NCBI GenBank assembly: GCA_965645245.1
Contig: OZ287086.1
Coordinates: 1,302,001 to 1,366,000 of the forward strand
DNA length: 64,000 nucleotides
Origin: Massalongia carnosa
Lineage: Eukaryota
Direction of reading: 5' to 3'
In this document: positions 1 through 64,000 of the stretch, one piece after another
Position numbering within the stretch: position 1 is the first letter of the stretch
Layout: each line of letters starts with the position of its first letter
Position numbers and translations under genes: made by a program
The notes under the pieces: model-generated
The model's database searches: none
The model's input: the letters and a program-made list of their open reading frames with translations, nothing else
What the model was told of the DNA's origin: nothing

Positions 1-1403
1 TCGTTGTATGCGCAGTTGCAAATTCCAGATCCGGTGGTTGTTGTGACCGACATGGAGCGTGGGTTGATGAATGCCGTGCGATTGATCTTTCCCAATACGA
101 ATCATCTGCTCTGTCTTTGGCATATCAACAAGAATGTGACGGCAAATTGCAAGAAGGACTTCAATACCAAAGAAGAATGGGATGACTTCATATCCGCCTG
201 GACTTCTGTTGTATACGCCGCTTCCAGAGTTGATTACGAGTCGGCGTGGCAGGGAATGAATGACACCTACTATCTAACGCATGGAGAATGTTTGGATTAT
301 CTGCGAGAAACGTACATCATGTCCTTTCATCGTCGCTTCGTGAAATTTCAAACCGATCAGGTGTTACATTTCGGAACCACAACTACTTCTAGAGGTGAGG
401 GGGGGCACGCAGCTCTTAAACGTCATCTCGGAGTATCAACAGGTAATGAGTACAACCCTAAGAAACATTCAATACTGACTGAGCTGTAGGAGATTTGAAA
501 ACAGTTGTAGATGGCATCAACCTACTTCTAATCAACGAGCGACAAAATTACATGATAGCCTTTGACGAAGCGAAGATGCGATACCCTATGGATCTTCGAA
601 AACCAGTTTTCAATCGCATCGCGGCGTTCGTAACCCCATACGCATTGAGAAGAATGGATGATCAATACAGACTGTTGACGGACCAAGCAACGGCAGTCAA
701 TCGTTGCACTGGAAGCTTTACAACTACTACCGGATTACCATGCAGTCACAAAATGCAGGAACGTTCATTCGGACCTGAGGGATGTCTGATTTTGGAAGAT
801 GTCCATCCTCATTGGAGGTTTGAAAGATCTTCCTTACCTGATCCAATCAATGATCCAACTCTCGATCCGCTACTTCAGGTGGAAGAACCAGCAGTTGTCC
901 AACCTCGAGGACGTCCTGCAGGGGCGGAGAATCGTAGACAAGCATTGGACAACTCCACCTATCGGAATCCATCTCAATTCGAAATCGTTGAAGGTGAAAT
1001 AGCAGAGCAACATGGGAATGAACTGCCAGCGGATATCGAACGAGTTCTGGCAAGAGCCGAGGCTACACCAGCGGGACGCGGGCGCGGGCGCGGGCGCGAG
1101 CGACGACGAGATGAAGGTGAGGTGGCAGGCACTCGTGCCTCATCCAGGCCTGCGACTCAAGCAGCAACTAGGGCGCGCAGGGCGGGCAGGGCGGGCAGGG
1201 CGGGCAGGGCGGGCAGGGCGGGCAGGGCGGGCAGGGCGGGCAGGGCGGGCAGGGCGCGCAGGGCGCGCAGGGCGCGCAGGGCGGGCAGGGCGGACAGGGC
1301 GGACAAGGCGAAAAAGGTCGGCGAGGCGGGCAGGGGGGGCAGGGGGGGCAGGGGGGGCAGGGGAAGAAGGGGTAGGACTGACGAGGCAATTACGACCGAG
1401 TAG
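1..1403 (+). CDS. MULE (Mutator-like) transposase, 3' part, 5'-truncated by window edge; intron 443-489
   Basis: VVVTDMERGLMNAV..FP..HLLCLWHINKNV and TTSRGEGGHAALK MULE core motifs; C/C/H SWIM-like motif CTGSFTTTTGLPCSH..HPHW; GTAATG..TACTGAC..TAG intron joins ORFs 4-489 and 495-1403 in frame. Confidence 0.85.
1170..1365 (+). repeat. 9-bp tandem repeat (GGGCGGGCA)n encoding an RAG/RGG tail
   Basis: About 20 degenerate 9-mers seen directly. Confidence 0.9.
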
Positions 1404-1959
1404 CTAGAAGATATCATCTTATCAATCTTGATGAGATGCAACAGATCAATGCTAAAAACTTCATTGCCGCATAGTTTTCAAATCACCATCTGATTTTTCA
1501 TCTACTAACCAAGAAAGGTAAAGTGGTGCGAAATGTGCCGGCCCTTTACCTTTTTGGGAAGAGGGTGTATATGTATCAAGTGCCCGGTGTACATGCATCA
1601 AGTGCCCGGTGTACATGCATCCTACCCGGTGTCCCCGTATCCGAACCCATTATAAAACATGCTGCATTATGCATGCCGCCTCGAGAGTTGAAGTACATCA
1701 TGACGTGATCCATCATCCCACGCGTCTGCCGGATCAAGAGATCAGCAATCCTATTCGCCAGTGACTGCCTTCATCGCTACATCATCTTCATCTCAACCGC
1801 ATCTGAGGAAGTCTAAATGTCGTTCGATGACAGGGGCAGGGGACCTTACCCTTACTACTTATGCATTCGCAGCCCGGAGTCAGCTTTTGTGTCCTTTCGA
1901 GTTTGTCGATTCTTAAAACTGAGTTGCGTTCAAAGGGGATCTCGCACCTGAGATTATCG

Positions 1960-3860
1960 ATGGATATCAGCAATCGGAGCGCAAAAGATGTGGAAACCTC
2001 CCGGGATGCCACCCTTGGTATGCGACTCGGTTCCGAGGATGACAGTACCCAAGAAGCCTATGCTGCTGCTCTACACGAACACTCCCTGACCCTTTTTCAG
2101 GCATTCTCCCTATACCGTGGCGCGGCCTTTTGGTCCGCCTTCTTCTGCATCGGCCAGATCATGATCGCATTCGACCCTCAAGTCCTGGTCAACTTGTTCG
2201 CGATGCCCTCGTTCCAGAACGAATTCGGATACCGATTCGACGGCCAGTACATCATTTCCGCGCCGTGGCAGACAGGTCTGCTGATGGGAGGGCCAATCGG
2301 CCAGGTTGTGGGCTCACTGTTTGCGGGGTATCCCCTCGAATGGTTTGGCCGGAAGAGGACCTTTGGGTCCTGCGTGATCGGAACGACGGGGTGTGTTTTC
2401 ATCCAATTCTTCGCGCGATCTTTCGGGGTGTTGCTAGCAGGTGAGCTGCTCGGTGGACTGATACTAGGTTTCTATGCCGTCATAACGCCCGCCTATGCAT
2501 CGGAGGTCTGCCCGGTTCCACTCCGGGGCATCCTCACCGCGAATAGCAATCTTTGCATCGCGGTAGGACAGTTTCTTGCCAATTGTGTGTGCGCGGGGAC
2601 ACAGCATTTGGATTCTCATTGGGCATACAGCACTCCTTATGCCTTGCAATGGCTGTGGCCTGCAATCATTTTGATGGGCCTGCCATTCGCTCCCGAAAGT
2701 CTGTGCTAGAGTCCAAGATCATCTACTTATTTGGATCCGTAGGTCCATGGTGGCTCGTCCGTCAAGGCCGGCTTGACAAGGCTCAAGTCAAAGCCTCGTC
2801 TCTTCCTGTAGAAGTATGAGGTTATTCATTGTTGTTATATTAATGATTCTATGACTCTACTTCTAAGGTCTGAAATCCTCCTAGTCCAGGATGCGTGCCG
2901 CATACCGGAATAGGTCTACTGTTACACGTGACCATAATAATGTCTAGCGCCATAGGTTGGTATCCAACACTTCCCATGTCAATGTGAAACAAACCCTCGC
3001 ATCCATCATCGAGACCAACCGTATCGAGCAAGAAATGGAAGCCGGAACCACCTACCGTGACATATTCCGCAAGGATAACTTACGCAGGACAGAAATCTGC
3101 ACTGGCGTCTATACCGTTCAAGTATTCTCCGGTATCTACCTCGTCGGCTACGGCACATACTTTTTCGAACGTACGATACCCTTCTCCTCCCCCCCCCCAA
3201 GCTTTCGCGTTTCTAACGCCTCCGCCCTTAGAGGCCGGCCTCCCGACCTCTCAAGCCTTCAATATGTCTCTCGGCTTTCTCGCCGTTGGCGTCCTCGGCT
3301 GCATCCTCTGCTGGTTTCTCATCGCCAATTTCGGTCGGCGCCCCATCTACACCTACGGCCTCTACCTCCTCACCGCGCTCCAACTTTTAATCGAGATCCT
3401 CGATTGCGCACCCAATTACTCGCATCACCAGAGCGTCATATGGGCCCAGGCAACCCTGCTCCTGACCTGGAACTTCTTTTACAACTTCACCATTGGCCCC
3501 GTCGGCTTCTCCATCCTGTGCGAGACGTCCGCGACGCGGGTGCGGGAGAAAACCATCGCGTTCGCGACGGCGGTGCAGGCGTTGGTCGGGATCGGGATGA
3601 CGATCGCCGTGCCGTATATGATCAATCCCGATCAGGCGAATCTGCGTGGGAAGATGGGATTCTTCTTCGGAGGCCTGGAGGCGGTGAGTTGCATTTGGGT
3701 GTATTTTCGGGTTCCGGAGACGGTATGTTTGCATAGGATATATCTCGCTCGTCAACACGGATGACTAACGGATATACAGAAAGAGAGGACTTATACGGAA
3801 TTGAATCTCTTGTTCGAGAGTGGCGTGCCGGCAAGGGATTTCAAGGATTATGTGCTTTGA
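1960..3860 (+). pseudogene. MFS sugar porter (maltose/alpha-glucoside permease-like), disrupted
   Basis: GRKRT, YASEVCP..LRG, PESPWWL, FGRRPIY, VPET motifs; introns about 2699-2741, 3171-3230, 3723-3779; solo LTR at 2807-2969, and the frame is still broken after removing it. Confidence 0.8.
2807..2969. mobile_element. Solo LTR (163 bp) inside the MFS gene
   Basis: TG..CA ends, perfect TSD CTTCC (2802-2806/2970-2974); homologous copy at 59414-59576. Confidence 0.85.
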
Positions 3861-4649
3861 GCAGCGATAACGACGGAAGGGAAATAAATCAGCGGGTGAT
3901 GCTATTTGACTTGCAATCTTCGAAGCAAGAGATAACGCAGTTACGAGAAGAATAATTGACGACACGGAGAACTGCATTTCAACTCGGTAGTGCTTACACT
4001 GCTCACGATAAACAACTTGCAGAAATCAGGGACATATCTCGATGAGTCTAGAGAGCGTCTTATTGAAAGAATCTACTGTATCGTCAAAGATTATCTATGT
4101 ACGAGAGTTCAGCTTTGAAAATCAAGCAATCCGAATAACTCCAAACAGATCAGCTACTTTTATCCCTTTTTCTCCATTAACCAACATATTATCCCACGTC
4201 TCGACAGAAAACCCCCCAAACTAACCCCAAAAACCTCCGCGAACAGGAAACTTGTCACACATCTCAAACCAACATCCAAAATCTATTCCTCCATCCGCGA
4301 CACCTCCAATCTTTCCACCATCATTAGCACTTTCGTAACCCCCCCCCTCCCAACCCCTGGTTTCCTTCCCGAAAACCGATTAATTCTGATTCATCAAATA
4401 CGGAAGAAGTCAGTCGAGACTAGACGGCGTGATACATATAACAATTCAACTATTTATCGGAAAGCTGTAAAGTACCTAGTTTAAATATCTTCCCAATCAA
4501 TCAATTAATCGGTTAGTTCTAACAATTAGATGTTACATCATGACCCGGCATCCGAATCGTGCTGCTCTAGTCGTGCACGGACGGGTATTTTTCAAAAAAT
4601 TTTATAAATTTTAAATTTTAACGCGACGCTAGTGAAACGCAGCCACCTT

Positions 4650-6865
4650 GTGTATATTGCTATTCTAATGTTTGGGCAAAGTCCTGACCCTAGAGTGTGG
4701 CATGACACCGTTCGTGCGCCGTAAACGCAGGGTACGGAGCCGAATCGGGTAGGCTACGAGGTCCATGGACGCTGTAGATGCGAACCCTGGGGTCAAGACA
4801 TACTCCATCTATCTAAGCGACAGGCTGTGTAGGAGAGGGTGGGTAGGAGAAACAGCGAAACACGATCTATGATGAGTATTGATGAGGAGAAAGAAAAGAG
4901 GTGGAAGAGGTGGAAGAGGTGAAGATGAGATGGTTCTATGTCACGTGAGGCCCCTGAGTCAAAGTAAATTAAGAATCACCCTCTGAAAATTCTTTCCTCA
5001 TTCACTTCTTCTCACTCGGCCTCATCCATCTCACTGACTCGTCGTCGACCCCACGTTGTCTCGGTGCCCCTACCTCGCTGTCAGTGCTTGCTGCTTTTCC
5101 AATCTCACTGACTCGTCGTCGACCTTACGTTGTCTCGGTGCCCCTACCTCCCAATGACGAACACCCGTTCCCAAAGCACCTTGATGGACGACATAGTCCC
5201 CGACGCCCAGGAGATTGTCGGATTGACGCAGGCCCAATCCAATCAAATCTTCGCCCTACAAAAGAAGAAAGCCGAGGCGGAAGCGAAGGCGGCCGAGGCT
5301 GAGGCTAGAATTGCCGAGTCCAAGGCATTGGTCGCCGAGAAGGAGGTGGAAAAAATGCAGCTAGAAATCGACTGCATGCGCCGAGAATCTGACGCCCGAA
5401 TAGCGGCCGTCATTCCTGCTGGCAAGCCGAGTCGTGTCGTCGGCGATGACGACGAGGACCTAGAACCCTTACAATTCGATGAACCTCCCTCCACCTACCT
5501 ATCCTCCACACCAGGGTCAGCCCTGGTAAAACGCCTCGTCTGGCACGGACACTCGGCGGACACGAGAAAAGGGTACGGGACGGCGATCGACTCATACGAA
5601 GCATTCTGCGCGACGACGGGACGCACGTCGTGGCCTGCAACAACCGAGTCCCTCGAGGAATGGCTAGCCGGTCGACTATACGGGGGCGGCACACCCAAGC
5701 AGGGAAAGATAAAACCAGAGACGGCAGCGAGCTACCTCGCCGGCCTCAGATCATACCATGTAGACCGAGGATTCGGCCTCACCCCATTCGAGGGGCCGAG
5801 ACTTCAATTGATGCTGAAAGGGGGAAAAAGGATCTTTTCTCAGACAAAAAGAAGACGCCTACCCATTTCAAAAGAATTACTGACAAAAATCACCAGTATT
5901 CCCGCTCATTCGGCCGAAGACCTCAACATCGACGCGACATTCAAAGTTGCATGGGCAGGGTTCCTCAGACTCGGGGAAATCACCTACACTGTCGCCGATC
6001 GTAAGAAGACATCTTTTCAGAGATTGAAACCTACACGAGGTGACATCTCATTCGCCGAGAACGATCAATACGCGACATTACATCTCAAAAGAAGCAAAAC
6101 AGACACAAATTACTCAGGAGTTCAGATAGTGCTGGCAGCGACCAATGAGAGCACTTGCCCCGTGACAGCACTACGGCGTCTTTTCAGAAATGATCCTCAG
6201 CCATCTACATCCCCGCTTTTTCGTCTCGGCACCGCATTCACCAGAGCCTCCGTCATAGCATCCCTGAAAAAGAGACTGATAGCCGCCGGCATCAACGACT
6301 CGGCATACTCGGGACACAGCTTCAGAAAAGGAGCAGCACAACACGCCGCCAATCACGGGATGCTGGATGAGAGTATTCAGAGACTCGGAAGATGGTCATC
6401 AAACGCGTTTCAGCTATACTTTCAGACGTCCCAGGCCTCACTATTCAATTTGAACCTCAGTTTTCAAAAAGGCATCCCTCTGGCAGTCCCACGTGCTGTC
6501 GTCGCCGAGACGAATCCTACAAACTCCTACCCCTACTCAATTGGGCATTCCATTGGGCGTACAGGTCAACCAGGGTATCGATCCGGAGCGCCGCCGGGCA
6601 CCTCCATCTAGATCATCGCCGTCGGGCACTGCCGTCGGGCATCATCTATCGGATCGTTGAGCGTCAGCAGACGCCTCGGGCCTAGAAGATGAGGTTCTCA
6701 CCTCAGCACCGACCCCGAGTCACGTGCCTAGGCCTGCCCGGGCTGACCTGTGTCGTTCCCATGCCCAATCAAATTCAAGCATTCAAATCAATTCATCCAA
6801 TTAAAAGCCCCCCCCAGCGCAAGCGAAGGTAACGGCACCGATAAGGGTCATAGAATTACTAACAA
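4650..6865 (+). mobile_element. DIRS/Ngaro-type tyrosine-recombinase element, internally deleted (no RT/RNase H)
   Basis: YR ORF; leader shares TATATTGCTA..ATGTTTGGGC and TCTATCTAAGCGACAG with 20065-20210; boundaries approximate. Confidence 0.65.
5154..6611 (+). CDS. Tyrosine recombinase with N-terminal Gag-like coiled coil
   Basis: Uninterrupted ORF with FLRLGE (R), KRSKTD (K), GHSFRKGAA (HxxR), LGRW, FQLY (Y); SAM-like N-domain (TRKGY..YEAFC..SYLAGLRSYH). Confidence 0.9.
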   Translation: MTNTRSQSTLMDDIVPDAQEIVGLTQAQSNQIFALQKKKAEAEAKAAEAEARIAESKALVAEKEVEKMQLEIDCMRRESDARIAAVIPAGKPSRVVGDDDEDLEPLQFDEPPSTYLSSTPGSALVKRLVWHGHSADTRKGYGTAIDSYEAFCATTGRTSWPATTESLEEWLAGRLYGGGTPKQGKIKPETAASYLAGLRSYHVDRGFGLTPFEGPRLQLMLKGGKRIFSQTKRRRLPISKELLTKITSIPAHSAEDLNIDATFKVAWAGFLRLGEITYTVADRKKTSFQRLKPTRGDISFAENDQYATLHLKRSKTDTNYSGVQIVLAATNESTCPVTALRRLFRNDPQPSTSPLFRLGTAFTRASVIASLKKRLIAAGINDSAYSGHSFRKGAAQHAANHGMLDESIQRLGRWSSNAFQLYFQTSQASLFNLNLSFQKGIPLAVPRAVVAETNPTNSYPYSIGHSIGRTGQPGYRSGAPPGTSI

Positions 6866-7084
6866 TAGATTTATCAAGCCCGATCTAGTTACTCTGAAAG
6901 TGGGGTGCAGTTCACTAGCGAAAGGGGAGAGCGTTCAGCTGATGCACGGAGTGTCAGCCTTTTAGTGGTGGTGTCATGAATCCATAGCCTCATGACACAA
7001 GTGTGGGCATGCTGACATGCTAAGGATCAGAACTTGAACATACTCGCTCGGTGATATTGAACGTCGCTGCAAAGATATTCTGAA

Positions 7085-8382
7085 ATGTCTTCGTATGTTC
7101 AGAACCCGCCGGATCCCCGTAGTTTGAATCTAAATATTGGCAGTAATGAGCTTGACAGTCAGCAAGCCCGGACGACGACAAGTTCCTACCATGCGACTGA
7201 TTTGGTAACAAGACCAATCCTCCAGGCAGAATACCCTCCCCGTACCCGTGATCGCGACCGCGATACATCGGTTCGCAAGGAAAAAAGGAGCTCGGCATCG
7301 GCCAGGAATAGTACTGGTAATATAAGAAATGCGCGACTCGATCGAACTCCTTCCATCCCCGTCCATAACACCGTCTCAGAAGGGTCCAGATTCCAGATCT
7401 TAGGATTCAGGGTACCATGGTCCTCAACTCCAGCACCCATGAACAAAGCCCCAGAGGCGCCACCAAAGTACCTTCACAGCAATGCAATCGATCTGGAGGA
7501 TTACTTTCTTCAGCCAGTCGAAGACTCATGGTTCCATAACAGCGTGGAAGGGCTGAAACATTCTATCGATTCTCATGTTTATAATCACTATGGCGGTATC
7601 ACAAATCCTCCTTCGGAAGATGTCATAATTGGGGTCCTCAAGCTTGACCATGGCGACTGGCACGCTCCCATTTCACTCCTCTCCGAAGAATCTTTTCGCT
7701 TGGCCGCAATCCGCCTCTCCATTACCCGCTTCATGCTCGAGAGAATCGCATTTGATGGGGACCCGGAGAAAAAATTTTTACCACCTGATGTCGTGTCGCT
7801 GCTTGGAATGGCTTCGTCTCATCATACGGAGAAATGTGAGTTCCGAACAGGCGAAATCAGGTGAAATATGAGATCTAACTCGTGTCAGTCCGATTCGCAG
7901 CATCCGCTTTGCTACGTAGAACGGCGGCGAATTTGCTACGGTTGAGTCAAAGGGGAGAAAGCGAGCACGCGACAAGAGAGCAAGAATCCCAGGTTGGACG
8001 TGCAGTCGATGATTTGCATGACCAATTAACGAGTTTAGCGAGCTTAGAGTCGAACGAGTCTTCACGGAAACTTCAATTAGAGGCTATCATGAAAAAAGGT
8101 GCACAAATTGGGGTCCTCCTGTTGTTACAGCCAGCAACATACGAGTCTGATTGGTTCATGCCGCTAGAGCGCTCCTCCACCAAACATAGCGCCAGTGAAC
8201 AGACAAGTCGACGAGTCAAAAAAGATCGGCGAATTATGACCTTTCCAGCCTTACTGAGAACTGGGGACCCTACAGGTCGGCAATTGCGAAAGCCGGAGGT
8301 TCTATGTAAGCCTGACTACGCGGAGGAAGAATATGCAACGGAAAGCAGTAAGGGCGGAGACCTGGTTCGGGGCGCTCCGTGA
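7085..8382 (+). CDS. Hypothetical fungal protein, 2 exons (intron 7836-7888)
   Basis: GTGAGT..CTAAC..CAG intron joins ORFs 7085-7864 and 7882-8382 in frame. Confidence 0.7.
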
Positions 8383-8442
8383 TTGCACGTATTGAATCTC
8401 GGAAAATAGGAATGTTCAATGACCTTTAGTCAATCAATTCTT

Positions 8443-9294
8443 TCACCTGCTATATTGCTGCATCTGTTCATACAACTCCCGCTCTGGATGTAGCCGCCCT
8501 CCTACTATCCTACGCTTAGAGTTGGGAAGCCGCTGCATCTCTTCATACAACATACGTTCTGAATGCAGTTCGATTGGTGTAGAAGCCCCTGCTTTGAAAA
8601 GCTCATTGGTGTGTTCCGCGGTATCCGAGGGATCTCCGGGTTGAGTAGGAGAGGTAGGAGGCTTCTCGTCGACTAATAAAGCGTCAACGGTTAGAGTCAT
8701 ACCTATGTCATGATACGATATACCATCTCCATCCGAAACAGAGCCAGCTTCCTCATCGACCGGTGTGTTCTGAGTGCCTTCCTCCTCGAGAAGATTTTCC
8801 ATGGCTAGGTGTACATTTCCATCACTCCAAGAACCCGTCCCATACGGAGGTGGCATTTGCGCTGGGATGGTCAGAGCGGCCATTCGGAGCATCCCGATTT
8901 GACCTTGTAGAGACTGTTGGCACGCACTGAGACTGTGTTGATATGTTGTTACTGCAGCACTTCTCCGGAATACCCAGTCAACTCGATCGGCTATATTCAC
9001 TGTCCCTCTTTTGGCCACATCCCGCCGGGCGGGTTCCACTTGCTTTGCGATTCTCGTCACAGCCTGGTTGGTTTCTTCTATCACCCGATCAACGCGGTGC
9101 TTCTGTGCCTCGCTCAGATAAGAACTGTGTTGATGGCGTAGGTTCACGGCTTCGACAACGTCCATCGTAATCACCTTCAGCTGCTCAATAATGATGCCAG
9201 TGTCATCCCTGACGGATGCAAGCTGCGCGATAAATCGTCCGGCTGTGACAGCAAACCCTGCGCCTGCTGTCAATATGCTGAAGGGATCAACCAT
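8443..9294 (-). CDS. Protein with HeLo-like/fungal STAND N-terminal-type helical domain; probable 51-nt intron 8673-8723
   Basis: Starts MVDPFSILTAGAGFAVTA (MDP.S-type hydrophobic N-helix); R.DWVF motif; TATA-like TATAAATA about 9400; GTATAT..CTAAC..TAG intron. Confidence 0.6.
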   Translation of the reverse strand: MVDPFSILTAGAGFAVTAGRFIAQLASVRDDTGIIIEQLKVITMDVVEAVNLRHQHSSYLSEAQKHRVDRVIEETNQAVTRIAKQVEPARRDVAKRGTVNIADRVDWVFRRSAAVTTYQHSLSACQQSLQGQIGMLRMAALTIPAQMPPPYGTGSWSDGNVHLAMENLLEEEGTQNTPVDEEAGSVSDGDGISYHDIGMTLTVDALLVDEKPPTSPTQPGDPSDTAEHTNELFKAGASTPIELHSERMLYEEMQRLPNSKRRIVGGRLHPERELYEQMQQYSR

Positions 9295-10098
9295 CGATAT
9301 GAACAGTTGACAGCTAAATGTTGGCGTATTTTGCTTTAAAAGCTTTGAACGAGGCGACGGGTAAAGCCAGATGGGCTGAGGCGAGAGCACGGTTACAGTA
9401 TTTATATTTAGGTATCTGTATGTTACGGGTATCTGTATCGTATTCACCCCTATTTGCAACACACCCCCATTTGCAACAAGCTAGTTAGGAAGCACCCGCA
9501 TTAAAATTCGTTAACTCTCGGCCGACTCGAGCGATGCGTTCGCCTCTAGTCGGGGAAAGCAAAATTCGGCGGAAAGTAAAGTTCGTCTTTTCACCTTTTG
9601 CACGCAAAAAATTAATCAAATAAGGAGGGAATTTTTTTCTATAAAGATCAAGCATGAAAAGTGTTATAATAGTAGTTATACTAATAATAACCCAACTGCT
9701 CCTGAACATTATCCTCGTCGCTGGCCTCAACATCGTCGCCTACTTTCCCTTCTATTTCAAAGGCATAAAATATTGTACTTATTTTTTTATTCCAATAAAT
9801 TTAAGCAAACGAAGTCTTTTTGTATACGAATAGAATCATCTTCATCTATAAATCATAGATTTTGATCACCTACAGTGTCCATGATAAAGGTAGTCTCTGT
9901 CTCTTCCTCTTCAACATTGAATATACGAGTATCTTTTACTCCTTTCTTTGTCTTTTTTGGTCTCTTCCGTCTGCCAATAAACGTCGCTCGCCTTTCAAAT
10001 GGCCTCAGGGTCATCAATGTTGGAATTCTCGCTTAGCCCCATTAGTTCTAGCTCAGCCCTGCAGGCTACCATGGCTGCTATAAGCAGTCACCTCCGTA

Positions 10099-12661
10099 AT
10101 CGTCGGCTCGCTTACCTCCGCGATCCGACTTGAAAAAATGTCGACCGCATTTTAGTCGGGGAAAGCGCTTGCATCCCGGAAAGCGCTTGCATCCCCCCAA
10201 ATTCAAATTTCTTCATATTTTTGATTATTGACCAACAACTACATTGATTAAAAATCAGCCGATACCGTACATAGCTTGAAAATTATTTCTCCGACCCAAC
10301 TGATCATCAATTCAAATTTTTTCCTCTCGAATCAATCCCCCAAACCAATCTCCCCTTTCGTATCATGGATAACGACGCCTCCCTTGTCTCCACTCTCAAC
10401 CCCATGGAAAGATTGGAAAAGGCGAAGGAATTTCTGACAAATCATCCCAAAGAAAGTAAAACGACTGCAGCTAAAATCTACGATATCAACGTTAAAACTT
10501 TGACGTCTTCTATTCGTCGACCAGAAGGGAGGAAAAATGGAGGACAAAATCAGATACTGAGGGAGCATGAGGCAAGGTCAATTAGTGGCTTTATTAAGTC
10601 CTTATTGATGCATAGAATTCTTCCTACACATCAGATGATTTTGAAGGCTATTGTAAGTCTGAAAAAGGCCCATAACCTCCTCGAGGTAGGCCCGTCAAGA
10701 AGATGGTTTCGGAGCTGGTGGAAATGTAACAAATTTCATAAAATAAAGACAAAACCACTAGCAATGATTCGTTACGAAGTTGCCCAAGAATCAGATGTGA
10801 TAGAATAGTTTGAAAGGTATAGAGAGGAGTTGAAAGAGTTAAAAATTTGAAAAAGTCGGAACATTTTGAACTTTGATGAAGCTGGTTTTCGGTTTGGATG
10901 CATGAGGGGTCAGGAAATCATTGTTCCTGAGGAAATCAAACAATTCTACGCCGTCAGCCCGGAAAATCGCAGATCTGCGACAGTTATTGAGACTATCAAT
11001 GCTGCCGGCGAAAATCCCCCCCTTCAATGATTATCGTACAGGGTCATGACATCATGGCCACATGGTTTTTAAAAGGTATGCCCGAGGGCACGTATGTCGT
11101 GCCCTCGAACAGTGGTTTTACATCTGATAAGATAGCAATTGAATATTTGAAGCATCTTATCAAACATACAAATGCAGGACCTGATGCGGAATAGCAATTA
11201 TTGCTGATGGATAATCATGGCAGTCATACAACCCCTGAATTTTCACTTTTGGCCAATGAGAATCGCATTCGACTCTTTCCCTTTATACCGCATTTAACTC
11301 ATTGCATGCAACAATTGGATTTGGGCGTATTTCAGCCTTATAAGCATTAGCATTGCAAAGCTATTGAGGAAGTCGTTGCGTCGTAATTTATCGAGTATTC
11401 TCTGTCTCAATTTATACAGGACTTGACCAAAATCAGAAATCATACATTCAAGACTTCTACGATTCGGCATGCATTTGAAAAGTCAGGAATGTAGCCGATT
11501 GATCCAAAGGCATGCGTTCGTCAGCTGAAAAATTTCAATCCCAATGATCCCAATGATTCATTAAACAGTCTGAATAATGAGCCATCATTACCTCTACCCC
11601 TACCTCGTCAAATTCAACCGACAAAAGTAGCTTACGTTGAGTATGGTTTAATTCAATGGGGACCGAAAATCAGAAAATCCATGCAATGGAGTGATCCCGC
11701 TCGGGCTGAGGAATGGGACTCATTTGTAGACAATACAAATGAAGTTGTTTCGAATGCGATTATCGATGGCACGGAGCTGGAAATGCATCGAGAATCAAGA
11801 AGAAGTCAGTTAAATAACAGACGAATATCTCGTAAACGTCTGAGACCAGAAACCGGAAGATTGGGAATCACAGCGGAAAATGCAAAGCAGGCTATAGCTA
11901 TCAGACTACAACAGGATCAAGAGGATGAGGAGAAACGAGCGAATAATAGCTTCATGAAGCTATGGCGAATAGAAAGAGACGAAATGCATGTCAAGGGATT
12001 GGCTGCTCGAAAAGCAGAAAGAGATCGAGTTAAACAGCTGAAAGAAATGCAGAAAGTACTCGGTCCCATTCCAATTAAGATTTATAAGAAGATTCCTGAC
12101 CCCGAGGCATTATGGAAGGCCACGAATGAGGTATGGATAGCTGAGGAAGCGAAGAAGGAAATTAGAAAGAATCCGCGTGCCAATGTCAATGAGGAAGATG
12201 TCACGTTTATCGTAGATAGCACTGGTCATGGAGATAATTCAATCCTTCCAGATCTTCCAGAAGGAGAAACATGGCTACGAGATGATTTCGTATCTTTCGA
12301 TTTGGAAGAATCATTGAAAGAATTCGATTCGGAGCATCTTTTCAACCAGGAGATGCGAATGATTGTTAGAATGCGGGGTATGCGGGGTATGCGGAGTAAG
12401 CGGAGAATCACGAGGGTCAGGGGGTCAGGGGAGTCAAGGGAAATGATTTTGACGACGGTAATGATGACGGCGATGATTTTCAAGCTATGTACGGTATCGG
12501 CTGATTTTTAATCATTGTGGTTGTTGGTCAATGATCAAAAAGATAAAGAAATTTGAATTTGGGGGGATGCAACCCCTTTCCGGGATGCAACCGCTTTCCC
12601 CGACTAAAATGCGGTCGACATTTTTTTCAAGTCGGATCCCGGAGGTAAGCGAGCCGACGAT
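10099..12661 (+). mobile_element. pogo/Fot1 transposon B with about 190-bp TIRs, TA TSD
   Basis: ATCGTCGGCTCGCTTACCTCCG.. is inverted at 12640-12661 and the inversion extends about 190 bp; TA on both sides. Confidence 0.92.
10365..12511 (+). pseudogene. pogo-type DDE transposase, multiple stops/frameshifts
   Basis: HTH N-terminus, NFDEAGF, MDNHGSH, HLTHCMQ motifs; TGG>TAG stops. Confidence 0.85.
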
Positions 12662-13578
12662 TAGTAATTTCAACATTATGCCGTCAACTGTTCATTTAAC
12701 AATCAATAGGAGTCAACATTTCATCGGATAAGCTAACTCCTTGTTTTGCCAGGTTTTTAACATGTATGATTCTTATCTATTCATTCTTTCTAGCGATAAC
12801 ACCTTCCGCGTATACACTATCTCTTTTCATTCGCCATATTCTCATGAAGTTATTGTGCTCTCGTTTCTTTTTTATCTGCTCATATTTTTGTTGTCTTTCA
12901 ACAATTGCTCGTTGCGCATCCTCCTTCGTGAGTCCTAATCCTTCGTCTGTCAAATAATTAGGTCTTAATCGCTTGCGTGAAGTTGCTCTCTGCAGTAATT
13001 CATTGCTTCTTCGCTCATGATGAAGCGATAATTCGAATTTCGTGAGCGTCGATTTGGCACCTTCCTTCGTATTACTCACGAATTCCTCTAAATCTTGTTC
13101 ACGGACTGGATCACTCCATTGTGTATTATCGCGAATTTTGGGTAGCCATTCAAGTAACCCTCTTTCAACATCATCTAACGTTTTCGGTTGAACTTGTGGC
13201 AATGTTAGTAGAGATGATGTTGAAAAAGATGAAGAATTATTCTCACTTTGCGAAGGTACAAACTTCTTTAGCTGTTCAGTGCATTTCTCCTTATTAATAA
13301 GGCCACATTCCTGTAATACGGATGGCGACGCCACCTTGCCAGACAACTCCGAATTAGTTGTTACTACGTTCTAGACTGCTTACAGATCAAACACCTGTCG
13401 AGGCTGCGGTGGTAGATTGCTATGGAGTGTAAGGCGAACTCCTGTGGACACTAGCCGGGAACTCTATATGGAATCTACTGGCCTACTCGGAGCTACTCGA
13501 TCTCTAGATAGATCAAGAGTTGTAGCAGGAGGCACGGCTAGCTGGACGCAGCTTGAGCTCGGCCTCCCCAGTGTAAAC

Positions 13579-14469
13579 TGTTAAATAAACAGTTGACGGC
13601 ATAATGTTGAAATTACTATGGAGGTGACTGCTTATAGCAGTCATGGCAGCCTGCAGGGCTGAGCTAGAACTAATGGGGCTAAGCGTGTATTCCAACACTC
13701 CCCTTCGAGCGTGGCTCCCCTTTCGCCTCCAAAATTGAAACTATCCAGCTTTTATCAACTCCCTTGCGAAGTGATTCATCCAGCTTTGTCCGATTCGCTC
13801 CCCTTGCGGAACGAATCTAGCTCCCTCTGACTACATTTTCCCTAAGCACGTAGTTCTTTCTTATGTCTTTTGTTGTCCTGCTTTGTAGCCTCATTGAACC
13901 CATAACCATCTCTCGAAACGTAGCTTTTGTGAGTGTATGGGTGGATGGGAAGAGTACTATGGACGTGTTTTATTGATGGCCTGAGCAGGGCTTTTCTCGA
14001 TGTCTCTGTTAGACATTTTCCCGCAGACCATTGACGTTGGTGGCCTGATCGCAGGGCTTTTATCTCCCCTTGCTGATCTGACCAGTAATGCAAGATGTGA
14101 AGTCTTCGAGGCACCGCCCGTTGTAGATGTCCTCCTCAGCACGTTTCATACGTACACCACTTTCGATGACGTTTCCGCTTCGTTTCCGCTTCGTTTCTCA
14201 TCCCTTTCGATGTCGTTTCCGCTTCGTTTTCGCGCTTTCCACGTCTGAACTTTCACCTCATCATCTTCTTGATACGACATGATAGTACGTAGTCTATGCA
14301 TGAAGGATGCCGTCGGAGGAGCGCAAAGCACAAACCCGGGACTCATAACCTGTTAAATAAACAGTTGACGGCATAATGTTGAAATTACTACGGAGGTGAC
14401 TGCTTATAGCAGTCATGGCAGCCTGCAGGGCTGAGCTAGAACTAATGGGGCTAAGCGAGTATTCCAACA
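13579..14469 (-). mobile_element. TRIM (miniature LTR retrotransposon, 891 bp)
   Basis: 119-bp LTRs 13579-13697 and 14351-14469 (2 differences seen), PBS GGTTATGAGTCCC, PPT AAGGGGAG, TSD TAAAC. Confidence 0.9.
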
Positions 14470-15017
14470 TAAACTTCAGCTTCAACCTTTATTACTACGC
14501 TGGTAGTGATGTCGGCTGAATGAACCCACATGACTAGACTTTGTGTCTAGAGGCAGGTCCGCAGTGTAGCGAGGGATTCAGTCGGAGGTAACCTTCCACC
14601 GCTACGTGGGTAGTGGTGACGGCGAAATGAAGCTACATAGCCTCGGCGTCTAGACTTTATGTTTAGAGGCAGGCTAGCAATGTAGCGAGGGATCTAGCCG
14701 GAGGTAGAACTGTTCTACCTTGCAAGGGAAGATGTAGAAGGCTGCTCGAGGCTGACTAGATGATCCAGCGAACTCCGGGTTCATGGATGGATCCTGAGGG
14801 ATGGTTGGATGTAAGGCGATAAGGTCAGAAGTGGGTTGCAAGGTTCCAAGGCTCCCAAGGCTATAGGCTTGGGGTGAGTAGGATAAATATCAGAACGAAT
14901 CCTGTAGTATTCGTAAGCAATTAGTCTTTATTCTATGAACAACCTACGTTTGGGTCTCGGACGAGATCTCTTGGTCTAAAGCACTTCCACCACCGTTAGT
15001 TCTTGGGATCACGTATA

Positions 15018-15293
15018 TGAAATATAAATTCACTTTGTAGGTATAATAGCATGATTGTCATTGAAGGTAATTATCTATGTGGGCTATTTGTCTGCTTTAT
15101 ATAGCAGTCACAAAACAGTCACATCTAGGAGCCTAAATGGGCAGACCTTGTCCCCCCATATCTGCTTCTTTAGGCACCCTGACGGTCAGACCTTGGCTCC
15201 CATATCTGCTTGTTTAGGCACTTTGCCAGGCACCTCCCGAGGCTTATGATGGATGCCCATATTGATGGTGGCCTCATCATCTAACAGCTAACA
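15018..15293. mobile_element. 276-bp TG..CA insertion (solo LTR-like)
   Basis: Absent from the sister LTRs; flanked by ACGTATA direct repeat (15011-15017/15294-15300). Confidence 0.7.
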
Positions 15294-15323
15294 ACGTATA
15301 CTCTCGGAGACTAGCACGTAGTA

Positions 15324-17208
15324 TTCGTGCCCCACACTTTCGCTCGGTCGACTCGCTTAGTGCTAGCCAGCCATACAGCCAGGACCAGCCATACAGCCAA
15401 AAATCAACTATCTACATACATCGGGGTTTTTTTCAGCAATTCCTTCATGATCATCATCCATCTTTTGTGACTATTCATGCTTCTAGTCATTAGCATCTTT
15501 CTATGCGCTTTTGACTGCCTAACCACTTTGGTAAGAGCCGTACAATAACGCTTTTCCCATGCGACGTTTCGCTCTTTCTCCCTTATCTCCTCCTGCTCCT
15601 CCCTACCACGAACCATTGAACGGGCCTCACCAACAGTAAGTACGCCTCCGTGATGAAGAATCTTATTGGCATCTCGTTTACGAGCTTTCCGAGCAGTTTG
15701 GGCCTTGATTTGTTGTTCCCAGCGTTGTTCCAGAAGATCGCCTTTTTGAACCTCGGCAACAGCTCCCTTTACAAATTTGCTAACACTTTGTACGAGGTCA
15801 TCCGAGCAAGCTGAATGCGTCATGATTTCTGTGGCTACTGTGGCCAACTGTCGCACGGTTCGAGGGGTTTCTTGTACAGATAGGGGGGCTGTATGAGACG
15901 GAGTTGACTCACGAGGAGGGGGAGGAAGAAGTTCTCGAACTTTGTCGAGATCAATGCCTGGATTGAACGGAATCAAGCCTGTTTTTCTCCAAGCAGACTG
16001 TATGGTGGAAGGTTTAAAAGCCAGCGATCGAAACTTGCTAAATGCATTCAGAAATTCGACTTTGGAAAAGGTTTGATCTCCATTCTGAATTGTTTCATTG
16101 ACGGCCTCGGCATGCCAGTGTTTCAGGGGTTGAAATACACACACATCCAATGGTTGTAAGAGATGTGTGGTATGAGATGGTAATCCGAATGGAATGATGT
16201 TTTTCGTTTCACAATATTCTAGAAATTCTCGAGTATGATGAGATCCATAACCGTCCATTATCAAAAGTCTCCAAGCCCCCTCTCTTATTTTTTTTAGAGT
16301 GTTTGTCGAAATGCTTGATCCATTGCAAACTCAACCAGTCATTTGTACAGCCCGATTTAGCTGTAGAAATGACTACATCATTGCTCAGATCGTTTTTGAC
16401 CCAGGGAGCGAGGATGTTGATGCCAGACACAATTAAAAAAGGGGGAATGTCCTGACCAGCCCCGTTGATACACTCCACCGCTGTTAGCGATTCTCGATTT
16501 GATGGATCGGAACTGTATGATTTTCGAGAAGAATCTGCTGTGATTATCCAATCACTTCGTGCCATACCAATACGAAACCCAGTTTCATCAAAATTCCACT
16601 GATCCTTCGGATTTATTCCATACTTGTTCACTACTTCTTGATATTTTTCAAAATGCCCCATCAATAACTCCAAATCATGCGCATTTTTGCGCTCAGCAGC
16701 TAGAGGCTTACGTTTAACCTTGTAAAGATCTGACTGACGTTTTAGCCATCTTTTGATCCAATGCAAGCCGAGAGGAGGAGGCATCGAATCGGAAGCCGTT
16801 TGACGAAGAATGGAGTATGCAGCCACTTCCACCATATGCAGACGAGCCGGAATGTCCAAAGAATACAGTTTTAAAAGATATAGACGTAGGGCCAACTCCT
16901 GATCGGGTTTTAGACGTCTATTATGCAGTCCTCGTACTTTCGTTTTAGATGACACCCTTTTGACCCGAGAACGAAGTCTTCCTCTAGGTACATTAAATTC
17001 TCGCGCAATTGCACTGAGTTTGGCGTTTTTGCGTGACTTTAAGGCGTCAATGGTCTTTGCAATACGATTTTCAATTATAGTTTAAGATTCAGGCATGATG
17101 GTGGTGGATAATGAATTTTTCAAAGGTGGTGGGTAGAAATTTGAAGATTTTGGCTGTATGGCTGGCTAGCACTAAGCGAGTCGACCGAGCGAAAGTGTGG
17201 GGCACGAA
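15324..17208 (-). mobile_element. pogo/Fot1 transposon C, frameshifted transposase (about 17097-15404)
   Basis: About 56-bp TIR TTCGTGCCCCACACTTTCGCTCGG.., TA TSD; WNFDETGF, DGYGSH, HTTHLLQPLDV. Confidence 0.92.
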
Positions 17209-17729
17209 TAGCTATCTTCCACCTCTCACGCTGAGCATTTCCCCTTTCGAGATCAGTGTCGCTCCTGATTAGCTTACTGGTCTCGTAGCCCATTACAATT
17301 CCAGATTTTTCAAAGGCGGATTGAATAGTGGATTTCTTGAATGTGTTATCTCGAATTTTGGTGAGATCTTGACAAAATCGAGTTATTGTATACTCTACAT
17401 TGAACTCCGCAATCGCATCTCGAATGGCTACAGCATGCCAATGTTTATAAGGTTGAAACATTCCTACAGCAAGCGGTTGCATACAATGCGTCAAGTGTGG
17501 TATCAAAGGATAAGGACGAATCCGGTTTTCATTGGCAAGCTTGATGAATTCAGGAGTAACATGACTACCGTGATGATCCATGAGCATTAACTTCCAATCA
17601 CTCTCAGATCCTGGATCAGAATTTTCAATGTAATATTGCAGTAATCGCTATTTTATCCGATGTGAATCCATTTTCTGACGGAATAATTCGAGTTCCTTTA
17701 AGCAGTTCGTCTGCAAACCAATTGCTCAT

Positions 17730-18127
17730 GTAATTCGCCGGCTCCATCGTGTCAGCTGAACATATACATAATTTCTATCTATGTTTGGGCAACTCTCCCC
17801 TCGCTGCTGCCCTGCTGGCGCTCAGTTTTGCTGAGGGCCCCTCCTATAATGGCTTTGTTTTGGCAGCAGTGAGGCGAAAAACTCCATCTACCTATGCGGC
17901 TGATTCAGGGAGTGGGTGGGTGGGCAAAAGACCTTTTGGTGCTGAACTTCGAATCAATGGTGATGATGAGGAGAAGAGTGCCAAAAGGCCACCTATTTAT
18001 GCCCTTTCTCTCCCTTGCTTGTCCAACTATTTTGGATATCATCCTCCTTTGTCCTTTGGCCTTCGTCGGCTGTTGGCGGCCTGCCTCCACTCGGTCCCGG
18101 CATTACCTTTCGCCTTAGCCGAATTAC
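17730..18127. mobile_element. About 400-bp insertion with GTAATTCG inverted ends (MITE or damaged solo LTR)
   Basis: Interrupts pogo A between QGHDM and SNWF; TCAT/CTCAT duplicated. Confidence 0.65.
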
Positions 18128-18394
18128 TCATATCATGACCTTGTATGACAAGTAAAAGAGGTGGCGGAAAATCACCGGCGGCGTTTATATTCTCGAATAT
18201 GGTGATAGATTTTCTATTCTCAGGACTAATAGAATAATACTCGTTTACATCTGTTGGAACCAAAATTTCAGGTCCCTTCATGCAGCCAACTCGAAAACCA
18301 GCCTCATCAATATTGATGATATTAAATTTATTCTTGATATTCAGCTCTCGAAAAATCATCCGATAATCAGTAAACCCTGATTTGACGTCCTTCA

Positions 18395-18748
18395 CATGTC
18401 TGGATGCTCCGCCCCTAGCACCCTCGCACTCGCCTCCATCACTTGCACCTGCAGCTCTTCGGCCATCGTCCATCGTCCTTGATTCCTGTACGTCGACGCA
18501 AGATTTTTCATGCTCATCAGCATGTCTGGATGCTCCACCCCTAGCACCCTCGCACTCGCCTCCATCACTTGCACCTGCAGCTCTTCGGCCTTCGTCCATC
18601 GTCCTTGATTCCCGTACGTCGACGCAAGATTGTTCATGCTCATCAGCATGTCTGGATGCTCCACCCCTAGCACCCTCGCACTCGCCTCCATCACTTGCAC
18701 CTGCAGCTCTTCGGCCTTTGTCCATCGTCCTTGATTCCCGTACGTCGA
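18395..18748 (-). repeat. Orphan NLR-type TPR array fragment (about 2.8 x 126 bp)
   Basis: Translates to EELQVQVMEASARVLGVEHPDMLMSMNNLASTYGNQGRW; no NB-ARC adjacent. Confidence 0.85.
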
Positions 18749-19260
18749 AGGGAAAACATTGAATTGAAACTTGCGCTTCTTGATGGAATTTCTAGATTAT
18801 CATGTATCACTCCTCTAAATTTATACCGTCTTTTCTTTTTAACCTAAAGATTTCAGTCTCTTCATCATTCCTAGATAATAATCGAGCTTAGCACTTACCC
18901 AGTGATCGACACCTCCCCCGATCTGCCACTAGGAGTGGGCACGCTGACGCTACTCATTATCATTCTCGCTCCCACTTTTTCTAATGCTTTTCTGCTGCTT
19001 TTATAGACTCCGATTATGGGTCACGAGACTCCTGAACGGGAAAGACATCTTAGACGTAGTGCTGTGAGCGGATGAGATCAATGCAAGTCGATAAAAAATG
19101 ATACTGCAGAGTGGCACAGAATCCTCAAAAGTTTCATAACTAACTCTCAAGCACTAGATCGATCCATCCCCGTTAGCCTTCATAACCTCACCAAACCCTC
19201 CACCCCTCCCTCACATACTGCTCGCCTCCTTTCTCTCTAACCTCCCCATCCCCCCCTTTC

Positions 19261-19605
19261 CTATTCGTCCGATCCGTTCGCCTCATGATCTATATCCTCC
19301 TCCCACATCTGTATCTGATCATCCCATGGATTCTGACGCGCCCAAATCTCTTCCCATTGTCGAGGCGTCCATAGCTGATCCAGTACCGCGCGTCGATGCG
19401 GTGGAAAGGTCGCTTCACGCCATTCGAATAATCTGGCTCGAAAACGCGCCCCTTTTTCCGGAGCGATCAAATTGGCCCATTGTGTGTCTGCATGAGCCCA
19501 TTGTCCTATTGCCACTTCCCATACAAGGGAGAACTGTTTCAACATGCCGGCTTTTTGTTGATAGACACTAGGCAAAATTGGCATTTGCGGAATTGGCCTC
19601 CCCAT
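19261..19605 (-). CDS. Small Trp-rich hypothetical protein (114 aa)
   Basis: ATG-initiated ORF with protein-like composition; no recognised domain. Confidence 0.35.
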   Translation of the reverse strand: MGRPIPQMPILPSVYQQKAGMLKQFSLVWEVAIGQWAHADTQWANLIAPEKGARFRARLFEWREATFPPHRRAVLDQLWTPRQWEEIWARQNPWDDQIQMWEEDIDHEANGSDE

Positions 19606-20064
19606 TATTTCCTGCCCTATTATGGGTAAGCATAACGAATCGTTTTTTGATGATATAAATTGCCACTAACTACATCGAGCCTCGATCACGAAAAGCGCAA
19701 TCTCATTCGCTACAAGATTCAAGCGCTTTGCAAAGCGTGCCTCCTGCGCAAATATGGGATTGCCCATGATTCGCAGGGCCATTCTATTCTCAATAATAAC
19801 GATTTCGTTTTTGATCGCCCTATCATGTTAGTGTTACTTCAGTCTGGAAGGGTTGTCAAAAAAAAGCAAAGACGGAGCTTACTCTCTTGTATAATCAAAT
19901 ACTGTCCCAGTTCCTCCCATAATGGTAGCATGTCATTGATATTAGTTTGAGATGAATAATCAATTAAATAAAAAGAAGCCATGATTGATGATGATGAGAA
20001 TTGATTCAGAAGATTATATTGTAGACCTTTCTGGTTAATATCAGCTAGTTCGTGTCAATCTCGT

Positions 20065-20664
20065 TATATTGCTACTAAGTATGTTTGGGCTATTGCTCAC
20101 AGCCCCCGGCCTCGAGAGGGGGACTCGATAAGGGCCTTGCTGTCTACTAATGTAAGACCCTCTCGCAGGCCTTGGGCTGTGAACAGACTCCCTCTATCTA
20201 AGCGACAGAAGAACTGGAGTGGGTGGGTGGGAAAGAAAACGTTGCAAACAGTGCTATCAAAATGCTATGCTTTTTGATTGTCTTGAGATGTGAGATGATG
20301 AGGGATACCGTCTGGGACCTCCTCTTTATATATCTTCTTCCTATTCTCCTTGTCCTACTCTACCATCCCAGTATGCCCCATCAACGCGGCCCATAGCAAG
20401 GCATACACAAATCCGAAACCTAACTGTCGTCCGAAGGATCGATGCGGTGCTAAGATCTCTATGCCGTGCTGAGACATCCTTATGGTGCTGAGACATCTAT
20501 GCCGTCCGAGAGATCCATGCGGTGCCGAAATCAAAGCGGGAGCTGTCTCGATTAACGACGCACTAGCTCTCAGCATAGCCGAACTAGATAAACGTATTCT
20601 TGAAATCAACAAACTTTCTGCTGTAAATCGCCAGGATTCGCTTTATTATCGCAAGAGATCTTGA
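20065..20664 (+). mobile_element. 5' remnant of a second YR (Ngaro-like) element
   Basis: Shares two leader motifs with 4650-4830. Confidence 0.45.
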
Positions 20665-21825
20665 GTGCTGAGACTGTGGTGAAAATATGATGGCGCATGT
20701 AATACGGATGGCGCTAGAGGGATACGTGATCGCCTATGGCGGTTGCGGGATTAACTAGCGTGGACCATGCCGTAGTACGAAGTCGCATAAGCCGTCGAGG
20801 CTGACACGCTGACACACTGCCATCTTGCCCCGAAACTTCGGAGTTATTGTTATCACGTTCTTGACTACTTACAGATCAAACACCTGTCGAGGCCGTGGTG
20901 GTAGATTGCCATGGAGTGTAAGGCGGACTCCTGTGGAGACGCCAAGGAACTCTATATGGGATCTACTGGCCTACTCGGAGCTACTGGATCTCTTGATGGT
21001 TCAAGAGAGGTAGCAGGAGGCACGGCTCGCTGGACGCAGCTTGAGCTAGGCTCCCCGGTGTAAACTTCAGCTTCAACCTTTATTACTACGTTGGTAGTGA
21101 TGTCGGCTGAATGAACCTACATGACCTCGTTGTCTAGACCTTGTGTCTAGAGGCAGGTCCGCAGTGTAGCGAGGTATTCAGTCGGAGGTAACCTTCCATC
21201 ACTAGGTAGTGGTGACGGCGAAATGAAGCTACATAGCCTGAGGCATGTAGTGAGGGATCTAGCCGGGGGTAGAATTGTTCTACCTTGCAAGGGAAGGTCT
21301 AGAAGGCTGCTCGAGGCTGACTAGATGATCCAGCGAACGCCGAGTTCGTGGATGGATCCTGAGGGATGGTTGGATGTAATGCGATAAAGTCGGATGTGGA
21401 TTGCAAGGCTGTAATGCTCGCAAGACTCCCAAGGCTTGCAAGGCTCCTAAGGTTCCAAGGCTCCCAAGGCTATAGGCTTGGGGTGAGTAGGATAAATATC
21501 AGAACGAATCTTGTAGTATTCGTTAGCAATTAGTCTTTATTCTATGAACAACCTACGTTTGGGTCTCGGACGAGATCTCTTGGTCTAAGCACTTCCACAT
21601 CCATTAGTTCTTTGGATCACGTATACTCTCGGAGACTAGCACGTAGTAGCTATCTTCCTCCTCTCACGCTGAGCATTTCCCCTTTCGAGATCAGTGTCGC
21701 TCGTGATAAGCTTACTGGTCTCGTAGCCCACTACAATTCTAATTGCTCTCATACCCTACGGGTCAGCCAGCCCGTTTGGAGGAAGCTTAGCTAGTGGAGC
21801 CATCTGTTCTTGAACTCCGCAAACG

Positions 21826-22977
21826 ATGTCTTCAAGCTCTCGCCCTCGCAGGAACGTTCGGCAAGGTCCAACAAGATCTCCCCAGGCAGAAGATACTTCA
21901 AGGCCTGCGGAAGATACGCCGACACCAAGTACTGAGGAAGCTACGGGTCCTGCCAAATACACAGAGGAAGATCTGCAGAGAATCACAAAGCTCTGCATGG
22001 AGTCGTTCCTCCAGGCACAAGGTAGTCGACATGAAGGCCCCCGAGAAGGTCAGTTGAAAGCTCGGTTCCCGGATCTCTACTATGGGAAGTCCCATATGGA
22101 GTGTTACCATTTCTGCCAACAATGCGAAGACCACTTTGACACCGCCGGCGCCACTGGGTCTAACCGTACACCCTTTGCCGCATCTTTCCTTCGTGGCCGG
22201 AATAGCTTTCGTTGGCACCAGCACAAACGTCGAAGCCAAGGCGAAGAGGTAGGACCTTTGTCTTGGACCGAGTTCAAGGCTTTCCTTCGGAAGAATCTTG
22301 GAGACTCCAGGGCTTTTGTGGATGCAACCTGGAGTAGGATCAAGCGGGACTCACAGTATCAACAAGAAGAAGTTCAGGATTGGGCTTCTCACCTGGAACA
22401 TCTGCAATCTATACTCCTGGAATTTGATGCTGAGGGAGCTCCAGAGGAGTCGGACCTTATTCGGTACTTTCGTGAAGGCCTCAAGCCTTCGATAAAGGCC
22501 CAGATGGAACAACGAGAAAGGGAACTAGACAGTTGGGAGGAGCTGGTCGAAAAAGCGATCGATGCTGAGGCAAAAGCTAGCCTGCAGCCGCAATCGATCC
22601 TTCGTGAGATGGATCAGCGATGTCCACATGGAAACCGGCCCGCTCATGCCACTGTGGCCAAACCCCAGACCTCTACTCGAGACCCTCGAGACGAGCCTAG
22701 CGAAAAGCCCAAAACGTCGGGTCCAAAGCAACCAAACTCCTCGCGCCCAGAGAACAGCGAGATTGCCGACAAGAAAGCTCGGAGAGAAAAGAAAAGGCAG
22801 CGACGTCTTGATCAAGCCCGAGATCGGAAAGGCTCGGAGTCGACTCCGGCCACCGGTGCCAACACTTCCAGTGGTACCAGCAAGGACGTGTCCCAAATCA
22901 CCTGCTTCAACTGCAACAAGAAGGGACACTACGCAAGTAGTTGTCGCGAGCCCAAGAAGGACGCCTCAAAAAACTAG
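21826..22977 (+). CDS. gag: Gypsy Gag
   Basis: Retrotransposon gag domain, CFNCNKKGHYASSC zinc knuckle. Confidence 0.92.
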   Translation: MSSSSRPRRNVRQGPTRSPQAEDTSRPAEDTPTPSTEEATGPAKYTEEDLQRITKLCMESFLQAQGSRHEGPREGQLKARFPDLYYGKSHMECYHFCQQCEDHFDTAGATGSNRTPFAASFLRGRNSFRWHQHKRRSQGEEVGPLSWTEFKAFLRKNLGDSRAFVDATWSRIKRDSQYQQEEVQDWASHLEHLQSILLEFDAEGAPEESDLIRYFREGLKPSIKAQMEQRERELDSWEELVEKAIDAEAKASLQPQSILREMDQRCPHGNRPAHATVAKPQTSTRDPRDEPSEKPKTSGPKQPNSSRPENSEIADKKARREKKRQRRLDQARDRKGSESTPATGANTSSGTSKDVSQITCFNCNKKGHYASSCREPKKDASKN

Positions 22978-25825
22978 TATCGGTCTTGGCAACCTCCGTG
23001 CCTCCGACTGAAACTAGTAAGGAGGCTAATCTTGAGCGGGTTCCTTGTATTCGATATCCGGTCCGTTTGAGGAAGGATCAAGACGAGGTAGAAGCTTTGA
23101 TAGATTCCGGCAGCGAGGTCAATGCAATGCACCCCGCTTATGCCGCGAAACTAGAGCTTCGTGTTAGGGAAACAGATGTTGGGGCGCAGAAGATTGATGG
23201 ATCTCACCTGGATACCTTCGGTATGGTTATCGCAGGGTTCTCGGTCGAGGATAAGCTAGGGAAGGTTCGATTCTTCCAGGAAACCTTCTTGTTGGCTAAT
23301 ATTAGCCTGGAGGTGGTCCTGGGAATGCCTTTTCTTACACTCAGCAGTGTGGATATACGGTTTCCAGAGCGAGAGCTTGCCTGGAGAACTTACACAGCTG
23401 CCGAGGCTTTACCAACAACCAGACGTGTGGAGATCATCGATAAGGAAGAGTTCGCGGAGACGGTCCTTGGAGGAGACGATGAGGCATATGTGGTGCATGT
23501 AATGGCCGTAAGCAAGCCATCGTCCATGCCGATCCACGCCTCTCGCCAGGCCCAAGTAGCCTCGCTAGTGAGCGAGGAGGCCAATATCCCCGTTGAATAT
23601 TCCGACTTCTCTGACGTTTTCTCCCCTGACTCTGCAGCGGAACTACCGGAGCACACCGGCTTTAACGACCATCCTATCGATCTAGTAGTTGGTAAGCAGC
23701 CACCTTATGGCCCAATCTACAGCTTAGGTCCTATGGAACTAGAGACACTGAAAACCTACATTGAAACCAATCTAGCCAGCGGTTTTATTAGGCCTTCTCA
23801 GTCTCCGGCTGGTGCTCCTATACTGTTCATCCGCAAAAAGGACGGGAGTCTCCGCCTGTGTGTTGATTATCGAGGACTCAATACTCTGACGATCAAGAAT
23901 CGGTACCCGTTACCCTTGATTGGAGAGTCGCTTGATCGACTAGGCCGTGCCAAGCGGTTTACGCAGCTAGATCTCACGAACGCGTATCATCGGATGCGAA
24001 TTCGAGAGGGTGATGAATGGAAGACAGCCTTTAGGACTCGATATGGTCACTTCGAGTATCAGGTTATGCCCTTCGGCCTTTCCAATGCCCCAGCTAGTTT
24101 CCAGGGCTATATCAACAAAATTCTAGCAGAGAAACTCGACGTCTTTGTCATCGTATACTTAGATGACATCCTGATCTATACCGAGGACGTAGGCCAAGGC
24201 CATGTTGAGGCTGTTAAGTGGGTCTTGGAGAATCTCCGAAAAAACGGACTCTTTGCCAATCTAAAGAAGTGCCGTTTTCATCAAGATGAGGTTCGCTTCC
24301 TAGGCTACGTTGTCTCTGGCCAAGGAATTCGTATGGAAGAGGAAAGGATTGAAGCTGTCACGAACTGGCCAGAACCCAAGTCAGTACGAGACGTCCAGGT
24401 GTTTATGGGATTCGCCAAATTCTACCGGCGGTTCATCCGGGGGTTCAGCAAGATTGCTGCTCCACTCACCTCAATGCTCAAAACGAACTTGGTCGCCAAC
24501 ACTGGGCCATCCCCAAAGGCGAGGCGCGGAGCGGAAGAATCTTGTTTTCTAACTCCTGCCGCTAAGATAGCCTTTGCCCAATTAAAGCAGGCGTTCACTG
24601 AAGCACCGATCCTCCGACATTTTGACCCCGAGCGCCACATCCGACTTGAGACGGCCTCGGGTTACGCCATAGGTGGCGTTCTTAGCCAGCTGGATATCGA
24701 AACCAGCCAATGGCACCCAGTAGCGTATTTTTCTCGGAAAATGATTCCTGCGGAAACTCGTTACGAAACTCACGATGAGGAACTACTGGCCATCGTTGAA
24801 GCCTTTAAGAATTGGAGGCATTATCTCGAAGGTTGTAAGCATGAAGTTCTCGTGCTTACAGACCACAACAACCTGCGGCGATTTATGGATACGAAGAGTT
24901 TAAGCCCCCGCCAGGTTCGCTGGGCGCAAGAACTCTCTCGTTACAATTTCCGCATCGATTATCGTCAAAGCAAGGCTAATGGAGCTGCCGATGCTTTATC
25001 TCGCTATCCTCAGAGGAGCCAAGGCGAAGAGGAAGTGCTTCGAGCTGAGAATACTCGAATCCTTCACCGATTGCAGTCCTCACTGACCAGCGCCAGCATC
25101 TCTGGTATCACTAGTACTCAGCATCTCACCCCTCCACACCACGTCATCATCTGCGGAACGCACGTCTTCCCTCAACTACGTCAGTTTTGGGATACGCTCC
25201 GCCAAGACTTGACCTCTGAAGGTCCTTACAAAGTCAGCATTGGTGGCATGAGGTTGAGGTTGCAGGAGTTGCAAGAGGAAGATACCCAAGCTCAGATGAT
25301 TAGAGCAGAGAAGCTTGGAAAAGATGGCTGGGAAGACACCGATGGGATTTTGCATTATCAAAGCAAGCCTACAAGCTGGAGCTTCCAAAGCGGTGGCGCA
25401 TCCATGATGTCTTTCATGTATCACTGCTGGAGCAGGACACCACAAGGAAGGGGCGGGTGGACGAGAAGATCGCGGAACAGCTGGAATTCGAAGCTGGTAA
25501 CGATGAGGAATACGAGGTTGAAGGCATTTTGGATAGCGCGGTCTACGCCAAGGAGTCAGAAGCTGGCCGCCTGCCAGGCCTCTACTATCTGGTCTCCTGG
25601 AAGGGCTATCCAGAGGATGAAAGTACGTGGGAACCGGCGGCAGCGATCAAACACCTACGGAAGATCGTCAAAGCCTACCATGAGGGTAACCCCACCAAGC
25701 CGACAGCAACCTCTCCTCCTATTGACACCGCACCGCCAATGGCTAAGCCGGCCGTTAAGCCTCAAGGCAAGAGGAAACGCGGCCGACAAGCTACCAGCAC
25801 TCGGAGCAAGAAGGCGAAGAAGTAG
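22941..25825 (+). pseudogene. pol: Gypsy Pol (PR-RT-RNase H, integrase deleted, chromodomain in shifted frame)
   Basis: LIDSGS protease, YLDD RT, RNase H; jumps from DGILHYQ to QAYKLELP..HDVFHVSLLE; chromodomain YEVEGILD..YLVSWKGY..STWEP. Confidence 0.9.
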
Positions 25826-28309
25826 AAGCCTCGGGGTTTCTCTCCTGCCACTTGCTATGGAATCTAGGATCGGTTTTCCCTTCGTTTTCCCGTTATCTTA
25901 TCAGGGTTTAAGGGTTTTTCATCGATCTTGAGAAGTCGGTTTTCCCTACGTTCTCCCGTTGTCTTATCAGGGTTTTAGGGTTTTTCATCGATTTCGATAA
26001 AGTCGGTTTTCCTCCTCAGTTCCCACTGGGTTAGGAGGTTTTTCATTGACTTCGGAGGCCGGTTTTCCTCCTTGCTATCATACAAGGAAGGAGGTTTTTC
26101 ACCGCCTGCCATACACATCATACCACCCACCTAACGTGTCGTTACTATCTACTACACGCTCGGCGGAGCTCGCGTCCTAGAGGGGAGGCAATTGTAATAC
26201 GGATGGCGCTAGAGGGATACGTGATCGCCTATGGCGGTTGCGGGATTAACTAGCGTGGACCATGCCGTAGTACGAAGTCGCATAAGCCGTCGAGGCTGAC
26301 ACGCTGACACACTGCCATCTTGCCCCGAAACTTCGGAGTTATTGTTATCACGTTCTTGACTACTTACAGATCAAACACCTGTCGAGGCCGTGGTGGTAGA
26401 TTGCCATGGAGTGTAAGGCGGACTCCTGTGGAGACGCCAAGGAACTCTATATGGGATCTACTGGCCTACTCGGAGCTACTGGATCTCTTGATGGTTCAAG
26501 AGAGGTAGCAGGAGGCACGGCTCGCTGGACGCAGCTTGAGCTAGGCTCCCCGGTGTAAACTTCAGCTTCAACCTTTATTACTACGTTGGTAGTGATGTCG
26601 GCTGAATGAACCTACATGACCTCGTTGTCTAGACCTTGTGTCTAGAGGCAGGTCCGCAGTGTAGCGAGGTATTCAGTCGGAGGTAACCTTCCATCACTAG
26701 GTAGTGGTGACGGCGAAATGAAGCTACATAGCCTGAGGCATGTAGTGAGGGATCTAGCCGGGGGTAGAATTGTTCTACCTTGCAAGGGAAGGTCTAGAAG
26801 GCTGCTCGAGGCTGACTAGATGATCCAGCGAACGCCGAGTTCGTGGATGGATCCTGAGGGATGGTTGGATGTAATGCGATAAAGTCGGATGTGGATTGCA
26901 AGGCTGTAATGCTCGCAAGACTCCCAAGGCTTGCAAGGCTCCTAAGGTTCCAAGGCTCCCAAGGCTATAGGCTTGGGGTGAGTAGGATAAATATCAGAAC
27001 GAATCTTGTAGTATTCGTTAGCAATTAGTCTTTATTCTATGAACAACCTACGTTTGGGTCTCGGACGAGATCTCTTGGTCTAAGCACTTCCACATCCATT
27101 AGTTCTTTGGATCACGTATACTCTCGGAGACTAGCACGTAGTAGCTATCTTCCTCCTCTCACGCTGAGCATTTCCCCTTTCGAGATCAGTGTCGCTCGTG
27201 ATAAGCTTACTGGTCTCGTAGCCCATTACAGCGCAGGAAAGAAAGCCTTGTAAATGGTTTCCCAATATATCTAGATGCTAGCAACGAAGGGGGAAGCAAG
27301 ACGTCAACAGAAATAAACAGGAAAGCAATAATTCCGGGCGTCGAAGTGACACAAATTAACCGCAGTCCAATGTAGACCATATGCCGATATGCCCATTTAT
27401 TTCTGCGCAATTAGCTGAAATATTCAGTGACATCTGGAACAAGGTCAAACATGGACCACAGGACAGGTCGCTATTATGATTTGTATCTAAGCATAATGAG
27501 CATAAAACATGAGCAATAGGCCGAATGATATTATAAATATAGAGATCTCGAGATCGAGAATTACGTATGCTACTGTGTAGGCTTTCAAAGAAACGAAAAA
27601 TTGGTATATGAGATAAATAATCAAAATCAAGATATTTTCTCCGCTCTTACTTCGCAGTAAGAGGTTGCATCGATTTGTGTAACAGTATAGCGTAGCATCT
27701 ACGAGAGGTCTCTCACTACCCAGAGCTGACCCAAAATTCTCTAGGGACACATGAGCCTCAAATGCTTGAGCTTTCGGATTTTCTGCCTTCTTGATCCTTT
27801 GAGCGTTGGGGTATCGTATGATGCGCTATTGTGGATGAATAGATCACTAGAGACGTGTCATCTCCATTCAGAGGAGAATGGTCAATGGCGAGATTAAGTT
27901 CTGTGGAGTAATGCCCACATCCCTTCCGCAAAGAATTTGGTGTTCGGAAACCTTGAGCCACTCACTCACGGCAACTTTATCGACGCAAAAAAATGTCGGC
28001 GCTCGCAGATGGGATGATTTTGGATGGTGATTATGCGGCTGCTCCCATAACAGTTTAACACGGAGTGTGGCCGAGGCGAGAAAGTGTTGGCATGATGTGT
28101 GATGCTAAATTAGGGACCAGTTACGCGCCCCACGGCAGCTTATTGGCAGAGCACAATTTTTGATCATCACTTGTTGTCGACGATAGGGATAGTCGAGGAT
28201 GCATGACTTGTACGCGCCAACAATCAAGTCCTACCCCTCCTTCCAATGCATGTATCCTGAATCCTTTCTATTTTATTCCGCTAATGGAATATCCAAACCT
28301 CATTTTCAC

Positions 28310-28740
28310 GTTGAGGCTAATTACTGAACACGCGATCGAGCGGGGTCTCCAAAATCAGGAATGACAGGATGTCCGGGGGAGAAATGATTCGAAAAAGTTC
28401 TATTCTTAAAGATATGCAGCCTCATTTCTAGCTCAACGCTATCGACCTTTTCATCTGTAAGAGCCTTGATCATAGTTAGCTCTTCGTCAGTCGCTAGCTT
28501 CATGATAATCTGTTGCCCAGTTTCTGTATGCTCCTTGCTGATGAATTCCCAGGCCACCTTGAAGAACTTCTCCATCTCCACAACTTGAAACCGCGTATTC
28601 TGTCTTGATATAAGGAACATCCACTCTCGGAAGCCAGTTTCGAGTTCGGTCTGCGGTCGTGATCTAGCGGTAGACTGTGATGGTTTTGTATTAACGCTGT
28701 TCTTACTCATCACAGCTTCGTGCGAGAACTTGCACTACTA
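28310..28740 (-). pseudogene. Remnant resembling the N-terminus of fungal NFX1-type zinc-finger (ZNFX1-like) helicases
   Basis: CKFSH, QQIIMKLATDEEL..IKAL and frameshifted IISPPDILSFLILETP recalled from that family; unverified. Confidence 0.35.
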
Positions 28741-29214
28741 TCATTTAAAGTAAGGCAAAGCTATAGAAAGCACGAAAGATTATCACTAGAGGCAATGCTA
28801 TGGTAAAGCTCTCTTCTAGTAGTGCAAGGCTCTTACGGGGTTAGTTAGTGTCTTTGCATTTCAGTGTGTGCTGTCAATAGAGAATTCTTATCTTTTTGAC
28901 CAGATACGGTTTAGCTAGAATCCAGCGGAGTATTCAAGGATTTGATTCATCTTTCTTCTTCATTTATCATCAGCACTTGTTATTAATAGACTTCATCCTT
29001 AAATCCTCCGGTGACCAAAAGTTCTTTTCCAACCCTCCTTCATGAGATCCTTTTCCGAACCCCCCCCCCAATCTTTAAATCCTGAGCGTCGTAAATGAAA
29101 CATTTCATAGACTCATCCGTGTTTTACGAAAAATTTTACACTCAATATAACGGAGACAAGCGTCTCGCGAATGAAGCTTTTCATAAAAGTTAAAGTTAAA
29201 TATTATCGCTAAAG

Positions 29215-29660
29215 TGGGTGAGGACTAGTAGGGCTTTAAAAAGCGTAGGGAGTGAAAGAGAGTAGGGACTGAAAGATTATGGACGTTGAAAGAGAGTGAA
29301 GACTGAAAGAGAGTAGATACTGGAAGGGAGTAGGAATTCAAAAATCATAGGAACTGGAAGAAAGTAGCGACTGAAAGGGAGTAGGGACTGGAAGTGGGTA
29401 GGAATTAGACGAGTGTAAGGACTGAAAGGGAGTAGTGATTGAAAAGGAATATGGACTAAAAAGCCCCAGTCATTTCAAAGCCTTGGGCGTGTTTCTTGGC
29501 TAGGGACTTTATTTTCCCAGAGCTTTTATTCTCCCAGGGTTTTCGTTTCCCTACTCTTTTCGTTTCCCGAGGGAATGAAAGCCCTGGGGAAATAAAGTCC
29601 CTGAGGGGACAAAAGCCCTGGGGGAATAAAGTTCGTAAGGAGACATAACTCGTGGGATCA
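29215..29660. repeat. Array of about 17-bp GACTGAAAGAGAGTAGG units plus AAAGCCCTGGG units; partial copy at 40500-40603
   Basis: Seen directly. Confidence 0.75.
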
Positions 29661-29767
29661 AACTCCTAGAAATGAAATTCTTAAAGTACAGACCAAAATT
29701 AAAGCAAAAATCTAGATTAATCTAATTGTACTCCACGCCTCTTTAATTACTGATTGCCTTTCCTTTT

Positions 29768-32700
29768 TGTTGAACAAAAAATCAACCAGGCATACGGCAG
29801 CGGGATGCAGGAGAAGAGGGTCTAGGGCTTTCAAGGATAGGCAAAGAGAAGTGCTTGGCAAATGTGATGCAGGTACTCCGTATTTCCAGTGAAGATACTC
29901 CAAATTTAGCTATCTGCTGAACTGAATTCTGAACGACTGAATAGCTAAATTACATGAGGAATCATCGTCTCTTTATACTGCTTGAGGGCCTCCATCTCGG
30001 CCTATATCAAATGCATGAACCTGCTTCCTTTGAACCTTTTCAGCTGGGCAAAATACACCTCGTTGCTGACCGGAGACACCGAGACACTCAGTGATCATGA
30101 ACAGCTGAATTGCCTCCGAAATGTAGCATTCTTGTTGCATACTTTTGCCTCCTCGTAGTTGCCGAAGTCGTGCCGATATCTGAAGCTTTTCGCATATAGC
30201 ATATGATTGCCTAATCTGGAAATTAGTAAGCAGGAGGCAAAAGAACCTCGGTCGCAAATATTCAGGTATCTCGGCAAATTCCAATACTCCCACTCCGAGT
30301 ATCTGAATGGCTTCATACCCTCGCATGCCCAAAAACGAATTAAAAGAAATCCTCCGCGTTCTGCCCATCTGAACACGATGCTCAGGTAGGCCATGGGCCC
30401 TCGTGGGCCGATGTGGTTGCGATAAACTATCGCTAACTCTCTAGGTTTCCTTCATACCTAGTAGAGCACGTCCGCGTTCAAAAGCCGCCTTGGTCAAAGG
30501 CTTTGTTAGAATATCAGCTGCCATCTCGTTGGTGGGAACATAGCTGATTTGGATAAGTCCATCCTCCACTACCTCGCGAATGTAGTGATATTGCACATCG
30601 ATGTGCTTCGTACGTGAGTGGTTTTCGGGGTTTCTGACGAGTGCAATGGCCCCTTGATTATCACACCGAAGTTCGATGGCTCCTCTCTCTCTAATCCCAA
30701 GTTGCTGTAGCCAGCGACCTGCCCAAACGAGCTGTTTTGAAGCCTGGCATTGCGAAACGTATTCGGCTTCAGTGGTTGAGGTAGAAACAGTGCGTTGTTT
30801 CTTGCTGGTCCAGATGCATGCTGAATTTGCAAGAAGCAAAGTCATGCCATGTGTGGATTTTCGATTTTCCGAGGAATCGGCATAAGCCGCATCCGCGTAC
30901 CCTATGGGGGTGTTGCCTTTCGGGCTAGGGCCATAGACTAGGCCTAAGCTTGCAGTGCCTTTCAAATACCTAATTACTCTATCCAACGCAACTCGATGCT
31001 TTACACCTGGATCGTGACTGAATTGACTTAACTTGCCAATTGCAAAGGCTATGTCAGGTCTGGTACTTGTCATGGCATACATTAGACTTCCTATCCTTTT
31101 CTGATACTCCAGTTGGTCGGTCCTGGGTTCCGTGGGGGTGGCGGCAGTCAGTGCTGCATATCCATCAATAGGAGTTGAAACTGGGTGTGCATTTTCCATC
31201 CCATATTTCGAAATGAAGTTGTTGATGTACACTGACTGATCTAGTGTTAGATTTCTAGATTTTCGGTTCCTCCGCACTCGCATTCCCAGGATATGGTCCA
31301 CCTCTCCCAAATCCTTCATCTTATACTCCCGTTTTAGCTGTGCCTTGACTGCATTGATGCGGGATATTTTGGCGGCAAAGATGAGAAGATCATCGACGTA
31401 TACTGAGATAATGACGCCGGCTTGGAGGTTTATGAACACACAATTGTCGGCTGAGATTGGTTCGAATCCAATGGATCTCAGATACCTTCTGAACTTTCTG
31501 CTCCAGATTCGGCCGGATTGCTTGAGACCATAAAGACCTTTTTGCAGTAGAAGGGCCTTATTTTTTCCGTTCGGAACATCCATTCCCTCTGGTATTTCCA
31601 TGTAGATTTCTTCTTCCAACTCACCTTCTAAATAGGCATTTGAAACGTCCATTTGATGTGCTTCCAGGTTCAGTAACGCAGTAATTGCCATTAACATTCT
31701 CAGAGATTCGAACCTTAAGGTGGGTGCAAATGTCTCTTCGTAATCAATGCCATATTTCTGACTGAAACCTCTAGCACAAAGTCTGGCCTTGAACCGCTCA
31801 ATAACTGCGGCGGATGTGTATTTGATTTTGAACACCCATTTCGAAGTTATTAGCTCACGGTTTTTCGGCCTCGGCACGATGATAAACGTGCGTTTCCACC
31901 GCAGCGCTTCCAGCTCTTCTTCCGTTGCCCCCCTCCATTCACGGCGATTTGGTCCAGTCATGGCTTCCTTATAGGTAGCCGGTTCAGGCAATCGAGCTAT
32001 ATAAACGATAGCCATTGGTGCTTTTGACTTATCAAATGCCTTGGAGTCATACGGCTTTTTCGTGCGTCTTGACCGGGAAGATGCTGCGGAAACAAGCTGT
32101 TGATTTTTCGGTGGGAGCGTGGCTTTCTGCCCCCTTTTTGAATTCTGTGCTGGCTCTGGCGAAGTTCGCCCAGTAGTCGGCAGACCTTCGAATTCTGGCG
32201 CTCGGATTTCAGTTTCCGAGGTCTCGTTTCCTTCTTCTTGATTTCCCGGAGTTTCGCGATTTCCGGGAATATCGCCTTCATTCAGTGAGGGATTCTCTGC
32301 ACCCTCAATACTTTCTCCGGGAACATTATCGCCTAGAACTATTGCGTCGTCATTTTCTAGGTTTGATGTTCCCTGAAACTCTAAGGCTGTCTCAGGGTTG
32401 GTAAGTTTGTGCGTAGGAACTCCTTGTTCCTCATCCGGTTCGTAGTCCGAATCTGCAACATCTAACTCCCACTCACCCGGTTCCACTGGTGCGTTCAGTA
32501 AAGGGCCTCCTGGCCAATCCTCGAAAAACTTCACTGAGGTATGTACTCCCACTGTTTTCGTATCAGGATTATGCACCTTATACTGTCTTGATGACCGGAA
32601 TCCAACGAGAATTCCCTGATGGGATACCTTATCCATCTTCGCACGAGTTTCGCTAGGAACGTGCACGTGTACGAGGCATCCATAGGTCCTTATATGGCCT

Positions 32701-35700
32701 ACCTCTGGCTTCTTCTGGTGCCACATCTCATATGGGGTCTTCATATCAAACCGCTTCGACGGAAGCCGATTCTTCAGATAATTGGCAGACAGTACTGCGT
32801 CCCCCCAAAATGACCTAGGCAACCCAGACCACATCTGCATCGCTGATACCATCTGCATCAGCGTTCTATTGAGTCTTTCTGCAACCCCATTCTGCTCAGG
32901 GGTATAGGCCGTGGTAAACTCCACCACTATTCCTTCCGGCAATATCGTTCTAGCCAGTTTTTCATACTCCAAAGCGTTATCACATCGCAAGGTCCTGATT
33001 CGCTCCCCTGTCTCGATCTCGGCACGATTTTTGAACATCCGAAAGAGCTTTTCTAGCTCGCTCCTGGCCCCGAGGTAAACATCCGAGTAGCCGGTGGCTT
33101 CGTCGGTGAAGGACACAAAATACTTGGTCCCCTGGTTATTGGGCACCCGATATGGACCCCAAAAGTCTGAATAGACTCGTTCCAGACGGCGGGTAGCCCG
33201 TTCTGGTGGGTTTCGGTTGATTATTCGAGTCATTTTCGTCTGAGTACATGTGATGCATTTGCATTCCTTCTCATGGTCATGTAACTTGGCTCCCACTCCA
33301 TTAGTGGCTTCATGGAGACAGTGAGTCTGTATGCTCCCACGTGCCCCATGCGGCCATGCCATAGTAGGTATCGGTCTCTTTCTAATTGGGACCGAGTGCT
33401 AATTGCTTTTTTGTTGTCTTTTGCATTTTCTGGCATTCTTGGCAAATTCTGATTTCCGGACGATCTTTCGCTGATATTTGGATCAGAAGTAATAGGGATT
33501 TCTTCCTCGGGATCCTCAGTGGCTATCAGGGCCACTCCGCTTCCTGCGGATCGGAGCAGGTACGTTTTTCCCACCAAAAACCCGGTGGCGAGGCAGGTAC
33601 CTCTCCTCAAAATTTCGACGCAACTCAATCCAAACCTCACAATCATTCCTCTAGCTTGTAATGCCGAAATTGACAACAAATTCGCATCCAGCTCAGGTAC
33701 GTATAACACTTCTGTGAGTTTGAACTTCTTATCCTCCAGCTCCACAGCCACATCACCTTTACCAGGTGATTTAATCTTTACCCCATTAGCTATCGTCACC
33801 CAACTTACCTGCAGTGTAAAGTTTGTGAATAGCTTCCGATTGGCCGTCATATGGCGACTGGCCCCTGAGTCAATAATCCACTCATTCGGGGGTATTACTT
33901 TGGAAGTGAGTTTTGCCACTCTAGCAAAACTCTTAGGGGAGGAGCACTTCTGGGAAGTGCGATAGCGCGCCCCATTGTTGACGTAGTCGGTGTAATCCTC
34001 ATGGTCGCTCTGGTCCACGTGGTCAATGGCCATGCGACCGTACACTGACTCGTCGTCGCTATCCTCACTGTCGCTGTCCCTTGTGCCGGATGCTTTGCGT
34101 GCAAGGTGACCTCCTCGGCCCTTGCCACGTCTGCCATCCCTTAACTTTTCCTCTCCCTTACCTCCGTCCTTGGCTTTCTTGCCCTTTGATTGGGCCGTGC
34201 TGGCGGTATCTTCATTGTAGGCCTTGCCTTCGTCACTGGCAAGCCATTCAAAACACTTGGTTTTCACGTGACCAGGTTTCTTGCAGTGGTAACATTTCCC
34301 CTTAAACTTATAGGGCTTGGCGGAGACCTTATTAGCGATTTCATAGGGGGTCCCCGCGTTATCTCTGGCCATCTGCTCGATTTCCTTATATTTTTCAATC
34401 ACCTTCCGAAACGTGAGGTTTTCCAAGTCGTTTAATTGCAATTTCACCGCATTATACCGCTCGTGATCCACCGAATCCATTAGGACTAGGGCCATCATGA
34501 TATCGGATGGCTTCACCTCTGGGTTGATGTTTGCGATGATATCCCTCATATCTTCTAGCTCTGCTGCAGTCTCATCCACTCCTTCCTCTGCCTTGGCCTT
34601 ATACGTATGAAATCGGCGGAGCATGGGGACCAAGCGTGTCCTAGAGTCTTTGCCGTGAATTTCCTTTTGGGCATCCCATACCCCTTTGGCAGATTGCTGC
34701 AGTTGCACATGCTTCTGCTGCCTTTCATCCATGGCTCCCATGAGGATGGTGATTGCTGTGGCGTCATCAAAGATCCACGAGTCTCTATCCAAAGGCATGC
34801 TTCCTGGTGGTTCGAGTATCTCTCCACTGACTACTTTCCAGAGCCCTTTGGCAATTAAGTGCACCTTCAAAAGGTGGGACCACAGCCTGTAGTTGTCGCT
34901 AGTAAGTTTTGGCAGTTTTACTTCACCTTTCACACCGGCACCCCTTTTATATCCCCCATCAATGGCTGTCATAGCCGCTAGGCCCTTGTCCTTTGATGAG
35001 GAGGCCTTGCTAGCCTCGGGGGTGGTGGATGCCCTCATGGCACCTCCGGTATCTTGGCTGTCTTCTGAGGCAGACATTTTGGTGGTGAAGGAGTCGTCCT
35101 ATTCGAGTGCCGAAATGGATAGCTAGGAGTTCAAACAAGCACACGGGCTATATCCCCTAAGATAAAAGATCTAGTGATAAATACTCCTGGATTTGAATAG
35201 AGTGCTATCCGGGCTCATAACCTGTTGAACAAAAAATCAACCAGGCATACGGCAGCGGGATGCAGGAGAAGAGGGTCTAGGGCTTTCAAGGATAGGCAAA
35301 GAGAAGTGCTTGGCAAACGTGATGCAGGTACTCCGTATTTCCAGTGAAGATACTCCAAATTTAGCTATCTGCTGAACTGAATTCTGAACGACTGAATAGC
35401 TAAATTACATGAGGAATCATCGTCTCTTTATACTGCTTGAGGGCCTCCATCTCGGCCTATATCAAATGCATGAACCTGCTTCCTTTGAACCTTTTCAGCT
35501 GGGCAAAATACACCTCGTTGCTGACCGGAGACACCGAGACACTCAGTGATCATGAACAGCTGAATTGCCTCCGAAATGTAGCATTCTTGCTGCATACTTT
35601 TGCCTCCTCGTAGTTGCCGAAGTCGTGCCGATATCTGAAGCTTTTCGCATATAGCATATGATTGCCTAATCTGGAAATTAGTAAGCAGGAGGCAAAAGAA

Positions 35701-35741
35701 CCTCGGTCGCAAATATTCAGGTATCTCGGCAAATTCCAATA
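29768..35741 (-). mobile_element. Ty1/copia retrotransposon, full length, young
   Basis: 519-bp LTRs 29768-30286 and 35223-35741 (2 transitions seen), TSD CTTTT, PBS GGTTATGAGCCC, PPT GGAGTGGGAG. Confidence 0.95.
30441..35077 (-). CDS. Copia Gag-Pol with one frameshift near 33320
   Basis: CYHCKKPGHVKTKC, WIIDSGAS, WHGRMGH, integrase PEQNGVAER, YVDD, RNase H RTKHIDV. Confidence 0.92.
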
Positions 35742-36340
35742 CTTTTCACTCGCTTTTTCCAAGTCGGTTCTTTTCTTCGCCAACCAGCCTACGGATGTCT
35801 TGATCAGAAAAGTCAACAGTGCTCTTGAAGCAGCTAAGGCGTCAAATCCCATCTATGAAGTATTCCGGGGAACTTGTGTCGCGATCCGAATCTACGCCGA
35901 CAAGACTGAATCCGCTTACATCACCAGCCTGGCCGAACATCGATACCGCGAGACAACAGCGCGTGCGAAAGGAGACGAAAAGATGTATCTCGCTGAAGTC
36001 GTGGACGCACCTCATACTTCTTTCCATCATCGTCGATAAGGGATGCTCTTCCATTCCGAAAGTGGTTTAGCACGATTAGGGTAACTATTAGTAGCAATAA
36101 ACACGTCATACGATCTAAACCGAAAAGAGTTTAATGTGCTGTTGGCAGTTGCATTATAGTAACTGTTTAAGCATCTCGTTAAGCCTGGGCTTGACGTTTT
36201 CGGCCTTATATGGATATCATTCAGCCGCGCAACAATAACAGCTTGACTGATGCTTTCTATACCACTCATTTCCAAAGCCAGCCTCTGCACATTCCTACCA
36301 GGCTAGTTGTACAAGTCGAAGAAAGCTAGGACCTTCTATC

Positions 36341-39300
36341 ATGCCAGATAAAGATTTATGCCTATTATCTCTTGATGGTGGTGGAGTGCGAGGGCTATCG
36401 TCACTCGCAATCCTCAAGCGACTGATGGAGATCATCAATCCGGATGCGCCGCCGAAGCCATGCGAGTATTTCGACATGATCGGAGGGACAAGTACCGGTG
36501 GATTGATTGCTATCATGCTAGGTCGTCTTGAGATGAATATCGATGAATGTATTGATGCCTATGTCGCATTGTTCGATCAAGTGTTTAAAAAAAAGCGGCA
36601 TCGTGTCACAATAAACGGACACGTGCAGGGGAGATTCGACACGGAAGAGCTGGAACGGTCGATTCGAGAAATCGTAAAGCGGATGGAGAAGGCAGGGGAA
36701 AATGCTCTCCTCAAAGGATCAGAGAATCAGCAATGCAAGGTGTTAGTGCTTCGGAAGTTGCATTTACACGTATAATTCTAGTGATACTAATGAAAGCTAG
36801 ATTTGTATGCGCTCTGAGCAAAGAGACTGCCGACACAGTCCTTTTCACATCGTATCCTTCTCGAGGATCATCAGATATGTACCATAAGACACGAATTTGG
36901 GAGGCAGCTCGAGCCACATCTGCCGCATCATCCTTCTTTGATCCAGTTAAAATTGGCCAGTTTGAAGAAGAGTTTGTCGATGGGGCTGTGGGGGCTAACA
37001 ATCCTGTCGCACATCTTTGGAACGAGGCCAAAAGTGTGTGGTCAGATGAAGTGCTTGAGGGAAACATCAAATGCCTGATATCTATCGGTACCGGTGTTCC
37101 ATCCTTGGATTCTTATGGCTCAAGCCTCTTCGAGATTGCAAAAACATTGAAAGACATTGCAACAGAGACAGAAAAAACAGCGGAGTCTTTTCATCGAGCG
37201 CATTCCGATCTCGACGATGGGAATCGCTACTTTCGTTTCAATGTTTCTCATGGGCTTGAGAGTATTGGACTCGAAGATGCAGCACAGAAGAACAAGATCA
37301 TGGCCGCCACAACCCGCTATGTGGCTTTGGAAAGCGTGATGAAACAAATGAAGCTTTGTGGAAATAATCTTTCAACACGAGAATGTGCGTCAATGTTTGC
37401 TTGATAATTCTTGAGTTACTAAATCCTTGAATAGATAATGGTTCATATAAAGTGCCGTTCAGTTTGAAAGGCTTACTCCGTGTACCCAAATTCATAGCTC
37501 GTGATCAGGAAATGAATGACCTCAAGAATACCCTTTTCCCAAAACCAACTCGTGAGACTCGCCGGAAGGTGTTCGTTTTGCACGGACTGGGCGGCTCCGG
37601 CAAGACTCAGCTAGCAATCGAGTTCGCTCAAATATCAAAGAAGATTTTCAGTTCTATTTTTTGGCTAAACGGCGATAGTAAGGAAAGTGTAAGTCAAAGT
37701 CTTGCACAGATTGCTCGGCAATTACCCCCAGCTCAGATTCCGGATTCATGTATAAAATTCTCTAAAACATCCCCTGAAGAGCTAGATGAAATCATTAACA
37801 ATATTCTTATTTGGTTCAGTCGACATGAAAACAATCAATGGCTTCTCATTTTCGATAATGTCGATCGTTCCCTTGAGGTAAATGATCCTCAATCATATGA
37901 TGTGAGAGATTTTTTCCCGGAAGCCGATCATGGCTCTATTTTAATCACAAGCCGATTACGGCAACTTCGACAACTCGGGCAGGACCGGCAACTTGGAAGG
38001 ATGAGCGATCTACAAGGAGTAGAAGTATTACGATGCAGGATAGGACGATCAGTTGAAGGTAATGAAATTCAAGCAACAGTCTAAATCCAATTTACTAAGC
38101 ATTATATAGGCCTTGATAGGATCGTCGAGAAAGTGGGTGGTCTCCCACTTGCACTTGCTCATGCAGGCTCCTATATCCACGGAACGACTACAAGTGTGAA
38201 CGACTATATTCAATACTATGAAGAGACTTGGGAGAAGCTTCACAACAACAAAACGACCCGATTAATAGATTATCCTCGTAGCATTTTATCTACGTACACC
38301 ATTTCCTATGAACATGTGCAACACAATGACGCGAGCGCTGCAAAATTGCTTAATCTGTTTGCATATCTCGATCATTCAGATGTATGGTATTATTTATTCA
38401 CACATATACTTGACGAAGACGAGAGCATTATCCCAAAAGAGACATTACCTATCTGGTTTTCAAGTAGCGTGAAGACGGAATTTGATTTTACACAGAAGAT
38501 TCAAATACTGCTGGATTACTCCTTGATAGAAACACGATATGAGATCTCATCTTATGCGATTCATCCAATTATACATGACTGGTGTTTTCACTTGAATCTA
38601 ACCTCTAACGACGAGATAGCTTCTTTAGCAGTTTCTGTAATCGGTTCCGCATGTCATTCCACTGACAGTTCAGCAAACTGGCTGCATCGAAAACGACTGG
38701 CTGGTCATTGTAGTTATGTTCACTTCTGGATTGGAAAAAAACCTCAATACCTCGAAAGGAATATGAGATGGGAACAGGTATTATATTTTTCATATTTTGC
38801 TATTGGCTATTTTGCAAAAGAACAAGGCAAGCTGAAAGAGGCCGAAGAGATGTATCTGCGGGCATTGACAGGATACGAAAAGGCCAGGGGTCTTGATCAC
38901 ACATCAACGCTCGACACAGTCAACAATCTAGGAAATTTGTATAAACATCAAGGCAAGATGAACGAGGCCGAAGAGATGTATCTGCGGGCATTGACAGGAT
39001 ACGAAAAGGCCTGGGGTCCTGATCACACATCAACGCTCGACACAGTCAACAATCTAGGGATTTTGTATGCAAATCAAGGCAAGATGAACGAGGCCGAAGA
39101 GATGTATCTGCGGGCATTGACAGGATGCGAAAAGGCCAGGGGTCCTGATCACACATCAACGCTCAACACAGTCAACAATCTAGGAAATTTGTATGCAGAT
39201 CAAGGCAAGATGAACGAGGCCGAAGAGATGTATCTGCGGGCATTGATAGGATGCGAAAAGGCCTGGGGTCCTGATCACACATCAACGCTCGACACAGTCA

Positions 39301-40286
39301 ACAATCTAGGGATTTTGTATGCAGATCAAGGCAAGATGAACGAGGCCGAAGAGATGTATCTGCGGGCATTGACAGGATACGAAAAGGCCTGGGGTCCTGA
39401 TCACACATCAACGCTCGACACAGTCAACAATCTAGGAAATTTGTATAAACATCAAGGCAAGATGAACGAGGCCGAAGAGATGTATCTGCGGGCATTGACA
39501 GGAAACGAAAAGGCCAGGGGTCCTGATCACACATCAACGCTCGGCACAGTCAGAAATCTAGGGAGTTTGTATGCAGATCAAGGCAAGATGAACGAGGCCG
39601 AAGAGATGTATCTGCGGGCATTGACAGGATACGAAAAGGCCTGGGGTCCTGATCACACATCAACGCTCGCCACAGTCAACAATCTAGGGCTTTTGTATGC
39701 AGATCAAGGCAAGATGAACGAGGCCGAAGAGATGTATCTGCGGGCATTGACAGGATGCGAAAAGGCCTGGGGTCCTGATCACACATCAACGCTCGACACA
39801 GTCAACAATCTAGGAAATTTGTATGCAGATCAAGGCAAGATGAACGAGGCCGAAGAGATGTATCTGCGGGCATTGACAGGATACGAAAAGGCCTGGGGTC
39901 CTGATCACACATCAACGCTCGACACAGTCAACAATCTAGGAAATTTGTATGCAGATCAAGGCAAGATGAACGAGGCCGAAGAGACGTATCTGCGGGCATT
40001 GACAGGATACGAAAAGGCCTGGGGTCCTGATCACACATCAACGCTCGACACAGTCAACAATCTAGGAAATTTGTATAAACATCAAGGCAAGATGAACGAG
40101 GCCGAAGGGATGTATCTGCGGGCATTGACAGGATACGAAAAGGCCAGAGGTCCTGATCACACATCAACGCTCGTCATAGCCAACAATCTAAGAATTCTGT
40201 ATGCAGATCAAGGCAAGATGAACGAGGCCGAAGAGATGTATCTGCGGGGCTCAAGCGGCTTACCTGTGCCAGGTATGACATTCTAG
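36341..40286 (+). CDS. Fungal NLR: patatin-like phospholipase / NB-ARC / TPR; exons 36341-36741, 36801-37384, 37435-38058, 38110-40286
   Basis: DGGGVRG, GTSTG, DGA patatin motifs; GLGGSGKT P-loop, LLIFDNVD Walker B, GLPLA; three GT..AG introns with CTAA branch sites keep the frame. Confidence 0.92.
38820..40247 (+). repeat. High-identity 126-bp tandem array (11 full + 1 partial TPR)
   Basis: CAAGGCAAG recurs every 126 bp. Confidence 0.95.
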
Positions 40287-41499
40287 GCAGGACAAGGCCT
40301 GATGACATATTCAAACGTCAAAATGAAATCAAATCAATACCGTCTGAAAGCTAGTTGAATCTTGCTGGCAATGGTGGAATTGAAATTCTATCGTTCAGCT
40401 GAGAGGGAACTTGAAGGTAAGGGGCGCAGGGGCGCAAGGCGTACGGGGGAAGTTTCAAATTTCTTGACATCTTGTCTGGCTGTGCCAATTCGGATCTAAT
40501 AGGAATTGAAAGAGAGTAGAGGTTTAAAAGGGAGTAGTGATTGAAAAGTGATAGGGACTAAAAAGCCCCAGTCATTTTAAAGCCTTGGGCATTTTTTCTG
40601 GCTGAAGATATCATGTTTCACAGGAGTTTAATATCGTTTTTTAATATTGCTACTATGGTACATAACGGTCTAGATAGTGGCCCCAAGGATAAAACCATTA
40701 TCTCTGACTTCATGTGTGTTGCGCCGAGATACTCTCCATCTATAACGCGGTACAGTTCATGTATGATTTAGGCAGCCATGTTAGATGAATGTTAGATGGA
40801 GGTAGCTATCCTTCGTAAGAATACAGTGATTGATAGGTAAGGTCAGCATACGCACGATTGCCCCCGAAGTGAGCGACCCAAGTCTGACCTGTCCATGGCC
40901 GATGATCTGCTCCATGATGATGAGTCTTTAGACAGAAGGGACATTGTACGTATACTCCTAGGCTATTCCATTCGGTCGCTGTTACAAATGGTACGGTAGC
41001 CATGATTTTGAAGCTGGAATGTTGCGAGGGAGTAGAGGAGCCGAAATTGGGAGCTAGGGCGATACGAGAGTTGATGCTGATGATGACGTAGTAGTCATAG
41101 GCTACAAGGAGCGAAGAACCCATAAGAACCCGAGATGGTCATGAGACTTACCATTCGACGCATCGAAAACAGCAGAAGGTATGGAATTAGTCAAGCTCGA
41201 TGCCGAACCGAAGCTTTTCTATGGGGAGGCAACTTATTATGGCCGCTCGTAAGGTGGTGACCTCAATAGGAATTTATGTAACCAATCTGCACGCAAAGGC
41301 CGAATGACAGTCAAGTGGGCGTCTTGTGAACCAACTCCGCAAGGTTCTGCAAGTGCATTGTGCTTGTCAAAACATCTTGACACCATGGATGAGGGCATGC
41401 GATTGGATGACCGTCTTGGTGATGACGAAGGTGTTTACAATGAAAGTGCTTTTTCAGATCGTAGCGGCTGTGGAAAGACTTCAGACGTGTCTCGGTGGA

Positions 41500-43720
41500 T
41501 AGCGCTACACAGCCGAGGCAAAAGATATATTGAGTGGGTTCGCATTCAATCGGGATGGAGTCTGAAAGAGAGGCTGGATCGAGGACAGATGGTGGTGTTA
41601 GATGCCTTCCTTGACGACCGACGTGGACGCTTGCCTTCCTGCAAGTGACAAAGGGCTGTCAAAGCTTTGATCTCTTCCACCCGCCGTCTGCACTCTTCCT
41701 TGGGGATGACGTCGCGAAGGTGAGGAGGATATCGATGACCCGGACACGCCCCTCGAAGACGTAATCCTCTGCCTTCGCCGTCTCCAGTTCTACTGACGGC
41801 AGTCCTTTCAGCTTTCGTTGAATGTCGATTACCGGCTGCTCCCTCTTACACCTCGCGTTGACCTCTTGTAAAAGAGCCTCCTCTGCCGCCGTTTTATGTT
41901 GCGATGAGCTTGATAAGCCTTTTAGTACTTATTGTACACTGATGTCCCCTTCATGCTCGCGATGGGTCCATGATTGTCTTTGATGAACTGGAACATTTTC
42001 TTTTGCCTCCGGCGAAGGAGTCTCACCTCTGGGTGACGATCTACCTGGGCTTTTTGGGCGTCATTGAGCTTCTGAGGCCGTCGTCGATCAATCGTACGAC
42101 TCATTCCACTGACGAGTCGCATCAACGCAGTTTGCGGCTTCAAATCACGATAGACGGCCCCGATATCACTTGTGATATACCTCGAGAGATAGCATTTTAA
42201 GAACACAGTGGAGTTGTGATGTTACAAAATCAGATTCCGTTGCGATTCGCTGATGAAGCCTACGCAAGGGTCAGCGAAAAGCTCAAAAGAAGATTGACAG
42301 AGGTTGTGTTACACACTTGCTGTTGTCGAGAGCTTCGCTATTGCCGCGTCGAAAGATGTATCAATCGGTGGGAAGCTTCATGCCGGTGACGCTTTCAAGG
42401 ATTATCATCCCTGAGCGAAGAGTACTGTCAGGCAGAGCTTTGTCATCCGAAATTCAAACCCCGTTCACGGTGACTTCGGATCGGCGGAAGATGAGAACGT
42501 GTAGCATCTTTTTCTTATGGTGAAACGGCAGCTATTTCTATTCCAGGGAGATCCGAAGATGGAATAACTGTTCGGCAGAAATCAGTTCAGGAGCGGCGAA
42601 GGCCTGATCGATAAAGATCAAAGTGAGTAGGTTCAGAGGAGGACAAAGCAGCAGGCATGGTTCGTCAGGCTCGTCAGGAATCCTGAACTCGTTTTTATGA
42701 TCTTGTCAGTCGTTCAGCGAAACTGTCCGTCTCGACGAAGAAAGCACAAAAGGGCAACACGGACGTTTCTTTATCGCCTAGATAGCCCTTCGTATTCTTG
42801 AATGCGATTTCAATCAACCGTCGAGGAAGCTCCCCTCCTTTAAGATCCGGAAGCAAGGTGATCTTAGCATCTTTGTAGCACACACTCAAGAGGGTAGCAG
42901 GACGGTTGTCTGTGATTCCGGCTAGCTGCATGATCAAGGCTAGTTGTACACGGTGCCGCTCGTGATCAAAGACGATCTCGACGGAGAGAAACAATGTCTT
43001 CAGGAGCTCGAACTCGTCCTCGGCCCGCATGATGAGCTTCTTCTTCTTCTTCTCAGCCCTTAACCCATGCTTTAGAGCGAGCCGTTATCTCACCTAGTAC
43101 TGGTTAATCAATAGAGGCGTAGAATCGGGCTCTCGTATCCCGTGCATCTGGCTTTTGATAAGCGGGTCGATCTCTAGACAGTCAGTCTCTTTCTTTCGCA
43201 CTAGGCAAAAAACATTCCAGTATGTTTGCAGGGTACTAGCCGCACTCAGCCGATCTTTTCGAACGGAGAGTAGCCAGTCGAAAAAGACGTATAGGATGTT
43301 GATAGAGATCTCCTTGAGAGCCATGACGGGGTTCTTCCCAGTGAATTCGCAATATCTATCAGCCTCGATCAGATTTCGCCAGTCCACTTATTGATAGTAG
43401 TAGTAGCATCTCCTTACCAATACCAAAGGTTCTTAATCCAGCTCTGCAGATCCTCGCTGCTGTCCTTGTAAACTCGTTCAGGGAAAATTAGAGTCGATGA
43501 GCGTGGACGATAGATAATCGATGTGAAGGAGGGACGACGAAAATGAAAGTGGGAGAATAAGAGGGTTGGAAAGGCGAAGATGAAGGGTAGAGGGACACGA
43601 AGAGAAGGGTCGTCAGAGACGATGGGAACGGAGGGGAAGCTGAGCAGAACAGCCGATTCTGGAGGTCGGGGGGGCACGATGAAATAAATACCTGGTGTCG
43701 GACAAGGACCATGAGGACCA
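41500..43720 (-). pseudogene. DUF3435-type tyrosine recombinase (Starship captain family), degraded
   Basis: FDHERHRVQLALIMQLAGIT.NRP..LL, TKGYLG, NEFRIPD..EPCLLLCP..DQAF, YIFRRG, HHNSTVFLK.YLSR, MSRTIDRRRP; several stops; ends approximate. Confidence 0.8.
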
Positions 43721-45671
43721 GCTGAGTGATGATGCTTGAGGCATGAAACGCTCGACGTGGTGAGGTGGTGCGCAAGAGCGACCGGGGACGGGTAGGGCGG
43801 CGGACAAATCCAGCAATATAGAAGCTGAAACAAATAATATGAGGAGAGAAGCTGCAATTTATGATTTGAGAGTGGAGGACTGAGCGCCTTGAGGTCTACT
43901 TTCGCGTTAGCAGGTGCGTTCTAGCTGCGCGAACTAGCTAACTTACACTCGATATGCGTTTGAGAAGAGAATTTTGATATGTGGCTTTTAGATGGCAGAC
44001 AGTCTTTAATTATAAAATCTTATAAGTATTCCTCACATTGATGAAGATGAGAGATGGACCACTTCATTTCATTTCAGGCTTGTTTTCTCTGCCCACAAAA
44101 AGGTCAGTAAATATTTTGATCTCGAAAATATAGGCACACATTAACTCACTTCTCAATGACTCTTAGAGGCCATCTCTTCTATGTTTGCTAATAAATAACA
44201 CACCAGGCTGTAACTAAATAACAAGGGTGTTTACATTGATATATGACCTCGGTATAATCACACATGTTAAGATGAAAGGCAGCAGAAACGAGATTAAAGA
44301 ATCTAACAACCTGGCGAGAGATAGAAGTGCTTCTGAAGGAGAGAGAGGTTTAAATAGACTTTGCATATACGGCGAAGAAAGCCTCTTTCTATATGCTTTC
44401 CGATCTCGTTCTCTAGACAAAGTCATCATCCTGCGCCCCTAATCTCAACAGAGCAGAATACATAGTCATCGCACATTCTTGTCCAGAACCCCTCCAGCAA
44501 TAGTGAGCTGCATACTTTATACTAGTCAGTAGATGTTTCATGACCTAAAATCATTGTCTGATGTAAAGAAGACCGAGCCCATAGGGATCATAATCCCATA
44601 AGCTGCCTTCACAGCGAATCAAAGTATCATATACGCCACAGATGTCTCCGTTGAGGACGTACATGAGAACCGGGGAACCATACGGTCTTAGGCAGATTGC
44701 AGCTGAATTTCGGGTGAAACTAGCCTCAAGTGATAGAGCAGCAGTGACGCTCATATCCGCTTGAGAATCTATAAGTCCTCAGTTTGAAACAAGATCATCA
44801 ATCTGGAAGACTTTGTATACCCTAAACCTGCTAACAGCAGCGAAGGATGTTCTTTGATCTCAGAAATTGATCTATCTGATTGATGGATGAATTCAGCTTG
44901 CTCTGAGATTGAGTTGTCGAAGAGTGAGATAGCCGATAGAGGGTATTGTCTATTATAATGTATTTCAACTCTGCTTTCTCTGTAGGCTATGATCTCGCGG
45001 TGGAATCATCGTGCAACCACCTTCAACGAAGCGACTTTGAACTGTTTGAATACTCGCTTAGCCCCATTAGTTCTAGCTCAGCCCTGCAGTCACCTCCGTA
45101 GTAATTTCAACATTATGCCGTCAACTGTTCATTTAACAGGTTATGGGCCCGGTTAGCCTATAGTGCTGCCGAGTGATTTTCTTGTGTCAGTTTCGAGGTT
45201 ATACATAACGAGATGGCGGACCAACGCGACTCCACAGACCCCCTAATACACCAACAAGTATGACAAGCCCTTCCCCTCCTCCCTCTTCATCTTCTGGCCC
45301 CGATGGGCAGTATTCAAAAGCGGTAAGGAAATGGGATATAAGGGTAGAGCCCAAGCTAGGTGCCGATAATTATTTAACCTGGGCGGAAGAGATGTGGATT
45401 CAGCTTAAATCTATGAGAGTCCTCTAGTTAGTAGAAGGAAAAACCCCTCAACCAGATACAGTAGCCCGACCAAAAGACTTTGACGAATGGGACCACGATG
45501 ACACCAACGCATTGAAATGGATACGGGCCAACTGTGAGAAAAGCCAATTGACTCACCTTCGAAACAAAACAACATCCAAAGCCGCCTAGGACGCTCTAAA
45601 GAAGGTCCATGGAGTCCACGCCAGAGGAAGAATCAACTATTTATTGAAGCGATTCTATACCTACAAGGCGA

Positions 45672-45912
45672 TCATCGGTCCTCCTCCTTCTACACCATCG
45701 GTCCTCCTTCTTCTACACCATCGGTCCTCCTCCTTCTACACCATCGGTCCTCCTTCTTCTACACCATCGGTCCTCCTCCTTCTACACCATCGGTCCTCCT
45801 CCTTCTACACCATCGGTCCTCCTCCTTCTACAACATCGGTCCTCCTCCTTCTACACCATCGGTCCTCCTCCTTCTACACCATCGGTCCTCCTCCTTCTAC
45901 ACCATCGGTCCT
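45672..45912. repeat. 23-bp minisatellite CCATCGGTCCTCCTCCTTCTACA x about 10
   Basis: Seen directly. Confidence 0.95.
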
Positions 45913-46356
45913 CACCACGGAGACGCCAAAGGCCTCACCGTGGGGCGACCGTCAAACATAGATTTGCTCCCATCTCTTCGCATCAAAACAATGCTAATTT
46001 AACGCGTTCACACGCGTCGCAGACGTCCGTACGGAAGAGGATTCGAAGGCCAACTGCCGGGGTGTCGCATGCGCGCGTCCCTGCACCATGCTTCTAAGGG
46101 TTCAAGTCCCTTCATGCAGTCATCAGCTGGAAGAAGATGTGGACCAAAGGAGCCGCATCACCCCCCACCCTGGCACAGTCGACACGAGTTCTAGCTCCTG
46201 AAAGTTCAAGTCTCCCTATGCAGTCATCAGCTGGAATCAACAGAACGCGTACAGGCACCGGTGCGAATGCTGCCACCTCAAAGAAAACTCTATCACGGAG
46301 CGGAATAACAAAATCTCAGTTAACAGGCCCGGCTTGTTAAATAAAATCGAGGAAAG

Positions 46357-46517
46357 CACAGAGTCACAAAACACAGTCACAAAGCACATAGTCATAAACC
46401 ACACAGTCACAAACCACACAGTCACAAACCACACAGTCATCAAACACACAGTCATAAACACACAGTCACAAAACACACATTCAAAAAACACATAGTCACA
46501 AAACACACAGTCACAAA
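46357..46517. repeat. About 15-bp tandem CACAGTCACAAACCA
   Basis: Seen directly. Confidence 0.9.
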
Positions 46518-48507
46518 TCAATAACACGTCCCTGTGTAGGGGGTTCTGCGGGGGCTCGTTAAGGCAGATCTGCATCTCGTTAATATCGGAGTACATATTT
46601 TTAGAGATTCAAGTCCTTTCTAGCAGTCAGCAGCTGAAAATAATGTATTTTGACACGGGCATGGTGTGGATTTGACACGGGTAGACCTCGATGGATCACA
46701 AAACGAATGAAAAGAGTTTAGCGAAACTTCGTTAATATTGTTCTCGAAGACCTCGTTAATAAGATTTTCATAGACCTCGTTAACAACGTTCGGTCATACT
46801 CTTAAAGGTTCAAGTCCTTTCATGCAGTCATCGGCTGAGAGTTAGAGACGTACGACACGGGTCAGCTATGTCTATCACACGGGTCTCCTTCGTCTACAAC
46901 ACGGAGCCCTTCGGCTGAAAGAAATAAAACATATAGACACATAGTGTAGGGTCACACCCTACACGATACAAGGGATTTGGGTTATGAAAACCATCCAATT
47001 GATGGCTACCGTGAGCAACACGGCCCGAACCGGAGTCGTACCGGGGATGGTGGAGGCAACCTAGTCATGAAATAGGACATCCTTGGGACAAGAAGAGGGC
47101 AATATACGAGGAACCCGTTAATTGATAACAGTCTAGGCCCTGAGCTAATAGACGAATTTCAAATGAGCACCCCTCCGAGTTGTCCTCGACTCGTTTTGGT
47201 TAGTAGGGACGGAAAATCGATACTATACTGCCTGGTCAGGAGCATAGTGGTCGAAATCCCTGCGAGACATGGTCGGTTCATAAGCGGGAGACCTTTATGA
47301 ATAACGCGAAGTGGGCGTAAAAAACCCGTGAGGCGTGGTATGCAATGGCGGCCACCGTACGGAGACCGTCTGCATAGCCCGAGAGGACAGTATGCGCATG
47401 TCGGTGTCTATAGAGCAGGGAATGTCTATCTCGCTCGTAATGAGACCCCGTCGGTTCGCCAGCGCATGGGCTACGGCTAGACTCGCCCTTGATATATGCT
47501 TAAGGAGTAAACTGGGTTTGACCTGGGCGAAAGGGACGTCGTTCACCCCAATCGTAGAATTCATCAATAGTCTTGGGCCGTAAAACGCACCAGTGAGATG
47601 AACGAAAACTGGGATAGAGACTTCACGAAGGAGATGTCAGCTCTATTTTATCATTCTTAGACGACGACTGCGAACGATGGCCCGCTCGCCACGGCTCCGT
47701 ATTCGCGCCACACAAATACGAGCTGATACAACTGGCAAAGAATCCAAAGAAATTCAACCTGGACGCATCCTTCGCGGTAAGAGGCAAGATCCTGAAGACC
47801 AAGACTTCGATAAGAGTCCTGGGAGTATACATTGACACTAGTCTCGATTGGGCAGCGCATTACAAGGAAATTCAGAAGAAAATGACGAGACAAACAATGG
47901 CACTAACCAAAATCGCAGCCTCAACCTGGGGGGCGACCCTCCTACAAGCCCGCCACGTGTACACAGCAGTGATACGCCCCGCCATGTCGCACGGCTCGAT
48001 AGCATGGCACATGCCAGCCGAAGCAAGAAAGAAAGCCAAAGTCGAATCAAGAAGCAAACTCGAAGTCATACAAAACAAGTTGTTTACGAGTCATAGCCGG
48101 AGCGTAAAAGGCCTCAATTGAAGTATTACAGGCAGAAACCCACATCCCTCCCTTAACGCAACATCTAGACCGCTTACAAGCAAAAACGAGATCCAGACTC
48201 TCGAACAGCGAACAGGAAAAATTATAAAGCAGGCGTGCAATAGAATTCAAGTGAAACTCAGAGGAAAAAGAGGTCAATCGCGAGTCGCAGAGAAAACACC
48301 GGGAACTCGTAAACGAGAATGGGTAACAAAGATGACGAAAGACGCACCGAAAACAGTTAAACTGGATCAACCCTCTCCCCGTCCCTGGACAACGATCGAC
48401 GAGGCACAGAAGAGACAATGCACAGCGCAAGTAACGACGCAGAACCAACGAGAAGGGATAATAAAGAAGCACTTTGAGAATCAGTGGATCAACAAGAGGA
48501 AAGCATA

Positions 48508-50676
48508 GAAGATTTCCCGAGGAAATGCCGCACCCGACGAAATGCCGCATCTTCTCACTTTCCAACCATTACTTTCAAACATGAATAAATCCACCCTCAA
48601 CGCTCGTATCGAGCTCGCAATTGCTGATCTGAATCAGCAAGATCAGCCTAACCTCAGGGGTACAGCTAAAAAGTTTAGCCTAGTCGAAAGTACCCTCCGG
48701 AGGCGCTGGAAAGGCCAAACGGTGTCCCAAAAGGCAGCCGCGTCAAAATACAAGCAACGACTTACCTTGGCCCAGGAAGAGGCCTTAATTCAGCAAATCA
48801 ATCGCCTTGTCGATCGTGGACTGCCCCCAACCGCTATAATTGTACGAAACCTAGCGGAGGAGGTGATAGGAGGGCCTGTAGGGAAGAACTGGACAGGGGA
48901 TTTTGTCCGCCGATACAAGGATAGGCTTAAAAGTCTTTATCTTCGAAATATGGATAGCCAGCGTATAAAATCTGAGTATCCGCCTTTATTTAAGTAATTC
49001 TACGATTTGGTAGCGTGTTAACTACCCATTCCTATTTATTGAATATTAATTATGATCGAAAATAACTAATGTTTCTATTAGCTAGTCGCCGGTGTCGAAA
49101 AATACAATATCACGGGGGAAAACCTTTACATTTGGGACGAAAAGGGCTTTGTGATTGGCCAAGCAAGTGCCACGCAACGTATCATGTCGCTAGAGGCCCT
49201 CGAATCAGGACGGATCACACATGCAAGCCAGGACGGGAATAGGGAGTTTATCAGCCTCCTTGCTTGTATCGGGGCCGACGGAACCGCTTTACCTCCTGCC
49301 TTGATCTATAAAGGCGACTCTGGCATACTCTAGGATACATGGGTTGAGGATGTAAATCCTAATGACGAGGCGTTCTTTGCAGTATCGGCGAAAGGATGGA
49401 ATTGTGATATCCTTGGCCTGAATTGGCTAGAGCAGATTTTTCAGCGTTATACGAAGCAAAAGGCTAGAAATAGAAGACGTTTACTGATAGTAGACGGTCA
49501 TTCTAGCCACGTGAATCTTAAGTTTATCGATAAATGCGATAACTTACGTATTCTTCTCCTGATTCTACCTTCGCACTCTACGCATCGTTTACAGCCTCTG
49601 GACGTTTATCTATTCGCGCCGTTAGCAACGTTCTATACCAATGGGCTGAATAGACTAATGTTCGATAGTCTAGGCATGATAAACATGTCAAAAAGAGCCT
49701 TTTGGAGCGTTTTCTTCCCTGCATGGCAGCAGGTATTTTCGGAGGAAAAAATTACTTCTGCCTTCGAAAAAACCGGTATTTGGCCTTACAATCCGAGCCT
49801 TATACTAAATGTTATCACACCACAGATAATCGAGGCTCCTTCTCAGTCGCCAAAAACACCAATGACAAGCCGTGCTATTCGCCGTACGCAGCGAGCGTAC
49901 GATATTGCGCCTACGAAGTTATTACTAGGAAAGTTCTTCCGGGCTAACGAACGCCTTGCTGCCCAGGACTCTATCAACAAACACGTGATCAAAGGGCTCT
50001 GCAATACCCTTCAGGACGAAAAGAAGAGGAGGAAGAGAGGTAATCGGCTTAGTTTAGTTGGGGAAGAGGACTCAGGCCCTCAATTCTTTAGTCCTAGGCG
50101 AGTACAGGCTGCCAGGATATTTCAAGCAGCAAAAGAGGAAGAAGAAGCACAACGCCAGCTAGATATTAGCGAGAAGCGACGACAAGCTACTGCTAAAAGG
50201 TTACAGAAACAAGAGGTGAAGCTAGAAAAGGTAGCAATCGCTCTAGAGAAGCGGCGATTGACTGCAGAAGCAAAGGTAGCAAAGGCCGCTGAGAAGCAGG
50301 CTCAGAAGGAGTTACGTAAAGCAGCAAACAGATATCCTAAGGGACAGCTCGGGCAGCAGAAGCAGTATACAGGGTCTAATAAAGTTCAAAAGACTCGAAA
50401 GAAGAAGGTAAAGCCGCCTACTCGTGTTATTATCGCTAAAGAGGTAGAGGAGGTGGTTTTAACTACCTCGACTGGAAGAAGAGTCCAGCGCCCAGGGCGT
50501 TTTGCTATGTAAGGTTTTTAGGGTCGGATATCGTGTACATAATTTCTATTTATACTATATTTAAAACACATTCCATTAATCGTTGTAGTTGTTGATTAAC
50601 GACGAAAACAATATTCTAATGCCGAATTGTAAAGTGCGGCATTTCGCCGGGCGCGGCATTTCCTCGGGAAATCTTC
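48508..50676 (+). mobile_element. pogo/Fot1 transposon D inside the LINE; transposase 48581-50512 with stops
   Basis: About 42-bp TIR GAAGATTTCCCGAGGAAATGCCGC.., TA TSD; WDEKGF, DGHSSH, HSTHRLQPLDV; CAA>TAA and CAG>TAG stops. Confidence 0.92.
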
Positions 50677-52001
50677 TATCAAGCAAAACACACGTTATAT
50701 CCCACGATCGCACAACAGGCGCCTATACACAGGAAAAGGCTTAACGCACACAAGTTACTAGACAAAGCGCAAAGCTCACTGGCAACACAGATAAGAACGG
50801 AAAAAACCGGACTGGCCAACTTTCTATATCGGCGCAAGGTCCCAGGTGTGAGCTCGGCGGCATGTCCCTGCGGAAGCCTCTTACAACAGCCAAACATGTA
50901 ATCATGTTCTGCAGACTGCACGAACACAGAACGCACATGCTACGAACGGCAGGCTCGTCAGACTACCGCAAGCTAATCACCGAACCCAAAGCTCAATGTA
51001 GTAACCGCGTGGCTCATGCGCACAGGTATTTTAACACAGTATTCCATTGCCACGCAACTGCTTGAACAGCAGCCGGGCAGTCTCTCTTCAGTTTGAAAAA
51101 CAGGTATCGCAGATTTTCGAGATACAGGAATCAATCCGCGGGAGCGGCGAACCCCCGATGAAGCGGATACGCAGGAGTAGTTTTTCACCTTCGGGTTTTC
51201 TACTTAATACATAGCTTATATAGCATCTCCCGCATGGGCCGGCCTTCGGCCGGTGACACAACGGCGTAAAAATAATCAAATCAAACACCTACAAGGCTGG
51301 ATTCAGCGACTCCATCGATGATATAGCAGGAGCCCTTGAGACCTTACGAGTCCAGATTGCGGACATAAAATCGGAGTTTGAGCCTCACGATACATTGATG
51401 GCCATAGCCCTGATGAGTGCCGTGGAGGACCCTGCATTTGATACAACAAAGCTTTTATTGGAAACGGGAACCCGAGCTTACCTTGGAAGCAACTAAGGAG
51501 GCCTTGAAAGCGCCGGAGCAGCGACTAAAATTCGAAAAGGATGACTCAGTCGAGGATGCCCATCGAGCGGATGCAAAAAAGGGTAAAGGGCCACCAAAGA
51601 AGTGCGACCAGTGCGGGAAACTTGGACATATCCGAATCTATTGCTGGAGCTGGCTCGATGACACCGACGAAGGTCAGGAATGGGAACGCACTCATCCAGA
51701 GCAACGGAGGAAACCGAAGTCCAAATCCGAAACACCAAAACCTGAACCCAAATTGAAATCACGGAGTACCACTAGGCCTACCTCCACGAGCAATACCAGT
51801 TCTTCCAACTTCTGTGGCCGAAGCAAAGGCACTGCCCGGCCGGCCAATGAAGAGGACTTTGACGATGGTGCCAGCAAGGATGAGGGGTGGATGGCCGTGG
51901 AAATAAAAGAGGAGGTTATTGATGAGAAAGTTGAAAAATTAGAAGAAATTTTTGAAGTCCGTGAAGGTGCGGAGGATAAAACTAGTGGCTGGATGCTAGA
52001 C

Positions 52002-52199
52002 GAGGTGCTTAGGGACAGTCCCCCCCCGGACCGTCCCCCCCTGTGTAAATCTTTGCTAGTAAACAGCCATTTCACTGCTTATCCAGGGTGCGTAAAAGCT
52101 AGTAATTCAACTGCCAACAGCACATTAAACTCTTTTCGGTTTAAATCGTATGACGTGTTATTGCTACTAATAATTACCCTACTCGGTCTGATAAAGCAT

Positions 52200-52232
<33 letters not shown>

Positions 52233-53490
52233 TACCATTTGCCCTTGCCTATAAGACAATCGGTGCAGAAAATATGTGATAAGGTGCGGAAAAAAAAATT
52301 AGATCAGGAGATTTTGTGCAATCAACAGCGAATACGTAATTCTAGATTGATCGATAGAAATGCTTTTACGTTACTCATTGGGAAAATTACGCATCATGCC
52401 ATTGGCCTCGTTTCAAGAGAACTCGATGCCGCCAAATCATTAGCTGAACGAATCCTTTCTATTGTCCCTGATGGTGGAAGCTGTGTTTATGATTGTGAGT
52501 TGCCTTTAAGGTACGGTCTCCCATGCAAATGCTGGCTGTATAAATGCATCATCGACTCGGTCCCTATTCCCGTTTCCCTCGTCCACCCCCGCTGGTTTTT
52601 TGATGGCCCACCTTATGCGGTCTCTTGGCAAATGACCTTCGATTTCGCTCGCGGCTCGGAGCCCGAGGTCGAAAAGATCGTCGATGAGGTCGAAGGGACG
52701 GGAGAGATTGAGGCGGATAAGGATGAGGTCGAGCTCGAAGAAGGCGTGTTGAATGAGGATAGATTTCGCCGCGGGGGCCTTGATTTGCTACATTCTGTGG
52801 CATATCAATCTATTGACCTGCATCAATCAATAGAAAATTCTCATCGAAGGGAGGAGTACGCTCGCGAGCATGCTCACATCGTTGAAAAGTTCAATAAGAA
52901 ATGGTAAAAGAAGGAGCTGGTAAGACCTCTCATCCCCACCACATTCCCCGACGAAATTCGGCCCAAAGAAAATGTCAAACCTGAATGTGGTCGATTCTCA
53001 TCGCCGATCCTCGACCCCCTGTCGCGGCAGATGCCGCTAAGCTACGCCATTTCTTCCACACCTTTACCCCTCAATTTGCCGGGGTTAATATCGTTGCTGC
53101 CATGACCCCTTTTCCCTTCTATATAGGTAGCTAGATGTGGGCATTTCCCACATACAGAATACAGCCTTTTTCCATCCTTCCTGAATTCATGTGAAAGGTT
53201 GACAGAAAACCTCATGTATAAGAAAGGAGGGAGTCGTCGACGTGCCTACACTGGTCGCGAGGCAGCTGAGGCTAGAGAAACTGAACAGCGACGTACTAGG
53301 CGAAGAGACTCTATTGAACAAGGGAGGAGGCTTAGATATAATAGATTGCGTGCTGGAGGCGACGATGAGATTGAAGGTGAAACAGTAGATAAAATTTACG
53401 ATATTGCAAAGTTATTGCGCTCGGGTCGGCTAATATCGAGATACTTAGGGACAGTCCCCCCCCCTGTGTAAATCTTTACTAGTAAACATA
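52002..53490 (+). mobile_element. Rearranged MULE remnant
   Basis: TIR-like GAG.T.CTTAGGGACAGTCCCCCCC at about 52002 and about 53438; C..DC...YGLPCKCW..VHPRW transposase C-terminus. Confidence 0.65.
52973..53204. mobile_element. Solo LTR (232 bp)
   Basis: TGTCAA..TTGACA ends, TSD GAAAA. Confidence 0.85.
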
Positions 53491-53699
53491 CTCATCCAGG
53501 GTGTCGGTGATTCCAACCAAAACGGATAAAGGCAAGTTCAATTTATTAATATTGAACGTTGCATCCGTTTCTAATAAAAACCCACCCACGAAACGTCGAG
53601 CCAGCCTAATTTGCTCTGCATTGCAAAAAAAATTGTTCTATCACCCGTCTCTCACGCACATTATTCTTAACAATATATTATGAAACAAAGGAGTACATC

Positions 53700-56600
53700 T
53701 TGGTTCCATTCAACATGCCGGCCTCAAAGGCGTCCGATGGAACGTCGGTTCTGGCCAATATCACCCGTGAAATCCACATAGTGGATGGTCTTAAGGCCAA
53801 TATGCTGATCGGAAACGACGTACTTGGACCAGAAGAATTTGTTATTGATATAAACAAGAAAAAGGCTTACATCGGTAGTTGTGATGTAAACATCAGCCTT
53901 CAGGTCAGACCTCGTGGAACGGTCATCAGCCAGACCGTTCGCACAAAGTCCGCTGTTACCGTCACCCCAGGTGCTGAGTTAAAAGTCCCTGTCAACATGA
54001 TATTACCAGCAGACAGAGACTTTCTTTTTGAACCTACCGATAAAGCAAATGTAACTTTGTACTATCACCTCGTAGATGCACTTACCGCAGAAATCGTAGT
54101 CCGAAACGACTCGCCTATACCAGTGGAACTTCCAATAAAATTCCGCCTCGGACAGGTCTCCGAGGTCAACTATAACGAATGTTTTCACATAGCTGACAAA
54201 GACCTTGCCACCAAACCACCAAAGGTAAGTTGGTTCAAAAAAGTATTAACAGCAGCAGCATTCTTGACTGCTGTTACTATGAATCTACCTACTCCAAGTC
54301 TTTCATCATTTCCCCCAGAAAATTCCATTAAGGTAGCTACCACAGCATCTTGCAACAAGTATGAGACCAAGCTAGCCAACGGTGTCATGACCTATGGCAA
54401 CATGATAGCCACCAGGGCCTATTCAGACCTGGTAGACGAGTTTCCCTCACTATGGAAGGACGAAGGCTTCATTGATGTTCCTGTGAACCAGTGGATTGAG
54501 CTACCCCTTCGCGAGGATTGGCAGTCCAAGGTCTCTGGAAAATCCAAGGTCTATCCCCTGGGAATAGAAGACAGGGGAATAGTAGATAAAACCTTTGACG
54601 AAATGCATCGACAGGGACGATTAATATGGACCAAAACGCATACTCCATTCAGCTACCTTGTTTTTGTCGTCTGGAAGAAAATCGGTGACGTCCGGAAAGG
54701 CCGTGCCGTCGTAGACATCAGAGGCCTGAATGATCTTCTGGTTCCTGATGCCTACCCGGTCCATCTACAAAATGATGTCATAGCAGACCTTCGTGGATGC
54801 ACTCACATTTCTGTCCTAGACGCGAATTCTTTCTTCTATCAATGGCGCGTTCATCCGGAAGACACATATAAGCAAACAATAGTCACTCACCGAGGCCAGG
54901 AGATCTTTTTGGTACCAGTGATGGGCAATCGCAACTCCATTGCTTATGTTCAAAGACAAATGGACACCATTCTTCGGGACTTCCGTGACTTTGTCAAAGC
55001 TTACATAGATGACGTGGTAGTCAGCTCAACGTCCCTAGATGAGCATTTAATGCATCTTCGGAAATTCTTCTCCTTATTCGTGAAGCTTGGAATATCCATC
55101 AAGCCCACCAAGGCTTTTTTAGGCTATTCAGACGTTGATCTTCTCGGGCAGAGGGTAAACTCCCTCGGCATGTCCACCTTCGCGCCATATCTCTGTTGAA
55201 GTTCCCCAAGGCACTGATAAACTTAGAACATTACCTCGGTCTTACCGGCTATCTACGTTCTTTCATCTACTACTATGCAGGCATAGCCCGCCCTCTACAA
55301 GACCTAAAAACGCACCTTCTAAAGGCATCTCCGAAAGGAGGTCAACAACGTCGAAATTACACGTCTCGTACTAAGATAATCCCTACCGAAAAAGAGACTT
55401 CAGCGTTTATAACCCTTCAGAAGCTGCTTAGCAAACCATCCATCCTCATTCATTTTAGTCCACACCGCATTCTCTGGATAGACCTAGACGCCTCCAAAGA
55501 TTTTGGGTATGGTGTTATAGTCTTCCATGTCAAAGTCGGTGTCATAGTACCAATCGGAAAATGGCCTTCAAGAAATCAAATAGAACCCATCATGTTCCTT
55601 AGCCGCCTCCTTACGGCGGCTGAAAAAAACTACTGGCCTACTGAACTAGAGATGGCAGGTCTAGTATGGACCATCAAAAAAGTCAGACACCTTGTCCAAT
55701 CATCGGAGAATCCAACGATCGTTCAGACAGATCACTCCGCTATAATCGAAATCAGTAAGCAAAAGCTAATAACTGCCACTACATCGACCATGAGAATGAA
55801 CGTCCGATTGGGCAGAGCTTCTCAGTTTCTTATTCAATTCCGACTCGACATCAGGCATAAACCAGGCAAAGAGCACATCATTCCTGATGCTCTTTCCCGA
55901 TTAGCCAGCGCCAACGTGAGGTCTATCTTAGCCGATGATCACTCGGAGTTGGATGTCTTATACGTCTATAACACTACGGTCGTAGAAATGAGCAATGACC
56001 TCAGAAAACGTCTTATCGCCGGTTATTCTACAGATAAATTATGGATCAATATAATCCAAATGATAGACACTAACGATAAACTCGACGAGGACGCCGCTAA
56101 AATTCCTTTTGCCCGGGGAAACACTATGGAAATTCAAGTCAATCCAGCTGAGATGAACTCAACTGAAAAATCTACTCAGGACATTTTGCCAATTGGCAAA
56201 ACGGACAAGGATCTCATCTATCACATAGATAGATTCTCAGGTATCAGACGTCTCTGTATACCAGCCAGTTGTGTCAAAGACATATTTGCTATAGCGCATG
56301 GAAATGGTCATCCTGGATTTGCCAGGTGCTTTGAGAGAGTTACGCGTTCATGGTACGTCAGGAACCTGGTACGGACACTACGAGAGTACATACGACACTG
56401 TCCAGAGTGTCTAGTACTTCAGACCAGAAGACATAAACCCTGGGGAAGTCTTCAGCCCATCGACAGCCCACCGATTCCATTTCATACTATTACTTTGGAT
56501 TTTATCCTAGCACTTCCCATCACTAAGGAAGCATGGGACTCGATAATGTCTGTAACGGATAAATTTACCAAGCAAAAAACCATGATTCCTGGAAAGTCCA

Positions 56601-58373
56601 CGTTCGGTGCAGTAAATTGGGCAGACCTTCTCTACGAACGTCTTTCTCTTATGAACGGGGGTCTCCCCAAGGTGATTATTACCGATCGGGATCCAAAGTT
56701 TCTATCTGAGCTATGGAAGGCGATCTTTCATAGACTGGGTACTTCCCTACTCTATTCCACAGCTTACCATCCTCAGACGGATGGAAAGTTCGGAACGAAC
56801 GAATCAAACGGCGGAAATTGCCTTACGTTTTTACATAAGCACCCTGGAGGCTCCAGCTGACTGGCCAAAAGTCCTAGGTTCTATTCAGTCATCTATGAAT
56901 AATTATTCATCTTCCACCACCGGAAAGACTCCTAATGAGCTAGCATTTGGATTTACTCCAAACACGGCCCTGGATCTTCTCAGGGATGATACCGAAATAC
57001 AAATATCCGCAGTTAGAAAGCAAGCTAGGGACGCTATCTCCTTTGCCAGTATGAATTATAAACGGCACTATGACCGCTCACATCAACCTTTGTTCATGAA
57101 GGAGGGAGAATGGGCCCTGCTCAAGCTTCATAAGGTATATTCCATCCCCTCGACCACTGGAGTAACCAAGAAGCTCACTTAACAGTACGTAAGGCTTTTC
57201 AAGGTCTTACAGAAGGTCGGCCGCTTGGCTTACCGCCTCGACGTCCCTCCCCACTGGAAGGTTCATCCTGTCTTCTCGGTAGCACAGCTAGAGCCCTGTC
57301 CGCCACCAGCGACGGACCCGTTTGACCGTCCCAGGCCTGATCATCCACCCACCGTCTTCGTGGAAGGAGACACGGACTACCTCAAGTCTTACGAGATAGA
57401 AAGGATATTAAATAAACGTGTCGTCCGGAAAGGCCGCGGACAGTCCATACAGTACTTGGTAAAATGGAAGGCTACGGACCCGAGTTTGATCAATGGTATA
57501 GCATCAAGGATCTTGACAATGCCAAGGAATTAGTCTATGACTACGAAAAGAGCACAGGGTCCACACTGTCCATTGGCAGTCCACCTACGTCAACACTCTC
57601 CAGTACTGCGGTAGTTACCAAGGAAACACCTGCTATTACAGCACCCGCTGGTGAGGTAGTACAAATGTCAAAGGTGGCTCCCGCTGAAACGTCCACGACT
57701 GGTCCTACAAAGGTCACACCTACTCCACAATCCGCCTCACTAACACCTACTACGGGAGCTATGGTACCCGCTACAAAAGCAGTCGTGCCAGTAAAGAAGG
57801 GTCGTGGAAGACCCAGGAAAGATGGCAGAGTTGGTAAGTAATAATATTGCTACGGGGTTGTAGCAGCTTTATTTGCTCGGGGGAAGTTGTCACGATAATA
57901 TAACATAGCATGCTTTCGTACTCTAACACTTGCTTATCTCCGTGATAAGCCCAGCTTAACCGGGCACGCGAGTGACAGAATTAAATTCACACCGAACCTT
58001 TTTCCTCACCAAAATCACCGGATTTTCTATCATAAACCGTAGCGTTTTTTTAGTTAATTTCATGATTTTTTGAACTTCAAGAACTAAATCAATAATCTGC
58101 CATTCTTGTCTTCATCATCAATCACTGCTTGCAAACTTTTAGGCATTAAATCACGTTGATTTTGGTGGGGGAGAAATTTTGGTGTAAATTTAATTTTGTC
58201 ACCTGCGTAACGGGTAACTCTTTGGTCCTTCGATGATAGGAGCAGGTCCAGATTGGGACTAGTCAAGATTAGCTGTATATGGACGAGCTTGCTCACATAT
58301 CTCTATAGACATCCTTTTACCCACCCTTATTATGATGATTACCTTTACAGGATATCTCCGATCGTTATTGACA
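53700..58373 (+). mobile_element. pol: 5'-truncated gypsy chromovirus: pol (53700-57841, frameshifted) plus 3' LTR 57888-58373
   Basis: YIDD RT, RNase H DASK, integrase H..H/C..C, TAYHPQTDG, chromodomain; PPT GGGGGAAG then TGTCA..TGACA. Confidence 0.85.
57967..58206. mobile_element. MITE with about 58-bp imperfect TIRs inside the gypsy LTR
   Basis: CGCGAGTGACAGAATTAAATTCACACC.. is inverted at ..GGTGTAAATTTAATTTTGTCACCTGCG. Confidence 0.75.
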
Positions 58374-59413
58374 ACTGAAAAGTTTCATGAGTCTACAGCT
58401 CGCTTTTTCGAGCTAAGATATCAATTTAGTCGCATCGATTACTTAATTCTTTTAACGATAAATTAAGTAATCTAAAAATCAATCAATTTCAACTTCGAAA
58501 AAAGCATGAATAAACGTGCGCGTTAAGTTTAAACAGACATTTACGAAAAACGTAAATGAAAATTATAAAAATCTTCGAACTTGATATGATCTGGTTTTTT
58601 CTTTCGGTTTCGATTGTACTGCGAGTAAAGTTTATTCCCTGCAACTTCTTATATGATGGGAGGAACGTTTGAGACAAACAGGAACTTCTATATCCAACGG
58701 CGTTTCTTGACGCATTGAAGATGGTGTGGCCTGTTACGGTCTACCTAGAGGCTAGTCATAGGGACGCCATGAACGAAAACAATAAAGATGAAGAGAAAAG
58801 AAAGACTCGAAAGGTCTGACCCGTCCCTATATACCAACGCGTTCCCTTGCCCTCATGCAGTACGGTCGCGAAAGAGTTTTCCGCGCTATCTCGTGAATCT
58901 CGTTATCCGACCCGTAGGTGCTCGATTAGGTTTAGCTCCTAAAGGCGAAAGGTGGAATCGTGACATGGCCAGTATGTGTCAGGGTCCTAGCCTAACATAT
59001 TACTGAGATGGAAGGGGGATCACGGGAGCACGCGAGGCTAGCGCGACACTCGGTGCAGATATTTCTAGCGAGTCGCGCATAATGATTCTTTTCTTCTTTT
59101 GTAGATCAATTTTAGTTTAATAGCGGTTTATTAGAATCGACGACAGCTTCCTTACAGTATGATAGCAAGCAAGCGAGTAAGTAAGCACGAACGAGAATCG
59201 ATGTGACCTCAGGATGGAAGAGTGAGTCGTCTGCAATGCGAATTGATTGGGATCTACGTATGGCGTGCAAGTTGACTTCAAATTGACAGGATTTTTTGAG
59301 AGAAGTGAAAGAAAGTGAAAGAGCTAACATGATGAGCGTAGCAAAAAAAAAGAAGGGAGAGTTTAAGTATTGTTCATCCGTGAGCTGAAAGGAGAGCCAG
59401 TATGGAGGGAATG

Positions 59414-59576
59414 TGTAGAAGTATGAGGTTATTCGTTTTATTATATTCATGATTCCATGACTCTCTACTTCCAAGGTCGAAAATCATCCAAGTCCAGGAT
59501 GCGTGCCGCTTACCGGAATAGGTCTACTGTTATACGTGACCATAATAATGTCTAGCGCCATAGGTGGTATCCAACA
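59414..59576. mobile_element. Solo LTR, sister of 2807-2969
   Basis: Colinear similarity; TSD GAATG/GAATA (1 mismatch). Confidence 0.8.
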
Positions 59577-60543
59577 GAATAAACAGGATGAGACTTGTTG
59601 AAATAAAAGGGGCTGAGGGAGCTGCACTGAATCAACGAAAAGGATGATATGCTGCGCTTGAAGCTCTGTAACTAAATTGAACTTAAACTGAACTATCTAA
59701 GAAAGAAAGGTGGGATTATTTGCCCAAATATATACACCGAATATGGCTGTCATGGAGCCTTCGAGAAACTTCCATCGCGTTCGTCGCAGGGACCTTGTCG
59801 TGCGATAATAGCGGAATTATAGATTCCCATAGAATGGTCCATGCAATTGTAAGGTAAAGTTGTCGGACCGTTCTTATTGATCTGGAAAATGATGTTCTCC
59901 TTTTCTATCTAAACTGGAAATTCTAGCTAGCTATATAGACCATTTCGCCACATTCTTTCATAATCTAGATATCTTCCAGCCACTTCTATTTACTAATAAA
60001 TCATTAGTGATCCGGAACCCATGCGAGGTACAATGCTTTGAAATCATTGAGTATTAGAAATCAGATATATGGCATAGAAAGAAATAGCATTTGAAAGATC
60101 GAGGCCTCGGTTATTAGTCCGAAATCACGTGCTTTTCCTTCAACAGGATCTTACTTCGGGAATTGGCTTGAACCACGGTCTATTAATATCGACAAAAGTC
60201 ATATCGGGTAAGACAATTAACCTCGGTATGTGGCAAAAGCAAATAACGCCAAGACAGTATGAATCAACAAGACTATATCGACGCCGTCAACCTGTCAAAT
60301 CGAGAGGAATGAAGCCATGTCTCCTGATCTGCAGCAAAACGAGCAATAGCAACGCCTCAACCAGACAGTCAAAGTAAAAGCTATCAAAGAGCCAAACGAG
60401 ATTGTGCGCCTCCTGCTCTGTAGATTGGTTTCGCGAGTAGTATTCGAGTTGCGCGCTAGCTTAGGACGGAGGTACGTCGTGACAAGTAAGAAAGGCTGCG
60501 AAACTGTCTTGGTCTCGTACTCAGAGGTCCTACTTGTGGCAAC

Positions 60544-61806
60544 TTACATGGTATGATCTAACTTCCCATCTCTTATGCGTAGCTCTACCTCATCCTGCGA
60601 CTCAAGCATCAGGGGAGGAATAATGATCCCACATAAATGCGCTGGCACCATCTCATACTCGCCTACCTCATTTCCAACATCCCCATGCCACCACCGGCAA
60701 CCCTTTGCTTGCATACAAATATTGTACTGCCCATCTACCAGCCCATCCACCAGCGCTCCGATATCGATTTTCCTATTAACCAGCGCTCCAGGCTTCAACG
60801 TCACCACATCCTCCGCCTTTGGCCGTCGATCAGCGTTGGAATGAATCAACGGGCCTGTGCCGCGCTGTTCATTCCCCCGGACCATTTTCCCTGTCGCAGA
60901 ATCGAAAACCTGCAGACTGGATGTCGGCGGTTTAGGGGGCATGGTGTCGATAATTCTCATGCGATCGTCGTCAGCGTCGGGTTCGGGTTGGAAAGGACCC
61001 CAGGGAATCAGGAAACGCTGGTGTCCCCGCGTCTGCACCGTGACGGAGTCGAAACCAGTATTGATAACAGAGACTTCCAAGATGGTGCTACTGCCGAGCT
61101 TGGCGTTGGCAAGGGCGGAATCAGAGGATGGGGAAGATGCGCAAAGACGCATCCTTGTCTCTATTCTCGGTGGCCAGGACAGGCTCTTTATGACCGTGAA
61201 TGTCGCGTTACCGGCAGTGGGTTTGCTGTTGACCAACTTTACCAATTCCAAATCGTAGCTTGGATTCTCATTATTGTCGACAAATTGCTTTCGATCAGTA
61301 TACGCCCATCGTTTCACGCCAAGATCCTCGCTCGCTAGTGTTATGATATACTTCTTTCCCGGCTCCATAATGGATGCCAACTCACCATTAACATCGACAT
61401 GACACTGATATACCGTGAAAGCATATCTCCAGTGCTCCGTCCTGTTGACCGGGGATGGTAGGGAAAGGCACTCTACCTCATTCGTGACGACTTTGTTCAG
61501 TCGGCTAAGATTTACATTAACCCAATGCTTAGCGTCTTCGGAATCTTGTTCTTGTAGGCTAAGCAAGCCGTGTGCCAGCGCATATGGGACATCCAGTACC
61601 GAGCCTGCAATGTCGAGGAGCAATGGTCGAGGGTCAGTATCAGCTGGGGATCGACGATAGAGGCCGAAGACTATGCTGAATGGCAGCTGGCCTGAAGCGT
61701 CAAAGACTTGATAACGACTGTGGATTTGTGTGTGGATTCGCAAGTCGTTCATCAGGTAAAGGCGATGAGATGTTGGCAATAGTAGTTCCTGAAGGAGCGA
61801 TAATTC
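60544..61806 (-). CDS. Uncharacterised fungal protein, probably 5'-truncated by the copia LTR
   Basis: More than 410 codons open up to the LTR junction; first ATG is internal (MNDLR). Confidence 0.65.
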   Translation of the reverse strand, partial: ELSLLQELLLPTSHRLYLMNDLRIHTQIHSRYQVFDASGQLPFSIVFGLYRRSPADTDPRPLLLDIAGSVLDVPYALAHGLLSLQEQDSEDAKHWVNVNLSRLNKVVTNEVECLSLPSPVNRTEHWRYAFTVYQCHVDVNGELASIMEPGKKYIITLASEDLGVKRWAYTDRKQFVDNNENPSYDLELVKLVNSKPTAGNATFTVIKSLSWPPRIETRMRLCASSPSSDSALANAKLGSSTILEVSVINTGFDSVTVQTRGHQRFLIPWGPFQPEPDADDDRMRIIDTMPPKPPTSSLQVFDSATGKMVRGNEQRGTGPLIHSNADRRPKAEDVVTLKPGALVNRKIDIGALVDGLVDGQYNICMQAKGCRWWHGDVGNEVGEYEMVPAHLCGIIIPPLMLESQDEVELRIRDGKLDHTM

Positions 61807-64000
61807 TGTTGAACCTAGTGAGGTTCGTGAATAGAGGTGAATTCTTGATAATATGAATATCTAGAAGGAAAGTTCTATCTCAGTAGCTAATATTACATTA
61901 TGTGCGGCGAGCTAGCCCACACTAGGCCTAATAAGGCCATGCTATCCCTTAGGCCCCTGAGCCACCACCTAAGATCATCACTTAGGTTCACACACCCCTT
62001 CAGCTTCTACTCGTATGCGATCAGTGTAGAAGTTGATATCTGATGCTATTTGCTGAGTTCTGATGCTATCGTGAATTTTGATGCTATCAAGACCCTTCCT
62101 TTTTAGGCCCTTCCTGAGACGGCTGTTTAGGCCCTTCTGCCTTGACTAGTCCTAGCAGGTTGATGAATTCTTTGTGCCGCTGAATGGGTAGGGCCTTAGT
62201 GAATCCATCGGCCAAAATCTGAGCTGATGGCACCGATTTGATAGAGATCGTCTTATTGATCACTTCTTGCCGTAGCCAATGTGAATAAATATCCACATGC
62301 CTTAGCTTAGTCGAGAATCGGGGATTTTCTGATATTAGGGCTCTGATAGTTTGACGGTTATCACATTGAATGGTGAGATCATTTCCTAGGTCAAATTCAA
62401 TCGACTCAAACAGACGGGACCACCATATGGTCTCTTTCGCGGTCTGAGAAATAGCCAGCAATTCAGCCTCAGTTGACGATAGCGTAACCGTCTTCTATTT
62501 GTTGGCCTTCCAGTCTGTTAGGCCTCCGAATAGCTTCATTGCGTAGCCCTGCGAGCTGTACCTAGTCTGCAGGTCGTCTGCAAAACTGGAGTCGCTGCTC
62601 ACTATCAGGACTTCTTTTGGTATGACTTCTCTTGGTATGGTTATGCGACCGTCGAACATGATTGATAAGGTCCTTGTTGAAACGAGGTAACCAATCACCC
62701 TATTCACCAACTCGATGTGTCTGGGTGAGGGGTTGTTTAAATGTTCTGATAATTTGGAGGCCGAATTTGCTATATCAGGCCTTGTAATAACCGCAGGGAA
62801 ATTGACGTGCCCTACTTTCGTTTGGTATTGAAATATGTCTTGTGCAGTGGCGATGCCGTTGAATTTGGGAATAGCTTCAACTGGTAGCGGCGAGGCCTTT
62901 GAATTGACCCCAGTGATATTGAACTTTGCACCTATTTTGTCGATATAACTGTCCTGGCATAGCCACAGTTTCCTTGAGGCCCTATCCCTAGTGACCCGTA
63001 TGCCCAAGAACCACTCAATTTCACCTAAGGCCTTCATTTCATATTTGTTAAAGAGTTTTGCTTCGAAAGCATCAACGTATGCTGAGTAGCGTTTATCATA
63101 GATGACGCATATGTCATCCACGAAGACAAACACTATCATATAGCTGTTGGTGTAAATGCATTCGACCCCAGGGAGAGGTTCTAGCCCTAGCTCTATTAGA
63201 GTGCTTGATAAATCGTTGTGCCATAGTGCTGGTGACTGTTCTAGCCTGTAGAGGGCCCGGAGAAGATGTAATATAACGTTCGAATTGCCAGTCCATCCTA
63301 GTGGAAGCCTCCAGTATGTTGTTTCGTTTATTAGTGAATTAGCAAATGCATTCACTGCATCGTACTGCCTCGTATTTAGGTCAAATGATGCGACGAGGGC
63401 CATAAGGAATCGAAACAGGCGTGCAGCTAATGTGGCTGCATACGTATCGAAATTCGTATGTTGAAGGTCCCTTCTAGCCACCAAACGCGCCTTATGTTTA
63501 ACAAGCCAGCCGTTCTCATCAAATTTATACTTGTAGACCCACATGGTAGGAACTGATTGCTTATGTATGGCCTCATCCTTAGCCACCTCTTCCCACGTGC
63601 CATTGCGTTGTAATTCCTTTATCTCTACCCGCATTGCCTCTTTGAACGCCTCGCAGTATGGGTACCTAGCCAGTTCCTTGAACCCTTTCGGCGCGGCTGG
63701 CATATTGTCACGATGTGGACGAGTATGAGGTCGCTCCGAGGATGAAGCTATCCTGGTCGTAAATGCTAAAGCTGGACGAACATATGGTGAGGGCTGCAAA
63801 TGAGGCGTGAAAAGGGTCTGTTGATCCTTGACCAACTTCCTCCAACTGTGTTGCGTACACATTATGACGCGTGGTTCTTTGCCGTTGTGACCCTTCAGGT
63901 AAGATGTGGTCGTCGTCTAGGTCTGCTGGAATCGTTTGAGCCTGTGGTGCTATGTTCCTTGACCTCAATGGCCTCATAGCACGCGCACACCTCATTATTG
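61807..64000 (-). mobile_element. Copia 3' part: RT/RNase H plus 3' LTR (61807-62089)
   Basis: WVYKYK..KARLVAR, FVDD, KLRHVDI; PPT AAAAAGGAAGGG; stop at 62495. Confidence 0.9.

Follow-up and report, generated by a model that had tools for sequence, protein, structure and literature searches.

The DNA analysed here, a window of 64,000 nucleotides from a contig (OZ287086.1) of Massalongia carnosa, contains a degraded Starship-like region, a mobile element of a kind already known, in which a dead DUF3435 tyrosine recombinase (the "captain") lies next to an intact patatin–NB-ARC–TPR receptor gene. We lean towards reading the locus as a fossil, the 5' part of a cargo-carrying element of Starship type with a tyrosine recombinase. 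That the receptor was the first cargo of this element, kept intact by selection as the recombinase rotted, is a question that in our judgement could go either way.

The recombinase pseudogene occupies positions 41311-43580 of the minus strand. A Pfam search detected DUF3435 (PF11917) in four of the seven minus-strand open frames at 40806-43387 and in none of the other three. The four matches, at 42695-43084 (E 2e-20), 42538-42705 (E 7e-11), 41922-42221 (E 1.3e-25), and 41659-41928 (E 4.6e-08), are in different frames and jointly span positions 2-399 of the 418 in the profile. The lesions were read from an alignment, with frameshifts and introns permitted, to the closest relative, the recombinase of locus L009 (68% identity over 592 aligned residues), which reads through and has four introns. 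The window copy contains seven exonic stops (43087, 42540, 42534, 42456, 42363, 42224, and 41924) and three frameshifts, all in the last exon (at about 41885, 41700, and 41608). The start codon is missing, as frame 43920-43414 lacks any methionine, and one splice donor is lost; three of the four ancestral introns retain GT..AG, and the second opens, by eye, with ATACGA in place of the GT donor. At the stop at 42224 four public runs all show G for A, which gives CAA. The pseudogene is readable end to end, over about 680 codons that include the N-terminal part, and still encodes NRP, TKGY, FRRG, HH, and YLSRY at the aligned positions, which we take to be the catalytic ones. The gene is dead. The original prediction had described such a stop-riddled minus-strand recombinase and named the PF11917 search as its check; the matches in four shifted frames and the lesions agree with it.

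We see no trace of repeat-induced point mutation (RIP) in the decay of the pseudogene. The thresholds for RIP are a TpA/ApT ratio above about 0.89 and a (CpA+TpG)/(ApC+GpT) ratio below about 1.03, and the values for the pseudogene are 0.62 and 1.17, respectively. Its lineage-specific changes comprise 79 C>T/G>A, 45 A>G/T>C, and 64 transversions, as against 151 C>T/G>A among 152 changes in a RIP-affected control, locus L022.

The receptor gene, at 36341-40286 of the plus strand, encodes 1261 residues in four exons (36341-36741, 36801-37384, 37435-38058, and 38110-40286). Its three introns were derived by hand, and each has canonical GT..AG borders and a branch site. A single open frame leads from a patatin-like lipase through NB-ARC to TPR, with Pfam matches to Patatin (8e-16), NB-ARC (5e-06, above the cut-off), and TPR_12 (7e-124) as well as to AAA_16 and TPR_10, and the motifs GGGVRG, GTSTG, DGA, and GGSGKT are present in the translation. 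The TPR array, which is matched by TPR_10 and TPR_12, lies at 38819-40248 on the plus strand and consists of 11.3 copies of a 126-bp unit with 94% matches (Tandem Repeats Finder); in a relative 85% identical to the receptor (P0279) the array is shorter by one repeat. Homologues are colinear over their full length. A 1175-residue protein named from Vezdaea aestivalis is 68% identical, with 11 gaps in 1153 positions, and its alignment begins at residue 1 and is ungapped over the first two exon junctions. Judged by its sequence, the product is a fungal NLR (STAND receptor) of patatin–NB-ARC–TPR architecture, and the gene is intact, as had been predicted.

The two genes are convergent, tail to tail. 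Their adjacency, noted in the prediction, stands, but the distance of 1.2 kb given there does not, since the stops, at 40286 and about 41311, are about 1.0 kb apart. Within the spacer (40287-41310), positions 41167-41298 resemble the sequence behind a related recombinase copy (L007/L012; 74% over 136 nt, blastn E 1e-13), and frame 40809-41138 has no Pfam match. Beyond 41167-43486 and the TPR array, no nucleotide homology to the relatives was found in the window. In the pseudogene, with a recombinase coding sequence of about 2.0 kb, we count 12 disabling lesions, so that about 22 would be predicted in the 3.8-kb receptor gene had it decayed for equally long. None is present, which would point to selection on the receptor.

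The relatives with which the window was compared are 35 recombinase loci from metagenome contigs. Relatives of the recombinase bear the names of both lichen fungi and black rock fungi, and one recombinase fragment (P0002), 82% identical, is encoded on a 33-kb contig. In the 35 loci homology begins sharply, 300-470 bp upstream of the recombinase, beside unrelated AT-rich flanks; the same start with unrelated flanks is common to L003, L009, L010, and L011, to L014, L015, and L020, and to L025 and L026. According to a profile search, a conserved end sequence of about 130 bp is found in 21 of the 35 loci, always upstream of the recombinase, and the DNA outside this end has a GC content of at most 0.39 in 15 of 16 loci. 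On the downstream side, L015 and L020 are 99.98% identical for at least 12.2 kb, the limit of the retrieved DNA, and L009 and L010 are 98.7-99.6% identical across 9.8 kb, save for one 2.7-kb insertion. The relatives occupy the 5' end of units that exist in several copies and contain further genes, the cargo behind the intact members being variable, and they behave like Starship-type elements. In the tree, the window copy falls within a clade of 12 rows (SH-aLRT 100), and 8 of the 11 other rows have the end sequence. It groups with L006 and L008, which are likewise degenerate, and its placement could therefore reflect long-branch attraction.

In the window itself, a remnant of the upstream leader at 43490-43727 of the minus strand corresponds to positions 217-463 in the 5' region of the relatives (nhmmer E 1e-06, with a strong composition bias). 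By extrapolation the 5' end would be expected at about 43.93-44.04 kb. Across 43728-44050 the GC content drops from 0.56-0.62 to 0.33-0.37, and the end sequence is unrecognisable there: local alignments to it score no better than shuffles, and the AT-rich stretch at about 44020-44050 resembles the end vaguely, by eye and without a score. Pattern and profile searches did not find the 130-bp end sequence anywhere in the window, and the 5' boundary that had been expected at 43.7-45.0 kb did not materialise by pattern, local alignment, or profile. Inverted repeats across 35744-45200 were at chance level, the best flanking pair matching at 15 of 17 nt where we estimate that about three such pairs are expected, and no direct repeat or target-site duplication was found in the window. 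The four public runs cover all 30 bins of the window with short contigs, 95.7-99.9% alike, none of which bridges an empty site. The statement in the prediction that no element boundary could be identified therefore still applies, to the end sequence, the repeats, and the empty site. The orientation of the recombinase relative to the NLR fits a captain transcribed inward from a 5' end that is undetectable in the window.

The low-copy block is followed on either side by repeats. The first on the NLR side is a short multi-copy repeat at 36073-36156, some 185 bp ahead of the NLR start, which has a 94% inverted copy at 52103-52185 and loose ends at 36073, 36100, and 36156 in the public runs. On the recombinase side, the multi-copy repeat met first lies at 45043-45152, and self-blast identifies it as a miniature form derived from the pogo element at 10017-12701; many loose ends are seen at 45086-45089 in the public runs, and the depth is raised. 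Two candidate joints were rejected. One, 39024>45072 in run X3, has low depth and connects two repeat families. The other, a loose end at 45669 resuming at 51298, shows only that 45670-51297, which contains a tandem repeat, a LINE fragment, and a nested pogo, is either inserted DNA or a further copy of a repeat.

If the locus is the fossil 5' part of a cargo-carrying element, the recombinase would once have cut and rejoined DNA at the end sequence and a partner end and would in this way have carried the unit into AT-rich DNA. Once the unit was in place, the recombinase would have degenerated through small indels and point mutations of the ordinary kind and not by RIP, and the terminal 200 bp or so would have been lost or degraded past recognition, which would leave the unit immobile even if the enzyme were supplied by another copy. 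The receptor would now be in effect a resident gene. The Starship-like nature that had been predicted is favoured by the dead captain, its relatives, and the position of the NLR, but finds no support in the ends or in the kinship of the receptor to element-borne receptors.

It is possible, if somewhat unlikely, that the receptor is an ordinary resident beside which an element landed or was rearranged, losing its cargo and ends so that only the dead recombinase remains. The receptor is closest to receptors from lichen-forming fungi, and the identity is graded, from 85-90% in an eight-member cluster through 82% in Pseudocyphellaria aurata and 68% in Vezdaea to 62-58% in others. The odd C-terminal end (…RGSSGLPVPGMT) is common to an 85%-identical relative and so does not indicate a fresh breakpoint. 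The NB-ARC exon is 93, 83, 77, and 74% identical to lichen-fungus proteins but only 43-49% identical to the receptors beside related recombinases. The latter value equals the plateau of 40-47% seen with fungal NB-ARC–TPR proteins in general, and a joint descent of recombinase and receptor as a pair is thus unsupported. As the element-borne receptors stand no nearer to the receptor than fungal receptors at large do, it could once have been cargo or could simply be a neighbour. NLR genes are in any case frequent in transposon-rich DNA, and this region is crowded with transposon insertions and fragments. On the other hand, the DNA directly past the recombinase is element interior in every copy pair compared, and the short spacer, with 130 bp that resemble the post-recombinase sequence of a relative, also argues against mere residence. 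So does the occurrence of the same gene type, in the same orientation, behind the recombinase in related elements. Among the 13 distinct elements with at least 4 kb of downstream DNA, the first downstream gene is a convergent NB-ARC–TPR gene in three (L003, L026-28, and L031-32), the receptor of L003 having a DUF676 esterase as its N-terminus; in the other 10 this position is taken by a BTB domain, an OTT_1508 deaminase, SIR2, ankyrin repeats, or kinases.

A broader proposal can be made, which we regard as speculative and rather doubtful. The lipase-type NB-ARC–TPR receptor would be a recurrent first passenger, tail to tail with the recombinase, in this clade of Starship-type elements of lichen and black rock fungi, and would be retained as a host immune gene after the recombinase and the end of about 130 bp have decayed, so that the elements would seed the NLR repertoires of fungi. 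The unit might then be compact, one recombinase and one receptor in about 8 kb (36.2-44.0 kb).

The original prediction had instead suggested that much of 1-44 kb may be cargo of an immobilised Starship. A large element over most of this stretch, with the sugar transporter, the HeLo-like frame, the TPR fragment, and the NLR all as cargo, we consider improbable. Nested transposons often make up more than half of a Starship (PMC13486527), and 1-44 kb is rich in transposons; a weak match to the end sequence at 4609-4625 has the orientation of a 3' inverted repeat. However, this match is at chance level (E=11) and has no 5' partner, and boundary evidence of any kind is absent. To the left of 36 kb, the window shares with any of the 15 related loci compared no more than a fragment of a transposase near 17 kb, pieces of retrotransposons, and generic TPR matches. 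Most of 1-44 kb consists of unrelated transposons, two of them very young, and the left side holds independent pogo, Gypsy, and Copia elements and a Crypton-like recombinase. The young Copia retrotransposon beside the NLR (29768-35743, minus strand; RVT_2, gag, and Pol_BBD) has 521-bp LTRs that are 99.6% identical; it postdates the element and is not part of it. The orphan TPR fragment was recovered as described (18395-18796, minus strand, TPR_10 E 3e-36). The "HeLo-like gene" is probably the open frame at 8446-9480 of the minus strand, in which Pfam recognised no HeLo or SesA domain and gave no match even at E<=1; a language-model look-alike search placed it near PigL_N/SesA clusters with a score of 0.92, the family being found in 39% of their members, which is a lead only. 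No DUF3723 or ferric reductase (FRE) was found among the 108 frames of at least 90 residues in the window, and no 5S rRNA, tRNA, or other Rfam family, so that an element targeting 5S genes is not indicated.

It is very improbable that the DUF3435 gene goes back to a small transposon with nothing but a recombinase, or to a host-recruited gene, and was at no time part of an element with cargo: L003 and L009 have nothing in common but the end sequence, the gene, and some 340 bp beyond it, and L025 and L026 part about 320 bp after the gene, which can be read as a 3-kb unit, but the near-identity of copies with different upstream flanks (L009/L010 and L015/L020) extends 9.8-12.2 kb past the gene, and no locus has a reverse-complement end sequence within 10 kb downstream, the sole minus-strand match, in L020, lying upstream and coming from a second, inverted recombinase copy.

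The reading of the locus as a fossil cargo-carrying element places it beside several described systems. With DUF3435, PLP/NLR functions, and no target-site duplication, it fits the definition of "Starship-like" regions as worded in the part of PMC9156397 that treats them. Like those regions and the Derelict regions of Macrophomina phaseolina (Gluck-Thaler et al. 2022, PMC9156397), it combines DUF3435 with patatin and NLR functions, and its recombinase is degraded while an accessory gene persists. In the Derelict regions, as described there, DUF3435 is wholly absent, whereas here the pseudogene can be read throughout; the window also has one accessory gene only, lacking DUF3723, FRE, and a separate PLP, and its patatin and NLR are fused in one protein. 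From Xanthoria lichen fungi, Tagirdzhanova et al. 2026 (PMC13486527) describe the element Tangerine and 16 other unplaced tyrosine-recombinase genes. The window resembles these in its lichen-associated host, a recombinase near PLP/NLR genes, transposon-rich surroundings, and elusive boundaries, and the lichen and black rock fungi among its relatives recall the mixed clades of the Xanthoria set. The Tangerine captain, however, is reported there as 283 residues without the core-binding domain, and the repeats of Tangerine as RIP-affected, unlike the longer, RIP-free window copy with its N-terminal part. The AT-rich flanks of the relatives are reminiscent of the Phoenix and Prometheus families, most insertions of which are described as lying in strongly AT-rich DNA (Gluck-Thaler & Vogan 2024, PMC11162782), a likeness of insertion niche and not an assignment to a family among the 11 named.

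Degraded Starships outlived by their cargo are thought to shape the accessory gene content of fungi, and lichen fungi have entered this picture only recently. The locus provides a readable example, in which each lesion of the recombinase can be named; one at least, the stop at 42224, is missing from related samples. The conserved 130-bp 5' end, with its sharp homology boundary, applies to the whole recombinase clade and may be more useful than the locus itself, as a probe for both ends and for empty sites in the genomes of lichen and rock fungi, where automated tools often fail.

The minus strand of the window carries the remains of a DUF3435 tyrosine recombinase. Of the seven frames on this strand between 40806 and 43387, four matched PF11917, in differing reading frames, and jointly spanned profile positions 2–399 of 418. 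When the 231-residue N-terminal frame, with X at stops, was searched against 1.84 billion representative proteins, 263 relatives were found at E≤0.001. The majority are fragmentary and short, the few full-length ones are 37–55% identical, and the named ones belong to Vezdaea aestivalis, Polycauliona sp., Coniosporium, Baudoinia, Aulographum, and Pseudocercospora. Among scanned metagenome contigs, 35 loci (L001–L035) had recombinase DNA 65–74% identical to window 41301–43486, and similarity is confined to this interval save for one 132-nt stretch past the stop codon (41167–41298). L009, the closest relative, gives an uninterrupted reading once four short introns are assumed. Guided by L009, the window copy aligns from ~43580 to 41311 at 68% identity and contains seven exonic stops and three frameshifts, the latter all in the last exon. 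Three introns keep GT..AG (43417–43364, 42760–42688, and 42312–42260), while intron 2, read by eye, starts ATACGA and has lost its GT donor; the frame upstream of the recombinase has no methionine. The original prediction of a stop-riddled minus-strand recombinase with DUF3435 motifs is borne out by the PF11917 matches and these lesions. A count of 11 stops and six shifts, obtained with a more distant guide and without modelling introns, was rejected, as several fell in introns or were intron-phase artefacts.

The motifs NRP, TKGY, FRRG, HH, and YLSRY, which we take to be active-site positions, are still encoded at the aligned positions of the pseudogene, indicating that truncating lesions, and not loss of the active site, killed the recombinase. 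Position 42224 is A in the window and G in four of four public runs, where the stop becomes CAA, so at least one lesion arose after the window lineage parted from those samples. At 43388, a 5-nt difference falls within intron 1 and leaves the reading frame unaffected. Contigs covering the remnant in four public runs differ from the window by 1.3–4.3%; related samples thus also carry the remnant, which did not arrive recently. Depth in four public runs was lowest over 40.3–45.0 kb, with higher values across the TPR array and flanking repeats, which suggests a low-copy remnant, contig depth being a poor measure.

The decay is not due to repeat-induced point mutation (RIP). RIP appears as near-exclusive C>T/G>A changes, as in the control locus L022, where they make up 151 of 152 lineage-specific changes. 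The window lineage shows 79 C>T/G>A changes, 45 A>G/T>C changes, and 64 transversions, with RIP indices of 0.62 and 1.17. L022 (recombinase at L022:6873–9065) and L030 represent a clear RIP-inactivated element, in contrast to the window copy.

The strongest evidence of the analysis comes from comparing the 35 loci pairwise at ≥85% identity and then reading the junctions. Copies of the same element become alike at a single, sharply defined position upstream of the recombinase, beyond which the flanks are unrelated. This was observed in three groups: L003 (identical to L004), L009, L010, and L011; L014, L015, and L020; and L025 and L026 (identical to L027 and L028). L015 and L020 are 99.98% identical inward for 12.2 kb, up to the limit of the fetched DNA, and L009 and L010 are 98.7–99.6% identical across 9.8 kb, except for one 2.7-kb insertion. 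About 130 bp just inside the boundary is conserved between groups too. A profile of this end sequence matched 22 sites, distributed over 21 of the 35 loci; 21 sites lie upstream of the main recombinase copy on the same strand, and the last comes from a second, inverted copy in L020. Loci with the end sequence include L003, L009–L011, L014–L016, L018, L020, L022, L025–L028, and L030–L035 (e.g., L009:9535–9663); it is common to diverged recombinase groups, always 300–470 bp upstream of the gene and beside AT-rich flanks, and could act as a probe for the element family. GC content beyond the boundary is 0.12–0.39 in 15 of 16 loci (L015, at 0.53, is the exception).

The end sequence was not matched in 14 of the 35 loci. 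Six of these have too little upstream DNA (L001, L002, L005, L019, L021, and L024), L006 and L008 have a piggyBac-like transposase fragment upstream of the recombinase, and in L007 and L012 an inverted partial recombinase copy adjoins the gene; in L013, L017, L023, and L029 the flank is sufficient and the motif was not found. Head-to-head recombinase pairs occur on single contigs at L020:4288–6462 and 10077–12236, with an end sequence at each copy, and at L007:8853–9955 and 9970–12026, where the partial inverted copy adjoins the full one.

Elements with different histories, such as L003 and L009, have in common only the end, the gene, and ~340 bp after it, followed by differing genes; this amounts to the cargo turnover described for Starships. 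A Pfam scan of 125 of 147 frames of ≥150 residues from these loci (overlapping and duplicate frames were dropped) identified downstream, among others, BTB domain, OTT_1508 deaminase (three groups), SIR2, ankyrin-repeat, HET, and kinase genes. The OTT_1508-like deaminase lies 2–5 kb downstream of the recombinase in the three element groups (L009:14454–15353, L007:16698–17798, and L022:14067–14873). In L003, L026–L028, and L031–L032, the gene immediately after the recombinase is an NB-ARC–TPR receptor on the other strand; these amount to three of the 13 distinct elements for which ≥4 kb of downstream sequence is available. The receptor at L003:5412–8505 is 71–92% identical in DNA to those at L026:13060–15799 and L032:13865–17430, behind three recombinase groups, although the L003 and L026 recombinases have no DNA match at ≥85%. 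This likeness despite diverged recombinases hints at receptor exchange between elements or at recombinase swapping.

The window recombinase was placed with a maximum-likelihood tree, built quickly from 37 query-anchored rows; L029 was excluded for low cover and L024 and the near-identical L004, L012, L014, L020, L025, L027, L028, L030, and L031 were omitted by choice. The window is nested in a 12-row clade (SH-aLRT support 100), and eight of the 11 other rows have the end sequence; the ancestor of the window element therefore very probably carried it. The window branch is long and pairs with the degenerate L006/L008, making its exact sister unsure.

A profile built on the entire upstream region of the relatives matched window 43484–43350 (E 6e-27), with a weaker match of profile positions 217–463 at 43727–43490 (E 1e-06, high composition bias). 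The first ~216 positions, including the conserved end, had no match in the window. Local alignments for the end sequence scored inside the shuffle range, its profile gave best matches of E 4.7 or worse across the whole window, located elsewhere, and two motif searches returned chance-level results. Extrapolation puts the lost end at ~43.93 kb when based on profile position, or at 44.04 kb when based on the distance to the start codon, and GC content drops there from 0.56–0.62 to 0.33–0.37; further out come ~1 kb of AT-rich, low-copy DNA, a miniature pogo derivative (45043–45152), and further transposon debris. The interval of 43.7–45.0 kb proposed for the 5' boundary is thus reasonable, but no boundary is demonstrable. 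Contigs from other samples run from 45669 straight into sequence matching 51298, so that 45670–51297, which holds a tandem repeat (23- or 69-bp unit, 45673–45913), a LINE fragment, and a nested pogo (48505–50679), is an insertion in the window or belongs to another repeat copy.

In a four-exon model, the receptor gene (36341–40286, plus strand) encodes a protein of 1261 residues comprising a patatin domain, an NB-ARC domain, and 11.3 TPR units (126 bp each, 94% identity). Full-length homologues align colinearly with it, starting at residue 1. The receptor's named relatives come from lichen-forming fungi; a Vezdaea protein is 68% identical, a Pseudocyphellaria aurata protein is 82% identical over 540 residues, and members of one cluster (eight sequences, contigs of 0.2–2.4 Mb) are 85–90% identical. 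The 85% relative has the same abrupt mid-repeat C-terminal end and one repeat fewer, indicating that the end is old and repeat number variable. With ~12 lesions per 2.0 kb in the recombinase, ~22 would be expected in the 3.8-kb receptor and none was observed; if both genes have been equally long at the locus, the receptor would have been kept by selection. The NB-ARC part is only 43–49% identical to those of receptors beside related recombinases, the same level as the 40–47% plateau of ascomycete NB-ARC–TPR proteins in general, and the N-terminal domain differs (a DUF676 esterase in L003). Both count against common descent with the recombinase.

The window is transposon-crowded fungal DNA. Public runs that include parts of 36–46 kb bear the label lichen metagenome or coded organism names, and with named protein relatives from lichen-forming fungi, this makes a lichen-forming ascomycete the probable host. 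It has 121 open frames of ≥90 residues, of which 108 were Pfam-scanned together and 13 lie between 36251 and 43391, most of which was scanned separately. Pfam and self-comparison identified a MULE transposase end (1–486), a sugar-transporter gene in two frames (1831–3761), pogo/Tc5 elements and fragments (10017–12701, 15407–17647, and 48505–50679), a Gypsy element (20698–27230; 1038-bp LTRs, 99.9% identity), a Copia element (29768–35743; 521-bp LTRs, 99.6% identity), a TPR_10 fragment (18395–18796), and additional pieces of Gypsy and Copia elements starting at 53.6 kb. The two LTR pairs indicate recent retrotransposition into the region. No rRNA, tRNA, or other Rfam family was found across the window. 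An open, Crypton-type tyrosine-recombinase frame at 5112–6608 (plus strand; 485–499 residues) has no relation to DUF3435 and matches Pfam weakly (Phage_integrase, E 4e-4; SAM-like, E 0.03); in a language-model comparison it resembles eukaryotic 'DNA breaking-rejoining enzyme' clusters (score 0.94). To all appearance this is an intact element and, besides the DUF3435 remnant, another type of recombinase element within the window. The 345-residue open frame at 8446–9480 (minus strand) has no Pfam match, and its look-alikes include PigL_N/SesA clusters (HeLo-like N-terminal domain); it is probably the HeLo-like gene of the original prediction.

Pfam, the lesion count, and the exon model confirm a dead DUF3435 recombinase beside an intact patatin–NB-ARC–TPR gene. 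That 1–44 kb forms one element, as had been proposed, is without support and highly improbable. That the receptor was formerly cargo of the recombinase element is plausible and unproven, perhaps slightly favoured, and the recombinase very likely represents a fossil captain from a lineage of Starship type. Earlier papers describe degraded Starship-like regions in which accessory genes persist (PMC9156397), pseudogenised recombinases (PMC11162782), and, in lichen fungi, unplaced recombinase genes near PLP/NLR genes (PMC13486527), and in their light the locus is a further example of a kind already known.
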